Assembly (NCBI GenBank): GCA_016206925.1
Contig: JACQQS010000017.1
Location: 2,393 to 66,392 of the forward strand
Length of the DNA: 64,000 nt
Direction of reading: 5' to 3'
From: Candidatus Omnitrophota bacterium
GTDB taxonomy: Bacteria; Omnitrophota; Omnitrophia; Omnitrophales; JACQQS01
Below, piece by piece: positions 1-64,000 of the stretch (the stretch's first letter is position 1; each line of letters begins with the position of its first letter). The notes under the pieces were generated by a model. It saw only the letters and a program-made list of their open reading frames with translations, did not search any database and was not told the origin of the DNA. A program made the position numbers and the translations under genes.

Positions 1-14
1 GTTCTCTACTGGCA

Positions 15-1667
15 TTGTCCGCATTGCTGCCGTTGCTTATTGGAGCAACGGAAACAACTTTCCTGCCGGGTTCATGGCAAGCTGTTCATACGGGTCTTGG
101 GGACAGCGGCTTTCACACCGTGAGCATCAGCAAAACCGATCCCGATCTTTTCCTCATGGCTTCAGAGGAGAACCTTTACCGCTCTCTGGATGGAGGAAAG
201 AGCTGGCAGCAGATTTTTCACGTTGCGGAAAGCAGGACCATCATTCGCCATATCGAACCGCATCCACTTAATGTAAACAGATTTTACTTGCTCACCTCCG
301 ACGGCATCTACATCAGTTCAGACCAAGGCCAACATTGGTTACCTTCTCATATCGGTATCCATTCCGAAAGTAGAAATGTGCAAGCCATTGCTTTCCATCC
401 GCGTGACCGCTCGCAAATTCTTTTGGGAACGACCGCAGGCCTCTACCTCAGCGAAAATGGAGGAGAATCGTGGAATAGCATTGTGCCGGAACTTTCCGAA
501 AAAGCGATCGTCGACGTCGAGTATCAAGCACGCTCCAAGGGCTTGGCTTATGCCGTTACGGAAAACGAAATATATCGAGTGAATCTGACCTTGCAATATG
601 CGGAAAAGGTCTTTGAATTTTCCGGACAAAAAATTGAAGAAATTACAAACAGCCCGGCACAATTTCAGGAGGAGTCTGATTCCGGGGCCGATCGGCCGTT
701 AAAGCACATTGCTTCGGACGATGCCGGTTATTCAATATTTGCAGCTGGCGATGAAGGGCTAATTCAAAGCGTGGACAAAGGAGCAACATGGACCATTAAC
801 GATCATCCTGACGGTATAAATGATCTTCTCATATCGCCTTTTGATGACACATTGTACCTGGCATCGCGAAAAGGAGTATTTGCTCTCTTCTCAGGCGATC
901 GAACGGCACGCGAATTGTACAAAGGCCTGCCGACAAGTCGCGTGCATGCCCTTGCCCTTTCCCTGGATGTGGATGAACATCTCTTCGCATTAACCTCCGA
1001 TGGGCTTTATAGGTTAAGCAGAATTTCAGGATATCAGCCTACCGAAGTAATGCCCGTTCCGGATACAAAGGAAATTTTCGCTACATTTTCCGGCTGGATA
1101 TCTATAGAACCATCCATTGTCGAAGTTCAGCAAATGGCGGTTAAATACGGAAATGTCACCAATGGGAAAACTAAAAACTGGCATCGGCAATCTCGTTTGA
1201 GCGCGCTCCTGCCCGTGTTTTCCATTGACGCCGATTGGTCGACGGACAGCAACGTTGATCTGGATCGCGGCAACACAAATGAAAAGGATGTGTTCATTGT
1301 CGGGCCGGAAGAAATCGCATTTAACTGGGGGCTCGGATTCGATTGGGACTTAAAGCGGTTTATCTGGAGCAGTGACCAGACGTCGATTGACGTGCGCGAA
1401 AAACTCATGGTGGAGCTGCGCGAAAGTTTGCTGCGCGAAGTGACACGACTTTATTTCGAGCGGCGGAGACTGCAAATGGAGATCGTCTCGGCGCAGAACC
1501 CTGATTTCACATCCCGTCTGGACACGTTAAATCGCATAAACGAACTTGCCGCCCAAATCGACGCGCTAACCGGACAATATCTCTCAAACCGCTGGCAGCC
1601 GCCGGAAAATTATCTGCCCGTTTCGGATCATTCGGAAAGCCGCGAAATCCATGTCGACAACCGATAA
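15..1667 (+). CDS. BNR/Asp-box repeat beta-propeller protein (Ycf48/sialidase-like) with an unassigned C-terminal region; the 5' end probably runs off the window
   Basis: Repeated SxDxGxxW boxes (SLDGGKSWQ, SSDQGQHWL, SENGGESWN, SVDKGATWT). The frame stays open upstream of the TTG at 15 to the window edge. The N-terminus resembles a signal peptide. Confidence 0.6.
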   Translation: MSALLPLLIGATETTFLPGSWQAVHTGLGDSGFHTVSISKTDPDLFLMASEENLYRSLDGGKSWQQIFHVAESRTIIRHIEPHPLNVNRFYLLTSDGIYISSDQGQHWLPSHIGIHSESRNVQAIAFHPRDRSQILLGTTAGLYLSENGGESWNSIVPELSEKAIVDVEYQARSKGLAYAVTENEIYRVNLTLQYAEKVFEFSGQKIEEITNSPAQFQEESDSGADRPLKHIASDDAGYSIFAAGDEGLIQSVDKGATWTINDHPDGINDLLISPFDDTLYLASRKGVFALFSGDRTARELYKGLPTSRVHALALSLDVDEHLFALTSDGLYRLSRISGYQPTEVMPVPDTKEIFATFSGWISIEPSIVEVQQMAVKYGNVTNGKTKNWHRQSRLSALLPVFSIDADWSTDSNVDLDRGNTNEKDVFIVGPEEIAFNWGLGFDWDLKRFIWSSDQTSIDVREKLMVELRESLLREVTRLYFERRRLQMEIVSAQNPDFTSRLDTLNRINELAAQIDALTGQYLSNRWQPPENYLPVSDHSESREIHVDNR

Positions 1668-1685
1668 CGGAATAAAGGAAATCGT

Positions 1686-2195
1686 ATGAAAGCTCTCATC
1701 TCAGAACAAAGTCTTGAGTCAAGAATTCATCTGACCCGTGGACACAAGGTCATGTTAAGCCATGATCTTGCAAAATTGTACGGCGTGGAAGTGCGCAGTT
1801 TGCTTCAAGCGGTCAAACGAAACAAGGAGAGATTCCCGGCTGATTTCATGTTCCAGCTCACATGGGAAGAAGCGGAAAACTCAAGATCACAATTTGTGAT
1901 CTTGAAACATGGCAAAAATATCAAATATCGGCCCTACGCGTTTACTGAACAAGGGGTGGCCATGCTTTCAAGCGTGCTCCGCAGCAAGAAAGCCGTGCAA
2001 GTCAATATAGCCATCATGAGAGCTTTTGTGAAAATACGACATATTCTCTCAACCCACAAAGAACTGGCCTCTAAACTGGAGCGTCTCGAAAGAAAGAGCG
2101 AAAAACACGACGGTGAAATTCGCACAATATTTGAAGCCATAAGGCAACTGATGCGAGTGCCTGAAAAGCCAAAGAGGCGGATAGGATTCATCTAA
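1686..2195 (+). CDS. ORF6N (KilA-N-like) DNA-binding domain protein
   Basis: The N-terminal segment RGHKVMLSHDLAKLYGVEVRSLLQAVKRNKERFPADFMFQLT is typical of ORF6N domain proteins. The C-terminus is a coiled coil. Confidence 0.65.
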   Translation: MKALISEQSLESRIHLTRGHKVMLSHDLAKLYGVEVRSLLQAVKRNKERFPADFMFQLTWEEAENSRSQFVILKHGKNIKYRPYAFTEQGVAMLSSVLRSKKAVQVNIAIMRAFVKIRHILSTHKELASKLERLERKSEKHDGEIRTIFEAIRQLMRVPEKPKRRIGFI

Positions 2196-2207
2196 TGCAG
2201 GAATAAA

Positions 2208-3026
2208 TCAGACGCGGAGTTTGTAGCCGATTTTGAAAAGATAAACGGCGAAAGAGAAAAGTACGGCAAACACGACAAGAACCATGCCGAAGCTGATCCA
2301 AAGCGGTGCTGAGTGAATTCCCAAAACGGCATAGCGAAGCCCGTCTACCATGTAATAGATGGGGTTACAAACGGTGATAAATCGGAGCGCCTCCGGCATC
2401 ATGGCAACGGAATGAAACACACCTCCAAGAAAAATGAGCGGCGTAATCACAAAAGTTGAAACAATGGAAAGATGTTCCCATTCTTCCGCAAAAAGCCCCG
2501 CGAGGATACCGATCGTTGAAAAAATGGCGCTGACCATCAACAGCATATAAAAGAACACGATAGGATGCGCGATAGGCGTCTGAACGAATATGAGAGAAAC
2601 AAGATATACTCCGAAACTCACCACCACACCGCGCATAAGACCGCCGATCAAAATGGCCGTGACCATTTCAAGGTATGAAAGCGGGGTCACCAAAATTTCC
2701 TGGATGCTGTTATGCCAGCGGGAAATATAAAGCGAGCTGGAAGTATTAATGTACGAGCCTTCAATCGTATACATCATGATCAGCCCGGGAATGAGAAATT
2801 TCATGTAGCTCATCCCCTCTACTTGATCAATGTGCCGTCCGAGCGAGAGCCCGAAAATAAATATGTAGAGAAATGATGAAACCACCGGCGGCACAATTGT
2901 CTGTTTAAATACAGAAAAGAAACGAAACACTTCCCGCCTCACGAAGGTAAGGAAACCAATAACGCTCGGTCTGCGCGCAACCGTGCTAGGATCTTTTATG
3001 GGTGAGAGAGATGAAGACGTCTTCAA
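2208..3026 (-). CDS. ABC-2 type transporter permease
   Basis: About six hydrophobic helices. It lies immediately downstream of, and overlaps, an ABC ATPase gene. Size is typical of the ABC-2 family. Confidence 0.7.
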   Translation of the reverse strand: MKTSSSLSPIKDPSTVARRPSVIGFLTFVRREVFRFFSVFKQTIVPPVVSSFLYIFIFGLSLGRHIDQVEGMSYMKFLIPGLIMMYTIEGSYINTSSSLYISRWHNSIQEILVTPLSYLEMVTAILIGGLMRGVVVSFGVYLVSLIFVQTPIAHPIVFFYMLLMVSAIFSTIGILAGLFAEEWEHLSIVSTFVITPLIFLGGVFHSVAMMPEALRFITVCNPIYYMVDGLRYAVLGIHSAPLWISFGMVLVVFAVLFSFAVYLFKIGYKLRV

Positions 3027-3909
3027 GCGTCGTTTTCTTGACGTCGATAGCCTCGACCGTCAAGCCTCCGTTAAAAATTTCATGCAGCACTTCGTTCAAC
3101 CGGGAACGGTCTTCCCGAAACGAAAGCACCCGTCCGTGATTCGCCAGTTCCGCGTGAAGAATTTTTAACCGTTCCGGCACAGCCGAAAGCGTTTCTTTAA
3201 TTCTTACTTCAATACGGTCCGCCCGCATGCCTCGGATCAATTCGGAACGGTCGGAGAACGATACAAGCTTGCCCTCATGGATAACGCCGATTTTGTTGCA
3301 GAGCCGCTCGGCTTCTTCAATGTAATGCGTGGTAAGAAATATGGTCGTGCCGAGCTGATTTAATTCGGTCAAAAACCGCCAGAACTCGTGGCGAAGTTCC
3401 ACATCAATACCCGCCGTAGGTTCATCGAGAATGAGGATCTTCGGCTGATGGATTAACGCGCGCGCTATCATGAGCCGCCTTTTCTGTCCTCCCGACAGGC
3501 GGCGGTAACTCACCTTGCGCCTATCCAAAAGATCAAACATCTCAAGCAATTCATCCGTACGGGCGCGGGCAAGCTTGGGACGAAGCCCAAAATACCCCGC
3601 TTCGTAAAAGAGAATTTGCTCGGCGGAAAGAAAAGGGTCGAAATTAAAATCCTGCGGGGCAAGCCCGATCAACCGGCGCGTAATGCGGTAATCGGCAACA
3701 ACATCGTATCCAAAAACGCGGACTTCTCCGGCTTTAAAATTGGCCAAACCCGTAATGACACTGATGGTGGTTGTCTTTCCCGCGCCATTTGGACCGAGAA
3801 AGCCGAAAAAGTCACCTTCACGTATTTCAAACGAAATATCGTCAACGGCTTTAAGGGCTTTGTAGTATTTGGTGAGATTTCGGACGGAAATAGCGGGAAT
3901 TTTTGCGCT
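2986..3909 (-). CDS. ABC transporter ATP-binding protein; true N-terminus lies upstream of the ORF-track TTG at 3747
   Basis: Hand translation of 3748-3909 gives SAKIPAISVRNLTKYYKALKAVDDISFEIREGDFFGFLGPNGAGKTTTISVITG, which contains Walker A. The signature LSGGQKRRL and Walker B ILILDEPT lie downstream. No ATG/GTG/TTG occurs between the fabF stop and Walker A. Confidence 0.8.
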   Translation of the reverse strand, partial: SAKIPAISVRNLTKYYKALKAVDDISFEIREGDFFGFLGPNGAGKTTTISVITGLANFKAGEVRVFGYDVVADYRITRRLIGLAPQDFNFDPFLSAEQILFYEAGYFGLRPKLARARTDELLEMFDLLDRRKVSYRRLSGGQKRRLMIARALIHQPKILILDEPTAGIDVELRHEFWRFLTELNQLGTTIFLTTHYIEEAERLCNKIGVIHEGKLVSFSDRSELIRGMRADRIEVRIKETLSAVPERLKILHAELANHGRVLSFREDRSRLNEVLHEIFNGGLTVEAIDVKKTTLEDVFISLTHKRS

Positions 3910-5145
3910 CTACACTTTTCTTACAATTAAAATAGAATTTTTTCCGCCGAACCCAAATGAATTTTTCATGGCCGTGCGTATTTGCTTCTTTCGTGAGGTA
4001 TTGGGAACGTAATCCAGATCGCATTCCGGATCCGGATTATCGTAATTGATCGTCGGCGGCATTTCGTTATGCTCCATCGCAAGAAGCATTGCAATCAGCT
4101 CCACACTGCCCGCAGCGCCAATGAGGTGGCCAACCATTGATTTCGTCGCACTGATCGGAATTTTCTTGGCGTGTGCGCCGAATACTTCTTTAATAATCCT
4201 TGTCTCATTCACATCGTTTAAAGGTGTGGATGTACCGTGCGCATTAATGTAATCAATTTCTTCCGGCCGGATGCCGGCGCCCTCGAGAGCAATACGCATT
4301 GCGCGCGCCGCCTGCTCACCGCTTGGTTCGGGCGCAGTCATATGATAGGCATCGGTAGTCATCCCGTGACTCAAAATTTCTGCGTATATGCGCGCGCCGC
4401 GCTTCTGTGCCTTTTTGTAATCTTCCAAAATTAAAATTCCAGCGCCTTCGCCCAAAACAAATCCGTCCCGGTCGATCGTGAACGGACGACACGCTTTCTT
4501 CGGTTCATCATTTCTGCGCGACATGGCGCGCGTGATAGAGAAAGCGGCAATGGCTTCCGGAAATAGCGTCGCCTCCGCACCGCCCACCACAGCCGCATCC
4601 ATCCAGCCGCGTTTAATACCTTGGTAGGCCACACCGATCGCATCAAGCGCGGAAGAACAGGCCGTCGCAACTTGAAAACTTGGGCCTTGAATACCCAATT
4701 CGATGGAAATCTGGCTGCAACATGCATCTGGAAATGATGCGAGAGCCGTGTTGGGATTTATCTTCATAGGACCTTTGTCACGAAATGCGTCGTGCTGCTC
4801 GGTGATATAGGCTTGCCCAGCCATGGCTGTACCGATTAAAACGCCGGCTGATTCCTTGTAGCCGTTACATAACTCGATGTCCGCATCCTGCACGGCCATC
4901 TTCGCAGCTGCAACGGCAAATTGAGAAGTACGGTCCATCCGTTTGATCTTCTTCTTATCCATATATTGCTCGGGGTCGAAATCGCGGACTTCGCCAGCCA
5001 TCTGGGTGGGAAACGGGGAGGGATCAAAGCTTTGTATCCGGGCGATGCCCGTACGCCCGCTCTTGAGAGACTCCCAGAATCCCTGCTTACCTATACCATT
5101 ACAGGCAATAACACCGACACCGGTAATCACCACTCGTTTACTCAT
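3910..5145 (-). CDS. fabF: 3-oxoacyl-ACP synthase II
   Basis: Starts MSKRVVITGVGV. Active-site Cys in VATACSSALDAIG. His motifs HMTAPEP and NAHGTSTPLND. The ORF-track extension to 5391 is non-homologous leader sequence. Confidence 0.9.
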   Translation of the reverse strand: MSKRVVITGVGVIACNGIGKQGFWESLKSGRTGIARIQSFDPSPFPTQMAGEVRDFDPEQYMDKKKIKRMDRTSQFAVAAAKMAVQDADIELCNGYKESAGVLIGTAMAGQAYITEQHDAFRDKGPMKINPNTALASFPDACCSQISIELGIQGPSFQVATACSSALDAIGVAYQGIKRGWMDAAVVGGAEATLFPEAIAAFSITRAMSRRNDEPKKACRPFTIDRDGFVLGEGAGILILEDYKKAQKRGARIYAEILSHGMTTDAYHMTAPEPSGEQAARAMRIALEGAGIRPEEIDYINAHGTSTPLNDVNETRIIKEVFGAHAKKIPISATKSMVGHLIGAAGSVELIAMLLAMEHNEMPPTINYDNPDPECDLDYVPNTSRKKQIRTAMKNSFGFGGKNSILIVRKV

Positions 5146-5366
5146 AACGCTCTCTTGTTTCCTCTCTGAGCATCGAAAAGAAGTTAAGTATTTTATAGAA
5201 GCAAAACCCAGCGGGCAATATATATTACCCCAATTATTTGAAAACCTCACGCATGTTCTTGTCGGATAGTGTGTTCTGTCATTCTTAATCGGCCTTAATC
5301 GGCTAAAATACATCGGGGCTAAATAATTTGTTCGCCGCGAAGACCCGCTGTTATATAATTCCGCAC

Positions 5367-6230
5367 ATGTCAAAAATTCATCCCTCGGCACAAGTCGCTA
5401 AAGGCGCTATCCTCGGCAAGGACAATGAGATAGGACCGGGTGTGATTATTGAAGACAAGGTCACATTAGACAGCAAAAACAAGATCTGGGCAAATGCCTA
5501 TATTTGCCGCGGGACGACGATCGGTTCCAATAATCAAATTCACATGGGAGCAATCATCGGTCACGAACCGCAGGACCTGGCTTATAAAGGCCAGGAAACA
5601 TTTACAAAGATCGGCGACCGGAACATTATCCGCGAATACGTCACCATTCATCGCGGCACAAAGGAAGGTACTTCAACCGTAATCGGCGACGACAATTTTT
5701 TAATGGCCAATGCGCACGTTGCGCATAATTGCGTCATCGAAAACAAAGTGATCATGGTGAATCTGGCATCACTCACAGGTTATTGTGTGGCCGAAAGCGG
5801 CGCATTTCTTTCCGGCATGACCGGTTTCCATCAATTCACGCGAATCGGAAGACTCGCCATCGTCAGCGCACTCTCGGTTACAAACCGCGACATACCGCCC
5901 TATGCGATTTGCGGCGGGAGGCCGAGTTATGTACTGGGGATAAATGTCGTGGGTCTCCGCCGTGCCGGCGTGCCCTCCGGAGAGCGCGACAATATTAAGC
6001 GCGCATTTAAATTACTCTACCGTTCCGGATTAAACGTGAGTCAAGCTCTTGAGTCGATCGAGAACGAACTGGACGGACCTTACGTCGCACATCTCATTCA
6101 ATTTATCCGCTCCGCCAAACGTGGAATCTGCAACTACAAGGGCGAAGTAGAAGAAACGCTGCTTCCCAAAAACCCCACAGGCTTCAAGCAAGATAATAGC
6201 GAAAAAAGCGAGAGTGGATATTCGCTCTGA
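5367..6230 (+). CDS. lpxA: acyl-ACP--UDP-N-acetylglucosamine O-acyltransferase
   Basis: Left-handed beta-helix hexapeptide repeats followed by the helical C-terminal domain (GINVVGLRRAG...IKRAFKLLYRSGL). ATG at 5367 (MSKIHPSAQV). There is about 30 aa of extra C-terminal tail. Confidence 0.85.
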   Translation: MSKIHPSAQVAKGAILGKDNEIGPGVIIEDKVTLDSKNKIWANAYICRGTTIGSNNQIHMGAIIGHEPQDLAYKGQETFTKIGDRNIIREYVTIHRGTKEGTSTVIGDDNFLMANAHVAHNCVIENKVIMVNLASLTGYCVAESGAFLSGMTGFHQFTRIGRLAIVSALSVTNRDIPPYAICGGRPSYVLGINVVGLRRAGVPSGERDNIKRAFKLLYRSGLNVSQALESIENELDGPYVAHLIQFIRSAKRGICNYKGEVEETLLPKNPTGFKQDNSEKSESGYSL

Positions 6231-6270
6231 ATTAGCGGACAGCCTATAGGATAAATGAGCATTGAGGCGT

Positions 6271-6295
6271 CCTGAAATAAGCACCCTGAAATAAG
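6271..6295 (+). promoter_or_regulatory. Perfect 11-nt direct repeat CCTGAAATAAG x2 (14-nt period) abutting the atp -35 box
   Basis: Read directly: cctgaaataag cac cctgaaataag followed by ttgaca. Confidence 0.5.
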
Positions 6296-6324
6296 TTGAC
6301 ATCGATCAGACTCTACCCAATAAT
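6296..6324 (+). promoter_or_regulatory. sigma70-type promoter candidate for the atp operon
   Basis: TTGACA (6296-6301), 17-nt spacer, AATAAT (6319-6324). It lies about 50 nt upstream of atpH. Confidence 0.5.
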
Positions 6325-6376
6325 ACAAAGCTTAAAAATTTTTCGCCCCTAAGCGCTAAACCTACTTATTAAACTC

Positions 6377-6733
6377 ATGCAAGCACACGGACATAAGGAA
6401 CAAAAAGAGTCGGCTTCTTTAATTCCGCTCATCGTAAAGAAAGAGCGGGAACTTGAAACCGCCCTCGAACAGGCCGAAGCCAGAGCTAGAAACATCCTCG
6501 CAAAGGCTCAGAACGATTCGAAGCACATCCTTGAAGAGGCTAGAACAAAGGCCGCTGCCGAAGCGGAAACTTTGCTCGTGCGGGGCGAGAAGGAAATCGA
6601 GCAGGAAGTAAATCGAATCCTCGCGGCCGGCAAGGAAGAGGCACAAAAACTCAAAGCTTCCCTTTCCTCAAAAATCACGGAGGCTGCAGCAGTCGTATCG
6701 GAATTCATTTTGCCCAACGGGAAATCATCATGA
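6377..6733 (+). CDS. atpH: A/V-type ATPase peripheral-stalk subunit H/G
   Basis: Small Ala/Glu/Lys-rich coiled-coil protein. First gene of an H-I-K-E-C-F-A-B-D ordered operon. ATGA overlap with atpI. Confidence 0.7.
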   Translation: MQAHGHKEQKESASLIPLIVKKERELETALEQAEARARNILAKAQNDSKHILEEARTKAAAEAETLLVRGEKEIEQEVNRILAAGKEEAQKLKASLSSKITEAAAVVSEFILPNGKSS

Positions 6734-8601
6734 TTATTTCGATGACACATTTGGAAATCACCGGGCTTAGAGAGATTCTGCACGACGCTGTCCAGGCGCT
6801 TCAGGGGTTGGGCGTCACGCATATCGAAGAGAGCAACCCCCGCGAGCGTAAAGGCGGAAAGAGTTTAAAAACGGTCGCGCTTGAAGAAAAAAAGGCGGCC
6901 GAACGCCGCGATCTCGAAGCCATTGAGAATATGATCAAGGAAATGGTTCCTCTAGTACGCTCCTCCAACATTTCCGCAGACAAGAAAGAATATCTCACCG
7001 ATCCGCAGGAATTTGATTCCATCCTTACTAAATTAAAATTTGACCGCGACAAGCTGATCGGCCTCTCTAAGGAAAAAACCGAGATGAGCGCCCAGCTAGA
7101 AATGGCCAAAAAATACCGCGAAGTACTTAAGATTCTCCCGGCTGTCCTCAGCGGTTCGCAGGCCACACAAGCAGTTAACTATTTTGCGATATCCATTGAA
7201 AAAAGCGCTCTCCCGGATTTAAAAAATGCGTTCAGGCACGAAATCAACGGCACCGTTTCAATCCGCACGGTTAGATGGAAAGGTACCCAGCTGATCGGCG
7301 TCGTATCTTTCCCCGCCGCTTTGGCCGAGGACGTAAAAGACGTCGCTTGGAAACAGGGGGCCACCGAGATTATCCTTCCCAGTGAATTTCGCGGTAAACC
7401 GGTTAAGGAAAGTCTTGTGGAAATCGAACGGAGACTTTCGGCGCTGCCCCGAAAGATCGGTCAGATCGATCTGGAAATATCCTTGTATCTAAAGGAAAAC
7501 GCACCAAGAATTTTACGCATTCATCAGGAAACGGAGGACGGCCTGGATCGTTTCCGTATCCTCGGCAGTGTTGCCGAATCCAAATATTTATTTGTTCTTT
7601 CGGTTTGGGTCCCGACTGAAAAAGCTCAAGCCGCCATGTCCGCCCTTAAAAACCGTTTCCGCGATTTAATTTCAATCAACGAAATCGAGATTGAAGAATG
7701 GCATAAGGAAGAAATTCCAGTCACGCTCAAAAATCCAGGATTTCTGAAGCCGTTTGAACTTCTTCTCTCTTTCTTCCCCCCGCCCATTTATGGAACGCTG
7801 GATGCAACGTTTCTTCTCTTCCTCACTTTTCCTGTTTTTTTCGGGCTGATTTTGGGCGACATCGGCTACGGCACCATCATGCTGGCTATTATGCTGTGGG
7901 TTCGCGGGAAAGCAGGTGCAAGCGAACAGCTCAAAGCTGTTTCTGCTGTCGGTTTGTGGTGTGCGGGATGGTCGATTCTTTTTGGATTTGTTTTCGGCGA
8001 AGCATTCGGAAATTTGCTGCACGGAACCTTAAAACCGCTCTGGAATGACCGCATGCTGATTACAACGGAATACCTGATCCTTTCCATCATCATCGGTATA
8101 TGCCACATTTATCTCGGGCTCTTTCTTGGTTTCTACCTCGGCATAAAAGAAGGCCACGGCAAGCATGCCTGGGAAAAACTCGGATTTATTCTTTTCCTCA
8201 CCGGATCGCTATTAGCCCTTTCTTCACAGATGTTCGCGCCGGGAATCTTTTTGAAAGTGGGATTGGTCATGATCGGCGCTTCTATTCTTCTTCTGGGATG
8301 GGCGGCGGGCGTGGCCGGATTAATTGAAATTTTTTCCGTGATCAGCAACGTGCTTTCTTACGCCCGTATCATGGCCATCGGCGTTGCCTCCGTAGCGCTG
8401 GCTGAAGTAGCCAATGAGTTTGGCGGCGCCGGCGGATTTTTTGCCATTGTGATAGCCGTGCTTGTTCACGGAATCAACATGCTTCTTGGAATGTTTGATC
8501 CCACCATACAGGGCCTTCGGTTGCATTATGTTGAATTTTTTACGAAGTTCTACCAGTCTGGCGGCCGTGAGTTCCAGCCGCTTCAAAAACGAGGAGGATG
8601 A
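6730..8601 (+). CDS. atpI: A/V-type ATPase subunit I (a-subunit, proton/sodium channel)
   Basis: 623 aa. Soluble N-terminal half plus a polytopic C-terminal half with the conserved SYARIMAIGVAS arginine motif. Confidence 0.9.
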   Translation: MIISMTHLEITGLREILHDAVQALQGLGVTHIEESNPRERKGGKSLKTVALEEKKAAERRDLEAIENMIKEMVPLVRSSNISADKKEYLTDPQEFDSILTKLKFDRDKLIGLSKEKTEMSAQLEMAKKYREVLKILPAVLSGSQATQAVNYFAISIEKSALPDLKNAFRHEINGTVSIRTVRWKGTQLIGVVSFPAALAEDVKDVAWKQGATEIILPSEFRGKPVKESLVEIERRLSALPRKIGQIDLEISLYLKENAPRILRIHQETEDGLDRFRILGSVAESKYLFVLSVWVPTEKAQAAMSALKNRFRDLISINEIEIEEWHKEEIPVTLKNPGFLKPFELLLSFFPPPIYGTLDATFLLFLTFPVFFGLILGDIGYGTIMLAIMLWVRGKAGASEQLKAVSAVGLWCAGWSILFGFVFGEAFGNLLHGTLKPLWNDRMLITTEYLILSIIIGICHIYLGLFLGFYLGIKEGHGKHAWEKLGFILFLTGSLLALSSQMFAPGIFLKVGLVMIGASILLLGWAAGVAGLIEIFSVISNVLSYARIMAIGVASVALAEVANEFGGAGGFFAIVIAVLVHGINMLLGMFDPTIQGLRLHYVEFFTKFYQSGGREFQPLQKRGG

Positions 8602-8602
8602 A

Positions 8603-8950
8603 ATGTTAGGTAAAGGAAGAAAGATTTTAGCATTAGGACTTCTAATCATAGTGGGTTCGCTCTTGGCGGCGCCATTCGCGCTTGCCGTGGAAGGCGCGGC
8701 CGAATCGCATGGCCCCGCTTCTGTCGGGGACGGTCTTAAAGCCATCGGCGCCGGATTGGGTGTCGGTCTGGCCGTCGGGCTTGCCGGGCTCGGAACCGGA
8801 ATTGCGCAATCCAGAATCGGCGCGGCCGGTGCAGGCACCATTGCGGAAAATCCCAAGCTATTCATTTTGATGCTGATTCTAGTCGCGCTTCCCGAAACAG
8901 TCATCATTTTGGGATTCGTCATCAGCTTTTTAGCGCTAGGAAAATTTTAG
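8603..8950 (+). CDS. atpK: A/V-type ATPase proteolipid subunit K (c-ring)
   Basis: ATG sits 1 nt after the atpI stop. Gly-rich helix GAGLGVGLAVGLAGLGTGIAQSRIG and ion-binding helix LVALPETVIILGF. Extra N-terminal hydrophobic segment. Confidence 0.85.
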   Translation: MLGKGRKILALGLLIIVGSLLAAPFALAVEGAAESHGPASVGDGLKAIGAGLGVGLAVGLAGLGTGIAQSRIGAAGAGTIAENPKLFILMLILVALPETVIILGFVISFLALGKF

Positions 8951-9061
8951 TAACAGGTAACGAGAAACGAGTAACGGAAAAATCATATTTGAAAAATAAA
9001 AAATGCTGTTTGAAGACATGATTGCATTATCCCGTTTCTCGTTACCTGTTTCACGTTACAC
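8950..9061. repeat. Intergenic inverted-repeat hairpin (18-bp perfect stem, 63-nt loop) starting at the atpK stop codon
   Basis: AACAGGTAACGAGAAACG (8952-8969) is the exact reverse complement of CGTTTCTCGTTACCTGTT (9033-9050). The arms are made of GTAAC(A/G)G-like words. Confidence 0.8.
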
Positions 9062-9076
9062 TCAACTTGGGGTCCC

Positions 9077-9667
9077 ATGCAGCAAGAAGCAGACGTATTG
9101 ATTTGTTTGGAAGAGCAGATCCGCGAAAAATGCGAGGCTACTGTGCAGAAGGCTGAAAGCGAAGCCGCTGCGATGCGGAAAAAGGCACAATCGGATGCTG
9201 CTCAAATTGTTGCCGACGCACGCGCCAGAGCGGAAGCAAAGTTCACGCAAATCCGTCTGCGCTGTAAGTCGCAGGCCGCCCTCGAAGCAGGCCAGCTTCT
9301 AACGCGCGTAAAGGCGGAAGCCGTCAGCGAATCTATTAAGCTGGCCGGTTCCCGACTCGAGAATGTGCAAACCTCGCCGCGATATAAGTTCGCGCTTGCG
9401 AAGTTTCTCTCGGAAGCTTTGGAAGCTTTAAAGCCCTCGAGCGGCCCGTTTCGTATTATCGCACGGCGGGAAGACGAAAGTACATTAAAGGATTTGCTTT
9501 CCCACCAACGGGTTAATGCATCGATCGACCCCAGCGGAATTTTTTCCGGCGGTCTTGAAATTGTGGATGAGAAAGGTCATATGCGCGTCGTGAACACGTT
9601 CGAATCCCGTCTACGCCAGGGCTTCGAAGCGATCAGCGATCGCGTCCGGAAGGTCCTGCATGTCTGA
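9077..9667 (+). CDS. atpE: A/V-type ATPase subunit E
   Basis: N-terminal Ala/Glu-rich coiled coil plus C-terminal globular domain (GGLEIVDEKGHMRVVNTFESRL). Operon position fits. Confidence 0.8.
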   Translation: MQQEADVLICLEEQIREKCEATVQKAESEAAAMRKKAQSDAAQIVADARARAEAKFTQIRLRCKSQAALEAGQLLTRVKAEAVSESIKLAGSRLENVQTSPRYKFALAKFLSEALEALKPSSGPFRIIARREDESTLKDLLSHQRVNASIDPSGIFSGGLEIVDEKGHMRVVNTFESRLRQGFEAISDRVRKVLHV

Positions 9668-10703
9668 TTTTAATTATCTGAATGCCCGCATACGTTCTTC
9701 AAAAAAGATGCTGTTATCGCAAACCGATTTCGAACAGCTACTCGGTTCCGATTCAATTACCCAGATCAAGAACTGGCTCCTGGATTCCCCGCGCGGCGCT
9801 GACGTGCAGGAAGGCATTGCTGTCCACGAAGGGTTTGAAGGTCTTGAAAGCGGGCTTTCCAAGCACATGGAGCGTACTTACCGGAAACTGCTTGACTGGG
9901 CCGGTGACGATGCCCAAGCGCTGATTCAGGCCATTCTCCGCCGCTGGGACGTGCACAATTTAAAGACGCTGATCCGCGGAAAATATGCCGGGGTACGCGA
10001 GGAAGAACTGCTGTCGGCATGCATGCCGGCCTGTGATTTCACCTGGGACGAACTTGCGGAATTGGCCAGACAGCCGACGGTGCGGGATCTGGTCAACTTA
10101 CTCCTTACGTGGAACACCAGCTTGAAACGGCCGATTCTGAAACATCAGGAGTTTATTGCCAGCGGTCAGCGTGAAGCACTCACGGCGCTCGAATTTGCGT
10201 TGGACAATTATTACTACGAACTGGGCATAACGCACGCGGAAGAGTTGGCAGCCGATGCCGAACCCGTCATTTACCTGCTCAATATGGAAGCGGATATCGC
10301 GAACATACTCACGGTTTTGCGTTTGCTCGCCATCGAGGATCGCGAGAAAATCAAGTCCTTTTTGATTAACGGCGGGCATCTGGGGCTTGGCACCATACAT
10401 GGTCTTATTTACGCACCGACGCGGGGAGACGTTCTTGAAAAGCTCCGGTTGAGCTATCTTGGCCGCGCCGTTTCAAAACTGGAAATGGCCCAGCCGGAAA
10501 TTTCCAACATTGAGAAAGTTTTTCGCGCTGTCGTCAATGATTTTGCGTTAAAAAGCGGAAAGGACGATCCGCTTTCCATCGGTGTGGCGATTAACTTCAT
10601 CTGGAGAAAACAGACCGAGTTTACAAATTTGCGGCTGATTATTAAATCAAAAACTTTCGGTTTCTCCCGGAACCAGGTCGAGCAGGAGTTGGTGCATGGG
10701 TAA
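9660..10703 (+). CDS. atpC: A/V-type ATPase subunit C (eukaryotic d homolog)
   Basis: 347 aa all-helical protein, starts YLNARIR. Operon position between E and F. Confidence 0.8.
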   Translation: MSDFNYLNARIRSSKKMLLSQTDFEQLLGSDSITQIKNWLLDSPRGADVQEGIAVHEGFEGLESGLSKHMERTYRKLLDWAGDDAQALIQAILRRWDVHNLKTLIRGKYAGVREEELLSACMPACDFTWDELAELARQPTVRDLVNLLLTWNTSLKRPILKHQEFIASGQREALTALEFALDNYYYELGITHAEELAADAEPVIYLLNMEADIANILTVLRLLAIEDREKIKSFLINGGHLGLGTIHGLIYAPTRGDVLEKLRLSYLGRAVSKLEMAQPEISNIEKVFRAVVNDFALKSGKDDPLSIGVAINFIWRKQTEFTNLRLIIKSKTFGFSRNQVEQELVHG

Positions 10704-11016
10704 GATTTTGGCTTTGTCTCTTCCTGAGCTAGCCGGCGGCTTCCGCCTGGCCGGACTTGACACCGTCAGCGTCCGTTCCGATGAAGAAACGTACCGCGCT
10801 CTGATTCAGACAACGCATGACCGGAGTTATGAAATTATTGTACTTCCCCAGGAGCACTTGACGAATTTGGACGAAAGGAAGCGCAAGGAAATTGACCATT
10901 TAACGGAACAGGTTGTCGTACCGATTCCCATGACCAATCTTGAAAACCAGCCGTCGCCGAAAGGTTTTGTTTCAGAACTGGTTCGCCGGGCGATCGGGTT
11001 TCAAGTCAAAGTCTGA
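10696..11016 (+). CDS. atpF: A/V-type ATPase subunit F
   Basis: 106 aa. GFRLAGLD motif. Operon position fits. Confidence 0.8.
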
Positions 11017-11036
11017 GATTAAACAGGAGAACACAA

Positions 11037-12836
11037 ATGTCCACGGTTAAAGGAAAAATCATCAAAATCTCGGGCCCTGCCGTCATTGCAGACAGTATGA
11101 CCGGCGCGCGGATGTATGACATCTGCCGTGTCGGAAAAGCCGGCCTAATCGGTGAAATTATCCGCTTAAACGGCGACACGGCTTTTCTGCAGGTTTACGA
11201 AGACACTTCGGGGCTCTATCTGGGCGAGCCCGTTGAAAGCGAAGGTATTCCGCTTTCTGTGGAGCTGGGGCCCGGATTGCTCAGCGGCGTTTTTGACGGA
11301 ATCCTCCGCCCCCTCGAAAACATAGCCCAAGCCAGCGGTGATTTCATCGCGCGCGGCATTCGAACACCCGCATTGAATCGCGAAAAAAAATGGTCCTTTA
11401 AACCCGCTCTGAAAAAAGGCGATAAGGTCGGACCGGGCGATATTCTTGGCGAAGTCCAGGAGACAAAAAGTTTGGTGCACCGAATCCTGGTTCCTCCCGC
11501 GACAAAACCCGGCGTGATCAAGCGAATTGAAGCCGGCAGCTTTACCGTAACAGAGCCAGTGGCCGAGCTCGAAGACGGCACGAAGCTTCAGCTCATGCAT
11601 TATTGGGGCGTAAAATCTCCGCGGCCGGTCAAGAGAAAGTTTGAACCCACAAAACCGTTTATCACGGGCCAGAGAATATTTGATGTGCTTTTCCCTATCG
11701 CGCTTGGTGGCAACGCGGCCATTCCGGGTCCGTTCGGTTCCGGAAAAACCGTAGCCGAACAAACACTCGCAAAATTCTCCGAAGCCGACATTATTATTTA
11801 CGTCGGATGCGGCGAGCGCGGCAATGAAATGACCGATGTTCTCGCGGAATTTCCGGAGCTCACCGATCCAAAGACCGGCGGCCCGCTTATGGACCGTACG
11901 GTACTTGTAGTCAATACATCGAATATGCCAGTGGCCGCGCGCGAAGCTTCCATTTACACGGGTATCACGCTGGCGGAATATTATCGCGATATGGGTTACA
12001 CCGTAGCGCTTATGGCGGATTCCACATCGCGTTGGGCCGAAGCGCTGCGCGAAATTTCATCGCGGCTTGAAGAAATGCCCGGCGAAGAGGGTTATCCGAC
12101 CTACTTAGCCACGCGCCTTGCCAATTTCTATGAACGCTCGGGGCTCGTAGAAACGCTCGGCGGCGGGGCGCGACAGGGTTCGGTAACAATTGTCGGCGCT
12201 GTTTCGCCGCCCGGAGGGGATTTTTCCGAACCGGTTACGCAGGCAACGCAGAGGATCGTCGGCGGATTCTGGGCGCTCGATGCACAACTTGCCTACCGCC
12301 GCCATTTCCCTTCCGTGAACTGGAACAAGAGTTACACCTTGTACTACGGGCTTCTTCAAAAATGGTATGAAAAAGAAGTCGACCCGGCTTGGACGCGCCA
12401 GCGCGAACGGATGTTCAATCTGATCGGAAAAGATGCGTCCCTCCAGGAAATTGTGCAACTCGTCGGCCCCGATGCTTTGCAGGATTCCGAACGCCTCATT
12501 CTCGAATTCGGCCGCATGATCCGTGAGGACTTCCTGCAGCAGAATGCCTTTCACGAAGTTGACTGTACTTGCCCGCTTAAAAAGGCGCATGCAATGCTTT
12601 CCATGATTTTGAAATTCTACGATCTAGGCGTGCACGCAGTCGAATCCAAAGTTCCGATTGATGAGATCAGCAAAATGCCCGTTAAGGAAGAAGTGGGCCG
12701 CTTGAAGGAAGTTCCCGCCGCTGATTTCGAACGCGCCATTAAAGATTTGAGCCGCCGGCTTGAAATTGATTTTTCAGCACTCGCGCGTAAAACTCATGAG
12801 GCGTTAGCTCCGAAAGAAACAGCGCCCGTTTCTTAA
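11037..12836 (+). CDS. atpA: A/V-type ATPase catalytic subunit A
   Basis: Walker [10 protein letters not shown]. The non-homologous insert region typical of A subunits is present. [19 protein letters not shown]. Confidence 0.95.
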
Positions 12837-12856
12837 ACATTAGAGGAGTTTTTGCC

Positions 12857-14269
12857 ATGTCACTTGCAACTCAAGAATTTAAAACCGTAAAGTACGTATC
12901 AGGGCCGCTCATTTTTGTCGAACAGGGCGAGCGTTTTCCCTACGGCGCCATTCTGGATATTTTGCTTCCCAATGGCAGCATTCGAACCGGACAGGTGCTG
13001 GAAATTTCGAAAACGCATGCTGCCGTTCAAGTACTCGAGCAAACGGCCGGCATCGATGTCAAGGATACCGCAGTCCGCCTCCGCGCCGAAGTTGCAAAAA
13101 TAGGCGTGTCTAAAGATATGGTCGGCCGCACATTCAACGGTGCGGGAAAACCCATCGACGGGCTCCCGGACATTCTGCCGGAAACACAGCTTCCCATCAT
13201 TGGTCAGCCTATCAATCCGGTCCGCCGCGACAAACCCAACGATTTTGTGCAGACAGGTATTTCTTCCATTGATGGATTTAACACATTGGTCCGCGGACAG
13301 AAACTTCCCATTTTTTCCGGCTCCGGTCTGCCCGCCAATGAAATTGCTGCCCAGATTTTGGCGCAGGCGAAAGTACGCGGCGAAGCGGAACAATTCGTCG
13401 TTGTATTTGCCGCCATGGGTATTACACAGCGTGAGGCCGCGTTCTTTCTCGAAAGCTTCGAGGAAACTGGCGCAAAAAGCAACGTCGTGACGTTTTTAAA
13501 TTTGGCCAACGACCCCACCATCGAACGTTTGCTGACACCGCGCACGGCACTTACGGTCGCAGAATTTCTCGCGTTCCATCATGATTACCAGGTTTTAATT
13601 ATCCTCACCGATATGACCAACTACTGCGAAGCGCTTCGTGAGATCGGTACTGCCCGCGAAGAAATTCCAGGCCGCCGCGGCTATCCGGGCTACATGTACA
13701 CCGACTTGGCGCAAATTTACGAACGCGCCGGACGTATCAAAGGCAAGAAAGGCTCGGTCACGCAGATTCCGATCCTTACCATGCCGGACGACGATATTAC
13801 GCACCCTATTGCCGATCTGACCGGTTACATTACGGAAGGGCAAATCGTTTTGTCGCGCCAGCTTCACAGGCAGGGTATTTATCCGCCGATCGATATTCTT
13901 CCCAGCCTCAGCCGTCTTATGAATAATGGCATCGGTGAAGGCAAGACCAGGGCTGATCACCGCGAAGTCGCGAATCAGCTTTACGCGTGTTACGCCAACG
14001 GCCGCGATATCCGTAAACTGGTGGCCATTATCGGGGAAGATGCTTTGTCGGAATTGGACAAGAAATATTTGAAATTTGCAGAGCGCTTCGAAGCGGAAGT
14101 GATCGGGCAAGGCACGATCGACCGCAACATTGAAGACACGCTCCAGCTCGGCTGGCAACTGCTTTCCCTGCTTCCCACTTCGGAACTCAGGCGCGCCAGC
14201 AAAAAAACCATCGCGAAGTATCTGACTCCCATTATGAAAGATGGCGAATCCGCACTACATACCAAGTAG
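12857..14269 (+). CDS. atpB: A/V-type ATPase subunit B
   Basis: 470 aa. Motifs [27 protein letters not shown] and PDDDITHPI. Confidence 0.95.
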
Positions 14270-14617
14270 CAAGTAGCGAAGTAGCAAGGAAAATACAAGA
14301 GAAATTGACTATGATCGAAACTGTTGAGCAAGAGAATTTACAAAAAGGATTTAGAGGTTTAAAAGCCTGGCAAGAATCTTATCAACTCGCTTTGGAGGTA
14401 TACAAAGCAACAGAAGCTTTCCCAATGCAAGAGCGATTTAGCCTCACTTTGCAAATCAGAAAAGCAGCCTTGTCGGTAAGCAGTAATATTGCAGAAGGGT
14501 ACGAAAGAAGATCACGCAAAGAATTCGCTAAGGGTTTAATGAGGTCTGTATGCGCGTAGCATCTCCGTCCATATTTTTTCCTTTTCCCTTGCTACTTGCT
14601 CCTTCGCTACTTGCTAC
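14266..14617 (+). mobile_element. Inverted-repeat-bounded cassette (IVS-like) carrying a four-helix-bundle ORF, inserted between atpB and atpD
   Basis: The left arm GTAGCAAGTAGCGAAGTAGCAAGGAAAA (14266-14293) overlaps the atpB stop. The right arm TTTTCCCTTGCTACTTGCTCCTTCGCTACTTGCTAC (14583-14617) is its reverse complement apart from a 1-nt and a 7-nt indel. Confidence 0.6.
14311..14559 (+). CDS. four-helix-bundle protein (23S rRNA intervening-sequence protein / Avd family), C-terminally truncated, possible pseudogene
   Basis: LKAWQESYQLALEVYKATEAFPMQERFSLTLQIRKAALSVSSNIAEGYERRSRKEF fits the family pattern. It ends at about 82 aa, where family members as I recall are about 115-125 aa. Confidence 0.65.
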   Translation: MIETVEQENLQKGFRGLKAWQESYQLALEVYKATEAFPMQERFSLTLQIRKAALSVSSNIAEGYERRSRKEFAKGLMRSVCA

Positions 14618-14635
14618 CATCTCCAAAGGTGCTTA

Positions 14636-15253
14636 ATGGAACAAGTCTCTCCTACAAGAATGAATTTGATTCAGCGGAAGCTGCAGATCAAAATGGCCAA
14701 ACAAGGCGTCGATCTGCTCAAGAACAAGAGAGACGCGCTCATCCGTGAATTCTTCGAACTGGTGAAGCCGCTTGTCGCGTTGCGGGAAGAATTAAACGCA
14801 AAGCTTTCGCGCGCAGGTTGGAACCTGTTTCTCGCTTCCTCCTACGAAGGCGAAGAGCGCGTTCGTTCTGCCGGAATGGCCGCCAAGGATAATTTTACCG
14901 TAAAGACCAAAAACCGGAATCTCTGGGGCATACGCATTCGCGATATTGAGCCTACTCCCCGCAAACGAAGTCCGCTTGAACGCGGCTATGCGGTCAGCGG
15001 TGTCGGCGCACGCATCGATCAAGCCGCAGACGCATTTGAGGAACTCATCGATACGGTTCTCAAACTTGCGCCGGTTGAACAGAAATTGAAGAAATTTGGC
15101 GAGGAGACAAAGAAAACAACACGGCGCGTTAATGCTCTTGAACAGGCCTTGATTCCGCGCTTGATCTCCGAACGACGTTACATCCAGCAGGTCCTCGAAG
15201 AACGCGAGCGTGAAGATGTATTTCGCCTAAAACACATCAAGCGAAAGCGGTAG
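14636..15253 (+). CDS. atpD: A/V-type ATPase central-stalk subunit D
   Basis: Starts VSPTRMNLIQRKLQIKMAKQGVDLLKNKRDAL and ends TTRRVNALEQALIPRL, typical of D subunits. Confidence 0.9.
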   Translation: MEQVSPTRMNLIQRKLQIKMAKQGVDLLKNKRDALIREFFELVKPLVALREELNAKLSRAGWNLFLASSYEGEERVRSAGMAAKDNFTVKTKNRNLWGIRIRDIEPTPRKRSPLERGYAVSGVGARIDQAADAFEELIDTVLKLAPVEQKLKKFGEETKKTTRRVNALEQALIPRLISERRYIQQVLEEREREDVFRLKHIKRKR

Positions 15254-15350
15254 CTTGTTAAAGAAGTACTCCATTCCCAAGCCTCGTAAAAAATTCCGTA
15301 ACATAAAGACCGATAAAAGCTTACGTGTGAAATCGACACAAGTCTTTCCG

Positions 15351-15379
15351 TTGACTTTGCGTTGTAGTGCCCGTACAAT
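15351..15379 (+). promoter_or_regulatory. near-consensus sigma70 promoter for nuo operon 1
   Basis: TTGACT (15351-15356), 17-nt spacer, TACAAT (15374-15379). It lies about 28 nt upstream of the nuoA ORF. Confidence 0.6.
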
Positions 15380-15406
15380 TTGCACTTAATCTTTCATGTA
15401 AGTTAA

Positions 15407-15802
15407 ATGTCACCTAGAGGGCTAAATCCAACCATTATGGACTCTTATTATTCGAGTTACCTTTTTATAGCCGTATTTTTCTGCGTGGCGCTCGTTTTTC
15501 CCGTTCTCCCCTTGATTCTCGCCAAGTTTATTGCACCCAAGAAGCCTTCGCCTATCAAACAAGCTACCTACGAATGCGGTGTCGAAGCCACCGGGGACGC
15601 GTGGGCGCAAATTCGCGTTCAGTACTACATATTTGCCCTGATTTTCGTCATATTCGATATTGAAGCTGTTTTCGTTTTCCCCTGGGCCGTTGCCTATCGG
15701 CAACTCGGCCTTTTTGCTTTTGTGGAAATGATGATTTTCCTCGGCATATTAATCGGCGGCTGGGCTTACGCCTGGAAAAAAGGTGCATTGGAATGGGACT
15801 AG
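15407..15802 (+). CDS. nuoA: NADH-quinone oxidoreductase subunit A (copy 1)
   Basis: Three TM helices. YECG motif. Alternative start at 15437 (MDSYY). Confidence 0.85.
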
Positions 15803-16494
15803 CATCCGGCTCCCCCACGGTTGACCAGGGATTAAAGAGCGAATTAGAGAAGGAAGGCGTTGTCCTCACCACGCTTGAACAACTCTACAATTGGGGCAGG
15901 CGCTCATCCATTTGGCCTTTGCAATTCGGTCTTGCCTGCTGCGCGATCGAAATGATCGCCACAGCCTGTGCGCGTTATGATATCGCACGGTTCGGCGCCG
16001 AACTTTTTCGGCCGTCACCCCGTCAAGCCGACCTCATGATTGTAGCCGGAACCGTGACCAAGAAAATGACGCCCCAAGTGGTGCGGCTTTACAATCAGAT
16101 GGCGGAACCAAAATACGTCATCACGATGGGCGCTTGTTCAATCGCAGGAGGACCGTTCAAAGAGGGTTACAACGTACTTCAAGGCATTGACCGGTTTATT
16201 CCGGTTGACGTGCATATTCCGGGCTGCCCCCCAAGACCGGAAGCTCTGCTTGACGGCCTCATGAAACTTCAGAAAAAAATTGACGGCCAATCGATCGAAA
16301 GCGCCGAATGGTACCAGCAAGGCCAGAAACGCGAATTTCCCATTCCTGCTTTCGGCCCGAAGGGTTTGGAACCGCCTTACAATCCAGAAGTCTGGAAGCC
16401 GAGGGAATACGAACAAAAGAAACAAACGGAGGCCGAAGCACGGAAAATTCACGGCACCATTCACGATCCTAAACAATCGGCAGTGTCGCAATGA
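15793..16494 (+). CDS. nuoB: complex I subunit B (copy 1) with a C-terminal extension of about 70 aa
   Basis: N2-cluster motifs [16 protein letters not shown] and PGCPPRPE. A Lys/Glu/Pro-rich tail follows LMKLQKKI. Confidence 0.9.
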
Positions 16495-16958
16495 TTCAGC
16501 TGGAAGAAGTCAAAGCGGAACTTGAGAAGTCACTGGGCGTTCAAACTGAGCTTTCGGGCTCCGGATTGCTTGTTCCTAAAAGCCGGCTCCTCGATGTTTT
16601 TAAGTTTCTGAAAGAGAACGCGAAATATCAGATGGACTATATTTCCAACCTCTGCGCGGTGGACTACCTAAAGCAGAGCCAGATTGAAATTGTTTATCAT
16701 CTTTACTCCATGAGAAATAAAACGGGGCCCATCGGAATAAAAGTCAGAACGGACAGGCAGGATTGCATCGTTCCCTCTGCGACACCGCTCTTCCGAGGAG
16801 CAGAATTTCAAGAGCGAGAAGCATTCGATTTGTACGGAGTGAAATTTGAAGGCCACACCGATTTGCGGAGGATTCTCATGTGGGACGGGTTCGAAGGATT
16901 TCCCATGAGAAAAGATTATGTGCACGAAGACGAGGATAGGTATGTTGAGCACCCTTGA
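16491..16958 (+). CDS. nuoC: complex I subunit C (copy 1)
   Basis: [22 protein letters not shown] motif. Operon position fits. Confidence 0.85.
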
Positions 16959-16968
16959 TAACATTGTA

Positions 16969-17015
16969 GGCGGGGCATCTTGCCCCGCAAATAGCCGGGG
17001 CTAGAAGCCCGGCTA
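16969..17015. repeat. Two tandem GC-rich REP-like hairpins between nuoC and nuoD
   Basis: GCGGGGCA-tct-TGCCCCGC (16970-16988) and TAGCCGGG-gctagaag-CCCGGCTA (16992-17015). Confidence 0.75.
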
Positions 17016-17035
17016 CACAAGTCGAAGGCGATGAA

Positions 17036-18190
17036 ATGACTAATACGATAGAAACACAAACAAGGCCATCTCTCTCAACACAGCAGCTGGAAGTGAGCAT
17101 CGGGCCGCAGCATCCTTCCACGCACGGCGTTTTCAGAATGAACGTCGTCCTAGACGGCGAAACGATCGTCAAGCTGAAACCGGTTATGGGCTATCTTCAT
17201 CGGAATCATGAACAGCTCGCTGAAAATATGAGCTGGCTCGGAAGCATGCCCTATACCGACCGCCTTGATTATTTCTGCTCTATGACAAACAACATAGCTT
17301 ACGCACTCGCCGTTGAAAAACTCATGGGCATCGATGTGCCCGAACGCGCCCAATACATCCGCGTGATCATGGCGGAACTCACCCGGCTCGTTAACCATAC
17401 TGCTCTGGTCGGTTTTCTTCTGAACGATCTCGGCGCATTTTTTACGCCGGTACTTTACGCATTCCGCGAGCGCGAAAAAATTCTGGACTTGTTTGAAAGC
17501 GTTGCCGGCTCGCGAATGATGTGTAACTACATGCGTTTCGGCGGCGTCAAGCTTGATTTGCCCGATGGCTTTGTTGACTGCGCGAAGGCTATCGTGGACA
17601 ATTACCCGCCGTTTCTGGAAGAAATGGAAAGACTTCTCACCAAGAACGAGATCTTGATGGCGCGCTGCCAGAATGTCGGCATTCTTCTCAAGGATCTTGC
17701 TGTCAATGCCAGCGTGACCGGCCCTGTTCTTCGCGCCTCGGGTGTTAACTACGACATTCGAAAAATTGACAAGTACGGCATTTACGACCGGTTCGATTTT
17801 AAAGTCCCGCTGGGCACCGTGGGCGATGTTTACGACCGTTACTATGTCCGCATTCTGGAAATGCGCGAAAGCTTAAAGATCCTGAGGCAGGCCTTTAAGG
17901 AACTGTCTGCTGGCCCGGTGATCAGCCAAAAAGGACTTATTGCCGCAAAGTCACCGAGAAATATGAAAGTGCCTGCCGGTGACGCTTACGGCCGGATCGA
18001 AGCTCCCAAAGGCGAACTGGGTTTTTACATCGTGAGCGAAGGCGGTACCAAGCCGTACAGATATCACGTGCGCGCGCCAAGTTTCATCAACCTGACCATC
18101 CTGGAAGACATGTGCCTCGGCCACAAGGTTGCCGATGCGATCATTATTCTCGGAAGCATCGACATTGTGCTCGGGGAGGTAGATCGATAA
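17036..18190 (+). CDS. nuoD: complex I subunit D (copy 1, short NdhH/FpoD-like form)
   Basis: [21 protein letters not shown], and a C-terminal [16 protein letters not shown]...[11 protein letters not shown]. Confidence 0.9.
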
Positions 18191-18747
18191 TGTGGGGCAC
18201 GGGCGTACTTAAAGGAATGGCCGTAACGATCAAGAATTTTTTCGATACATACACTTCGAAAAACGGAATTTTCACGGTGGAATATCCCGAGAAGCGCCTG
18301 CCTGAAAAAGAACGCTTCCGGAATTTTCCGATACTTGTTTATGATGAAAAACCGGAAGAGCTCCGTTGTGTCGCCTGCGATATCTGCGCCAAAGAATGCC
18401 CACCAAAATGTATTACCATTGTCAAAGCAAAGGATGCCCAGGGCAAACCGCTGAAACAGCCTGAAGTCTTCGACATCGATTTTACCGTTTGCATGAATTG
18501 CGGCATCTGCGAGGAAACCTGCCCCTTTGATGCCATTTACATGGATCATGAATTCGAGCTGGCTGAGTACGACCGCATGGATGCTTTGATTTACAAAAAG
18601 GAGCGGCTTTCCCGCCCTTGGACTCATTTTGAAAAAATCCGCCCCACGGATGCCAAGGAAATCAATGAGAGGCGCGCCAAAGACGCGACAAAAACGGCTG
18701 CAGCTGTTAAACCAGCGCCTCCGCAAGCAAGTAACCAACAAACATAA
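18190..18747 (+). CDS. nuoI: complex I subunit I (copy 1), 2x[4Fe-4S]
   Basis: CVACDICAKECP and CMNCGICEETCP. The ATG at 18190 overlaps the nuoD stop. It sits before nuoH, which is a non-canonical order. Confidence 0.85.
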   Translation: MWGTGVLKGMAVTIKNFFDTYTSKNGIFTVEYPEKRLPEKERFRNFPILVYDEKPEELRCVACDICAKECPPKCITIVKAKDAQGKPLKQPEVFDIDFTVCMNCGICEETCPFDAIYMDHEFELAEYDRMDALIYKKERLSRPWTHFEKIRPTDAKEINERRAKDATKTAAAVKPAPPQASNQQT

Positions 18748-18753
18748 AGGAAT

Positions 18754-18810
18754 GTCATTCCCGCGTAAGCGGGAATCCAGTTGCTAGACCCCCGCTTTCG
18801 CGGGAGTGAC
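18754..18810. repeat. Pair of inverted REP-like units (GTCATTCCCGCGTAAGCGGGAATCCAG type) between nuoI and nuoH
   Basis: ATTCCCGC-gtaa-GCGGGAAT (18757-18776) and CCCGC-tttc-GCGGG (18791-18804). The second unit is an inverted diverged copy of the first. Confidence 0.8.
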
Positions 18811-18822
18811 ATCAAAGAATGC

Positions 18823-19974
18823 ATGGAAAATTTGGATCAAATTTTTGTTCAAGCTAAGAGAACGGTTATGAATCTTGCCGAAAGCGTTCTACCTCAGCCA
18901 CTCGTCCTGCTTGTTTCCATGCTGATAAGCATCGGTGTAATTGCGGCAATCGGACCCGTGATCATGATGTACCTCACATGGCTCGAGCGTAAGGTCGTCG
19001 GCAGAATTCAAAACCGCATAGGCCCAAATCGCGTCGGAAAGTTCGGCTTGCTTCAACCAATCGCGGACGGCATTAAAATGCTGACTAAAGAAGACATCGT
19101 TCCCGAAGGCGCCGACCATATCCTGCATTTTCTGTCCCCCGTCCTGGTTGTAGTCCCGGCACTTCTTGTGCTCGGTCTTCTTCCTTGGGGACGCAATATG
19201 GCCGCGGTAGATTTACAAGTCGGTCTCCTTCTTTTCTTTGCCATTACTTCGACGGGCACGCTTTCCATATTTCTCGGCGCCTGGGGCTCACGCAACAAGT
19301 TCTCTCTCTTGGGCGCGCTCCGAGCGGTAGCTCAGCTAATCTCCTATGAGATTCCCCAGGTTTTCTCTGCAGTCGTCGTGATCATGCATACGCAAACCAT
19401 TTCTATTGTGGAGATTGTAAACGCACAGCCGGGATTTAACTGGTTCGTATTCACCCCATGGGGATTTACGGGACTTGTACTTTTTTACATTGCAAGCGTC
19501 GCGGAATGCAACAGAACACCCTTCGATCTGCCGGAAGCCGAATCCGAAATAGTCGCGGGGTTCCACACCGAGTATAGCGGCATGAAGTTTGCGTTATTCT
19601 ACATGGCGGAATTCCTGCAGGTTTTCTCTTTGTCCGCTCTCGCCGCCGCCCTTTTTCTCGGAGGATGGCAAGGTCCCTTTTTACCCAGCTGGATTTGGTT
19701 TTTCTTAAAAACCTACGGATTGATTTTTATCATGCTTTGGTTTCGCGGCACGTTTCCGCGTCTCCGCGTGGACCAGCTCATGGGGTTTGCCTGGAAATTT
19801 CTCTTGCCCATGAGCATGATCAATATTGTTGTGGTAGGCATCTGGACTTATGCTTCTCCGATCGTTGCTTGGGTGCTCGGTATTCTTATTATCGCGATTT
19901 CATTCGGCGTTCTGGCAAAATTAAATACCCGCTACCACATCGAGCGCAACCGTAAATTCATATTGGCGGAATAA
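18823..19974 (+). CDS. nuoH: complex I subunit H (copy 1)
   Basis: WLERKVVGRIQNRIGPNRVG and the RTPFDLPEAESEIVAGFHTEYSG motif. The start is uncertain (18823 or 18868). The ORF-track start at 18781 translates the REP hairpin. Confidence 0.85.
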   Translation: MENLDQIFVQAKRTVMNLAESVLPQPLVLLVSMLISIGVIAAIGPVIMMYLTWLERKVVGRIQNRIGPNRVGKFGLLQPIADGIKMLTKEDIVPEGADHILHFLSPVLVVVPALLVLGLLPWGRNMAAVDLQVGLLLFFAITSTGTLSIFLGAWGSRNKFSLLGALRAVAQLISYEIPQVFSAVVVIMHTQTISIVEIVNAQPGFNWFVFTPWGFTGLVLFYIASVAECNRTPFDLPEAESEIVAGFHTEYSGMKFALFYMAEFLQVFSLSALAAALFLGGWQGPFLPSWIWFFLKTYGLIFIMLWFRGTFPRLRVDQLMGFAWKFLLPMSMINIVVVGIWTYASPIVAWVLGILIIAISFGVLAKLNTRYHIERNRKFILAE

Positions 19975-19980
19975 AAGCAC

Positions 19981-20484
19981 ATGATCGCTGCATTTTATCT
20001 CATCTCTGTGGTTTTGATCGTCTCAGCGGTCCTTGCGGTTTCTCTACGCAATCTAATCTACTGTACACTGTGCGCATCGGTAGTCTTTATCAGCTCTGCC
20101 GCCCTCTTTTTTCTTCTGAAGGCGGACTTCATAGGCGTCGTTCAAATCCTCATCTACGTCGGCGCCGTTGCGACACTACTTTTATTTGCCGTTATGCTCA
20201 CGAAAAATCTGGTCAGCAGGCAATATTATGTCGGCCAAAAGAGAAAATGGTCTTACGGCATTTTTACGGCTTCGGCTGTACTTTGGGTGCTTATCGGTTC
20301 CATCCGTTCGCAGACAAATCTTGCGGAACTTGTCACAGCCGATCATCAACTTTCCGTCGTTTCGCTCGGAAAAGAAATGCTGACCGCGTTTTTGCTTCCT
20401 TTTGAGGTGGCGTCCCTCCTTTTAACAGCCGCCATGATCGGAGGTATCGTTATCGCCTTGGAGGAGAAAAAGAAGTCGTCATGA
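19981..20484 (+). CDS. nuoJ: complex I subunit J (copy 1)
   Basis: Polytopic, with VQILIYVGAVATLLLF and a C-terminal FEVASLLLTAAMIG. Confidence 0.85.
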   Translation: MIAAFYLISVVLIVSAVLAVSLRNLIYCTLCASVVFISSAALFFLLKADFIGVVQILIYVGAVATLLLFAVMLTKNLVSRQYYVGQKRKWSYGIFTASAVLWVLIGSIRSQTNLAELVTADHQLSVVSLGKEMLTAFLLPFEVASLLLTAAMIGGIVIALEEKKKSS

Positions 20485-20792
20485 CTATTCCGCTTTCGCA
20501 CTATTTGGCCGTAAGCGCGGCGCTCTTCTCGATAGGTCTCTTTGGAGCGCTTACACGCAGAAGCGCAATTATTGTGCTGATTGGAATTGAAATTATGATG
20601 AATGCCGCCAATTTGAATTTAATTGCTTTCTGGCGCTATTCGGACGGCACACGCGCAACCGGACAATTGTTCACGTTTTTCGGCATTACCATTGCGGCAG
20701 CCGAAGTCGCGGTCGGTTTGGCGATCGTTATCTCCGTTTACCGGCTATTTCAGTCTACAAACGTGAATGAAATCAGTGATATGAAGAAATAG
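20481..20792 (+). CDS. nuoK: complex I subunit K (copy 1)
   Basis: 103 aa, 3 TM helices. IGIEIMMNAANL and AAAEVAVGLAIV. Confidence 0.9.
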   Translation: MTIPLSHYLAVSAALFSIGLFGALTRRSAIIVLIGIEIMMNAANLNLIAFWRYSDGTRATGQLFTFFGITIAAAEVAVGLAIVISVYRLFQSTNVNEISDMKK

Positions 20793-20800
20793 GAGTGTGT

Positions 20801-20826
20801 GTCATTCCCACGAAAGCGGGGATGAC
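20801..20826. repeat. REP-like hairpin unit GTCATTCCCACGAAAGCGGGGATGAC between nuoK and nuoL
   Basis: Same unit family as 18754-18810. It is a self-complementary imperfect palindrome. Confidence 0.75.
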
Positions 20827-20836
20827 AAACTTAACC

Positions 20837-22870
20837 ATGATTCTCGATCATCTCTATCTCATACCTTTACTGCCGTTCCTGGCCACGGCATTTACGGCTT
20901 TCCTCAAAAGGCCCCAGCGCTCGCTTTCAAGCGGAACGGTTATTCTAGCCATGTCCGTGTCCTGCGTTCTTGCGCAATGGGCACTCTGGACTACAATCAC
21001 TCAAGCACACCACGGCGAAGTTTTCCGGCACGCAACCAGCTTTGAATGGCTCAGGACAGGAACGCAGGCGCTTCAGCTCGGCCTCGTCCTAGATCCTCTT
21101 TCTGCTTCAATGGTTTCCATGGTCACATTTGTTGGGCTGCTTATCTTTATCTATTCAACGGGCTATATGCACGAGGATAAGAACTACACCCGCTTTTTCT
21201 GCTTTCTGTCTCTTTTCGGAGGATCTATGCTCGGCCTCGTGCTTTCGAATAGTCTTGTTCTCATGTTTATTTTTTGGGAACTGGTGGGGGTCTGCTCCTA
21301 CGCGCTCATCGGATTCTGGTATCACAAACCGTCCGCTGCCGAAGCAGCCAAAAAGGCATTTATCACCACACGCATAGGCGATGTGGGATTCTTCATCGGC
21401 CTTCTTTATCTTTATGCGAAATCGGGAAACCTTATGCTTTTCGATTCCACCGCCGGTCTCGGCGTTCTCGACCAGGCTAATTTGGCGAAGCTGGAGCAAA
21501 TGACGGTCACGCTACCGCTTTTCGGCGTCGCAGCCGTTTCAACCGTAATTGCCCTTTTGCTTTTTTGCGGCGCCATGGGCAAATCGGCTCAGTTCCCGCT
21601 TCACGTTTGGCTGCCGGACGCCATGGAAGGCCCCACTTCCGTTTCTGCGCTCATTCATGCCGCGACCATGGTGGCTGCCGGAGTATTTATGATCGCGCGC
21701 ATGTTTCCCATTTTCGCACTGGGGACGCGTCACGGAGAGATGTCCACCGCAATGACGGTCGTTGCAAGCATCGGAAGTTTCACCGCGCTTTTTGCCGCGC
21801 TCATTGCCGTCGCGCAGAATGACATCAAGCGTGTTCTGGCTTACTCAACAATAAGTCAGTTGGGCTACATGGTTACCGGTCTAGGGCTCGGCAGTGTCGC
21901 TTCGGGATTTTTCCATCTTATCACGCATGCTTTCTTTAAAGCCCTTCTCTTTCTCGGATCGGGCAGTGTTATTCACGGCTGCCACGGTGAACAGGATATG
22001 TTGAAAATGGGAGGACTCAGAAAAACCATGCCGACAACCGCATGGACTTACTTTGTGGGAACGCTCGCGCTCGCTGGAATCTTTCCTTTATCGGGATTCT
22101 GGAGCAAGGATGAGATTCTTCTTTATGCGTACCACCAAAACAAAGCGATTTACTTTATCGGATCGGCTGGCGCATTTCTAACGGCTTTCTATATGTGCCG
22201 GCAGATCGTGCTTGTTTTCTTCGGAAAACAGCGCTCGCATGATTTCCACGCGCACGAAAGTCCTGGTTCCATGCTCTGGCCGCTCAGAATCCTGGCTTTT
22301 TTTGCAATTACACTCGGCATCGTCGGTTGCCCATATTATCGCGGAAATTTGTTCCACCACTTCATTTCACCCGAACATCACGGCTTAGAACCATCCATGA
22401 CGGTCATGCTGAGTTCAACGGTTATTGCTCTATCCGGATTGATTTTGGGATTCCTGGTCTACGGCCGATCCAAAGCCGTTGAAAAAGGAACGGATCCGCT
22501 CAGGAATACGCTTGGCCTCCTTCACATCATTCTCGAAAACAAGTTTTATTTCGACGAGCTTTACCGAAACACGGCTCTTCGTGCTGCAAACTTTCTTGCC
22601 TCATTCTTTCGCGCCTTTGATCAGCTCATCATTGACGGGATTCTCCATACGGTCGGATTCATCGCGCTCACTCTATCTACGTTTAACCAGTGGTGCGATA
22701 ATTTCTTTATTAACGGCGGTTTCGACCGGAGTTGCTCGGGCATTCTGCGGGGCGGCGAAACAATGTCGGCTTTGCAGACGGGCCGCATTCAGGATTACCT
22801 GCGATTCACAGCTTTGGGAACCGTGTTTTTTTATTTGGCGTACATGATAACCTTGATTTTGCAGCCGTGA
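20837..22870 (+). CDS. nuoL: complex I subunit L (copy 1) with a lengthened lateral-helix region
   Basis: MILDHLYLIPLLPF start (alternative ATG at 20822 inside the hairpin). [23 protein letters not shown]-terminal amphipathic region carries a 26-aa tandem duplication. Confidence 0.9.
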   Translation: MILDHLYLIPLLPFLATAFTAFLKRPQRSLSSGTVILAMSVSCVLAQWALWTTITQAHHGEVFRHATSFEWLRTGTQALQLGLVLDPLSASMVSMVTFVGLLIFIYSTGYMHEDKNYTRFFCFLSLFGGSMLGLVLSNSLVLMFIFWELVGVCSYALIGFWYHKPSAAEAAKKAFITTRIGDVGFFIGLLYLYAKSGNLMLFDSTAGLGVLDQANLAKLEQMTVTLPLFGVAAVSTVIALLLFCGAMGKSAQFPLHVWLPDAMEGPTSVSALIHAATMVAAGVFMIARMFPIFALGTRHGEMSTAMTVVASIGSFTALFAALIAVAQNDIKRVLAYSTISQLGYMVTGLGLGSVASGFFHLITHAFFKALLFLGSGSVIHGCHGEQDMLKMGGLRKTMPTTAWTYFVGTLALAGIFPLSGFWSKDEILLYAYHQNKAIYFIGSAGAFLTAFYMCRQIVLVFFGKQRSHDFHAHESPGSMLWPLRILAFFAITLGIVGCPYYRGNLFHHFISPEHHGLEPSMTVMLSSTVIALSGLILGFLVYGRSKAVEKGTDPLRNTLGLLHIILENKFYFDELYRNTALRAANFLASFFRAFDQLIIDGILHTVGFIALTLSTFNQWCDNFFINGGFDRSCSGILRGGETMSALQTGRIQDYLRFTALGTVFFYLAYMITLILQP

Positions 22871-22873
22871 TCT

Positions 22874-24421
22874 ATGGAATTGCCTGCGCTTAGCTTAATT
22901 ACATTTTCCCCGCTTGCCGGCGCATTCTTGCTGATATTTTTATCCGGCAAGGACGAAAAGATCATAAAAGGCGTTTCTTTGGCTGCAAGCTTTCTGCCTT
23001 TGATCATACTGACCAATGTGTGGTCCCGGTTTGACCCGTTGTCGGCATCACTGCAATTGATTGAGCGCGTTCCTTGGATACCGGTAATGGGCGCGGAGTA
23101 TTTTCTCGGCGTGGACGGTCTTGGCATGTTGCTCGTTCTCCTGACGGCCATTATTTCCCCCATCGCTGTCCTTGCATCTTTCGGGATACATGAGCGCCCG
23201 AAAGCATACATGCTTTTATTTCTGATTCTTCTTACAGGAATTTTTGGCGTATTCACGGCGCAAAATTTCTTTCATTTCTTCCTATACTGGGAAATCGGCC
23301 TTGTGCCCATGTTTTTTCTCATCAAGCAATGGGGCGCGGAAAACCGCGATTATGCGGCTTTTAAATTTTTCGTGTTTACGCTTTTTGGAAGTATCGCAAT
23401 GCTTCTTGCGTTCCAAGTCATCTTTCTTGCGACAGGCACGTTTGACTTTGTGAGGCTTTCCGAAATGGGCAGAAGCGGCGAGCTTTCAAAACTTCTCGCA
23501 CAATTCGCATCCAAGGCAGGAATTCCGTGGCAGGCAAGCACACTTTCCCTCATTGGATTTCTGGCCGTTTCTCTGGCATTTACAATCAAGGTGCCCATCT
23601 GGCCGTTCCATACCTGGCTCCCCGACGCACACACGCAGGCGCCAACACCGGCTTCCATAGTGCTGGCCGCTCTTCTGCTTAAAATGGGAACGTACGGTTT
23701 TTTAAGAATCGCCATGCCGCTTTTTCCGGAGACCGCCAAAGCGCTTGCTGAACCTCTGGCTTATTTCGCGCTCGCAAGCATCATATTCGGCGCGTTTGCA
23801 GCCATGGCCCAGCGGGATCTAAAACGCATGATTGCCTACTCCTCGATCAATCACATGGGTTACTGCATGCTTGGAATTTTTGCAATCGCTTCTATGTCTT
23901 CGACGGATGTTGAAGCCAAGGCCGCCGCGTTGGGAGGATCCATTCTTCAAATGTTTAACCATGGAATCACCGCTGCCGCACTTTTCTTCATGGTGGGTGT
24001 GATTTATGACCGCAAGCATACCCGCAATTTAGAGAAATTTGGAGGTCTGCGCGCCATTATGCCGGTCTATGCCGGACTTATGGTCATTTCTACATTTGCC
24101 TCTGTCGGTCTCCCCGGATTGAACGGGTTTGTAAGCGAATTCCTGATTTTCCGCGGGACTTTTGTTGTGTTTCAACCCCTTACCATTCTGGCGACGATCG
24201 GGCTGGTTGTGACGGCTTTGTACTACCTGCGCATGATCCAGCAGATGTTCCTCGGCCCGCTCAATCCGGATTGCGAAGGCCTTCCCGACATGTCAAAAAG
24301 GGAAATATTCGTCGCTTCGCCGCTCATCGCGCTTATGTTTTTGATCGGAATATGGCCGGGACCTATGCTCAAGCTTACGAATGCGGTGGCTCTCAATTTA
24401 ATCGGAGTTTTTCAGCTATGA
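22874..24421 (+). CDS. nuoM: complex I subunit M (operon 1, first copy)
   Basis: WLPDAHTQAPTPASIVLAALLLKMGTYGFLR. 515 aa. Confidence 0.9.
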   Translation: MELPALSLITFSPLAGAFLLIFLSGKDEKIIKGVSLAASFLPLIILTNVWSRFDPLSASLQLIERVPWIPVMGAEYFLGVDGLGMLLVLLTAIISPIAVLASFGIHERPKAYMLLFLILLTGIFGVFTAQNFFHFFLYWEIGLVPMFFLIKQWGAENRDYAAFKFFVFTLFGSIAMLLAFQVIFLATGTFDFVRLSEMGRSGELSKLLAQFASKAGIPWQASTLSLIGFLAVSLAFTIKVPIWPFHTWLPDAHTQAPTPASIVLAALLLKMGTYGFLRIAMPLFPETAKALAEPLAYFALASIIFGAFAAMAQRDLKRMIAYSSINHMGYCMLGIFAIASMSSTDVEAKAAALGGSILQMFNHGITAAALFFMVGVIYDRKHTRNLEKFGGLRAIMPVYAGLMVISTFASVGLPGLNGFVSEFLIFRGTFVVFQPLTILATIGLVVTALYYLRMIQQMFLGPLNPDCEGLPDMSKREIFVASPLIALMFLIGIWPGPMLKLTNAVALNLIGVFQL

Positions 24422-25962
24422 TCCTGTCTTCAACAATTTTCATCCCCCTGGGCGCTGCTACCCTCGTGATGCTTATGAAACCCCAATGGAGACGTGAAAT
24501 CAAAATCATCTCAGCCATGTCCGGGGTGCTCTGTCTCGTCATTTCCGCATACCTCTGTCTTACCTATGACACGGCTAAAGGCGGGCTTCAATTTGTCGAA
24601 ATGCGCCCATGGATTCCGACGCTCGGCGCAAGTTACTACCTCGGCGTGGACGGCATGAACCTCTCTTTAGTACTGCTTACCGCGTTCATCATGCTCACCG
24701 GAGTTTTTATCGCCTGGAATATAGACGACCGGACAAAGGAATTTTTCGCGCTTTTTCTCATTCTCGTCTCCGGCGTTTTCGGCGTGTTCGTCTCTATGGA
24801 TCTTTTTCTGCTTTTTATTTTCTACGAGCTGGCCGTTCTACCTATGTACCTCCTGATCGGCTATTGGGGTTCCACCAGAAAAGAGTACGGCGCCATGAAA
24901 CTGACGCTCTATCTTTTAGCGGGAAGCGCGCTTCTCTTTTTTGGAATGCTTGCCCTTTACTTTAAGGCCAATATCTGGAGTTTCAATCTGACCGAACTGG
25001 CAAAGATCAGCTATCCGGAATCTTTCCAGAAATGGGTTTTCCCTTTTATTTTTGTCGGCTTCGCCGTTCTCGGAGGCCTCTGGCCTTTGCACACCTGGTC
25101 CCCCGTCGGACACGTTGCGGCTCCAACTTCCGTGAGCATGCTGCACGCCGGCGTTCTTATGAAACTCGGAGCTTACGGCTGCCTCCGTGTCGCTATCCTG
25201 ACTTTCCCGCAGGGCGCTCAATTTTGGGCACCTTACATCGCTGCGCTGACGGCAGTGAATATTGTTTACGGCTCCATGGTAGCCATGGTGCAGACGGATA
25301 CAAAATATGTCATTGGATATTCCAGCGTGAGTCATATGGGATTTGTGATACTCGGACTTTGTACGCTGAACGAGGCGGGAATATCGGGCGCCGTGCTTCA
25401 AATGTTTTCGCATGGAATCATGACGGGGCTTTTCTTTGCCGTGGTCGGCCGGTTCATTTACGACCGTACGCACACACGAGAACTGAAGGACTTGGGCGGC
25501 CTTAGAAAACCCCTGCCCTGGGCTAACGTGGCGTTTATTATTGCCGGCCTGGCTTCGATGGGTCTGCCCGGCTTATCCGGCTTTATTGCCGAACTCCATA
25601 TTTTAATCGGCGTTTGGGAACGGTTCCCCCTCATTGCCGCACTCTGCGGAATTGCCATCGTCATCACCGCGGCATATATTTTGAGGGTTATTCACCGCAC
25701 ATTTTACGGAGAGCTGAATCCGAAATTTGCAAGTCTCCCGCCGGAAACCATTCAGGAAAAAGTGAGTGTTGCTATACTTTGCGCAGTGCTCATCGTAGTC
25801 GGTATATATCCCGTCGTTCTCCTTGATACCATCCACTCGGCGGTTGATCCCACGGTTAAGCTGCTTCACCACGTGCAGCCGGCGGTGCCGCTTGAGCAAA
25901 TAACGCCGCCAACAACCTCGGTTCAAGCTGTAACCGGCGCCGTAGCAACGGTGACGGTATGA
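24418..25962 (+). CDS. nuoM: complex I subunit M-like (operon 1, second, more divergent copy)
   Basis: ATGA overlap with the preceding nuoM. HTWSPVGHVAAPTSVSMLHAGVLMKLGAYG. 514 aa. Confidence 0.85.
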   Translation: MILSSTIFIPLGAATLVMLMKPQWRREIKIISAMSGVLCLVISAYLCLTYDTAKGGLQFVEMRPWIPTLGASYYLGVDGMNLSLVLLTAFIMLTGVFIAWNIDDRTKEFFALFLILVSGVFGVFVSMDLFLLFIFYELAVLPMYLLIGYWGSTRKEYGAMKLTLYLLAGSALLFFGMLALYFKANIWSFNLTELAKISYPESFQKWVFPFIFVGFAVLGGLWPLHTWSPVGHVAAPTSVSMLHAGVLMKLGAYGCLRVAILTFPQGAQFWAPYIAALTAVNIVYGSMVAMVQTDTKYVIGYSSVSHMGFVILGLCTLNEAGISGAVLQMFSHGIMTGLFFAVVGRFIYDRTHTRELKDLGGLRKPLPWANVAFIIAGLASMGLPGLSGFIAELHILIGVWERFPLIAALCGIAIVITAAYILRVIHRTFYGELNPKFASLPPETIQEKVSVAILCAVLIVVGIYPVVLLDTIHSAVDPTVKLLHHVQPAVPLEQITPPTTSVQAVTGAVATVTV

Positions 25963-27473
25963 ATTATATGACGGTTCTCTATCATTTAATTCCCGAAACT
26001 ACGATTACTATTCTCATTTTTGTCATTCTGGGCATTGATCTTTTCCTGATTAGAAATAAGCCTTTGACCTTTCGAAATCAATTCATCGGTTTGACTACAG
26101 GAATGGGTCTGGCCTTGATTACCATCTGGATTGTCCTAAAGCAGCTCCCTCTCCAGGAGCCCGTCAGGCTTCTAGGAGATATGCTTGTTTTGGATCCTAT
26201 CGCTATTTTTACGAAGATCATCCTTATGGTCATCACCGTAATCACCGTGCTCTTTGCAATAAGCGGTGACTTCACGAAGCATGTTTCTGAATTTTATGCC
26301 ATGCTTCTCTTTGCTTTGCTCGGCATGATTTTTATGATTCAGGCCGAAGAGCTCATCATGATCTTCGTCGCGCTGGAATTGACCAGCTTGAGTCTCTACA
26401 TCATGACAGCCTTCTCAACCAGACTCCGCGAATCAGCCGAAGCAGCGCTCAAATATTTCCTTTTCGGCTCGCTTTCCTCCGCTTTCATGTATTTCGGCCT
26501 CTCCTACATTTACGGTGTAACTGGGTTTACGGATCTTACCAATATTGCCGCCCATTTGACGCCGCTTCCCCGGCTCATGATTTCAACGGATCATATCCTT
26601 GTAATTGTTGGAATGCTCTTCGTTATGGTCGGATTGGGATTTAAGATCGCCGTCGTTCCTTTCCATCTCTGGGCACCCGAAGCTTATCAGGGCGCGCCGA
26701 CACCCGTAACGGCCTATATTGCGACGGGATCTAAACTGGCAAGCTTTGTAGTTCTCAGTAAAGTTCTTTTTCTGGGCTTCCGGCAGATGGAAGGTAGCAG
26801 TTTCCACTATTTTTGGGAAGCCGGATGGTCACCTTTACTCGTCACCATCAGCATTCTCTCGATGACGCTCGGAAATTTGGCGGCCATGCGGCAGAAAAAT
26901 TTAAAACGCCTTTTGGCCTATTCCAGTATTGCGCACAGCGGATATATCCTGTTGGGAGTTGTCGCGGCAACGCATATCGGTACGGTAGCCATGTTTTACT
27001 ATTTGGTCGCCTACGTGTTCACAAATCTCGGAGCATTTGGATTTATCACAGCCGTTGCCAAACACACCGGGGGCGAAAACCTTGAAAACCTGAAAGGCCT
27101 CGCGAAACGCTCGCCGCTGCTTTCGCTGCTCATGAGCATATTCGTTCTTTCCCTCGCAAGCATTCCGCCGCTCGGGGGATTTTTCGGCAAGTTCTACTTA
27201 TTTCTCTCGGTCGTCGGCCGTGATCAGGAGCGGTTCGGCCTTTTGTGGGTCGCCGGCATCGGAATTATTAACACCATGCTTTCGCTTTACTACTATTTGA
27301 AGATCTTGAAGCAGATGTACATTTTGAAATCAGACAACGAGACAAGAATCGAAATACCGTTTTACATGAGTTCCGCGCTTGCGCTTTGCGCCGTCATCGT
27401 CCTTTTGACAGGCATCTTTCCCCAGCCGCTCGTAACCATCCTCAGCCGCTCCATCACATTTTTTACCGTTTAG
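25959..27473 (+). CDS. nuoN: complex I subunit N (copy 1)
   Basis: HLWAPEAYQGAPTPVTAYIATGSKLA and LLAYSSIAHSGY. Confidence 0.9.
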   Translation: MNYMTVLYHLIPETTITILIFVILGIDLFLIRNKPLTFRNQFIGLTTGMGLALITIWIVLKQLPLQEPVRLLGDMLVLDPIAIFTKIILMVITVITVLFAISGDFTKHVSEFYAMLLFALLGMIFMIQAEELIMIFVALELTSLSLYIMTAFSTRLRESAEAALKYFLFGSLSSAFMYFGLSYIYGVTGFTDLTNIAAHLTPLPRLMISTDHILVIVGMLFVMVGLGFKIAVVPFHLWAPEAYQGAPTPVTAYIATGSKLASFVVLSKVLFLGFRQMEGSSFHYFWEAGWSPLLVTISILSMTLGNLAAMRQKNLKRLLAYSSIAHSGYILLGVVAATHIGTVAMFYYLVAYVFTNLGAFGFITAVAKHTGGENLENLKGLAKRSPLLSLLMSIFVLSLASIPPLGGFFGKFYLFLSVVGRDQERFGLLWVAGIGIINTMLSLYYYLKILKQMYILKSDNETRIEIPFYMSSALALCAVIVLLTGIFPQPLVTILSRSITFFTV

Positions 27474-27503
27474 TCTGGTTGCCATTACAGAGGCAAATCT
27501 GAG

Positions 27504-27531
27504 TTGACTTTAATTCTTATATAAGTATACT
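27504..27531 (+). promoter_or_regulatory. sigma70-type promoter candidate for nuoJKLMN cluster 2
   Basis: TTGACT (27504-27509), 16-nt spacer, TATACT (27526-27531). Confidence 0.5.
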
Positions 27532-27614
27532 TAGCGGCTTAAGCCACTTTTGTGTCTCTTTCTCCTAAGTTAACGCATTCATTGAATTAATGGATTTGAG
27601 CAGTTAGGTTTGCA

Positions 27615-28121
27615 GTGATTACTTTCTTATCTTTTATTTTCACCCTCGTCGGACTCACAACAGCCATTCTTGTGGTAACGAGCAAGGTTCCGATGAACGC
27701 CGCGCTGTTTCTCGTTGTGACTCTCTTCACCGTTGCGGCAAATTACGTTCTCCTCGGCGCTGAATTCCTGGCCGCTGTTCAGGTCATTGTCTACGCCGGC
27801 GCCATCATGGTGCTGATTATTTTTGTCATACAGCTTGTGGGTTTTCAACCTTCCAAGGACGGTTCCGTTCAGAAGCAAACCCCTATCGCCATCGTTGCCG
27901 CAGGCCTCCTATTCGTACAAATCGCTTTTTACACAGTCCGTTCGTTGACTCAACTAAACGGAATCCAGAAACCCGTCCAAGCCGCAGTCGACCACACGGC
28001 ATCCTTCAGCCAAACTCTATTCACGAAGTACCTGCTGCCTTTCGAAACGGCCTCGATACTTCTGCTCGTCGCCATTGTCGGAACGGTCCTGCTGGCACAA
28101 CACAAAGGCATCCGCGAATGA
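27615..28121 (+). CDS. nuoJ: complex I subunit J (copy 2)
   Basis: GTG start. [16 protein letters not shown] and [14 protein letters not shown]. Confidence 0.85.
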
Positions 28122-28420
28122 ACCTGGATACCATAACGCTCATATTTGGGACGGGCCTTTTTTTCATAGGTATAACAGGCGTTCTCATCCGGAGAAACGC
28201 CATTGTCGTCTTAATGTGTATCGAACTCATCCTGAACGGCGTCAACTTAACTTTCATCACATTCAGCCACATACATGGAAACCTGGCCGGCCAGGTTGCG
28301 GCTATTTTTGTTATTGTAGTTGCGGCAGCCGAAGCAGCTGTCGGGCTTGCTATTGTCATTGCTGTATTCCGCCGTCATCCTTCCATTAACATCGATGAAT
28401 TTAACGTGCTTAAATGGTAG
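28118..28420 (+). CDS. nuoK: complex I subunit K (copy 2)
   Basis: [12 protein letters not shown] and [12 protein letters not shown]. Confidence 0.9.
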
Positions 28421-30408
28421 CGCTTATTCCTTTACTTCCCGCTTTGGGTGCGGCCGTCAATGGCCTGTTCGGGCGAAGATACATCAAGGAAAACGCCCAT
28501 TGGGTTGCCGTTGGCGCCTGCGGTCTTTCTTTTCTGGCAGCTGTTTTTACTTTCACAAGCTTTCTACGCGAGCCGCAGAGCTACGAAGTGCGGATGTTTG
28601 AGTGGATTGCTGTAGATCCCTTGCGCATCGAACTGGCGTTCCTCGTTGATCCTCTAAGCATGCTTATGGCCATGGTTGTTACGGGAGTGGGTTTTCTCAT
28701 TCATATCTATTCGATCGGTTACATGCACGGCGACGGCGGATATCACCGCTATTTTGCTTACCTCAATCTTTTCATGACGGCCATGCTTCTTCTGGTCTTG
28801 GCCAACAATTATCTTTTGATGTTTCTCGGCTGGGAGGGCGTTGGGCTTTGTTCATACCTGCTCATTGGATTTTGGTTTCATAAAGATTCTGCCGCCAATG
28901 CCGCAAAGAAAGCTTTCCTCGTAAACCGGATCGGAGACGCCGGATTCATTTTGGCCCTTTTCCTAATTTATGGGCAATGCAAAAGCCTGGTCTTTCATGA
29001 TGTCATGTCCCAGGCACATGCTTTCTCAACCGGCTTGGCCACGGCTATTGGAATTCTCTTATTTGTCGGAGCCATGGGGAAATCGGCCCAGATTCCACTT
29101 TACGTATGGCTGCCGGACGCTATGGAAGGACCTACTTCTGTCTCCGCATTGATTCATGCGGCAACCATGGTCACGGCCGGTGTCTATATGGTGGCTAGAA
29201 ATTCGGCCATCTATGCGCTGGCACCGGCTGCACTTAATTTCATGGCTTCTGTCGGCGCAATTACCGCACTTTTTGCGGCAAGCATTGCCCTGGTTCAAAG
29301 GGACATAAAGAAGGTACTTGCTTATTCGACGGTAAGCCAGCTCGGTTACATGTTTCTCAGCTGCGGTGTGGGCGCTTATGTAAGCGGCATGTTTCATTTA
29401 ATGACACACGCATTCTTCAAAGGCCTTCTTTTCCTCGGATCCGGAAGCGTGATTCACGCGCTCGGCGGCGAACAAGACATGCAGCACATGGGTGGTTTAA
29501 GAAAACATATGCCCATTACCGCAGCAACGTTTACCATCGCAACCCTCGCCATCGCCGGAATTCCGCCGCTTGCCGGCTTCTGGAGCAAGGATGAAATCCT
29601 GGCGGAAACCTTCAAGAACGGGCATAAACTCCTCTGGGGAATCGGTGCATTAACGGCGCTCATGACATCCTTCTACATGTTCCGCCTGCTTTTCCTGACC
29701 TTCTACGGAAAGTCGCGCGTTCACCATGACAAGGAACATCATCTTCATGAATCGCCCCGGACCATTACGATTCCTCTTTCGATACTTGCCTTTCTTTCGA
29801 TTTTTGGCGGCGTCCTGCCCGGCTTCCCTCCCGAACGAGGCTGGATCCACGGTTTTCTTTCTCCGGCGATCTCAAGCGTTCACCATGCGAAGGAAATCCT
29901 GCATGGCGCAGCCGAACACGGCGCGCATGCCCTGTCATTGCTGGACTTGACATTGATGGCTGTTTCTATCGGCGCGGCGCTGATGGGTTTGGCTGCCGCG
30001 TGGTACTTTTATCTCATCCGGCCGGCGCTTCCCGGACAATGGGCTTCCCGATTGAAATCAATTCACACACTCCTATTCAATAAATATTGGGTGGATGAAA
30101 TATATCTCAGTGTATTTGTGCGTCCCCTGCTTAAGCTCTGTAACCGCCTGTGGGATTTTGATCTGCAGGGCATTGATGGAATCGTAAACGGAGCATCACG
30201 CGTTGCCGTAAAAAGCGCTGAAGAGTCGGGCAGATTTGATCTCAAATTTATCGATGGCGTTATAAACGATATCGGAAAACTTTTCGACAAGTGGCACGAC
30301 ATCTTAAGACGGTGGCAAACGGGTTTCGTACAGAATTATGCGCTCGTCATGGTCATCGGTGTATTGGTTCTGGCAACCAGCATGTTTTTCATCCCATATC
30401 ACTTTTGA
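28414..30408 (+). CDS. nuoL: complex I subunit L (copy 2) with a lengthened lateral-helix region
   Basis: [23 protein letters not shown]-terminal [11 protein letters not shown].../[11 protein letters not shown]... 26-aa tandem repeat. Confidence 0.9.
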
Positions 30409-30416
30409 AAAATTTA

Positions 30417-30516
30417 AAATTAAAAGTGAAAAATGTAAAAGAAAAAACTAAAGAAATTTATTAAAGCAAAAAAGTTCAAAAAGCTCTTTATCTTTTTACT
30501 TTTTCATTTTTAATTT
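30417..30516. repeat. AT-rich imperfect inverted repeat (about 26-bp arms, 48-nt loop) between nuoL2 and nuoM
   Basis: AAATTAAAAGTGAAAAATGTAAAAGA (30417-30442) versus the reverse complement of TCTTTTTACTTTTTCATTTTTAATTT (30491-30516). One mismatch and two 1-nt indels. Confidence 0.65.
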
Positions 30517-30530
30517 CTAAGAGGATTTTT

Positions 30531-32102
30531 ATGACACATATCTTTGGCACTCCCATTCTCACGCTTTTATGCTTCTTGCCCCTCATCGGAACGCTGGCTA
30601 TCGTGATTTTCACGCGTAAAGATGAGGAGAAAAAAATCAAAAACATCGCGCTGTGGTTCTCGGTGGCGGCTTTTCTCATCTCGCTTTTGATCCTTCCCCG
30701 TTTTCGAACTGACACGGCGGAAATGCAGTTTGTAGAACGAGCCGAATGGATTCCCGCTATCGGGGCAGAATATCTCCTGGGCATCGACGGTATCAGCATT
30801 CTGCTTATCCTGCTGACCACACTTCTAACCGTCATCGCTGTTTTATCTTCATCTACAGCCATTACTGATCGGCTAAAAGAATACTATGGCTCGCTGCTTT
30901 TGCTTGAAACGGGGATGCTCGGAGTATTCATGGCTCTTGATTTCGTTCTCTTTTACGTTTTCTGGGAAGTCATGCTGGTGCCCATGTATTTTCTGATCGG
31001 AATTTGGGGTGGACCCAACCGGCTTTACGCGGCCATCAAATTTTTTCTCTATACGCTCTTCGGGAGCGTTTTGATGCTCCTCGGAATTCTGGCGCTTTAT
31101 TTCCTGAATGCAGATCCGGCATTCGGCAGCGGGGAGCATACATTCAATATGATTACACTTTTTAATGTCCAGCTGCCTTTCCATTTTCAATGCTGGATAT
31201 TTGCCGCGTTCTTTATCGGATTTGCCATCAAGGTCCCTGTCTTCCCGTTTCACACATGGCTGCCGGACGCCCACGTCGAAGCGCCCACCGCGGGAAGCGT
31301 CATCCTCGCCGGCGTTCTGCTAAAAATGGGTACGTACGGCTTCATTCGCGTATGCCTTCCGATGCTGCCCCAGGCATCGGAATTTTTTGCGCCTTTTGTC
31401 GCTGTGTTGGCCATGATCGGCATAGTTTACGGCGCCTTAGTGGCCATGGCGCAAACCGATATCAAAAAATTGGTGGCCTACTCAAGCGTGAGCCATCTTG
31501 GTTTTGTAATGCTCGGGCTTTTTGCCATGAATTCCCAGGGGATAACGGGCGGCGTGCTTCAGATGATCAATCACGGCATATCGACAGGGGCGCTCTTCTT
31601 GCTGGTGGGCATTATTTACGAAAGAAGGCATACGCGGAAAATACAGGAATTCGGCGGCCTAGCGCATGTCATGCCCGTTTATGCGGCGCTCTTTGCCGTC
31701 ACCCTATTCTCATCCATCGGCCTCCCGGGTTTGAACGGATTTGTCGGTGAGTTCCTTATTTTGCTCGGCGCGTTTCAAAAGGAACTCTGGTACGCCGCTG
31801 TGGCTGTTTCCGGAATTGTGCTCGGCGCCGGATATATGCTGTGGCTTTATCAAAGAGTCATGTTTGGAACGGTCACGCATCCCGAAAACAAAATGTTAAA
31901 GGATTGCTCGAGGCGCGAGGTTCTCTACATGGCACCTCTCATCATACTCATGTTGTGGATCGGGATTTACCCGAAACCTTACCTCCGCTTGATTGAATCA
32001 AGCGTTATGGGCACGATTCAATCTCTAAAGCGCCCAAGCGCCGGCCCAGATTTGATGGCTATGGCTTCGCAGACGCCGCCGGAAACTGCGGCACTTATCT
32101 AA
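30531..32102 (+). CDS. nuoM: complex I subunit M (cluster 2)
   Basis: WLPDAHVEAPTAGSVILAGVLLKMGTYGFIR. Strong RBS AAGAGGA. Confidence 0.9.
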   Translation: MTHIFGTPILTLLCFLPLIGTLAIVIFTRKDEEKKIKNIALWFSVAAFLISLLILPRFRTDTAEMQFVERAEWIPAIGAEYLLGIDGISILLILLTTLLTVIAVLSSSTAITDRLKEYYGSLLLLETGMLGVFMALDFVLFYVFWEVMLVPMYFLIGIWGGPNRLYAAIKFFLYTLFGSVLMLLGILALYFLNADPAFGSGEHTFNMITLFNVQLPFHFQCWIFAAFFIGFAIKVPVFPFHTWLPDAHVEAPTAGSVILAGVLLKMGTYGFIRVCLPMLPQASEFFAPFVAVLAMIGIVYGALVAMAQTDIKKLVAYSSVSHLGFVMLGLFAMNSQGITGGVLQMINHGISTGALFLLVGIIYERRHTRKIQEFGGLAHVMPVYAALFAVTLFSSIGLPGLNGFVGEFLILLGAFQKELWYAAVAVSGIVLGAGYMLWLYQRVMFGTVTHPENKMLKDCSRREVLYMAPLIILMLWIGIYPKPYLRLIESSVMGTIQSLKRPSAGPDLMAMASQTPPETAALI

Positions 32103-32105
32103 CTC

Positions 32106-33578
32106 ATGAACCAGACGCTTCCGAATTTTCCGTTGTCCATCCTGTATCCCGAAATGATCTTAACCATTTCGGCATGCGTGCTCATTTTTCTGGCACGCGC
32201 TTTTGCGCGGGCGCATAAACACACGCTCAGCAGCATTGCCTTTTTTTCCGTTATAGCTGCGATGGGCTGCGCGGGAAGTCTTTGGAATTTCCCGAGGTGG
32301 GAGAATTTGATCGAATTCTTTCTGATCGACCGATATGCCATTTTCTTCAAACTGGTGCTTCTGGTCATATGTGCGCTGACTATCCTCATTTCCAAACGGT
32401 TTTTGTCGGATACCGACACGGAGCGCGGCGAGTATTACGGCCTGATTCTACTCGCGACCATCGGTATGATGATCATGGTTTCCGGGGCAGATCTCATCAC
32501 GATTTACCTGGGCCTCGAGACTATGGCCATCGCAAGCTACATTCTCGCCGCGTATTTCCGATCGGACGAACGGTCATCCGAAGCCGGTTTGAAATATTTT
32601 CTTCTGGGTGCGTTCAATTCGGGGATTATCCTCTACGGCATGGCCTTGCTTTACGGCGCAACGGGTACGTTTAACCTGGCCGAAATGCACCGGATCGTAT
32701 CGGGTTTATCCGGACCCGCCGAACTTCGTCTTCTCTATTTTTCATTAATACTTCTCGTAGCGGGATTTGGTTTCAAAATAGCGGCGGTACCTTTTCATAT
32801 GTGGGCTCCCGATGTCTATGAAGGAGCCCCGACGCCTGTCGCGGCATTTCTGTCCGCGGGTTCGAAAACTGCGAGCCTGGCTGTCCTCATCCGGGTCTTC
32901 ACCGTTGCTTTCGGTTTATTTACTGAGCTTTGGCAGCTATGGATTGCCTATATTTCCGGTCTCACGATGCTATTCGGTAATATCGCGGCACTAAGACAAA
33001 CCAACGTTAAAAGAATGCTGGCCTATTCAAGCATCGCGCACGTGGGCTACATGCTCCTTGGCCTGGCCAGCGGAATCGAGATGGGATCTTCCGCCGTTTT
33101 AATGTATGCGTTCGTTTATCTGTTCGCAAATATCGGCCTCTTTGCTTCTCTTATTCTTCTTACCCGGAATGGCGTCCCCAAAGAATCGACCGCTGATTTC
33201 TCGGGTCTTTCGAGAAGACACCCTCTGATTGCATTTGCCGTCACCATATTTCTCTTATCCCTCACGGGTATTCCCCCTACCGCCGGTTTTATCGGAAAAT
33301 TTTATCTTTTCATGGCAGCCGTCAAATCCGGTTACATAAAGCTCGCCGTGGTGGGCGTTCTCGCAAGCGTCATTTCTCTCTTCTATTACATGCGGATTGT
33401 CATGGCCATGTACATGGAAAAACCGGCGGACACCGATGCTGCGGCGCTTCAGCCTTCAACAAGTTTAGGATACGCTTTCTCCATCATGGTCTTTGTCATT
33501 TTGGCTGTAGGAATTTATCCCGGCCCCCTGCTCGATCTTGCACGTGAGTCCCTATCTTCGATAAAGATTTTGAGTTAA
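32106..33578 (+). CDS. nuoN: complex I subunit N (copy 2)
   Basis: HMWAPDVYEGAPTPVAAFLSAGSKTA and MLAYSSIAHVGY. Confidence 0.9.
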   Translation: MNQTLPNFPLSILYPEMILTISACVLIFLARAFARAHKHTLSSIAFFSVIAAMGCAGSLWNFPRWENLIEFFLIDRYAIFFKLVLLVICALTILISKRFLSDTDTERGEYYGLILLATIGMMIMVSGADLITIYLGLETMAIASYILAAYFRSDERSSEAGLKYFLLGAFNSGIILYGMALLYGATGTFNLAEMHRIVSGLSGPAELRLLYFSLILLVAGFGFKIAAVPFHMWAPDVYEGAPTPVAAFLSAGSKTASLAVLIRVFTVAFGLFTELWQLWIAYISGLTMLFGNIAALRQTNVKRMLAYSSIAHVGYMLLGLASGIEMGSSAVLMYAFVYLFANIGLFASLILLTRNGVPKESTADFSGLSRRHPLIAFAVTIFLLSLTGIPPTAGFIGKFYLFMAAVKSGYIKLAVVGVLASVISLFYYMRIVMAMYMEKPADTDAAALQPSTSLGYAFSIMVFVILAVGIYPGPLLDLARESLSSIKILS

Positions 33579-33720
33579 GTTTACAACTTTGTTATATTTT
33601 CAACTGAATTGTCGCTTCGAACTTTTTTGGTTTTAGAATCGCCATCCGATCTCTTCATTTTACTTTGCTTAACCATTTTTGATATAAAGCTTTAGATTGT
33701 TTTCCATAATGGTATTTACC

Positions 33721-33736
33721 TGGCACAAAGGTTGCT
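33721..33736 (+). promoter_or_regulatory. sigma54 (-24/-12) promoter candidate upstream of the porin gene
   Basis: TGGCAC-aaagg-TTGCTT matches TGGCAC-N5-TTGCW exactly. It lies 110 nt upstream of the ATG. An extended -10 TGcTATAAT (33765-33773) also lies downstream. Confidence 0.5.
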
Positions 33737-33845
33737 TAAGCTTCTATTGAATTACAGCTAATAATGCTATAATCCCGGCAAGTTTGTGCTATGAAGTAAT
33801 AATGAAAATAGGGATAGAAAACGGAAAAAAACAAGGAGAGTTCCG

Positions 33846-35126
33846 ATGAGAAGAAATAGTGCGGCGCTGTTACCAATCCTATTAATGGCCGGTTTGATAT
33901 GTACGCCTATGGCTTTCGCGGATGAGGGCCCGGATGATTTAAAGGCTGAGATTAACGCTCTTAAGAATCGTATAAATCAATTGGAAACTAAACTTGCTAC
34001 CGTTCAACCCGCCGCGCAAATTCCAGGCGGACATGTCGGATTGGAGGCAGCAGCACCTTCTTTAGAAGTTCCCAGCCTTGTGCGGGGAATAGGCATTTCT
34101 GGCTACGTAGATACCATGTACACGCATAATTTTAACACGCCGGATTCCATTACCAATGTCGGAAGAGTTTTTGATCGGACCGCAAACGGTTTCAACATGA
34201 ATGCCGCTGAGGTCGTTATCCAAAAACCCGTTTCGGCGGACAGCCGTGCCGGTTTCCGTGCCGATATATTTACGGGTAATGATGCGGAAGTAATCGGATC
34301 GGCAGGACTAGGCCTCGGGACCAATGAATTTGAGATTCAACAAGCGTTCGTGGAACTCCTTGTACCCACCGGCAACCTTGCCTCCTGGATGAACGATATT
34401 GACCTAAAAGCGGGTAGGTATGTCACCATGAACGGCGCCGAAGTGATTGAAAGCAAGGACAATTGGAATACCTCACGCGGTCTTTTATTTGGATACGCCA
34501 TCCCTTTCACACACACCGGTATCCGAAGCACGTACACGTTTGATAACGGGTGGGACATATGTCTCGGCGTTAATAACGGCTGGGATGTTACTGACGATAC
34601 CAATAACGGAAGGACCATTGAGTCACACATTGGCTTAAATAGCATTGAGCTGCCTTGGGATTCTTCCATTACCGTCGGCTATCAGTACTACGGCGGCCCT
34701 GAACGTGCAGCGCAAGATACCGATTGGCGTCACCTACACGATATCGTGGCCATATTGAAGACACCTTGGGAGCCCCTGACGTTAATGTACAACTTGGACT
34801 ACGCTTTTGAGGCAAACCTGATTGGCGATAATGCCAAAGGCGATTGGTGGGGGCATGCCGTTTATGCCAGATATCAGTTCACGGATAAGTGGGCAGCTTC
34901 CGTCCGTGCTGAAGTTCTTAACGATGAGGATGGTGTCCGTGTTGTCGCCGGCACACAAGCCGAGTGGTATGAAATTACCGGTACGTTAGAATATAAGCCG
35001 TGGGAAAACACCATTACCCGTCTTGAATTACGTTCTGATCATGCCGACAAAGATGTGTTTACTGGAAACAACCAGGTGAATGATAACCAGACATCGCTCA
35101 GCAGCGAAATAATGTATCTATTCTAG
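33846..35126 (+). CDS. outer-membrane beta-barrel porin-like protein
   Basis: Signal peptide, short coiled coil (LKAEINALKNRINQLETKL), alternating amphipathic beta-strand pattern rich in Tyr/Gly/Asp/Asn, and a C-terminal aromatic residue (MYLF). Confidence 0.65.
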   Translation: MRRNSAALLPILLMAGLICTPMAFADEGPDDLKAEINALKNRINQLETKLATVQPAAQIPGGHVGLEAAAPSLEVPSLVRGIGISGYVDTMYTHNFNTPDSITNVGRVFDRTANGFNMNAAEVVIQKPVSADSRAGFRADIFTGNDAEVIGSAGLGLGTNEFEIQQAFVELLVPTGNLASWMNDIDLKAGRYVTMNGAEVIESKDNWNTSRGLLFGYAIPFTHTGIRSTYTFDNGWDICLGVNNGWDVTDDTNNGRTIESHIGLNSIELPWDSSITVGYQYYGGPERAAQDTDWRHLHDIVAILKTPWEPLTLMYNLDYAFEANLIGDNAKGDWWGHAVYARYQFTDKWAASVRAEVLNDEDGVRVVAGTQAEWYEITGTLEYKPWENTITRLELRSDHADKDVFTGNNQVNDNQTSLSSEIMYLF

Positions 35127-35248
35127 ATGGGTGAACAACGGCGGCTTGTTATTTTACAGTTAAATTACGTTTGTGAACCGTTTTACGCGATCCTAGGGAC
35201 TTCCCCCTCCCGCAAAAATGTTCGCAGCCGGTAAGAGAAAATCTTTTG

Positions 35249-35285
35249 GCGAGGCAGGCTGCGGGTGTTTCGGATCGCGTAAAAC
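35249..35285. repeat. 37-nt direct repeat, copy A (downstream of orf178)
   Basis: GCGAGGCAGGCTGCGGGTGTTTCGGATCGCGTAAAAC is identical to 35832-35868 except for one T/C difference. Confidence 0.9.
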
Positions 35286-35821
35286 TACTTGCGTAACTGG
35301 CTTTTTACCAGCACATAGGTGTCCGGTCTTTCAGGAATGCGCTTAAGACAAATTCTGTAACGTCTGTCTTTGGGTGCCGCAGATTCAATTCCAAACGTCT
35401 TAAACGGATCCGAAACCGCGATATTCAGCCAGCCTTTTGGTGCAGTTTTTTCCGGGTCTTCAAAATTCAGCGTGGCCACTTTAAGTATGTCTTTATCCTG
35501 AAGGGCCTGCTGGAATTGTTCGAGTTTTGATGGGCCTCCTCTCTTCAGCAGCGTAAACTCACCGAGGATCACCCTGTTTATCTTAAAGAGAACAACTGCT
35601 GCGGGCTTTCCCGACGTTTCAAGCTCTTGTTCAATAGCGTCAACGGTTTCTCCGCTCTCGATGGGTTTCACATAAATCGGCGTTGCGTCCAATACAACAT
35701 CATATTCGCGCATAAACCACGAAGCTTCTGAGATTCCCAAAGAGAATAGAGTTCCACAGGTCAAGAGGGTTATAACTTCAAGGAACGTTAAGCGGTTGAT
35801 AAAATGAAATCTTAATTTCAT
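35285..35821 (-). CDS. membrane-anchored hypothetical protein, last gene of the minus-strand nuo operon
   Basis: 178 aa with an N-terminal hydrophobic anchor. The ATG sits 5 nt after the nuoI stop. No recognisable motif. Bracketed by the 37-nt repeat. Confidence 0.5.
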   Translation of the reverse strand: MKLRFHFINRLTFLEVITLLTCGTLFSLGISEASWFMREYDVVLDATPIYVKPIESGETVDAIEQELETSGKPAAVVLFKINRVILGEFTLLKRGGPSKLEQFQQALQDKDILKVATLNFEDPEKTAPKGWLNIAVSDPFKTFGIESAAPKDRRYRICLKRIPERPDTYVLVKSQLRK

Positions 35822-35826
35822 GGAAA

Positions 35827-36399
35827 TTACTGCGAGGCAGGCTGCGGGCGTTTCGGATCGCGTAAAACGATAGCGCCGTGGTTTTCCGGATTCAGCAGAT
35901 CATCCATCGTCAGATACATTCCCTCACGGCTGTAGGCGGCTATATCCAAGATCTGCGTATCCATTCGAATCGCGTCTTCCGGACAGGCTTCCACGCAAAA
36001 TCCGCAATACACACATATCCCCAAATCAATGTCAAAACGCTTTGGGCGCTTCTCGATGTTCGGATCCGGATGTTCATCAGCAACAATATAAATACAATGC
36101 GCCGGGCAAACCGTTTCGCACATCATACAAGCCACGCAACGGGGAGAGCCGTTACTCCTCTTCGTCAGGCGATGGCGGGATCTAAGCCGCGGAGCAAGGG
36201 GCCGCTTTTCCTCCGGATATTGATAAGTCACGGCGGCGGGAACATCCTTAAACAGGTCAAATTTGTGAAGAATATGCAATGTCAGATTTCTGAAAAAATG
36301 CCAGCCCGTAAGCGCCAAGCCCTGAAAAATGGCGGGAAAATAAATCCTGACCATGAACGACATGTTGGGCTGTTTCACTACTTTCGTTGTGACCGGCAT
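35827..36399 (-). CDS. nuoI: complex I subunit I (copy 2)
   Basis: CVACMMCETVCP and CVYCGFCVEACP. Confidence 0.9.
   Translation of the reverse strand: MPVTTKVVKQPNMSFMVRIYFPAIFQGLALTGWHFFRNLTLHILHKFDLFKDVPAAVTYQYPEEKRPLAPRLRSRHRLTKRSNGSPRCVACMMCETVCPAHCIYIVADEHPDPNIEKRPKRFDIDLGICVYCGFCVEACPEDAIRMDTQILDIAAYSREGMYLTMDDLLNPENHGAIVLRDPKRPQPASQ
35832..35868. repeat. 37-nt direct repeat, copy B (the 3' coding end of nuoI copy 2)
   Basis: GCGAGGCAGGCTGCGGGCGTTTCGGATCGCGTAAAAC encodes the nuoI C-terminus ...VLRDPKRPQPAS. Confidence 0.9.
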
Positions 36400-36401
36400 A
36401 G

Positions 36402-37487
36402 TTAATTTCCTACCATGACCAAAATCACCGCTGTTGCCAGGAGATTCGCTAGAGAAAGCGGCAGCATCATTTTCCAGCCCACTTTCATAAGCTGGTCATA
36501 ACGAAACCGCGGGAGCGTCCATCGAATGAGCATGAAAAACCAGCAGAAAGCCAGAACTTTTGCGGTAAACGACCCAATCTGCATCAGAGTAACCAAAAGA
36601 TGCGGCAAGCCCAAAACAAGCGTGCCTCCCCAATGGAAACCGCCCGATCTCAGGAACGGAACCTGCCAACCGCCAAAAAAAAGCGCTGTAGACATGCACG
36701 CCAAGAGGATCGTCTCCACATAATCCGTGAAGAAATACATGCCGAACTTCATGCCGCTATATTCCGTAAAGTAGCCGATGATTTCCGACTCGGCTTCCGG
36801 AATATCGTAGGGAATGCGTTTTGTTTCTGCGATTCCGGCCGCCAAAAAGAGCAAAAATCCGAGCGGCTGCATGAACACGCCCCAGGCAGGCAGGAAGCCA
36901 AATAAAAGCCGGCCCTGCCACCGGATCATTTCCTGCAGATTCAAAGTGCCGTAGATCATCACCAATCCCATAATGGTAAGCCCGAGAGTAACTTCGTAAG
37001 AAATCATCTGTGCTGAAGCACGGAGGCCGCCGAGGAAAGCGTAATTGTTGTTGGACGAATAACCCGCCAATACGACACCGTAGACAACCATGGAAAGCAT
37101 GGCCAATATGTAAAGCACGCCTATATTCAAATTGGCCGGCTGAAGCCCGATTTCCATGTCGCCAATGCGCAGCACGTCACCAAAGGGAATGGCAGCGAAT
37201 GTAATGAGCGCAAAAACCATGGACAGGAATGGCGCTAATGTATGAAGCACGCGGTGTCCGGAAGGCGGAACAAAGTCTTCCTTAAAAAACATCTTGATGG
37301 CATCCGCCAAAGGATGGAATAGCCCCAATAATCGAAACGGACCGATATGGGCCCTATTCGCCCCGATGCGGTCCTGCATCACAGCGCTCTGCTTTCGTTC
37401 AAGCCAGGTGTGAAGCGCGGCAAGATTAATCACATTAAAGATCATGATGCCGGAGAGTATCGTCGAGCTGATCACATGTTCTAACAT
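36402..37487 (-). CDS. nuoH: complex I subunit H (copy 2)
   Basis: WLERKQSAVMQDRIGANR and KRIPYDIPEAESEIIGYFTEYSG. Confidence 0.9.
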   Translation of the reverse strand: MLEHVISSTILSGIMIFNVINLAALHTWLERKQSAVMQDRIGANRAHIGPFRLLGLFHPLADAIKMFFKEDFVPPSGHRVLHTLAPFLSMVFALITFAAIPFGDVLRIGDMEIGLQPANLNIGVLYILAMLSMVVYGVVLAGYSSNNNYAFLGGLRASAQMISYEVTLGLTIMGLVMIYGTLNLQEMIRWQGRLLFGFLPAWGVFMQPLGFLLFLAAGIAETKRIPYDIPEAESEIIGYFTEYSGMKFGMYFFTDYVETILLACMSTALFFGGWQVPFLRSGGFHWGGTLVLGLPHLLVTLMQIGSFTAKVLAFCWFFMLIRWTLPRFRYDQLMKVGWKMMLPLSLANLLATAVILVMVGN

Positions 37488-39061
37488 AAAGCGGCTTTCT
37501 CCTGAGCCATGCGGCCCAGGCGATCAAAATTCATCCCTTTAAAAGCGTGCGCCTTTTCAGCCATGCGTGCGAAGATCTCCCGAGCCTTGGGGCCGGGACA
37601 CTTTATGCCCAGTTTTACAGCCAAGTCATGCAAAATTTGAATGCCCTCCCTGGCTTCCGGAAGCGGCGCAAAAGCCGGCGTAAACCGCTGGAGAATGCCG
37701 TCACAATTCGTGAAAGTTCCTTCCTGTTCGGCATAAACAGCAGCCGGCAGCGTCATGGAACAAAGCGGCGCGGTCTCATTCCGATTACTGCCTTGGTAAA
37801 CGACAAACTCAAGCTGTTTAAGCAGCTTCCTGGCATCATCCCCAAATAGAGAAACGATGTCCTGCCCGAAAATATACAAAGCTTTTAGCTTCCCCTTCTC
37901 CGCTTCGCCGGAAAGCAAGTCCACGATATTTTCCGCATAAGAAAAACCGAGGGCGCGTGCGCCCGCCGTATTCGGATTCTTGTCGGCTTTGATTAAAAAC
38001 GCGTCTTGATAACCCAGCGCGTTCGGGCGAACCAAAAACAAACGGCTCCTATCAAATAACTGTGCAAAAATCTGTTCCGCCAAAAAGAGCTCTTCGTTTG
38101 ATTGCTGCGGGCTCAGCAGAAATGCCGCGGATTGAGGCGAAAGCGCAGCCAAATTCTTCAGCTTGGATGCGAGCGTTTTCACAGCCGACGGCCAATCTTC
38201 AGCACCTTTGACTAGTAAAATCCTGTTGTCGTCAATAAATTTATAATTGTACCGGCCCTCGTCGCAAATCCACCATTTGTTGATCTCCTCGTTAAACCTG
38301 GGCTTAAGACGCATCACACGTTTCGGCTCAACGCGATGAGATTTTCGGTCATTGTGGTGAATCTCAATGCTGCAACCGCGGCTGCAGCCCGGACAAACCG
38401 ACGGTGAATTCTCTAAATACCAAACACGGCATTTAAACCTGAAATCGCGGTCTGTCAAAGCTCCTACAGGACAAATGTCGGCAACATTTCCAGAATAGGG
38501 ATTGACAAATTCCTTGCTCACGACAACTTCGGAGTGATCGCCCCGGTTGACGATGCCAAACTCGTGTGACTTGGTGATCTCATCGGTAAAACGAACACAG
38601 CGCGAGCACAAAATACAGCGCTCCTGATCCAGCATAATGGTCGGGCCGATGGGAAACGCCTTTTTCTGCTTCTTGACTTTGTTCTCGTTAAACTTCGGAT
38701 CGTAAAGCCCGAACTTCATGTAATAATCCTGGAGATAGCATTCTCCCGCTTGATCGCAAACCGGGCAGTCAAGAGGATGGTTTACGAGTAGAAACTCAAG
38801 AATGTGGGAACGGACCTGCTTTACCTGTTCGGTGTCTGTCCTGACCACCATTCCTTCGGTCGAGAGTGTTTGGCAGGAAATCGCAGGCTTCGGAGCTTTT
38901 TCTATTTCCACCATGCAAATGCGGCAATTGCCCGCAATAGAAAGTCCAGGGTGATAGCAATAGCGCGGAACGTCTATCTTTAGCTTCTCGCAGGCCTGAA
39001 GAACCGTTGTTCCATCTGCTACAGTAATTTTTTTCCCGTCTATGGTCAGTGTAGGCATCAA
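37481..39061 (-). CDS. nuoG: complex I subunit G (short form, 526 aa)
   Basis: N-terminal 2Fe-2S (CYHPGLSIAGNCRICMVE), HPLDCPVCDQAGEC and CILCSRCVRF. The C-terminal molybdopterin-like domain looks abbreviated. Confidence 0.85.
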   Translation of the reverse strand: MMPTLTIDGKKITVADGTTVLQACEKLKIDVPRYCYHPGLSIAGNCRICMVEIEKAPKPAISCQTLSTEGMVVRTDTEQVKQVRSHILEFLLVNHPLDCPVCDQAGECYLQDYYMKFGLYDPKFNENKVKKQKKAFPIGPTIMLDQERCILCSRCVRFTDEITKSHEFGIVNRGDHSEVVVSKEFVNPYSGNVADICPVGALTDRDFRFKCRVWYLENSPSVCPGCSRGCSIEIHHNDRKSHRVEPKRVMRLKPRFNEEINKWWICDEGRYNYKFIDDNRILLVKGAEDWPSAVKTLASKLKNLAALSPQSAAFLLSPQQSNEELFLAEQIFAQLFDRSRLFLVRPNALGYQDAFLIKADKNPNTAGARALGFSYAENIVDLLSGEAEKGKLKALYIFGQDIVSLFGDDARKLLKQLEFVVYQGSNRNETAPLCSMTLPAAVYAEQEGTFTNCDGILQRFTPAFAPLPEAREGIQILHDLAVKLGIKCPGPKAREIFARMAEKAHAFKGMNFDRLGRMAQEKAALC

Positions 39062-39112
39062 TCAACCTCAAAATTCAAACGTCACCTTTTTCTTTTTTCC
39101 TTTCTACTTTAC

Positions 39113-40393
39113 TCAAGTTACAAGTTCCGGCTTTAAATCACAAGCGCCGTGCCGTACGTGATGTTCGAATTCAGAATAAAACTTTTCCACATAGCTGCCG
39201 AGCGGCATGGCAGCACCGTCTGCGAGCGCGCAAATGGTCGTACCGGTCAGATATTTCGCTGTTTCCGCAATCGATTTCAAATCTTCTGTCCGGCCCTTTC
39301 CGGCAAGCACACGGCCCACAACCTTTTCCATCCATCCCGTTCCCTCACGGCAGGGCGAACATTGACCGCAGGATTCATGCGCAAAGAAACGCATCGTAAT
39401 GTAAAGTGCGCGGACCATGCACACAGTTTCATCCATGACCATAACTCCGGCTGAGCCAAGCATGCTCCCTTTTACCTTAAGAGAATCAAAATCCATGGGA
39501 ATATCAATTTCATCCGCCGTCAATACTGCCGCAGAAAGCCCGCCGGGAACAACGGCCTTGAGCCTATTCCCATTCCTGATCCCGCCGGCAGAATCATAAA
39601 TAATACTGCGAAGCGGCGTTCCCAACGGGAGTTCATAAAGGCCGGGTTTTTTGACATGCCCGCTCACGCCGAATAATCTGAGCCCCCCGTTTTTTGCCGA
39701 GCCAAGAGCAGCAAACCACGCCCCTCCTTTTAAAATGATGCTCGGCAAATACGACAGGGTTTCCACATTATTAATCACGGTCGGACAGCCCCAGAGACCC
39801 GAAACCGCCGGAAAAGGCGGCTTTAGCCGGGGAAAACCTTTCTTGCCTTCAAGCGATTCGAGAAGCGCCGTTTCTTCGCCGCAAATATAGGCCCCGGCCC
39901 CGCGATGAATTACGATATCCAGATCAAACGGTTTTCCGAAAATTTGCGTTCCAAGAAAACCTTTTTCACGCGCTTCAAAAATGGCCTTTTCCAGCCGTTC
40001 AATCGACTTATCGTATTCCCCCCGAACATAAATGTAAGCTCGGTGGCAGCCGACCGCATAACAGCAAATGATCATGCCCTCGAGCATTAAATGCGGAACG
40101 CGCTCCATAATATAGCGGTCTTTAAATGTGCCAGGCTCGCCTTCATCTGCATTTACCGCAAGGTAAACCGGCTTGCCGGAGTTCTTCGGAATAAATCCCC
40201 ACTTCATTCCCGTTCCAAATCCGGCGCCGCCCAGACCGCGCAAGTCGGATTGCTTCACTTCTTGAACAATCCGGTCGGGCGTCATCGAAATCACGACTTT
40301 GCGTGCGGCTTCGTACCCGCCATTCGCCAGGTAACGATCGATCGAGAGCGCGTTCTCATTTTCAATAAATTTCGAAAGAATGCTTTCAGCCAT
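39113..40393 (-). CDS. nuoF: complex I subunit F (NADH/FMN-binding)
   Basis: GAGAYICGEETALLESLEGK and ESCGQCSPCREG. Confidence 0.95.
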   Translation of the reverse strand: MAESILSKFIENENALSIDRYLANGGYEAARKVVISMTPDRIVQEVKQSDLRGLGGAGFGTGMKWGFIPKNSGKPVYLAVNADEGEPGTFKDRYIMERVPHLMLEGMIICCYAVGCHRAYIYVRGEYDKSIERLEKAIFEAREKGFLGTQIFGKPFDLDIVIHRGAGAYICGEETALLESLEGKKGFPRLKPPFPAVSGLWGCPTVINNVETLSYLPSIILKGGAWFAALGSAKNGGLRLFGVSGHVKKPGLYELPLGTPLRSIIYDSAGGIRNGNRLKAVVPGGLSAAVLTADEIDIPMDFDSLKVKGSMLGSAGVMVMDETVCMVRALYITMRFFAHESCGQCSPCREGTGWMEKVVGRVLAGKGRTEDLKSIAETAKYLTGTTICALADGAAMPLGSYVEKFYSEFEHHVRHGACDLKPELVT

Positions 40394-40868
40394 GCAATTT
40401 TTCCTGAATCAGATGATCAACTTTCGCCTCATCCAACGGCCCGACATATTTTTTATCTACGCGCAGCATGGGCGCGATTTCACAGGCGCCGAGGCATTCA
40501 ACCATTTCATACGAGAATTGGCCGTCCGGCGTAACTTCTCCCGGCTTGATGCCGCATTTCTTTCCGAAATATTCCCCCAGCGACTCGCCGCCAAGAAGCG
40601 AGCAGGTCAAAGTCCGGCAGAATTGAAAATGCCTCTTTCCAAGCGGTTTTTGCGCATAAAGTGTGTAAAAACTTAAAACTTCCCGGACTTTGATCAACGG
40701 CACCGATAGAAATTCGGAAACGATTTCCTGGACTTCGTCCTTAATGCAGCCGTCCCTGTTTTGAAATAAGTGTAAAATCGGAAGTAAAGCAGCCTGCCTG
40801 GCCGGATAATTTTTCAGTATTTTTTCGGCACTCGGCAGGAGATCGGTCGGAAACGTTTTCGCGCTCAT
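40386..40868 (-). CDS. nuoE: complex I subunit E (2Fe-2S)
   Basis: FCRTLTCSL and ECLGACEIAPM cysteine motifs. Confidence 0.9.
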   Translation of the reverse strand: MSAKTFPTDLLPSAEKILKNYPARQAALLPILHLFQNRDGCIKDEVQEIVSEFLSVPLIKVREVLSFYTLYAQKPLGKRHFQFCRTLTCSLLGGESLGEYFGKKCGIKPGEVTPDGQFSYEMVECLGACEIAPMLRVDKKYVGPLDEAKVDHLIQEKLHG

Positions 40869-42250
40869 CGGTCCAGCTCACCGCCGATCATGTTCACAGA
40901 CCCAAACGTGGGAATAATGTCGGAGACGGTCCAACCGATACAGGTTAACGGAAATGCGGCCAAAATGGTAAAACATGGGGGACGGACGCGGACCCGATAA
41001 GGCCGGTCGGTGCCGTCACTCACGATATAGAAACCTAATTCCCCATTAGCGCCTTCGACCGCCTGATACGTATCGCCTTTAGGGGGTCGGATGCCGTGGC
41101 CGTACATGACCAATTTAAAATGCTGCATGAGCCCTTCAATATTTCCGTAGGTATCCTCTTTCGGAGGCAGGATAGCCCTCTTTTCTTCCGTCTGAACGGC
41201 ATTAAAGTTTGCTCTAGTTCCGCCTTCAAGCGTCGGATCGACAACCGCTTGGACCTCCAGAAGCCCGCCTGTTCTGCCCATCTTGGCTTCGTCGACCATG
41301 AACTCTGCGGGAATAGCGCGCCCCTCCATGTCCACAGCAACGGGTCCCTTGGGCATCTGATCGAGGCATTGCTCAACGATGCGGATGCTTTGCTCCATTT
41401 CTTCCATGCGGACAAGATAACGGTCGAAATTGTCGCCGTATTCTCCGACAGGAACGTCAAAGTCGAGACGGTTATATATCAGGTACGGGTTGTCCTTGCG
41501 TACATCGTAATCAACGCCCGTCGCGCGCAGGAATGGTCCCGTAACGCTGTAGGCGACGGCGTCCTCCTGGCTGATGGTGCCGATTCCTTTCATGCGGTCA
41601 ATAAAGATACGATTCTTGGTGAGCAATGTGTGGACTTCTTGATTAACTTTCCGCACTTCTTTAAGCCGTGTTCTGCACTTTTCAGCGAAACCGGCTGGCA
41701 AATCGGATTTAAGCCCGCCCACCCGCGTATATGAAATGGTTAGACGTGCTCCCGTAACCTCTTCAATCAGCTCCCACAAATACTCGCGCGCCTTGATCAT
41801 GTAGAGAAATACGGTGAACGCGCCGACCTCCATTGCAGAAGCGCCGACACAAGTTAAATGATCGGTAATCCGGGAAAGTTCGCTCATGATAACCCGTATG
41901 TAATCGCAGCGCTCCGTGGTCTTGATACCGAACAGTTTCTCCACGGCCATGCAATATCCGACGTTATTGATAAGCGGAGAGACATAATTCAGGCGGTCGG
42001 TGTACGGAATGACTTGAAGATATCCGCCTTCCTCGCACATTTTTTCAAATGCGCGGTGCAAATAACCTATGTGTACTTCGCAATCTTTCACCACCTCGCC
42101 GTCAAGCTTAAGGATAAGGCGGATAATGCCGTGCATGGCCGGATGTGACGGACCCATGTTCAGCATCATTTCTTTAGTCTCAAGCGCGTCAGCCTCGCGC
42201 GTGGCGGTGTCGCGCACGCCTTCGGTTTTGTTTAATTCCGTGATATCCAT
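40865..42250 (-). CDS. nuoD: complex I subunit D (copy 2) with an internal insertion of about 50 aa
   Basis: GPSHPAMHGIIRL, RLNYVSPL and [16 protein letters not shown]...SVNMIGGELDR. An extra segment lies between GPV and LPPKE. Confidence 0.9.
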   Translation of the reverse strand: MDITELNKTEGVRDTATREADALETKEMMLNMGPSHPAMHGIIRLILKLDGEVVKDCEVHIGYLHRAFEKMCEEGGYLQVIPYTDRLNYVSPLINNVGYCMAVEKLFGIKTTERCDYIRVIMSELSRITDHLTCVGASAMEVGAFTVFLYMIKAREYLWELIEEVTGARLTISYTRVGGLKSDLPAGFAEKCRTRLKEVRKVNQEVHTLLTKNRIFIDRMKGIGTISQEDAVAYSVTGPFLRATGVDYDVRKDNPYLIYNRLDFDVPVGEYGDNFDRYLVRMEEMEQSIRIVEQCLDQMPKGPVAVDMEGRAIPAEFMVDEAKMGRTGGLLEVQAVVDPTLEGGTRANFNAVQTEEKRAILPPKEDTYGNIEGLMQHFKLVMYGHGIRPPKGDTYQAVEGANGELGFYIVSDGTDRPYRVRVRPPCFTILAAFPLTCIGWTVSDIIPTFGSVNMIGGELDR

Positions 42251-42259
42251 CTTTAGAAA

Positions 42260-42805
42260 TCAGTTCCGCGGCCCAATAAGCGGCTGCCTATAGTTTACGG
42301 GGTAATCTTTTCTGAGCGGATGCCCCTGGAATCCTTCATACATCAGAATTCTCTTTAGATCCGGATGCCCCGTGAACCGGATTCCAAACATATCCCAAAC
42401 TTCCCTTTCAAACCAGTTCGCAATCGGCCACACATCGACCAAGCTGGGTACTGCCGGATCTTCCTCGGAAACATTCGTCTTCACACGCAAACGGTGTTTC
42501 AGCTTTATGGAATACAGGTGATATACAACGTAAAATCTCGGGACTAGACCCATCTTGAGTCCGTCGACGGCGGAAAGGTCGGCCAACATCTTGAAATCCG
42601 TGCGCTTATCGTCCCTCAAAAAACGCATGATCTCCGGCACAGATCCTTTAGCCACCGACGCCTCCCAATCTCCCAAATTTACGCAGACACTAAGCACCTT
42701 TCCGGAAAACTGGGATTCAAGCAACGTCAAAACTTCCGGAAGTAACTCGCTTTGGCTGACCGCCCCAAGCTTATCGAGCGGCGAGGATGGCGGCGTGGAG
42801 CTCAT
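42260..42805 (-). CDS. nuoC: complex I subunit C (copy 2)
   Basis: EREVWDMFGIRFTGHPDLKRILM. Confidence 0.9.
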   Translation of the reverse strand: MSSTPPSSPLDKLGAVSQSELLPEVLTLLESQFSGKVLSVCVNLGDWEASVAKGSVPEIMRFLRDDKRTDFKMLADLSAVDGLKMGLVPRFYVVYHLYSIKLKHRLRVKTNVSEEDPAVPSLVDVWPIANWFEREVWDMFGIRFTGHPDLKRILMYEGFQGHPLRKDYPVNYRQPLIGPRN

Positions 42806-43278
42806 GCGATTTCTTGACGCTGGTGCTGGATTTTTTCTTGAAGTTTAATGAGACCGTCCAGAACCGTTTCAGGACGCGGGGGACAGCCCGGGATGTACAC
42901 ATCAACGGGCAGGATGGTGTCGATGCCCATTACGGTAGCGTAGTTATCATAGAATCCACCAGTGCAGGTGCAAACGCCAAAAGCCACAACCCATTTTGGA
43001 TCGCACATCTGATCGTAAATTCTGCGAAGCACTGGCGCAATTTTATGGCTGACCGTGCCGACCACAAAAAGCACATCCGCCTGGCGAGGAGAAAATCTCG
43101 GAAGGCCTGCGCCAAATCGGTCTACGTCATAGTGAGAACACGCAGTGGCCATATATTCCATGCCGCAGCATGCGGTCACAAACGGATATTGAAATATGGA
43201 ATACTTGCGTGCCCAGCCGATGGCGGCATCAAGCTTCGTGGTAAGAAAAGAAGGAAGGCCGGAATTTCCAAAGGCCAT
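42802..43278 (-). CDS. nuoB: complex I subunit B (copy 2)
   Basis: ATG at 43278, 2 nt after the nuoA stop. ACCGMEYM, GVCTCTGGFY and PGCPPRPE. Confidence 0.9.
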   Translation of the reverse strand: MAFGNSGLPSFLTTKLDAAIGWARKYSIFQYPFVTACCGMEYMATACSHYDVDRFGAGLPRFSPRQADVLFVVGTVSHKIAPVLRRIYDQMCDPKWVVAFGVCTCTGGFYDNYATVMGIDTILPVDVYIPGCPPRPETVLDGLIKLQEKIQHQRQEIA

Positions 43279-43280
43279 GA

Positions 43281-43655
43281 TCAATAATCCGATCGGTGCC
43301 AGTCCAACACACCTTGTTTCCAGACATAAGCCAGACCGACGATCAGCACGAGCGCAAAAGGCAGAAATTCCATCAGGCCGAACAGCCCGAGTTTCCGGAA
43401 AACAACGGCCCAAGGAAAAAGAAAGATCAACTCCACGTCAAATATAATAAACAGCATGGCCACCAGATAAAATTTAACCGGTAACCGGCCTACCGGGAGC
43501 ATGAATGGCTTCTCCCCGCACTCGAAAGGTTCACTCTTGACCGGGTTCGGCCGTTTCGGCCCCAGGACCGAAGAAAGCCAGATAAATAAGCCGCCCAGTG
43601 TCGCAGCCATTAAACTAATTGCAACCACCCCAACATATTCCTTCATGTCGTCCAT
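43281..43655 (-). CDS. nuoA: complex I subunit A (copy 2)
   Basis: FECGEKP motif, three TM helices. Confidence 0.85.
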   Translation of the reverse strand: MDDMKEYVGVVAISLMAATLGGLFIWLSSVLGPKRPNPVKSEPFECGEKPFMLPVGRLPVKFYLVAMLFIIFDVELIFLFPWAVVFRKLGLFGLMEFLPFALVLIVGLAYVWKQGVLDWHRSDY

Positions 43656-43661
43656 ATCCTC

Positions 43662-43970
43662 TTACGATGCGGAAACCAAAATATCGCTGCCTTCCACCTT
43701 CACTTTAAAAGCATCCACCGACGCATTCGGATTGAAAGTGCAAGAACCGTTCTTCACGTTAAAGGTCCACCCGTGCCAGGGGCAAGTGACTTCCTCGCCA
43801 TCCAGCATGCCTTCACCGAGCGGTCCGCCTTGATGTGCGCAAACATTGTCAATTGCGAAAAACTGGCCGTTGACGTTAAAAAGTGCGATCTCCCTGCCGC
43901 AGGCTTGAACCACTTTTCCTTCACCTTCTTTGACATCGGTCACTGATGCTACTTTCTCAAATTGGCTCAC
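43662..43970 (-). CDS. Rieske [2Fe-2S] ferredoxin (NirD-like small Rieske protein)
   Basis: CAHQGGPL ... CPWHGWTF. GTG start with strong RBS AGGAGGAGGGG. It ends 6 nt before nuoA. Confidence 0.85.
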   Translation of the reverse strand: MSQFEKVASVTDVKEGEGKVVQACGREIALFNVNGQFFAIDNVCAHQGGPLGEGMLDGEEVTCPWHGWTFNVKNGSCTFNPNASVDAFKVKVEGSDILVSAS

Positions 43971-44021
43971 GATAACCCCTCCTCCTAAAATACAAACACT
44001 GACCCACGTTAAAGTTGGATA

Positions 44022-44345
44022 TTATACTGAAAATGATTCTCCGCATCCGCAGGTGTTTTTCGCATTCGGATTGATAAATTTGAATCCCTTTTCCTCGAGG
44101 CTATCTACATAATCAAGCATGATCCCGTTCAAATAGAGAAAGCTTTTTGGATCCACAAATACGCGGAATGATCCCATCTCCAAAATGTTGTCGCCGCCGC
44201 GGGATTTATCAAAATTAAGCTTGTAGGAGAGCCCCGAACATCCGCCGCCCTGAACGCCAAGTCTCAGGCCCAGATCCTGCTGATTTTCCCTGTCCAAAAG
44301 CCGCTTCACTTCGATTTTTGCCGCATCCGTCAGATCAATTCCCAT
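44022..44345 (-). CDS. iscA: A-type Fe-S cluster carrier (IscA/HesB/ErpA family)
   Basis: 107 aa. GGGCSG and C-terminal CGCGESFSV. Confidence 0.85.
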   Translation of the reverse strand: MGIDLTDAAKIEVKRLLDRENQQDLGLRLGVQGGGCSGLSYKLNFDKSRGGDNILEMGSFRVFVDPKSFLYLNGIMLDYVDSLEEKGFKFINPNAKNTCGCGESFSV

Positions 44346-44359
44346 AAATATTCTCCCGA

Positions 44360-45595
44360 TTACGCCGCCCCAAGTTTCCGGTCGGCATCGCTTTGCCTCT
44401 CCGTATCCAGTTTGGTTTCCATCTCATACAACGGAGAAATCGCACGCAACATCTTAACTGCTTTCGTCACACGTTCCACCACGTAATCAACTTCCTCTTC
44501 CGTATTAAACCGGCCCAAACCGAAGCGAAGCGACGCATGCGCTATCTCTTCGCCGCCGCCCAACGCCTTAAGCACGTGGGAAGGCTCAAGCGCTGCGGAT
44601 GAGCAGGCCGAACCCGAGGAGACCGCGATTTCCTCTCCGAGCTCCATCAGGAGCGACTCGCTTTCCACATATTCGAAGCCCATATTCAAATTATTTGGTA
44701 GCCGGTGTTCCATGCTCCCGTTGACGTGAATAAAACCCAGACGGTTCCTAAGACCGATGAATAGCCTGTCGCGAAGTGCGCTCATCCTTTTCGATTCTTC
44801 ATCCATCAGTTCTGCGGCTAACTCACACGCAGCACCCAGTCCGACAATCCCCGTCACATTTAATGTGCCGGACCGCAAACCATTCTCATGACCGCCGCCG
44901 ACTAAAATGGGTTCGATTCTCACACGCGGTTTCTCTTTCCGAATGTAAAGGGCGCCTGAACCTTTCGGGCCGTAAATTTTATGCGCAGAAAGACAGGCCA
45001 AATCAATTTGCATCTTGTTGACATCAAAAGGAATCCTGCCGACGGACTGCGTCGCATCACAGAAAAAAAGTATGCCCTTCTCGCGTGTTATCTTTCCAAT
45101 CTCCTCAATGGGATGGATGGCGCCGATTTCATTATTGGCGTGCATGATTACGACAAGAATAGTGGAATTTTTAATAGCACTGCGTAGAACGGCCGGGCTT
45201 AAGCGCCCGTCGGGCTCGACCGGTAAATACGTTATTTCGAACCCTTCGCGCTCAAGGGCCCGGCATGTGTCTAAGACCGCGCGATGCTCGGTTACACACG
45301 TGACAATGTGCCGGCCTTTTTCCGCATACATCCGGGCCGCGCCTTTAATGGCCAGGTTGATCGACTCCGTAGCGCCGCTCGTAAAAATAATTTCTTCCGG
45401 CTGAGCATTGATTAATTCCGCCGCTAGGCCGCGTGCCCGGTCCACCGCCCGTTTTGCGTTCCAGCCAAATACATGGCTGCGGCTCGATGCATTTCCGTAT
45501 TCATCCTTTAAAGTCGGAAGCATCGCTTCGAGCACCCTGGCATCAACAGGTGTAGTTGAATGATGATCGAAAAATATGGGCAACTTAACGCTCAT
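44360..45595 (-). CDS. nifS: cysteine desulfurase (NifS/IscS class)
   Basis: PLP lysine in [10 protein letters not shown] and active-site loop [11 protein letters not shown] at 45595 ([18 protein letters not shown]). Confidence 0.9.
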
Positions 45596-45741
45596 TTTAC
45601 TCAAAGGCAGCACTGGTTGAGGCCCGGCCAAGGCAGGCTCTATTGCTTGGTTATTACTAGAAAACTAAGGAGGCCTAATTGCAGCTTTGACTTAATACTA
45701 AACTAAAGCCCCACACTGACTTACATTTGAAACCGCTGCCA

Positions 45742-45770
45742 ATATTACAATAACAGAGTGCTTTAGTCAA
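45742..45770 (-). promoter_or_regulatory. near-consensus sigma70 promoter on the minus strand, upstream of nifS-iscA-Rieske-nuoA-I
   Basis: The minus strand reads TTGACT (45770-45765), 17-nt spacer, TAATAT (45747-45742). Confidence 0.55.
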
Positions 45771-45816
45771 CTTTACGGTTCTAGCGGTAAGTTTTTTTGG
45801 ATTCATGACTTAAGTT

Positions 45817-45846
45817 CGTAGGGGAAATTCATGAATTTCCCCTACG
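45817..45846. repeat. 30-nt perfect palindrome, 1 nt from the gph stop
   Basis: CGTAGGGGAAATTCATGAATTTCCCCTACG. Confidence 0.85.
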
Positions 45847-45847
45847 G

Positions 45848-46519
45848 TCAACGAATGGCGGCAAGCAGACCGGTTAGCTCTTTGAGATGTGAAATAAAAA
45901 AGTCGGGCTTTTCGGCTTCGAGATCTTCCTTTGCGCCGTATCCGTATCCGACAGCGCATGTCCGAATCCCCGCCGCCTTGCCCATTTGAATATCCATGGG
46001 GCTATCGCCTGTTATCAAGAGTTTCGTGGGTACAGCTCTGAATTTTTTCAAGAGAATATATATGGGCTCTGGAGAAGGTTTCTTCCTGGGCACTTCATCG
46101 CCGCCCAGAACCATATCAAAGTAGCCGGAAATTCCAAGCCCTTTAAGAATAGTCTCGGTGAAAACACCGGGTTTATTCGTTACGATAGCTTTTTTTAGTC
46201 CATCAAGCGATTCCAACATTTCCTCCGCTCCCGGATAAAGTCTGGTCCGATCCAGGCAGTGCTCGCCATAATGACGGCGGAACACTTTTAAAGCAGAATC
46301 AAACTTTGCATGGGCCTTGGCGCCGAGCGACTGCATGAGCAAATTTTTGACTCCCTTGCCTATGAACGAAGCTACCGTTTCCACCGGCAAAGGCTTTAAA
46401 CCCATCGTCTCAAGCGTGTAATTGACCGAATCGGCAATATCCCATTTTGAATCGATCAGCGTCCCGTCCAAATCAAAAACAATGAGTTCAAGAAGCTGTG
46501 ATATTCCGGCGGTCTTCAT
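45848..46519 (-). CDS. gph: HAD-superfamily phosphatase (phosphoglycolate phosphatase-like)
   Basis: VFDLDGTLIDS, IVTNK and ITGDSPMDIQMGKAAG motifs. Confidence 0.75.
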   Translation of the reverse strand: MKTAGISQLLELIVFDLDGTLIDSKWDIADSVNYTLETMGLKPLPVETVASFIGKGVKNLLMQSLGAKAHAKFDSALKVFRRHYGEHCLDRTRLYPGAEEMLESLDGLKKAIVTNKPGVFTETILKGLGISGYFDMVLGGDEVPRKKPSPEPIYILLKKFRAVPTKLLITGDSPMDIQMGKAAGIRTCAVGYGYGAKEDLEAEKPDFFISHLKELTGLLAAIR

Positions 46520-46953
46520 CGAAACAATGCGTCAGGTATTTCAAGCTTGAATGACGAAGAGTTAACCAGTTCATTGATCACAGAAACATCGGCCGGAGGA
46601 AACGAATAGCTTTCCAAATCGCTATGACGAATCCACCGTATGGCCGAACAGCCGATCGGCCTGGGAACGCCTCCACGAATGGCGCAGAGGAAGAAATGGA
46701 GCGTGACGTTCCGATCGGGGTATTTGTAATTGACCTTTCTCCAAAACTGCGGCTTCGAGACTAAAATACCGATCTCTTCGGTCAGTTCCCTTGCCAAAGC
46801 GGCTTCGAGAGATTCGCCTCTTTCCCTTTTTCCTCCGGGGAATTCCCAAAATCCGCCGTAATAGGAACCGGCCGGTCTCTGAGTGATAAGAATGCGGTTG
46901 CGCCTGAAAATGACTGCGCAAACGACCTCAAAGGTAGGGGTTTTTGAAGTCAT
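46516..46953 (-). CDS. mutT: Nudix hydrolase (MutT/8-oxo-dGTP diphosphatase-like)
   Basis: Nudix box GGKRERGESLEAALARELTEEIG. Confidence 0.8.
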   Translation of the reverse strand: MTSKTPTFEVVCAVIFRRNRILITQRPAGSYYGGFWEFPGGKRERGESLEAALARELTEEIGILVSKPQFWRKVNYKYPDRNVTLHFFLCAIRGGVPRPIGCSAIRWIRHSDLESYSFPPADVSVINELVNSSSFKLEIPDALFR

Positions 46954-47054
46954 GTGACTTGCCGCCGGTTCTTTGCCGAATATTTTATGGATTGATGACG
47001 ACTACCCGGGTACAATAACGATGCTTTTTACACAACTTCAGCTGAAGCAAATTT

Positions 47055-47531
47055 ATGAGCCAAGCAAAAGAAAAATCAACAAACCTCTACCCGGCAGGTA
47101 TCACTTCCCGAATGGGCACAAACGCTGAATTCAGCATCAAACGGCAGGTATTTTTCTGTTACGGCCACCGCCTTCGCGACTACGCCGGGCCGTGCAAAAA
47201 TCTGCACGGTCATAATGCCAAAGTAGAAATTGAGCTGGCCAGCAAGCAGCTTGACCGTAAGGGCATGGTCGCTGACTTTATAGACGTCGGCCGAATTATG
47301 AAAAACTGGATCGACAAAACATTCGATCACAAACTTCTGCTGCGTCAAGACGACCCGCTCATCCCCATTCTTAAAGAGCAGGGCGAACCCCTATTCATCA
47401 TGGAGCAGAACCCTACCGCCGAGCATATTGCTCAGCTCATTTTTGAGTACGCAACCACTCAGGGACTGCCTGTCGTATCCGTGACGTTCTGGGAAACAGA
47501 ACACGCCGCCGCCACGTATTCGAATCCCTAA
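47055..47531 (+). CDS. queD: 6-carboxy-tetrahydropterin synthase / 6-pyruvoyl-tetrahydropterin synthase family
   Basis: CKNLHGHNAKVEIEL and FDHKLLL motifs. The start may be the M at 47112. Confidence 0.75.
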   Translation: MSQAKEKSTNLYPAGITSRMGTNAEFSIKRQVFFCYGHRLRDYAGPCKNLHGHNAKVEIELASKQLDRKGMVADFIDVGRIMKNWIDKTFDHKLLLRQDDPLIPILKEQGEPLFIMEQNPTAEHIAQLIFEYATTQGLPVVSVTFWETEHAAATYSNP

Positions 47532-47571
47532 CAAACCTGCGTTTTACAGTAAGTATCGAGTATCCGGCAGG

Positions 47572-48681
47572 TTATCCAAACATCAATGAATAAACTTCGC
47601 TGTCGGCGGATAAAAAACTGATCTCTACCGTGTATTCGTCATAGACATCCCGGGTATCCACCAATTCATAAAGGCGCGGATAGTCTATCTCCACATAGCT
47701 TCTGCCATCCCTGAACCAAACGTCCTTTCCATAATTCAGCGTTGTGAGCGGCTCGCCGTCCAGCCGTACTTCTGCACGCAGACGTGAGTTATGGAGCGAG
47801 CCCAAAACCGCATATACCCGGCTGGCTTCGAACCGCAGCAAGAGCTTCCCTCCCCGGCCCCGGAGCAGCGCTCTTTCCTTTTGAATTTCCCAATCGCCCA
47901 CTAAATAGAAATGATTGATCTGGAGCGTCACATCCGCCGAATAGGCCTGAACGGCACCCGTCAAAACAGGCTCCGGACTGCCGAAGTGGCTCAGTTCGTC
48001 AAAGCCGGTTAAAATTTGCGGTGTTCCGATACGTGAAAAATCGACTTCAGGCTGAAGGGGTTCTAACGCAGCGGGGACAACCGCCCCGGTTTCGATGAGA
48101 AGATCTTGCAGGCGTACTTCTATCTGGTCGTAATCAACTTCCCCCACAAAAATTTCCCGGATAATACCCCGATGATCAACCAAATAAAATGTGGGCCAAG
48201 CCCTGTTCCGATACGCCGTCCATATCCGAAAATCATTATCCAGAACTACCGGATGGAGAATGACCTGTGTAGAAATTGCGGTTTCAACCCGCTGAGCATC
48301 CTTTTCAAACGTAAACTGCGGGGCATGGACCCCGATCACCTCAAGCCCCAGCAGCGAATACTTCTGATACCAGCGGTTAACAATTTTCAGTGCGCGGATA
48401 GCATTTATCGAAGAAGATGACCAGAAATAAAGTAAGGTTGGTTTCCTTTCGAATACCGATCCCGGCGGCACATTGATCCACACCGCATCCGGCGCAAAGC
48501 GGGGGGCAGGCGTACCTACCAGAGAGAGTTCGCTCGTCTCCTTGGACTCAAGCCGGCAGGAGATACATAAAATAGAAAGGACAACAAGCAAAAATACTGA
48601 CTTTGAAATATTTATTCGCACAACCGTATTAGAAAAGACTGGTTGGAAACTGGGAAGCTGCCGATTTTTCTTTAGGAACAA
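47572..48681 (-). CDS. lipoprotein with a DipZ-C-terminal-like thioredoxin fold that lacks the CxxC cysteines, plus a C-terminal beta-rich domain
   Basis: LLYFWSSSSINAIRALKIVNRWYQKYSLLGLEVIGVHAPQFTFEKD matches the FW(T/A)YSCINC...GVHTPEF family pattern, with Ser/Ala where the Cys residues should be. Lipobox LCISC. Confidence 0.65.
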   Translation of the reverse strand: MFLKKNRQLPSFQPVFSNTVVRINISKSVFLLVVLSILCISCRLESKETSELSLVGTPAPRFAPDAVWINVPPGSVFERKPTLLYFWSSSSINAIRALKIVNRWYQKYSLLGLEVIGVHAPQFTFEKDAQRVETAISTQVILHPVVLDNDFRIWTAYRNRAWPTFYLVDHRGIIREIFVGEVDYDQIEVRLQDLLIETGAVVPAALEPLQPEVDFSRIGTPQILTGFDELSHFGSPEPVLTGAVQAYSADVTLQINHFYLVGDWEIQKERALLRGRGGKLLLRFEASRVYAVLGSLHNSRLRAEVRLDGEPLTTLNYGKDVWFRDGRSYVEIDYPRLYELVDTRDVYDEYTVEISFLSADSEVYSLMFG

Positions 48682-49234
48682 CGCCGCCCCAGCTCACGGG
48701 AACTTCATGAATTTGAAAATCCTTTATCGAGCGGAAAAACACCCTTCCATGCTCCGATCCATAGTCATATATGTCTTTCGTCAAACGCACATCATTCCTG
48801 CAGTACTCAATTAAATCCTGCATCTTACCTTCCCGAAAAAGGCGCACGGCATCCAATCCGTGGCCTGTCTTACGTTCGTTGAATGTCGCTTCCGCAATGC
48901 TTTGAAGAGTTACGCGATGGCCGCGCACACGTTCAATTTCCTCCAACAAATCCAAAATGGGAAATTGATCAGCCGGGGTAAATAAATAATTTTGCAGAAC
49001 CGCAAAATCAAAGGAACGAATATTGAATCCGACGATTAGCCCCGCTGCTCGAAGCGCCTCCTCCAGCTGAAACATCTCATGCTCGAGGAAAGAGGTGTAT
49101 CCGCCCGTACCATAGTTATAGATACAGACAACGGAGACGCACAGACGCCCGAGATTTCGTTTTCCGCCTACATCCGCAAAGGTATTTTGCGTTTCAAGAT
49201 CTAGAACGAGCGTAGGTCCTGGGCGATCGACCAT
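48629..49234 (-). CDS. RNase H-like / DEDD-type 3'-5' exonuclease domain protein
   Basis: LVLDLETQN (Exo I), GFNIRSFDFAVL (Exo II) and YCRNDVRLTKDIY (Exo III). Confidence 0.65.
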   Translation of the reverse strand: MVDRPGPTLVLDLETQNTFADVGGKRNLGRLCVSVVCIYNYGTGGYTSFLEHEMFQLEEALRAAGLIVGFNIRSFDFAVLQNYLFTPADQFPILDLLEEIERVRGHRVTLQSIAEATFNERKTGHGLDAVRLFREGKMQDLIEYCRNDVRLTKDIYDYGSEHGRVFFRSIKDFQIHEVPVSWGGVVPKEKSAASQFPTSLF

Positions 49235-49434
49235 TAGCGCTGCTTTTGAAGCTGGGTATGCTTGGCTGTCAGAAAAACGATTGATACGGTTTCGATAATG
49301 GCAAGCGAGAAAGGATCCTTAAGCATTTTTCCCTTGCAAAAAAGGAAGTCGATGACCAAACACGGCCCCCAAACCAGCCCATGGGAAACCGCCAAAAGCC
49401 AAAGCCAGTAATAAATTCGTTCGAATCCGCTCAA
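49234..49434 (-). CDS. small two-helix membrane protein (hypothetical)
   Basis: 66 aa and hydrophobic. Its stop overlaps the exonuclease start codon. Support is weak. Confidence 0.35.
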   Translation of the reverse strand: MSGFERIYYWLWLLAVSHGLVWGPCLVIDFLFCKGKMLKDPFSLAIIETVSIVFLTAKHTQLQKQR

Positions 49435-49564
49435 GGTAGAATTTACTGTAACATGAATCAGGTCAAGTATCTATAGAAAATAATTTTAAAATCACTAAAA
49501 TAAGTCGCCCGAATTTGCCGCAACGCACTGCCCATGTTAAGCTTATCTTTAGGAGGAAAAAACC

Positions 49565-50542
49565 ATGGAGTCTCGTGGTGTGCTCATTTCGATTCTTTGC
49601 GGAGTACTCCTTTTTACCTCCGGTTGTGCGGACAAGAAATCCCGTCTCCTCAGCACTAATATCCCACTAAACATGTATGACCTCGAAGAAATCCGTTCCG
49701 GCGCCGACTCACACAAAGAATTAATAAAAACACAAAAACTGATAGACCACGCGGAAATAAACGCTTACATCTCGGATGTCGGCCGCAAGCTCGCCTCGGT
49801 AAGTGAACGGCCGCATATGCCCTGGCAATTTTTTCTGATCGATAACGACAGTACTTGCGAAGCATACGCCCTCCCCGGCGGATATATCTATTTGTCTTCA
49901 GGACTTTTCCGTTTTATACAATCAGAAGCCGAACTGGCCGCCGTCCTCGCGCACGAAGTCGGGCATACCAGCGCATACCGTTATCAAAAACGGGAAGAAT
50001 CCAAAAAAGTAAGGTTTGGCCGGCTGGCAAAAATGGGAGCAGGTGCGGCGGGCGGTGCTATCGGGGGACCGGCGGGAGGTGCGGCGAGCAGTATTCTTTC
50101 GGGTATTGAAATGAGTTCGCCCTACATCAAACAACAGTTCAGCAAAAATGCCGAAGCCGAAGCCGACGGCCGCGCCATGCAATATTTGCAGCATCTCGGT
50201 TATCCGTCCGGAGCTGTGGTGAGCTACAACAAAAGACTTGCTTCAATACCCATTGATTCTCTGCCCGTCTTTATCCACTTCTTCAACGCTCATCCGCCGT
50301 CCGACTATCGGGTTCAAAAAGCAGTCGAAAATCTCGAAGAGATTTCCAAGAGCACTGATGCTTCGGTCGCCCCCTACACTACAGACCGTCATTATGAGAT
50401 GGTTCAAGAATTGGTCAAGATGAAGGGGGAATCGGGAAAGAAAAGTTTGATCGATAAGATATTAAGCCCGCCCGAGGATAAACCAAATGAAACAGCAGGA
50501 TCTGTGATAAATATTCCCAACCCTGCCGTACTAAAGAACTGA
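49565..50542 (+). CDS. M48 family zinc metallopeptidase lipoprotein
   Basis: Lipobox LFTSGC. HEVGH zinc motif with downstream EAEAD. Gly-rich linker. Confidence 0.8.
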   Translation: MESRGVLISILCGVLLFTSGCADKKSRLLSTNIPLNMYDLEEIRSGADSHKELIKTQKLIDHAEINAYISDVGRKLASVSERPHMPWQFFLIDNDSTCEAYALPGGYIYLSSGLFRFIQSEAELAAVLAHEVGHTSAYRYQKREESKKVRFGRLAKMGAGAAGGAIGGPAGGAASSILSGIEMSSPYIKQQFSKNAEAEADGRAMQYLQHLGYPSGAVVSYNKRLASIPIDSLPVFIHFFNAHPPSDYRVQKAVENLEEISKSTDASVAPYTTDRHYEMVQELVKMKGESGKKSLIDKILSPPEDKPNETAGSVINIPNPAVLKN

Positions 50543-50556
50543 ATTTCTTCCGGATT

Positions 50557-50856
50557 TTAATGAGGTTTGCGGGGAGTCTCTTTTGGATCTCGAGGCGTAA
50601 CTTTAGGATTATTCTTAAACTGGGCCGACAACTCCGCATTGATCTTACCCCATTCCGATCCTTCTTCCCCTGTGGGCAAAATAGCATCAACAGGGCACTC
50701 GGGCTGGCACAGGCCGCAATCGATGCACACTTCCGGATCGATTATCATGAAAGCCTCGCCTTTATAATTTCCGGGATGAATGCAATCTACCGGACAGACG
50801 TCAACACAGGACGCGTATTGTTCGCCCAAACATTTCTCTCCAATAATGTATGCCAT
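50557..50856 (-). CDS. ferredoxin (FdxA-like 7Fe/8Fe type)
   Basis: CLGEQYASCVDVCPVDCI and CIDCGLCQPECP. Confidence 0.85.
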   Translation of the reverse strand: MAYIIGEKCLGEQYASCVDVCPVDCIHPGNYKGEAFMIIDPEVCIDCGLCQPECPVDAILPTGEEGSEWGKINAELSAQFKNNPKVTPRDPKETPRKPH

Positions 50857-51043
50857 TTATGAATCTCCCCTATAGAATTCGTATCGTAGTAATCACAACA
50901 AGGCGGTATTATAGCAAAATTCCTTGATCATCAAAGTGAAATATTACCGCCAAAAATTGCTATTGCCATTCCTTTGTATTGGGCTATACTAAAATTTCTT
51001 TTTCGGCAAACTATCTTCCCAAGTTACAAAAAAGGAGCTTACC

Positions 51044-51850
51044 GTGGAACAGACGACTCAAAATAAATGGGCGCTCATCCTCGGAGCGTCTAGTGGATTT
51101 GGAGCAGCTGTATCGAGAGAGCTGGCTAGAAACGGCTTTAACATTCTCGGTATTCATCTTGACCGCAAAAATACGCTGCCTCTGGCTGAACAGGTAAAGC
51201 AGGATGTAATGAAATCGGGAAGAGAAGCCCTTTTTATCAACATGAATGCTTCGGACGAAGAGAAGAGAAAAGAAGCGCTCGACAGTTTTGAAGCGCACGT
51301 AGGTTCAGGGGAAAAGGATACCTGCGTTAAGCTTGTTTTACATTCCCTGGCTTTTGGCACACTCAAACCCTTTATCGCCGAAAACCCCGCGGACTGCGTC
51401 ACAAAAGCGCAAATGGACATGACGCTGGACGTCATGGCCAACAGTTTGGTCTACTGGGTGCAGGACCTAGCGCTCCGTAGGCTAATCGGCAGAGGTTCGC
51501 GCGTATTTGCCATGACCAGCGCCGGGAGCCAGCGTGTGTGGAAAACGTACGGAGCCGTGTCCGCAGCCAAGGCGGCGCTGGAATCCCACATTCGCCAGCT
51601 TGCTTTAGAATTGGCGCCACTCGGTGTAACTTGTAACGCTATTTTGGCAGGCGTGACCGATACACCGGCCCTCCGCAAGATCCCGGGCTATGAGATTATG
51701 ATCAAAACGGCGGCTGAAAGAAATCCGTTTAAGCGCCTCACGACGCCCGAAGATATCGCGAAAGCTCTTGTTGCCTTTTCCAATTCGTCAACCGAGTGGA
51801 TGACGGCAAATACGATTCGTATCGACGGCGGAGAAACGGTCGTCGATTAA
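51044..51850 (+). CDS. short-chain dehydrogenase/reductase (enoyl-ACP reductase-like)
   Basis: GTG start with RBS AAAAGGAG. Nucleotide-binding GASSGFG and catalytic YGAVSAAK. Confidence 0.7.
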   Translation: MEQTTQNKWALILGASSGFGAAVSRELARNGFNILGIHLDRKNTLPLAEQVKQDVMKSGREALFINMNASDEEKRKEALDSFEAHVGSGEKDTCVKLVLHSLAFGTLKPFIAENPADCVTKAQMDMTLDVMANSLVYWVQDLALRRLIGRGSRVFAMTSAGSQRVWKTYGAVSAAKAALESHIRQLALELAPLGVTCNAILAGVTDTPALRKIPGYEIMIKTAAERNPFKRLTTPEDIAKALVAFSNSSTEWMTANTIRIDGGETVVD

Positions 51851-51927
51851 TCAATAGAAAACCCCGCTCCGATAAAATAAAATCGGAACGGGGTTTTGTA
51901 TATTTTCGGAAAATATGTTCCGTGTTA

Positions 51928-52314
51928 TTAGGCTGTCCCGCCACCGCCCGCCGGTTTTCCAAGTGACATGCCCGTTAAAGGACAGGGTTTGTAGTTGGCA
52001 AAGCCGTTAAACTTGGGGAAAATAGAACCGCCCACATCAAACGCGGCTCTCCCGAGACGATCAAGGCCGTCTTGAAAACCACGAAGCAGGCCCGTTACCG
52101 GTATCGCCCAGGAAGGGTTGTCCTGATATTCCTTAACAGGTCCCATCAATACATCGAACGGCGAAACAACGGCATTCGCAGTGCCGCGAATAATCATTCC
52201 CGGCACTTTTTCGATATAGCTGTCCGAATTTGCCCAGTCCGACATAACGTCACCTGCCAGCGCAGGAGCGGCAAGAAATACCACAACCAACAAACCTATG
52301 GTAAAAGCTTTCAA
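51928..52314 (-). CDS. small secreted protein of unknown function
   Basis: Signal peptide MKAFTIGLLVVVFLAAPALA. Two RG/G-rich repeats. C-terminal Gly-rich tail. Confidence 0.5.
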   Translation of the reverse strand: MKAFTIGLLVVVFLAAPALAGDVMSDWANSDSYIEKVPGMIIRGTANAVVSPFDVLMGPVKEYQDNPSWAIPVTGLLRGFQDGLDRLGRAAFDVGGSIFPKFNGFANYKPCPLTGMSLGKPAGGGGTA

Positions 52315-52442
52315 ACTACACCTCCCCCTTAATTTGTATATAAGTTTTAGTCTGACATCGTTACCATCGGCATAGGGCTTACCATACTTTAGCCGGTCTA
52401 TTTTTGAAATTTTATGAGGGAGGAAGGGGTCGAAAAGCGAAA

Positions 52443-53684
52443 CTAAGCTGCTAAACAGCTGAAAACTTCAGCCGGAGAATAGCCCCGGAGTTCAAGAAAC
52501 CGCAACATCACTTCTTCCAGAACGCGGTTGGGTGTGGAGGCGCCGGAAGTAACGCCTAAGGAAACGGGCTCTTTCGTCATCCAATTCTGATCGATACTTG
52601 GATTCTGACCCAGCGGTTTATGTCTGATCTGTTCCTTCGAAATGAGGTCCGTAGCATCCTGAACATGATAAGCAGGACACTTCTCGATCGCCATTTCAAG
52701 AAGGTGGGAAGTATTGCTGCTATTGTAACCACCGATAACCAAAAATAAGCTGATGTTTTCTTGAGCTCTCAGGCGGAGTAATGCGTCCTGACGATCTTGG
52801 GTAGCGCGGCAAATGGTATCAAATGAGCGGAACCGTTCGCCGGCCCTATCCTCGCCATACCGCTTCACGATGGCATTCTGAAGCATTTCAGCAATTTCCA
52901 TGGATTCCGAAGCAAGCATGGTCGTCTGATTTGCAACACCGATCTGTTCTAGGTCCTTGTCCGGATCAAAACCCCGGCTCATAGCGCCGTCAAACTCCTG
53001 AAGAAATTCCGAACTTTTACCACCTGTTGCAATATACTTGCAGACCAATTCCGCTTGTCCTTTATCACGAACGATCACGTATTTTGCTCCGGGTGCGATC
53101 AGCACACGGGAACTTGTCGCGCGTGTTTCTTCATGATTGAATTTACCGTGAATAACGGCGGTAAAACCTTCCTCGGCATACTTCTCAACACGTTTCCATA
53201 CATGAACGACTGAACCGCAGGTGGTATCGACCAGGACGCAACCCCGGTCACGCAGCCTTTTCTCAAGAACCGTGGTAGTTCCAAAAGCGGGAATAATGAC
53301 AACATCTTCAGGATTCAAATCATCGATAGCTACCTTTCCGGCATAGGCGCCTGAAAGAAACTGGATTCCGATCTCCATCAGCTCATGATTAACACGGGGA
53401 TTGTGAATAATCTCATCGGTTAGAAAAATCCGCCGGTCAGGAAAATGCTTCCGGGTCTCATAAGCGAAATCAATGGCCTTGTCCACGCCGTAGCAAAATC
53501 CGAATTCTTCCGCCAAATAAATCCGCACATCTCCGATAGTGAGCGTGTTTCCGTGGCTGCGTAAATGCGCCACCATACGGCTATCGTTATAGCGGCGATT
53601 AAGCTCTTCGGCGACATCCTTCTTTAAGCCAAAACCGTGCTTATAGACCTGTGCTGCCGCTGGATTTGCAGGGGGGTTAGACAT
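52443..53684 (-). CDS. ispH: 4-hydroxy-3-methylbut-2-enyl diphosphate reductase (long form)
   Basis: FGFCYGVDKAI, DTTCGSVVHVWK and VIGGYNSSNTSHL. An alternative TTG start lies at 53720. Confidence 0.9.
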   Translation of the reverse strand: MSNPPANPAAAQVYKHGFGLKKDVAEELNRRYNDSRMVAHLRSHGNTLTIGDVRIYLAEEFGFCYGVDKAIDFAYETRKHFPDRRIFLTDEIIHNPRVNHELMEIGIQFLSGAYAGKVAIDDLNPEDVVIIPAFGTTTVLEKRLRDRGCVLVDTTCGSVVHVWKRVEKYAEEGFTAVIHGKFNHEETRATSSRVLIAPGAKYVIVRDKGQAELVCKYIATGGKSSEFLQEFDGAMSRGFDPDKDLEQIGVANQTTMLASESMEIAEMLQNAIVKRYGEDRAGERFRSFDTICRATQDRQDALLRLRAQENISLFLVIGGYNSSNTSHLLEMAIEKCPAYHVQDATDLISKEQIRHKPLGQNPSIDQNWMTKEPVSLGVTSGASTPNRVLEEVMLRFLELRGYSPAEVFSCLAA

Positions 53685-53820
53685 GGCGCCTATATTACTG
53701 GGAAAGTTAAGGGGCGTCAATTACTAGACTTAAGCCAAATTCTCTTAAAATGCCCGGACAATTTCCTGTTGTCTCGTGGCAAAGCTTTTCTCTATAATGT
53801 GCCTGCTTTGAGGAGAGCCG

Positions 53821-54249
53821 GTGAACAAAAACATTCTCGGAAAAATAGCGACATTTTTTGACGACCTCAAGTACTTTTTATATGTAAATTCAGCGCGGTC
53901 TTTACCGGCTTTCTTTGTATTCGTAGGCACGCCCGCCAGAAAGGAAGAAACGCCCCCTATTCGCGAACTTTCTTTGTCAGAACAATGGTTTGGGCTCAAG
54001 GCTTACACGCTGAGCTCAACCCCTTTTGTCCGCCTCCTCGGCTGGGCGGCGGTAACCACACTTTCGCTAGCTATATTTCTTGTTGTCTGCCTGACGGTCT
54101 CAAGGTTAAGCACCCTATGGGATCTTTGGTTTGAGGCCATCAGACGCCCGGACACGGAATCTGCTGTCCAGCGTTTTCTGCGCATATTGTCCTTCTGGCT
54201 TATCGTGGCAGGAATCGCAGCGTGGCTTCTCTGTAAAATCATAACTTAG
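53821..54249 (+). CDS. hypothetical membrane protein
   Basis: GTG start with RBS GGAGAG. Two to three hydrophobic helices. No recognisable motif. Confidence 0.4.
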   Translation: MNKNILGKIATFFDDLKYFLYVNSARSLPAFFVFVGTPARKEETPPIRELSLSEQWFGLKAYTLSSTPFVRLLGWAAVTTLSLAIFLVVCLTVSRLSTLWDLWFEAIRRPDTESAVQRFLRILSFWLIVAGIAAWLLCKIIT

Positions 54250-54272
54250 CAATTTGACTCCCCCCGGGGAGG

Positions 54273-54647
54273 TTATTCCTTGGAATCGGGACTGTCGTTC
54301 CGCTCCAAATAGCGGAATATGAGCTGCTGGGCATAAGGTGATTGTTCTTTGGGAACCACGATTCCTAGGCCCGGTGGAGTCGTGCCGGCGATATTTTTCT
54401 TGGCCTGCTCAAAAACGGTCACAGCGATGTTTTCCTCTTCGAGCCTCATCTGCAGAAACATGGCTTCTTCGCGTGAAGCGGTCTCGAAAATCTGAACCCA
54501 GATCTCGCCCGGCTTTAGCTTTTTCTTTTTCCATGACCGTACCGGTGAAACCGGGGCGCCGGAGCTTGGAAGGCGGCTCCTGCTCATCCAACGAAAAAGA
54601 TAAGCGAGCAACAAAAAGCTTATGGCTAAAGCGGCAAGTCTGGTCAT
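54273..54647 (-). CDS. membrane-anchored DUF2007-like small protein
   Basis: N-terminal TM helix, then IWVQIFETASREEAMFLQMRLEEENIAV, which resembles the DUF2007 fold signature. Confidence 0.45.
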   Translation of the reverse strand: MTRLAALAISFLLLAYLFRWMSRSRLPSSGAPVSPVRSWKKKKLKPGEIWVQIFETASREEAMFLQMRLEEENIAVTVFEQAKKNIAGTTPPGLGIVVPKEQSPYAQQLIFRYLERNDSPDSKE

Positions 54648-55477
54648 GGCGTTAAGGTCAGAATTTCCTCCTCCGAACCGGTATCCTCCAAAGTACTTAA
54701 TTCTCTCAGTTTCTCATACGAAGTGCGGTGAATAGGAGTCGTTCCATACATTTTAAGCGCTTCCCAATGCGCTTCCGTTCCATATCCTTTATGCCTGGCA
54801 AAACCGTATTCAGGATAAGCTTCGCCATATTCTTCCATCAAGCCATCGCGATGAACTTTTGCCACAATAGAGCCCGCCGCGATAGAGAAATCAAGCGCGT
54901 CACCCTTGACGAAATAATTATGCGGAATCTCCAGGTTCGGAACCGGACGTCCGTCTAATAATACATGCTCGGGAACAACTGTCAAGTTTGAAACGGCCCG
55001 CCGCATGGCTTCCTGCCCCGCACGAAAAATATTTAATCGGGCAATTTCATCGACATCCACCGATCCGATACCCACCGCAAGCGCTTCACCGCGAATTCGC
55101 TCATTCAACACGTATCTTTTCACCGCGGTCAGTTTTTTCGAATCATTCAAACCCATAAGTTTTTTAATATCCACATCGGGCGGAAAGACAACCGCAGCCG
55201 CCACCACCGGCCCGGCCAATGCACCCAAACCAACTTCATCAGCTCCGGCAATATACTTGACGCCCCTTGCCCATAAAATCTGTTCAAAATAAAGCAATTT
55301 GGAAAGTCTAAGGACTTCAGATCTTGCCGAGCGTCTTCCGAGAAGCAGCTTTTGAAATGCGCGATCTCCCAGCGTCCCGCAAATGCCGCGCTCACCTTGA
55401 AAGAGCATCGGGGGTGGGCAGTGAGGATTGGTCATTTTTTCCGATCTTTTCAATTCGCGGATTTTACGCTTTTTCAT
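54644..55477 (-). CDS. rnhB: ribonuclease HII
   Basis: AGADEVGLGALAGPVV and NDSKKL motifs. ATG at 55477 (alternative 55435). The ORF-track start at 55642 overlaps the upstream gene. Confidence 0.85.
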   Translation of the reverse strand: MKKRKIRELKRSEKMTNPHCPPPMLFQGERGICGTLGDRAFQKLLLGRRSARSEVLRLSKLLYFEQILWARGVKYIAGADEVGLGALAGPVVAAAVVFPPDVDIKKLMGLNDSKKLTAVKRYVLNERIRGEALAVGIGSVDVDEIARLNIFRAGQEAMRRAVSNLTVVPEHVLLDGRPVPNLEIPHNYFVKGDALDFSIAAGSIVAKVHRDGLMEEYGEAYPEYGFARHKGYGTEAHWEALKMYGTTPIHRTSYEKLRELSTLEDTGSEEEILTLTP

Positions 55478-56750
55478 GTGTTGCCATTGCGCGATTTGAA
55501 AACGGTGATTTTTGCCATCCAAACATCGTGGAATGGAGGCTTCCGAACTCCGCAACGCGTATGATTCTCTTATTTCTCCAGCGCTCTGAACGATCCGCGT
55601 TCGTAAGGGCCAACCCCTGAAAAACCCCCTGATGCTGATCAAATAAATTCTCCAGCTCGGTTACATTCGAAAACGGCCGAACCGTAACCAGACGGCCGGC
55701 GAGAGGCTCATCAATATTTAGTCCCGGTTCAAAGAGAATCGTGTAACGGCCGCGCAAATCCGACTCTTGAAATACATCCTCGCCCAACAATTCTTTAATC
55801 AGCCATTTGTTGCGCCTTGAACGGGTCATACCGCCCTCCTTGGCTGTCAGCCTCCCCAAGGGATACTGATCTTCAAACTCCCTAAGCGCCTTAGCCAAAG
55901 CGCAAGCAAATTCTTTGGGAGAAAACTCGCCGCCTTCTTCCACAAATATCGTTTGAAGGCTCAGGCACCCGCGCTGGTCATAAATGGATACATCCAAAGC
56001 GGCTTTCCACGCCAGCGCGGTGAGATCTTTTTGCTTCGCCCATTCCTTTTCAATAACGCCGACCGAAAAGCCCGGCCCATACACATCCAGCGTCACATGG
56101 CGCGGCGCAAGCAACTTTATCCGCCCCGCCGTTTCCTGCGTGCCGTAAACAATAAGCCGGTCGACGCCTGAAACCAGCGCATCTTCGAGCCCGCTTTCGC
56201 CGCCCTTCCAGCACACAAGCGACACATACTGACGAAAGCGGTGATCCACATCACCCAGCGTTTCCACAACGAGCAGCGGGAACACCGGACTCCTTGACGA
56301 AGCCTTAACAATGCTGACATTGCCCACGATTATTTCAAAAAGCAGGCTCTCCACGCTTGCCGCCAGGACATTGCTCGGCAAAATATGTCCGACCAGCTGG
56401 GAATTTTCGCCGGAATATCTTTCCTGGAGATCTCTAAGCGCGTCTCTTTTTATGGAACGGAAAAAGAGATCGAGACACATTTCGATCATGGGCATAGATA
56501 AGGAAACACTTTCGGACAAAAGGAGTCTTGCCTTTTTCCGCCAAGGCGAATGGGGATTCCGCCATCTGAGGGCCCAGTCGGAAATAAGCCTGTTTCTTTC
56601 GGCGGGAGGAATTAAATCCCCGGCATGGATGGCAATTCTTCTGCCTTCCGCAGCCAATTCACGCAAAAATTCCGGAGAGATCGAGCCCTCACCTGTCGAG
56701 AACTTAACGCAGGGCCATATGTGCTTTTGAAATATAGATGCCTTAAACAT
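55464..56750 (-). CDS. LuxC-like acyl-CoA (acyl-protein) reductase
   Basis: 428 aa with an aldehyde-dehydrogenase-like fold signature. Size and adjacency to a LuxE-like gene fit. The call is by family resemblance only. Confidence 0.55.
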   Translation of the reverse strand: MFKASIFQKHIWPCVKFSTGEGSISPEFLRELAAEGRRIAIHAGDLIPPAERNRLISDWALRWRNPHSPWRKKARLLLSESVSLSMPMIEMCLDLFFRSIKRDALRDLQERYSGENSQLVGHILPSNVLAASVESLLFEIIVGNVSIVKASSRSPVFPLLVVETLGDVDHRFRQYVSLVCWKGGESGLEDALVSGVDRLIVYGTQETAGRIKLLAPRHVTLDVYGPGFSVGVIEKEWAKQKDLTALAWKAALDVSIYDQRGCLSLQTIFVEEGGEFSPKEFACALAKALREFEDQYPLGRLTAKEGGMTRSRRNKWLIKELLGEDVFQESDLRGRYTILFEPGLNIDEPLAGRLVTVRPFSNVTELENLFDQHQGVFQGLALTNADRSERWRNKRIIRVAEFGSLHSTMFGWQKSPFSNRAMATHEKA

Positions 56751-56795
56751 AGTCAGGACGATCTACGTGACTTGTTCCATTACATGTCATGCAAA

Positions 56796-57887
56796 TCATG
56801 CAAAAATTCTTTCTTCATCCGCAAGAGAACAGCCCCTGGACTCGCCGGCCGGTATGCGATCGATAATTTCAAACCCTCTCTGCATACGAATTCCCAAATC
56901 TTCGGTTTCAAGGGCCAACGCCGAGCCGATATTGGACAGGTCAATGTGGCAAAGAATTCCTTCGCAGCCAACCTCGACATCGCTTCCCGTCATAGGATCA
57001 ATCACCCGCGTCCGCGCCCAGGGAGGCCCGAGTTTCTCCACTTCGCCATCATGGCCAAATAACTGGTCGCGCAGCGTAGAATCATAAAATTGCGAGCCCA
57101 TTTCGGTCATTCCGTACTCATTTATGCAATATACAGGGTTAACGCCCAACGTTGATTCAAATTGCCTGTACAAATCCGCCTTTGAAATCCTGCGCCTTTT
57201 CCCTTTCGAACCGCCCGTTTCCATAATCCGGCTTCTTCTGGGCAAATTAAATCGCATCTTTTTTCTGCCACAATAATCGAGAAAATCCAAGAAACCCAAC
57301 GTCGTACCGAAAAGCATGACCGGCTCCGCCTTCTGAGCGGCTTTTCGCAGAAATTCGGATAAGCCCGCCCAATCGGGCTTCGCTCCTTCAAAAAACCATG
57401 CGGATTGCGGAGTACCATATGCGGAAAATACTGTCGAAATCATGCACGATAGGGACGAGTCGGCCGCGCATGAAAAAGAGGGAATAAGAGAAGCCATGGT
57501 CACTTTCCCAAGATCGGGCAGACAAAAGTACTTGAATGCTTTAGACACGGATAATTCGTAAACAGCAAGACTGTCGAGAAACAATTCGCCCTTTCGCGAT
57601 TCGGTTGTCCCGCTCGTTCTAAAAACATAGCGCGCCTTTTCTTTAGGAAAACTTGCCACATAGGCCGATTTAAATGCTATGACAGGAAGAAAGGGGACGG
57701 CGCGCCAGGTTTTAACTTGATCCAGCGTCCTTTTCTCATGCTCGGCAAACTTCCGATAGAACGCACTATTCTCGAACTGAAATTGAAAAAGTTCTCTGGC
57801 GAGATAATCGAAGCGCGCATCGTTCTTATCGTCACATCCCTCTCCGATAAAGGCGCGAATCTCGCCCTCAATTTGAGAACGGTTCAT
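56796..57887 (-). CDS. LuxE-like acyl-protein synthetase (adenylate-forming)
   Basis: FRTSGTTESRKG adenylation-type motif. About 363 aa from the ATG at 57887. It overlaps the upstream aminotransferase by 20 nt. Confidence 0.55.
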   Translation of the reverse strand: MNRSQIEGEIRAFIGEGCDDKNDARFDYLARELFQFQFENSAFYRKFAEHEKRTLDQVKTWRAVPFLPVIAFKSAYVASFPKEKARYVFRTSGTTESRKGELFLDSLAVYELSVSKAFKYFCLPDLGKVTMASLIPSFSCAADSSLSCMISTVFSAYGTPQSAWFFEGAKPDWAGLSEFLRKAAQKAEPVMLFGTTLGFLDFLDYCGRKKMRFNLPRRSRIMETGGSKGKRRRISKADLYRQFESTLGVNPVYCINEYGMTEMGSQFYDSTLRDQLFGHDGEVEKLGPPWARTRVIDPMTGSDVEVGCEGILCHIDLSNIGSALALETEDLGIRMQRGFEIIDRIPAGESRGCSLADEERIFA

Positions 57888-59247
57888 GTGTAAGCTCCGG
57901 CATTCTTTCGCCAAGCCGCCTGTCCAGGCAGCCGATGGCATAATCAACTTGCTCCTCGGTAATTACAAACGGCGGGGTTATGCTCAATACATTATGTCCC
58001 GGCCCGCAAGGCAGTACGATGATTCCGTCCGCAAGAAGCTCTTCTATGAGCTGAGTTGTTTCTTCTGCGCCCGGTTCTTTTGAATTTCTGTCCCGGACAA
58101 TCTCAACCCCAATCATGAGTCCTTTTCCTCTTACATCGCCGATCATTGAGTGTTTCTTCGAAAGCAATCTAAGTTTCCCGATGAGTTTTTCCCCGAGCTG
58201 CTCGGACCGTCGAATTAAGTTTTCATCTTCCAGAACCCGTATGGTTTCTAATGCAGCGGCGGCTCCGAGGGGCGAACCCAAAAATGTGCTTGTGTGAATC
58301 GATTCGCCGCCGGAAGTGCCCCACGCAGACATGATTTGCTCAGAGCCGATGCAGGCCGAGATGGGGAATCCGCCCGTCATTCCTTTTCCTGCGACAAGAA
58401 GATCGGGAACAACATTTTCATGTTCACAGGCAAACCAGGCTCCCGTTCTTCCGAATCCCGTCATGATTTCATCCAGAATCAGCAATACGCCGTTTGCTTC
58501 ACAAAGCACTTTAAGCGCGGATAGAAACCCGTCCGGAGGCACAGCAACGCCTCCCCTGCCCTGAATCGGTTCCAATAAAACTGCTCCGACAGGCTCCTCC
58601 CAACGTGATTTGATCCGCTTGTCGACTTGAACAAGGATCTCATCAAACCCCGATTTGCTTGTTGAGGGGGAATGATATGAATCCGGAAAAGGCACGTGCG
58701 TTACAAAGCGGCCGATCTGTTTTAGAAAAGGCTCTTTAAAATCTAACCGGTGCGTTGCCGCGAGCGTTCCGTAGGTCAATCCATGGTAGGCGTCCTCAAA
58801 GGCAATGACGCCGGCTTTCTTGGTGTACATACAGGCTGTCTTAAGCGCCGACTCGACAGCTTCCGCCCCGGAACTTGAAAAGATGACTTGAGAGAGGTCT
58901 CCAGGCGTAATATCCCGCAGTTTCTCCGCCAATCGGATTTTAAGTTCGGTCGGATGCACATCCCCCATTCCGTGAATCAGTTTCTCCGATTGCTCCTGAA
59001 TGATCCGAACAATCCGCGGATGGGTATGGCCGATTCCTTGGACGCCGAATGCCGATCCGAAATCGACGAAGATGTTGCCGTCTTCATCGCAAACATTGGC
59101 ACCCAAAGCAGACTTCCAGAACACGGGGAATCGGTCGCTGATATAGGTGATTTGCGAGCATTCTACCGCACGGAGGCGCTTAGCCAACTCTTTGGAATGA
59201 GGGCCGGGAATGGCGGTTTGAAATTTGGGCAGGTCTCGTCCAGTCAT
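57868..59247 (-). CDS. class III PLP-dependent aminotransferase
   Basis: LILDEIMTGFGRTG, AGKGMTGGFP (PLP Lys) and SGAEAVESALK. Confidence 0.85.
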   Translation of the reverse strand: MTGRDLPKFQTAIPGPHSKELAKRLRAVECSQITYISDRFPVFWKSALGANVCDEDGNIFVDFGSAFGVQGIGHTHPRIVRIIQEQSEKLIHGMGDVHPTELKIRLAEKLRDITPGDLSQVIFSSSGAEAVESALKTACMYTKKAGVIAFEDAYHGLTYGTLAATHRLDFKEPFLKQIGRFVTHVPFPDSYHSPSTSKSGFDEILVQVDKRIKSRWEEPVGAVLLEPIQGRGGVAVPPDGFLSALKVLCEANGVLLILDEIMTGFGRTGAWFACEHENVVPDLLVAGKGMTGGFPISACIGSEQIMSAWGTSGGESIHTSTFLGSPLGAAAALETIRVLEDENLIRRSEQLGEKLIGKLRLLSKKHSMIGDVRGKGLMIGVEIVRDRNSKEPGAEETTQLIEELLADGIIVLPCGPGHNVLSITPPFVITEEQVDYAIGCLDRRLGERMPELTHEPFSN

Positions 59248-59266
59248 AAGCCGGTGAAATATTTAT

Positions 59267-59416
59267 GTGATTCGTGAAACGTGAAGCGAAAAACGAAAAG
59301 CTAAAAACTAAGAGCGGAAAGAAAAAAATTCTTAAGTGTTTTAAGTTTTTGGTTGTGCACTTTTTGTTCTACGCTTTTTGCTCACGTTTCACGCTTCACG
59401 ATTCACGCTTCACGAG
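59267..59416. repeat. Inverted repeat with heptamer-word arms (GTGAANC) between a DsbA-like gene and the aminotransferase
   Basis: The minus strand after the TAA stop reads CTC GTGAAGC GTGAATC GTGAAGC GTGAAAC GTGAGCA. The partner arm GTGATTCGTGAAACGTGAAGCGAAAAACG lies at 59267-59295. Confidence 0.7.
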
Positions 59417-60430
59417 TTAGCTGTGCAATGCTTCGTCTACAATGGCCTTCACTTCTTCGTAAGGACGGGCTCCGGAAAGCATACGGCCGTTTAAAAAGGA
59501 GGTCGGCGTGCCATCAGCCCCGACGGAGCGGGCATATTCCACGTCGTCTTCCAATTTCCCATCGATGGATGCGTCGGCCATGCACGCGTCGTATTCGGCC
59601 AGATTCATGCCCACCGATTCCGCATAGCTCCGCAGTTCCGAAGGGCCCAGCGCATTTTGATGATCAAACAAAACATTCCTGTATTCCCAAAATTTGCCCA
59701 ATCTGTGGGCGCAAACGGCGGCATGATGCGCCTTCATGGCATGGCTATGCATAGGCAAGGGATTATGCCGGAAAACATGCCGGATATCGTTCGGATATTC
59801 CGATACAATCCGATCAACGGTACTTTTAAAGCGGCCGCAATAAGGGCATTGAAAATCCGAAAATTCGATGAGCGTAATTTTGGCGCCCTCAGGCCCTCTT
59901 GACGGAGCTCCCGCCGTATCGATTTTGAACTCAGGTTCATTAAGGTACGTCTCGACAGGATATTTTACCTTTAGTGAAGTGATGACCTGCCGTTCCTTTT
60001 CTTTCAGCCTGTCCAGGATTATTCTTTCCCGGATGGGAGCTTTCATGCCTTCAAGAGGCTTATTCTGAAAGTAATAACTGTTGTCCTGATAATACTTCAA
60101 AATATCGTCTTCGCTTACGGCGATAGCGTCTTTATTGAGCAGGCCCTTTTTATATTCAGCGGCGGTCGTGTTTAACGACTTTGCCTCCAATTCAAATAAA
60201 ATCTCCGCTACCATTTGATCCAGAGACTGCTTTCGCGCCTGATAAATTTCCGCTTGCAGGGGAATAAGCGCGGATTTGGCAGAATCATCCAATTCGGAAA
60301 AAGTAATGATTTTATCTCCTACTTTCGCCGCAACATCACCTTTGGTTTCGGCGCCGGCAAAAGCCTGGAAGTGCTGGACTAAAAAACATGAAAAAAATAC
60401 GACGCAAACAACTTTTAAATACCTGTGCAT
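59417..60430 (-). CDS. DsbA-family thiol:disulfide oxidoreductase with a SurA-N-like chaperone domain
   Basis: Signal peptide, helical N-domain, and thioredoxin fold with FQCPYCGRF. Confidence 0.75.
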   Translation of the reverse strand: MHRYLKVVCVVFFSCFLVQHFQAFAGAETKGDVAAKVGDKIITFSELDDSAKSALIPLQAEIYQARKQSLDQMVAEILFELEAKSLNTTAAEYKKGLLNKDAIAVSEDDILKYYQDNSYYFQNKPLEGMKAPIRERIILDRLKEKERQVITSLKVKYPVETYLNEPEFKIDTAGAPSRGPEGAKITLIEFSDFQCPYCGRFKSTVDRIVSEYPNDIRHVFRHNPLPMHSHAMKAHHAAVCAHRLGKFWEYRNVLFDHQNALGPSELRSYAESVGMNLAEYDACMADASIDGKLEDDVEYARSVGADGTPTSFLNGRMLSGARPYEEVKAIVDEALHS

Positions 60431-60527
60431 GGGAGATCCTTTCTTGGAAACTAAGGAAAACGGGAATCGGCTTATTTCATTGTACTACAACCGTTTAAGT
60501 AAGGCCACATCCCTTTTCGCAGGGGCG

Positions 60528-61421
60528 CTACTCTTTCGCAACGGTCTTGAAGAAATTTCTTAGTCCCCTGACCGCTTCACCAGCAGCCTGATTGGCGTCG
60601 TCGAACATCTTATCGGTATTAGCCTCCGCTTCATCCAGAAATTTCTGAGCTTCGAGAACATCCTTCTTGGCCATCAAATATCCAAAGCCCTGCCGCGCCA
60701 GAATTTCTGAATTGGCCAGCGCCGACTCGACCTGACGCTGAAGCCCATCGAAGTTAATACCCAGATTTCCAATCGTGGTGTGGTAAGCGATCTGAAGCAC
60801 GATGGTACCGACAATCGCGGCTGGATTGGTAATATTTTTCATGACTTTGTCGTTGATTTTCATGTCAAAGCTGTATGTCTTCGGCGCGGCGCCCTGAACG
60901 CTGTGATCCACGTAATTGACATTACGCATCGTTAAATGCAATTCGTCGATCAAGAACGTGATTTTCTCTTGGCGTGCTCTTTCTTTTTCGGTGTGCACCG
61001 TTTCTTTTTGGGATGAAACGGAAGTTAAAATGCTAAGATTGGTTTTGCCCTCCGCATTTCTGATGACCGTAACTTCATCTAAATTCAAGCGAACCATCTC
61101 CAGATGAACCAATCTCCTCGTTAGAAAATCCGAAATTTTGGCATCGACTTCAACTTCCGGCAGGTTAAGAAAAATCCCCGAATTAAACTCCGGGGGATTG
61201 TAAAGACGAAGATTCTTGATGGAAACGATGCCGAAAAACGGGTTGATATCGAAATGTCCCAATTCAACTTTGAAATCGGCTGCCTGCCCGACGATCAAAC
61301 GTGCAGCATAGGTGAGAATTGCTTTCCGCAAGAAGAAAAATAGAGAAACAACAACCACCGTAATAACGATCAAAACCACGAGCCGTCGGGGCGGTGTCTT
61401 TTTGGATTCTTTATCTGTCAT
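60528..61421 (-). CDS. membrane-anchored hypothetical protein
   Basis: N-terminal TM helix (LVVLIVITVVVVSLFFFL), a beta-rich middle region and a helical C-terminus. No motif recognised. Confidence 0.45.
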   Translation of the reverse strand: MTDKESKKTPPRRLVVLIVITVVVVSLFFFLRKAILTYAARLIVGQAADFKVELGHFDINPFFGIVSIKNLRLYNPPEFNSGIFLNLPEVEVDAKISDFLTRRLVHLEMVRLNLDEVTVIRNAEGKTNLSILTSVSSQKETVHTEKERARQEKITFLIDELHLTMRNVNYVDHSVQGAAPKTYSFDMKINDKVMKNITNPAAIVGTIVLQIAYHTTIGNLGINFDGLQRQVESALANSEILARQGFGYLMAKKDVLEAQKFLDEAEANTDKMFDDANQAAGEAVRGLRNFFKTVAKE

Positions 61422-61423
61422 AA

Positions 61424-62452
61424 CTATTTTTGTGGGGATCCCTGCGGCACCATCAATTGTCTCAACACAACACCGGCTTCCACAAGCAGCCGTTTGGCAA
61501 TGTCCGCAAGCGGATAATCCTGATTAAACACAACTTCTTTGATGCCGGCATTAATGATCATTTTGGTGCACATGAGGCAGGGAGAAAAAGTGGTGTAAAT
61601 GGTGGAATCCTTTATGCTCACGCCGTGATACGATGCCTGCGTAATTGCATTTTCCTCGGCATGCGAACAAAGACATTCGGCGAGCTGCGTTCCCGAAGGC
61701 GCGAAACTGCTGCACCGCGGACAGCCGCCTTCGTTGCAATTCTTCGTTCCGCGAGGTGTGCCGTTATATCCCGTTGAAATAATCCGCCTGTCCTTCACAA
61801 CCACTGCCGCTACTTTACGCTTCACGCAATTCGACCGCCGGGCCGCCACTTCCGCAATAGCCATAAAATATTCATCCCAGCCCGGGCGTCCCAATTCGGA
61901 GGCTAGTTCCATAATGAGATTTTTCACTTTCTGGTGCAATTCGGCAATAGGCCCGTCATTTTTTATTTCCTTCTTTGCCAATTCTTCCGTTGCAATAAGC
62001 TGTTGATCCGCCTCGATCTCACTCCGGGCTTCCCGGTCTTCCACAGCAATGAAATCCCGAAGGCTGCTTGGATCTCCTTCCCTCCTCCGTGCACGCACTC
62101 TCTGAAAGCGAACTTCCTGAGGCGCCGTAACGCGGAGGAGGGCAAAGTCCCTTCTCTTCATTAACGCTGCCGCCTCTTCCGGATGGCGAATGGAATCAAT
62201 CACATACCGCTTGTTCGGCTCAAGCTTGGCGAGAATGCGATTGGCCAGCACACCCGCGCCATATTCGAGCCGGAGACGATTGCCTTCGGCAATTAAAGAT
62301 TCCCTGGTAATGGGTTCGCCCCGTTCCGTCAGGGATTCGCGGATTTCATCGGAAAGGGAAAAATAGTGGAATCCATGTTCGGTGAGAAAACTGGCGACTT
62401 CCCCTTTACCAGAGCCATTTTTCCCTGTGAGCCCGATAATCATGGGCGGCAT
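61424..62452 (-). CDS. fusion protein: P-loop nucleotide kinase-like domain plus dCMP deaminase (ComEB-type)
   Basis: N-terminal GLTGKNGSGKG P-loop. C-terminal zinc motifs CSHAEENAI and PCLMCTKMI. Confidence 0.75.
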   Translation of the reverse strand: MPPMIIGLTGKNGSGKGEVASFLTEHGFHYFSLSDEIRESLTERGEPITRESLIAEGNRLRLEYGAGVLANRILAKLEPNKRYVIDSIRHPEEAAALMKRRDFALLRVTAPQEVRFQRVRARRREGDPSSLRDFIAVEDREARSEIEADQQLIATEELAKKEIKNDGPIAELHQKVKNLIMELASELGRPGWDEYFMAIAEVAARRSNCVKRKVAAVVVKDRRIISTGYNGTPRGTKNCNEGGCPRCSSFAPSGTQLAECLCSHAEENAITQASYHGVSIKDSTIYTTFSPCLMCTKMIINAGIKEVVFNQDYPLADIAKRLLVEAGVVLRQLMVPQGSPQK

Positions 62453-62509
62453 TATAACATGCCCCCGCTATTTCCAAAAGCAATGCTTTTGTTTATAATG
62501 TGATCCGTC

Positions 62510-63139
62510 ATGAGCAAAAAATATTTCTTCACCGGCTTCGTAATTGTTTTCGTTCTCGTTGCCGCCGTGTTTTCCGCAAGAGCGGCATTTCAAAAAGACA
62601 CTTCGTTCTCCCCGACAGGAAAAGTTACGGGCGATCCCTCTGCGCCCATAAAAATAAGCACTTGGAGTGATTTCCAGTGCCCTAGCTGCGCTGTTGCGCA
62701 TAAGACGGTGCATCATTTTATGGAAACGCATCCCGGCATGGCGCAAATCAAGTTCAATCATTTTCCTCTGAAGGGCCATCAGCACGCGCGCATGGCGCAC
62801 ATCTCCGCGGAATGTGCCTACCGCCTCGGAAATTTCTGGCCTTACCACGATAAACTCTACGATAACCAGGAAAAGTGGTCGGTTCTCCAAGATCCGACGG
62901 ATACATTTCTGCAATACGCGGAAGAAATCGGATTCTCGAGAAGCGCATTTCAGGCCTGTCTCGCCGATGTGGCCGCGGAAAAAGCAGTGCTTCTTGAAAA
63001 AATGGACGGCACAAAGCTGCAGATTGAGCGCACACCGACCATCTTCGTTAATAACGAACGCCTGGTCGGCGGGAAAGATCTGGAGGCCAAGCTAAACAGC
63101 CTCCTTCCAAAAGAAGAGGAAAAATCCGTTGACGGGTGA
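62510..63139 (+). CDS. DsbA-family thioredoxin-fold protein
   Basis: N-terminal anchor/signal. FQCPSCAVAH active site. Confidence 0.75.
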   Translation: MSKKYFFTGFVIVFVLVAAVFSARAAFQKDTSFSPTGKVTGDPSAPIKISTWSDFQCPSCAVAHKTVHHFMETHPGMAQIKFNHFPLKGHQHARMAHISAECAYRLGNFWPYHDKLYDNQEKWSVLQDPTDTFLQYAEEIGFSRSAFQACLADVAAEKAVLLEKMDGTKLQIERTPTIFVNNERLVGGKDLEAKLNSLLPKEEEKSVDG

Positions 63140-63599
63140 GAAGAAATTGGCTTGGGTAGATTTCGTTTGGTTTGCGCTGCGAGTGGCTATCGGTTTTACG
63201 TTTGCTTACGCAGGTTTTATGAAACTGATTGAGCCAATTGAAAACTTCGAGTCCGTTGTTTCGGATTACGATCTTTTCTCAAGAGACCTGGTCCCCGTAA
63301 TTGCCCGGACCGTGCCGTGGATCGAGTTAATCGGCGGCACATTTCTGCTTTTGGGCTATGCGCCAAAATTCAGTTCCGCAACGATCGGCGCTCTGGCGCT
63401 GGCATTTTCAATGCTGCTTGGCGCTTCCATCCTTGCGGGCAAAGGAGAAAAGAGCTGCGGCTGTTTCGGAGAAAGCGGTATCAAACTTTCCGCGAACCAC
63501 ATGTTCGTTCTCGACTTGCTTGTCTGCATTTCTTCCGCTCGAATGTATCTATTCGAGTCCTTCCCTTTAAGCCTTCACGCCTGGCTTATCCGCCGATAA
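63129..63599 (+). CDS. MauE/DoxX-family redox-associated membrane protein
   Basis: Four TM helices and a SCGCFG motif. It overlaps the DsbA-like gene by 11 nt. Confidence 0.65.
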   Translation: MTGEKKLAWVDFVWFALRVAIGFTFAYAGFMKLIEPIENFESVVSDYDLFSRDLVPVIARTVPWIELIGGTFLLLGYAPKFSSATIGALALAFSMLLGASILAGKGEKSCGCFGESGIKLSANHMFVLDLLVCISSARMYLFESFPLSLHAWLIRR

Positions 63600-64000
63600 T
63601 CATATTATTTTAGCACTTAAAAAAAGATGATGTTCGTTAGAAAAGTTACGTAATACGTTTTAAATAAATGGATTATGATTATTCGTGCCGGACTTGACTA
63701 GGCGCTGGCTATAATGTTTACTTTCATGTAGGGAAAGAAATGCGGCGGGCTGATTTCTGAAGAAGTTCGGTAACTGAAAAAATTAACCGAAAGTTCTAAC
63801 GAAATGGCGGCTCGTCGTGCGATGTTTTGTTTGCCAACATGAAAGTCTGACGAATTCTTCGAAAAAGTCAGAAAACTCAGGAAGAGGATCAATTCGCTTC
63901 AAGATGGATCGGGGCGATTATTTTTTATTTTTAAATTCTGAAACATTAGAAAAGCTTTTTCAAATAGTTTTAGCGATCCATGTTTGCCCGGACCAAAGAT

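Follow-up and report, generated by a model that had tools for sequence, protein, structure and literature searches.

Our analysis indicates that the nuoA-I operon of an uncultured Omnitrophota bacterium has gained an additional gene, orf178, directly after nuoI, and that the 3′ end of nuoI was duplicated in the same event. In the stretch of 64,000 nucleotides that was analysed (hereafter the window), orf178 is bracketed by a direct repeat. The upstream copy (copy B) belongs to nuoI, and the downstream copy (copy A) is non-coding and pairs with a short complement (element C) at the new end of the operon. We consider it likely that this arrangement arose by insertion and duplication, and that the hairpin was rebuilt by copy A and has been selectively kept. 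Extra ORFs in nuo operons and insertions flanked by a duplicated gene end are both already known. What is specific here is that both an empty and a filled site are documented, that the duplication preserves a hairpin and that the gene belongs to a hitherto undescribed family of predicted exported proteins. Rather than a new kind of system, we see in the locus a well-documented instance of how an operon has grown within a single narrow lineage of Omnitrophota.

The closest protein matches of the window are from a Candidatus Omnitrophica MAG, and its NuoI is a 100% match to the NCBI entry 'NADH-quinone oxidoreductase subunit I' of such a MAG. The genes for the 14-subunit complex I are split into two convergent sets, and nuoI is the final canonical gene of the nuoA-I operon. 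The features of the locus are as follows:

27615-33578, plus strand: nuoJ(K)LMN, converging with the nuoA-I set
33846-35126, plus strand: BBP2/OmpL-like porin gene, convergent (Pfam PF07642, E=3e-74), at the edge of the common 158-nt intergenic region
35180-35193, minus strand: element C, 3′ arm of the hairpin, GGAUCGCGUAAAAC, 14 nt
35194-35271, minus strand: hairpin loop, 78 nt, with the conserved blocks TTACCGGCTGC and GGAGGGGGAAGTCC (alignment with loci L001 and L093)
35249-35285, minus strand: copy A, non-coding duplicate of the nuoI 3′ end
35272-35285, minus strand: 5′ arm of the hairpin, GUUUUACGCGAUCC in mRNA sense, in copy A; the first 14 nt of both copies
35285-35821, minus strand: orf178, member of a family of predicted exported proteins
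35822-35826, minus strand: spacer TTTCC, 5 nt, from the nuoI TAA to the orf178 ATG, without a Shine-Dalgarno sequence
35827-36399, minus strand: nuoI, 190 aa, 2x[4Fe-4S] subunit (ORF list; Pfam Fer4 families)
35832-35868, minus strand: copy B, nuoI codons 178-189 (VLRDPKRPQPAS) plus 1 nt, the first base of Q190
36402-37487, minus strand: nuoH, directly before nuoI
35827-43413, minus strand: nuoB to nuoI (Pfam), nuoA presumed upstream

The repeat comprises 37 nt, of which 36 are identical between the copies, and the copies start 583 nt apart. An earlier sequence-only reading of the window had described this repeat and its spacing, the 14-nt complement and the 5-nt gap between nuoI and orf178, all of which were found in place. 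Two details needed adjustment. Copy B had been taken as the last 12 codons of nuoI; it does lie in the nuoI 3′ end, but ends one base into Q190. Copy A, said to abut the stop codon of orf178, is adjacent to it but overlaps the last base of the TAG by 1 nt. No further copies of the repeat were found in the 64 kb with up to three mismatches allowed, and none were found in 100 shuffles. Read in minus-strand sense, both copies open with 14 nt whose exact reverse complement is GTTTTACGCGATCC at 35180-35193. This 14-nt sequence has three matches in the window versus 0.04 expected and none in 93 other loci, and in these searches the repeat did not prove to be a common dispersed one of the kind that would have spoken against the earlier reading.

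A groundwater metagenome contig from an independent assembly (L001) has the same order of nuoI, orf, copy A, loop and complement as the window. In L001, copy B is located at 8961-8986, copy A at 9591-9616 and element C at 9655-9670, and the arms form a perfect stem of 16 bp with a 48-nt loop. A third contig (P0002) has the nuoI-orf gene order common to the window and L001; the full repeat architecture was read in the DNA of two loci, the window and L001, and for P0002 the gene order only. As the architecture recurs in independent assemblies from different projects, an assembly artefact was ruled out.

Other relatives retain what appears to be the empty site, as seen when the closest nuoI proteins sharing the window's tail (…HPENHGAI[IV]LRDP.RP…) were traced to their contigs. 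L093 and L092, with nuoI 78% and 77% identical, respectively, do not contain orf178, and a convergent gene follows 80-144 nt past nuoI. In L093, which has the same nuoI tail, the context of copy A (TTACCGGCTGC … GGAG.G … GGATCGC.TAA) comes straight after nuoI, which is the outcome that the sequence-only reading had set as the check for an insertion. Past the nuoI TAA, L093 reads GATTACCGGCTGC…GGAGAG…GGATCGCTTAA, homologous to the window after copy A, and copy A itself aligns with the nuoI 3′ end of L093. Put side by side, the L093 sequence 3′ of the nuoI stop is GATTACCGGCTGCAAGCG…GGAGAGTTCCCTTGGATCGCTTAAGAA and the homologous window sequence past copy A is …TCTCTTACCGGCTGCGAAC…GGAGGGGGAAGTCCCTAGGATCGCGTAAAAC. 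In L094 (nuoI 78% identical), the stop is followed by ATCTTCTCT, matching GATTTTCTCT past copy A in the window; the contig ends there, and this locus probably also does not carry orf178. The 3′ UTR of L092 is different: it has a perfect palindrome of 28 bp, and a terminator of textbook form that is bidirectional.

In a neighbour-joining tree of NuoI, the window and L001 are sisters, and the other three members of the clade are those without orf178. Judged from these comparisons, the simplest history would be one insertion in the common ancestor of the window and L001, right after the nuoI stop and with duplication of the nuoI 3′ end. In L001 the duplicate reaches a further 21 nt in the 5′ direction (62% identity), and in the window a further 13 nt in the 3′ direction, from which we conclude that the duplication spanned at least about 65 nt.

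The inserted reading frame is, by its substitution pattern, a genuine gene under purifying selection. Compared with its L001 homologue, orf178 has a dN/dS of 0.13 overall and of 0.09 in the mature part (0.04 for nuoI and nuoH), and not the value near 1 expected of a frame without coding signature. The L001 copy contains an in-frame TAA, and the reading frame beyond it is still conserved (ω 0.11), which suggests either that function was lost recently or that the stop is an error of sequencing. Translation of orf178 may be coupled to termination of nuoI (TAA-N5-ATG, without a Shine-Dalgarno sequence); the gap at this junction is 6 nt in both L001 and P0002, compared to 5 nt in the window.

The hydrophobic N-terminus of orf178 (MK…hydrophobic…SEA|S), earlier read as a membrane anchor, resembles a cleavable signal peptide instead, with about 145 aa left after removal. 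It is kept in the two closest homologues, both of which have an Arg at the NCBI-assigned start (M37). The product is thus predicted to be exported to the periplasm.

Orf178 has no Pfam, NCBIfam or PDB sequence match, and to this extent its description as a protein with no recognisable motif holds. Nevertheless, it belongs to a conserved family. A word-indexed protein search with orf178 returned three matches only, whereas an exhaustive HMMER search gave 96 homologous clusters (50% identity), and 83 of these had E≤1e-10. This rules out an orphan or de novo origin and means that, at the family level, the gene is neither lineage-specific, as had been proposed, nor devoid of recognisable motifs. 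The members are all about 165-190 aa long, mostly with a lipobox or signal peptide, and share the motifs DVVLxxxPIxVK, VDAxE, GGPS, LTLDFxDP, FGI and YKLYLKR in addition to the N-terminal signal sequence. The family HMM scored the window orf178 at E=2e-65 as a full-length member. When 62 family members were run against Pfam, no meaningful match to any family was obtained. We conclude that these are exported proteins or lipoproteins of about 170 aa that form a hitherto undescribed family. A scan of JGI metagenomes with the orf178 alignment yielded only a Rho factor matching the NFEDPEK search pattern, which was discarded as an artefact.

An AlphaFold2 model built on the 62-sequence alignment reached a pLDDT of 88 (34 only with a 3-sequence alignment) and shows a helix followed by a β-rich domain. 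The structure prediction proposed earlier could thus be obtained with confidence, but a Foldseek search of the PDB with it gave only a weak OB/NTR/TIMP-like resemblance (E≥0.03, TM about 0.33), which we do not take as a fold assignment. The orf178 profile had one sub-threshold-looking match in the PDB, an engineered protein, which was disregarded. The family is fairly widespread and confidently modelled, yet it lacks a Pfam entry and a close fold in the PDB, and describing it at the DUF level could be worthwhile.

The sequence-only reading had named orf178 a candidate lineage-specific subunit of complex I with an accessory or assembly role; on this view, the gene would have joined the operon because its product works with the enzyme. 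The tight, coupling-type junction with nuoI in all three carrying lineages and the purifying selection on the gene are consistent with such a role, and extra reading frames in nuo operons have precedents. The nuo operon of Paracoccus denitrificans contains unidentified reading frames (URFs). URFs, non-canonical ORFs co-transcribed with the complex I genes, are also found in Rhodobacter capsulatus (PMC4758237). The likeness lies in a non-canonical ORF alongside complex I genes; here, however, the ORF comes after nuoI, as an addition to the end of an operon that is split, with the scar and the empty site visible, its product is predicted to be exported and its family occurs mostly outside nuo clusters.

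The neighbourhoods of the family argue against the subunit role. In two species, the family gene overlaps the end of the His_Phos_1 gene in ppx-ppk1-HisPhos operons, and one of these is a MAG that has its nuoI on a different contig. Other family genes are located before a TPR protein gene, after the genes of a two-component system (response regulator plus histidine kinase), or after a YkuD gene. The homologue search that had been suggested was therefore productive, but the six members examined outside this lineage are in non-nuo contexts, and linkage to nuo was found only in the window, L001 and the P0002 contig. The family HMM was also run on the 80 GTDB loci whose nuoI is closest to that of the window (59-74% identity), translated in six frames; no member was found within 4 kb of nuoI (0/80), and the nuoI 3′-end repeat was absent in these 80 species as well. 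The conserved signal peptide or lipobox predicts a periplasmic protein, whereas NuoI and the peripheral arm are cytoplasmic; orf178 could touch only the periplasmic face of the membrane arm, which may also weigh against the proposal. The in-frame stop in L001 also suggests that the gene is dispensable. We therefore consider it unlikely that orf178 is a complex I subunit, and its biochemical role is probably unrelated to the enzyme.

As for how the gene arrived, the repeats could be attL/attR remnants of a site-specific element (integrative, or a cassette) that inserted at the 3′ end of nuoI and brought a copy of this end with it, with the rest of the element deleted or orf178 mobilised in trans. 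The insert is bounded precisely by the repeats. Integrases typically leave such a pattern, in which the 3′ end of the gene that was hit is restored by direct repeats, here of 37 to about 65 nt. As in Campbell-type insertions into tRNA, tmRNA or protein genes, direct repeats flank the insert, with the functional 3′ end upstream and a non-coding copy downstream. A repeat with the target 3′ end, one of the two marks of an att-flanked island, is thus present, but a recombinase in or beside the insert is not: a Pfam scan of about 57 ORFs of the window revealed no recombinase, whether integrase, resolvase or transposase. The insert consists of a single ORF of 0.58 kb with no sign of mobility, the 14-mer is not dispersed, and a tblastn search of a plasmid collection gave no match. 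No flanking duplications were found around other family members, indicating that the duplication is not a trait of the gene family. In addition, the stop codon of copy A has since been mutated away, and recombination between the copies or excision would no longer restore the native nuoI. Finally, the downstream copy is here selectively kept as a hairpin arm, which distinguishes the locus from integrase insertions. In sum, we regard an att origin as quite unlikely.

Several known classes of elements were also compared with the locus and rejected. An integron cassette shares the design of a promoterless single ORF followed by an imperfect-palindrome site. However, the window arms (GTTTTAC…GTAAAAC) have the GTT/AAC order opposite to that of R″/R′ in attC (R″ RYYYAAC … R′ GTTRRRY), there is one hairpin but two 5′ arms, and neither a cassette array nor IntI or any other integrase was found in the 64 kb. 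A transposon, IS or MITE was rejected on the length of the flanking duplication (37 to at least about 65 nt), the occurrence of the 14-mer only three times in the window and the lack of a transposase domain in the scanned ORFs. REP and IS200/IS605 elements (TTAC target) were rejected on anatomy, copy number and enzymes, which were not found. For a diversity-generating retroelement, no RT was found, and the copies of the 47-nt repeat in L001 differ by 8 mismatches of various kinds, not by changes at TR adenines alone.

The preferred reading, an insertion with duplication, leaves copy A in a position where it pairs with element C, and several lines of evidence suggest that this hairpin is more than a decaying scar. 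Element C starts 78 nt downstream of the 5′ arm, and homology among the relatives stops right after it; judged by alignment, the loop is the ancestral nuoI 3′ UTR. Element C is identical in L001 and matches at 12 of 14 positions in L093. In L093, where the 5′ arm lies in the nuoI 3′ end itself, 12 of 13 positions pair with the downstream complement, including one G·U and with one mismatch; this stem also scored as an 11-nt inverted repeat with 91% complementarity. The neutral divergence between the window and L001 is near saturation (pS 0.60-0.73), with only 42% identity at fourfold-degenerate sites. Even so, element C is identical at all 14 positions and the 24-nt core of copy A at 22 of 24, whereas the loop and the sequence past element C have many indels and mismatches. 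The chance of 14 neutral positions all staying identical is about 5e-6 (0.42^14). That copy A and element C were kept across this divergence indicates that the hairpin is under selection. The idea of an insertion scar is thus borne out by the empty-site relatives, yet incomplete.

The arm TTTTACGCGATCC is intact in all three loci having element C (window, L001 and L093). In L092, with its replaced UTR, it carries three synonymous changes, and in L094, whose contig stops short of where element C would be, four to five changes. The A-C stem is part of the minimum-free-energy structure of all three C-bearing sequences. From these comparisons we conclude that the hairpin is ancestral, with a 5′ arm that was originally part of the coding sequence of nuoI, and that selection has maintained it. 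No double compensatory changes occurred among the three stems, and the conservation could thus also reflect a sequence-specific DNA or protein-binding site instead of base pairing.

The hairpin is probably a 3′-end RNA structure. Its position at the operon end, in a convergent intergenic region and where the homology of the relatives stops, suggests that it most likely blocks exonucleases or delimits the nuo transcript, and it possibly serves both converging transcripts. The sequence-only reading had suggested an ancestral nuoI terminator stem. The ancestral pairing is supported by L093, but function as a terminator is unproven: the 14-bp stem of the window, with its 78-nt loop, is followed by GGUUCACAAACG and does not qualify as a Rho-independent terminator, for which a short G+C-rich stem, a loop of 3-8 nt and a 3′ U-tract would be expected, and a scan of 34900-36100 revealed no intrinsic terminator, with no U-tract and loops of 48-78 nt. 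In the same region, Rfam gave no match at E≤5. The hairpin resembles REP/BIME hairpins and non-canonical terminators in its long perfect stem, its place at an operon end in a convergent intergenic region and its conservation amid drifting flanks. It differs from REP/BIME in being single-copy, in having a 5′ arm that was ancestrally coding, in its loop of 48-78 nt and in the lack of a U-tract.

Since both copies are perfect partners of element C (15 bp for B and 14 bp for A), C could in principle pair alternately with A locally or with distant B, in which case orf178 and its start site would be looped out, and so control orf178 expression or transcript processing. In line with such an RNA switch, copy B is unusually conserved: third-codon-position identity to L001 is 0.87 (13/15) in the last 15 codons versus 0.51 over the whole of nuoI, and one site is altered alike in both L001 copies. 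However, in partition-function folds of the 774-790-nt region, the A-C pairing probability was 0.96-0.99 (0.96 in the 774-nt fold), compared to 0.03 and 0.005 for B-C. That copy B hardly pairs with C argues against a switch, as does the Rfam search, which gave neither a ligand-binding RNA nor a known regulatory one. The conservation of copy B could also be due to translational coupling as a constraint, or to gene conversion with the constrained copy A as donor, although either explanation is ad hoc. The idea of gene conversion is based on the G-to-A change common to both L001 copies and on the 13-nt extension identical to copy B in the window only. Altogether, a switch appears very unlikely. 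Taken more broadly, we see a small chance that either the B/A/C triad is a selected device, with C alternating between A and B to set the nuo:orf178 ratio of expression or decay, or the exported orf178 protein has, in this lineage, become a partner of complex I on the periplasmic side; if true, it would be the first such bacterial subunit.

The reversed polarity, in which orf178 and the repeats are older and L093, L094 and L092 lost the gene by homologous deletion between A and B, is highly improbable: deletion between 37-nt direct repeats would be easy and would leave just the 'empty' sequence that is observed, but the three loci without orf178 branch outside the window and L001, requiring two or three losses versus one gain, the gene is found at nuoI in none of 80 more distant relatives, and the duplication would still need an earlier insertion.

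According to the insertion and duplication account, which the comparison with relatives supports, the ancestral operon would have had the 5′ arm in the last codons of nuoI and element C about 60-80 nt downstream. Before the split of the window and L001, a pre-existing gene for a small Sec-exported protein or lipoprotein would have been placed right after the nuoI stop, and the same event would have copied the 3′ end of nuoI over a length of about 65 nt or more. Copy B would have kept the native NuoI C-terminus, and copy A would have moved past the new gene, beside the old 3′ UTR, where it could provide the 5′ arm and re-form the hairpin at the new operon end. Selection would since have kept the copy-A arm and element C, and occasional gene conversion between A and B probably keeps the copies near-identical.

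The locus illustrates that a cistron can be added to an operon without damage to what was there before, as the C-terminus of its last gene and its 3′-end hairpin were both preserved, and the empty and the filled site are both on hand for comparison. The current picture of complex I is unchanged by it. The convergent layout of the nuo genes seen in the window is also present in about ten related genomes.

Locus L092, a related locus without orf178, carries a palindrome and a terminator in place of the UTR and hairpin that are present in the window, in L001 (an independent metagenome contig with nuoI, an orf178 homolog and the same repeat/hairpin layout) and in L093, another related locus without orf178. 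L004 and L026, two nuoI loci of a neighbouring clade whose nuoI tail is similar, harbour a different small lipoprotein ORF.

L092 5036-5155: perfect palindrome of 28 bp with a 16-nt loop, then a bidirectional intrinsic terminator, directly 3′ of the nuoI stop
L004 ~2699-3068 and L026 ~3768-4206: small lipoprotein ORF, not orf178, after nuoI

The L092 terminator is of the textbook intrinsic type and bidirectional (AAAAAACCCCCGC…GCGGGGGTTTTTT), and the palindrome preceding it may be an inserted element. The lipoprotein ORF encodes 122-145 aa and is helical/TPR-like as judged by eye; its start, at offset −4, gives a 4-nt overlap with the nuoI stop. Small exported proteins seem to have occupied the slot 3′ of nuoI repeatedly.

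In two species, members of the orf178 family were also found at the ends of polyphosphate (ppx-ppk1) operons, where they overlap the end of the terminal His_Phos_1 phosphatase gene by 4 nt. This is the sole recurrent context observed for the family.

L084 6001-6501, L086 3611-4111 and L087 6001-6576: orf178-family genes at ppx-ppk1 operon ends

A match in the JGI scan (L082 1085-1204) is Rho termination factor, which was retrieved because the Rho N-terminal domain contains LLKVSTINFEDPEKT, similar to ILKVATLNFEDPEKT of orf178; being picked via the search pattern itself, it is probably a coincidence.

The public starts of orf178 (M37, 142 aa) and nuoI (M13, 178 aa) both appear, from sequence comparison, to be placed too late. 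The upstream start is kept in homologs of both genes, and position 37 of orf178 is Arg in its homologs. The orf178 start codon lies inside a small AU-rich hairpin (AUGAAAU-UAAG-AUUUCAU; window 35803-35821, minus strand), of which L001 has a weaker form with a G·U pair. This hairpin may merely reflect the Lys/Phe-rich N-terminus of the signal peptide.

The L001 homolog contains an in-frame TAA (9365-9367; K to stop), and the same truncated product of 118 aa occurs in three records. The frame 3′ of the TAA is still conserved (dN/dS 0.11). The stop could represent recent pseudogenisation, a polymorphism or a sequencing error.

Two further loci of the window bear no relation to the orf178 insertion.

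1686-2195 (+): ORF6N-domain protein
55464-57947 (−): LuxC-like acyl-CoA reductase paired with a LuxE-like acyl-protein synthetase, adjoining a class-III aminotransferase

Two gene sets of the complex-I type lie in the window, the second with 14 subunits.

6730-15253 (+): V/A-type ATPase operon (subunits I, E, C, A, B, D), immediately 5′ of the first nuo-like cluster
15793-27473 (+): first set, an EFG-less cluster of nuoB, C, D, a nuoI paralog (18112-18747), H, J, L and three more NuoM/N-like antiporter subunits
27615-33578 (+): nuoJ(K)LMN of the second set, directly 3′ of the EFG-less cluster
35827-43413 (−): nuoB-I of the second set, convergent with nuoJ(K)LMN, with nuoA presumed upstream
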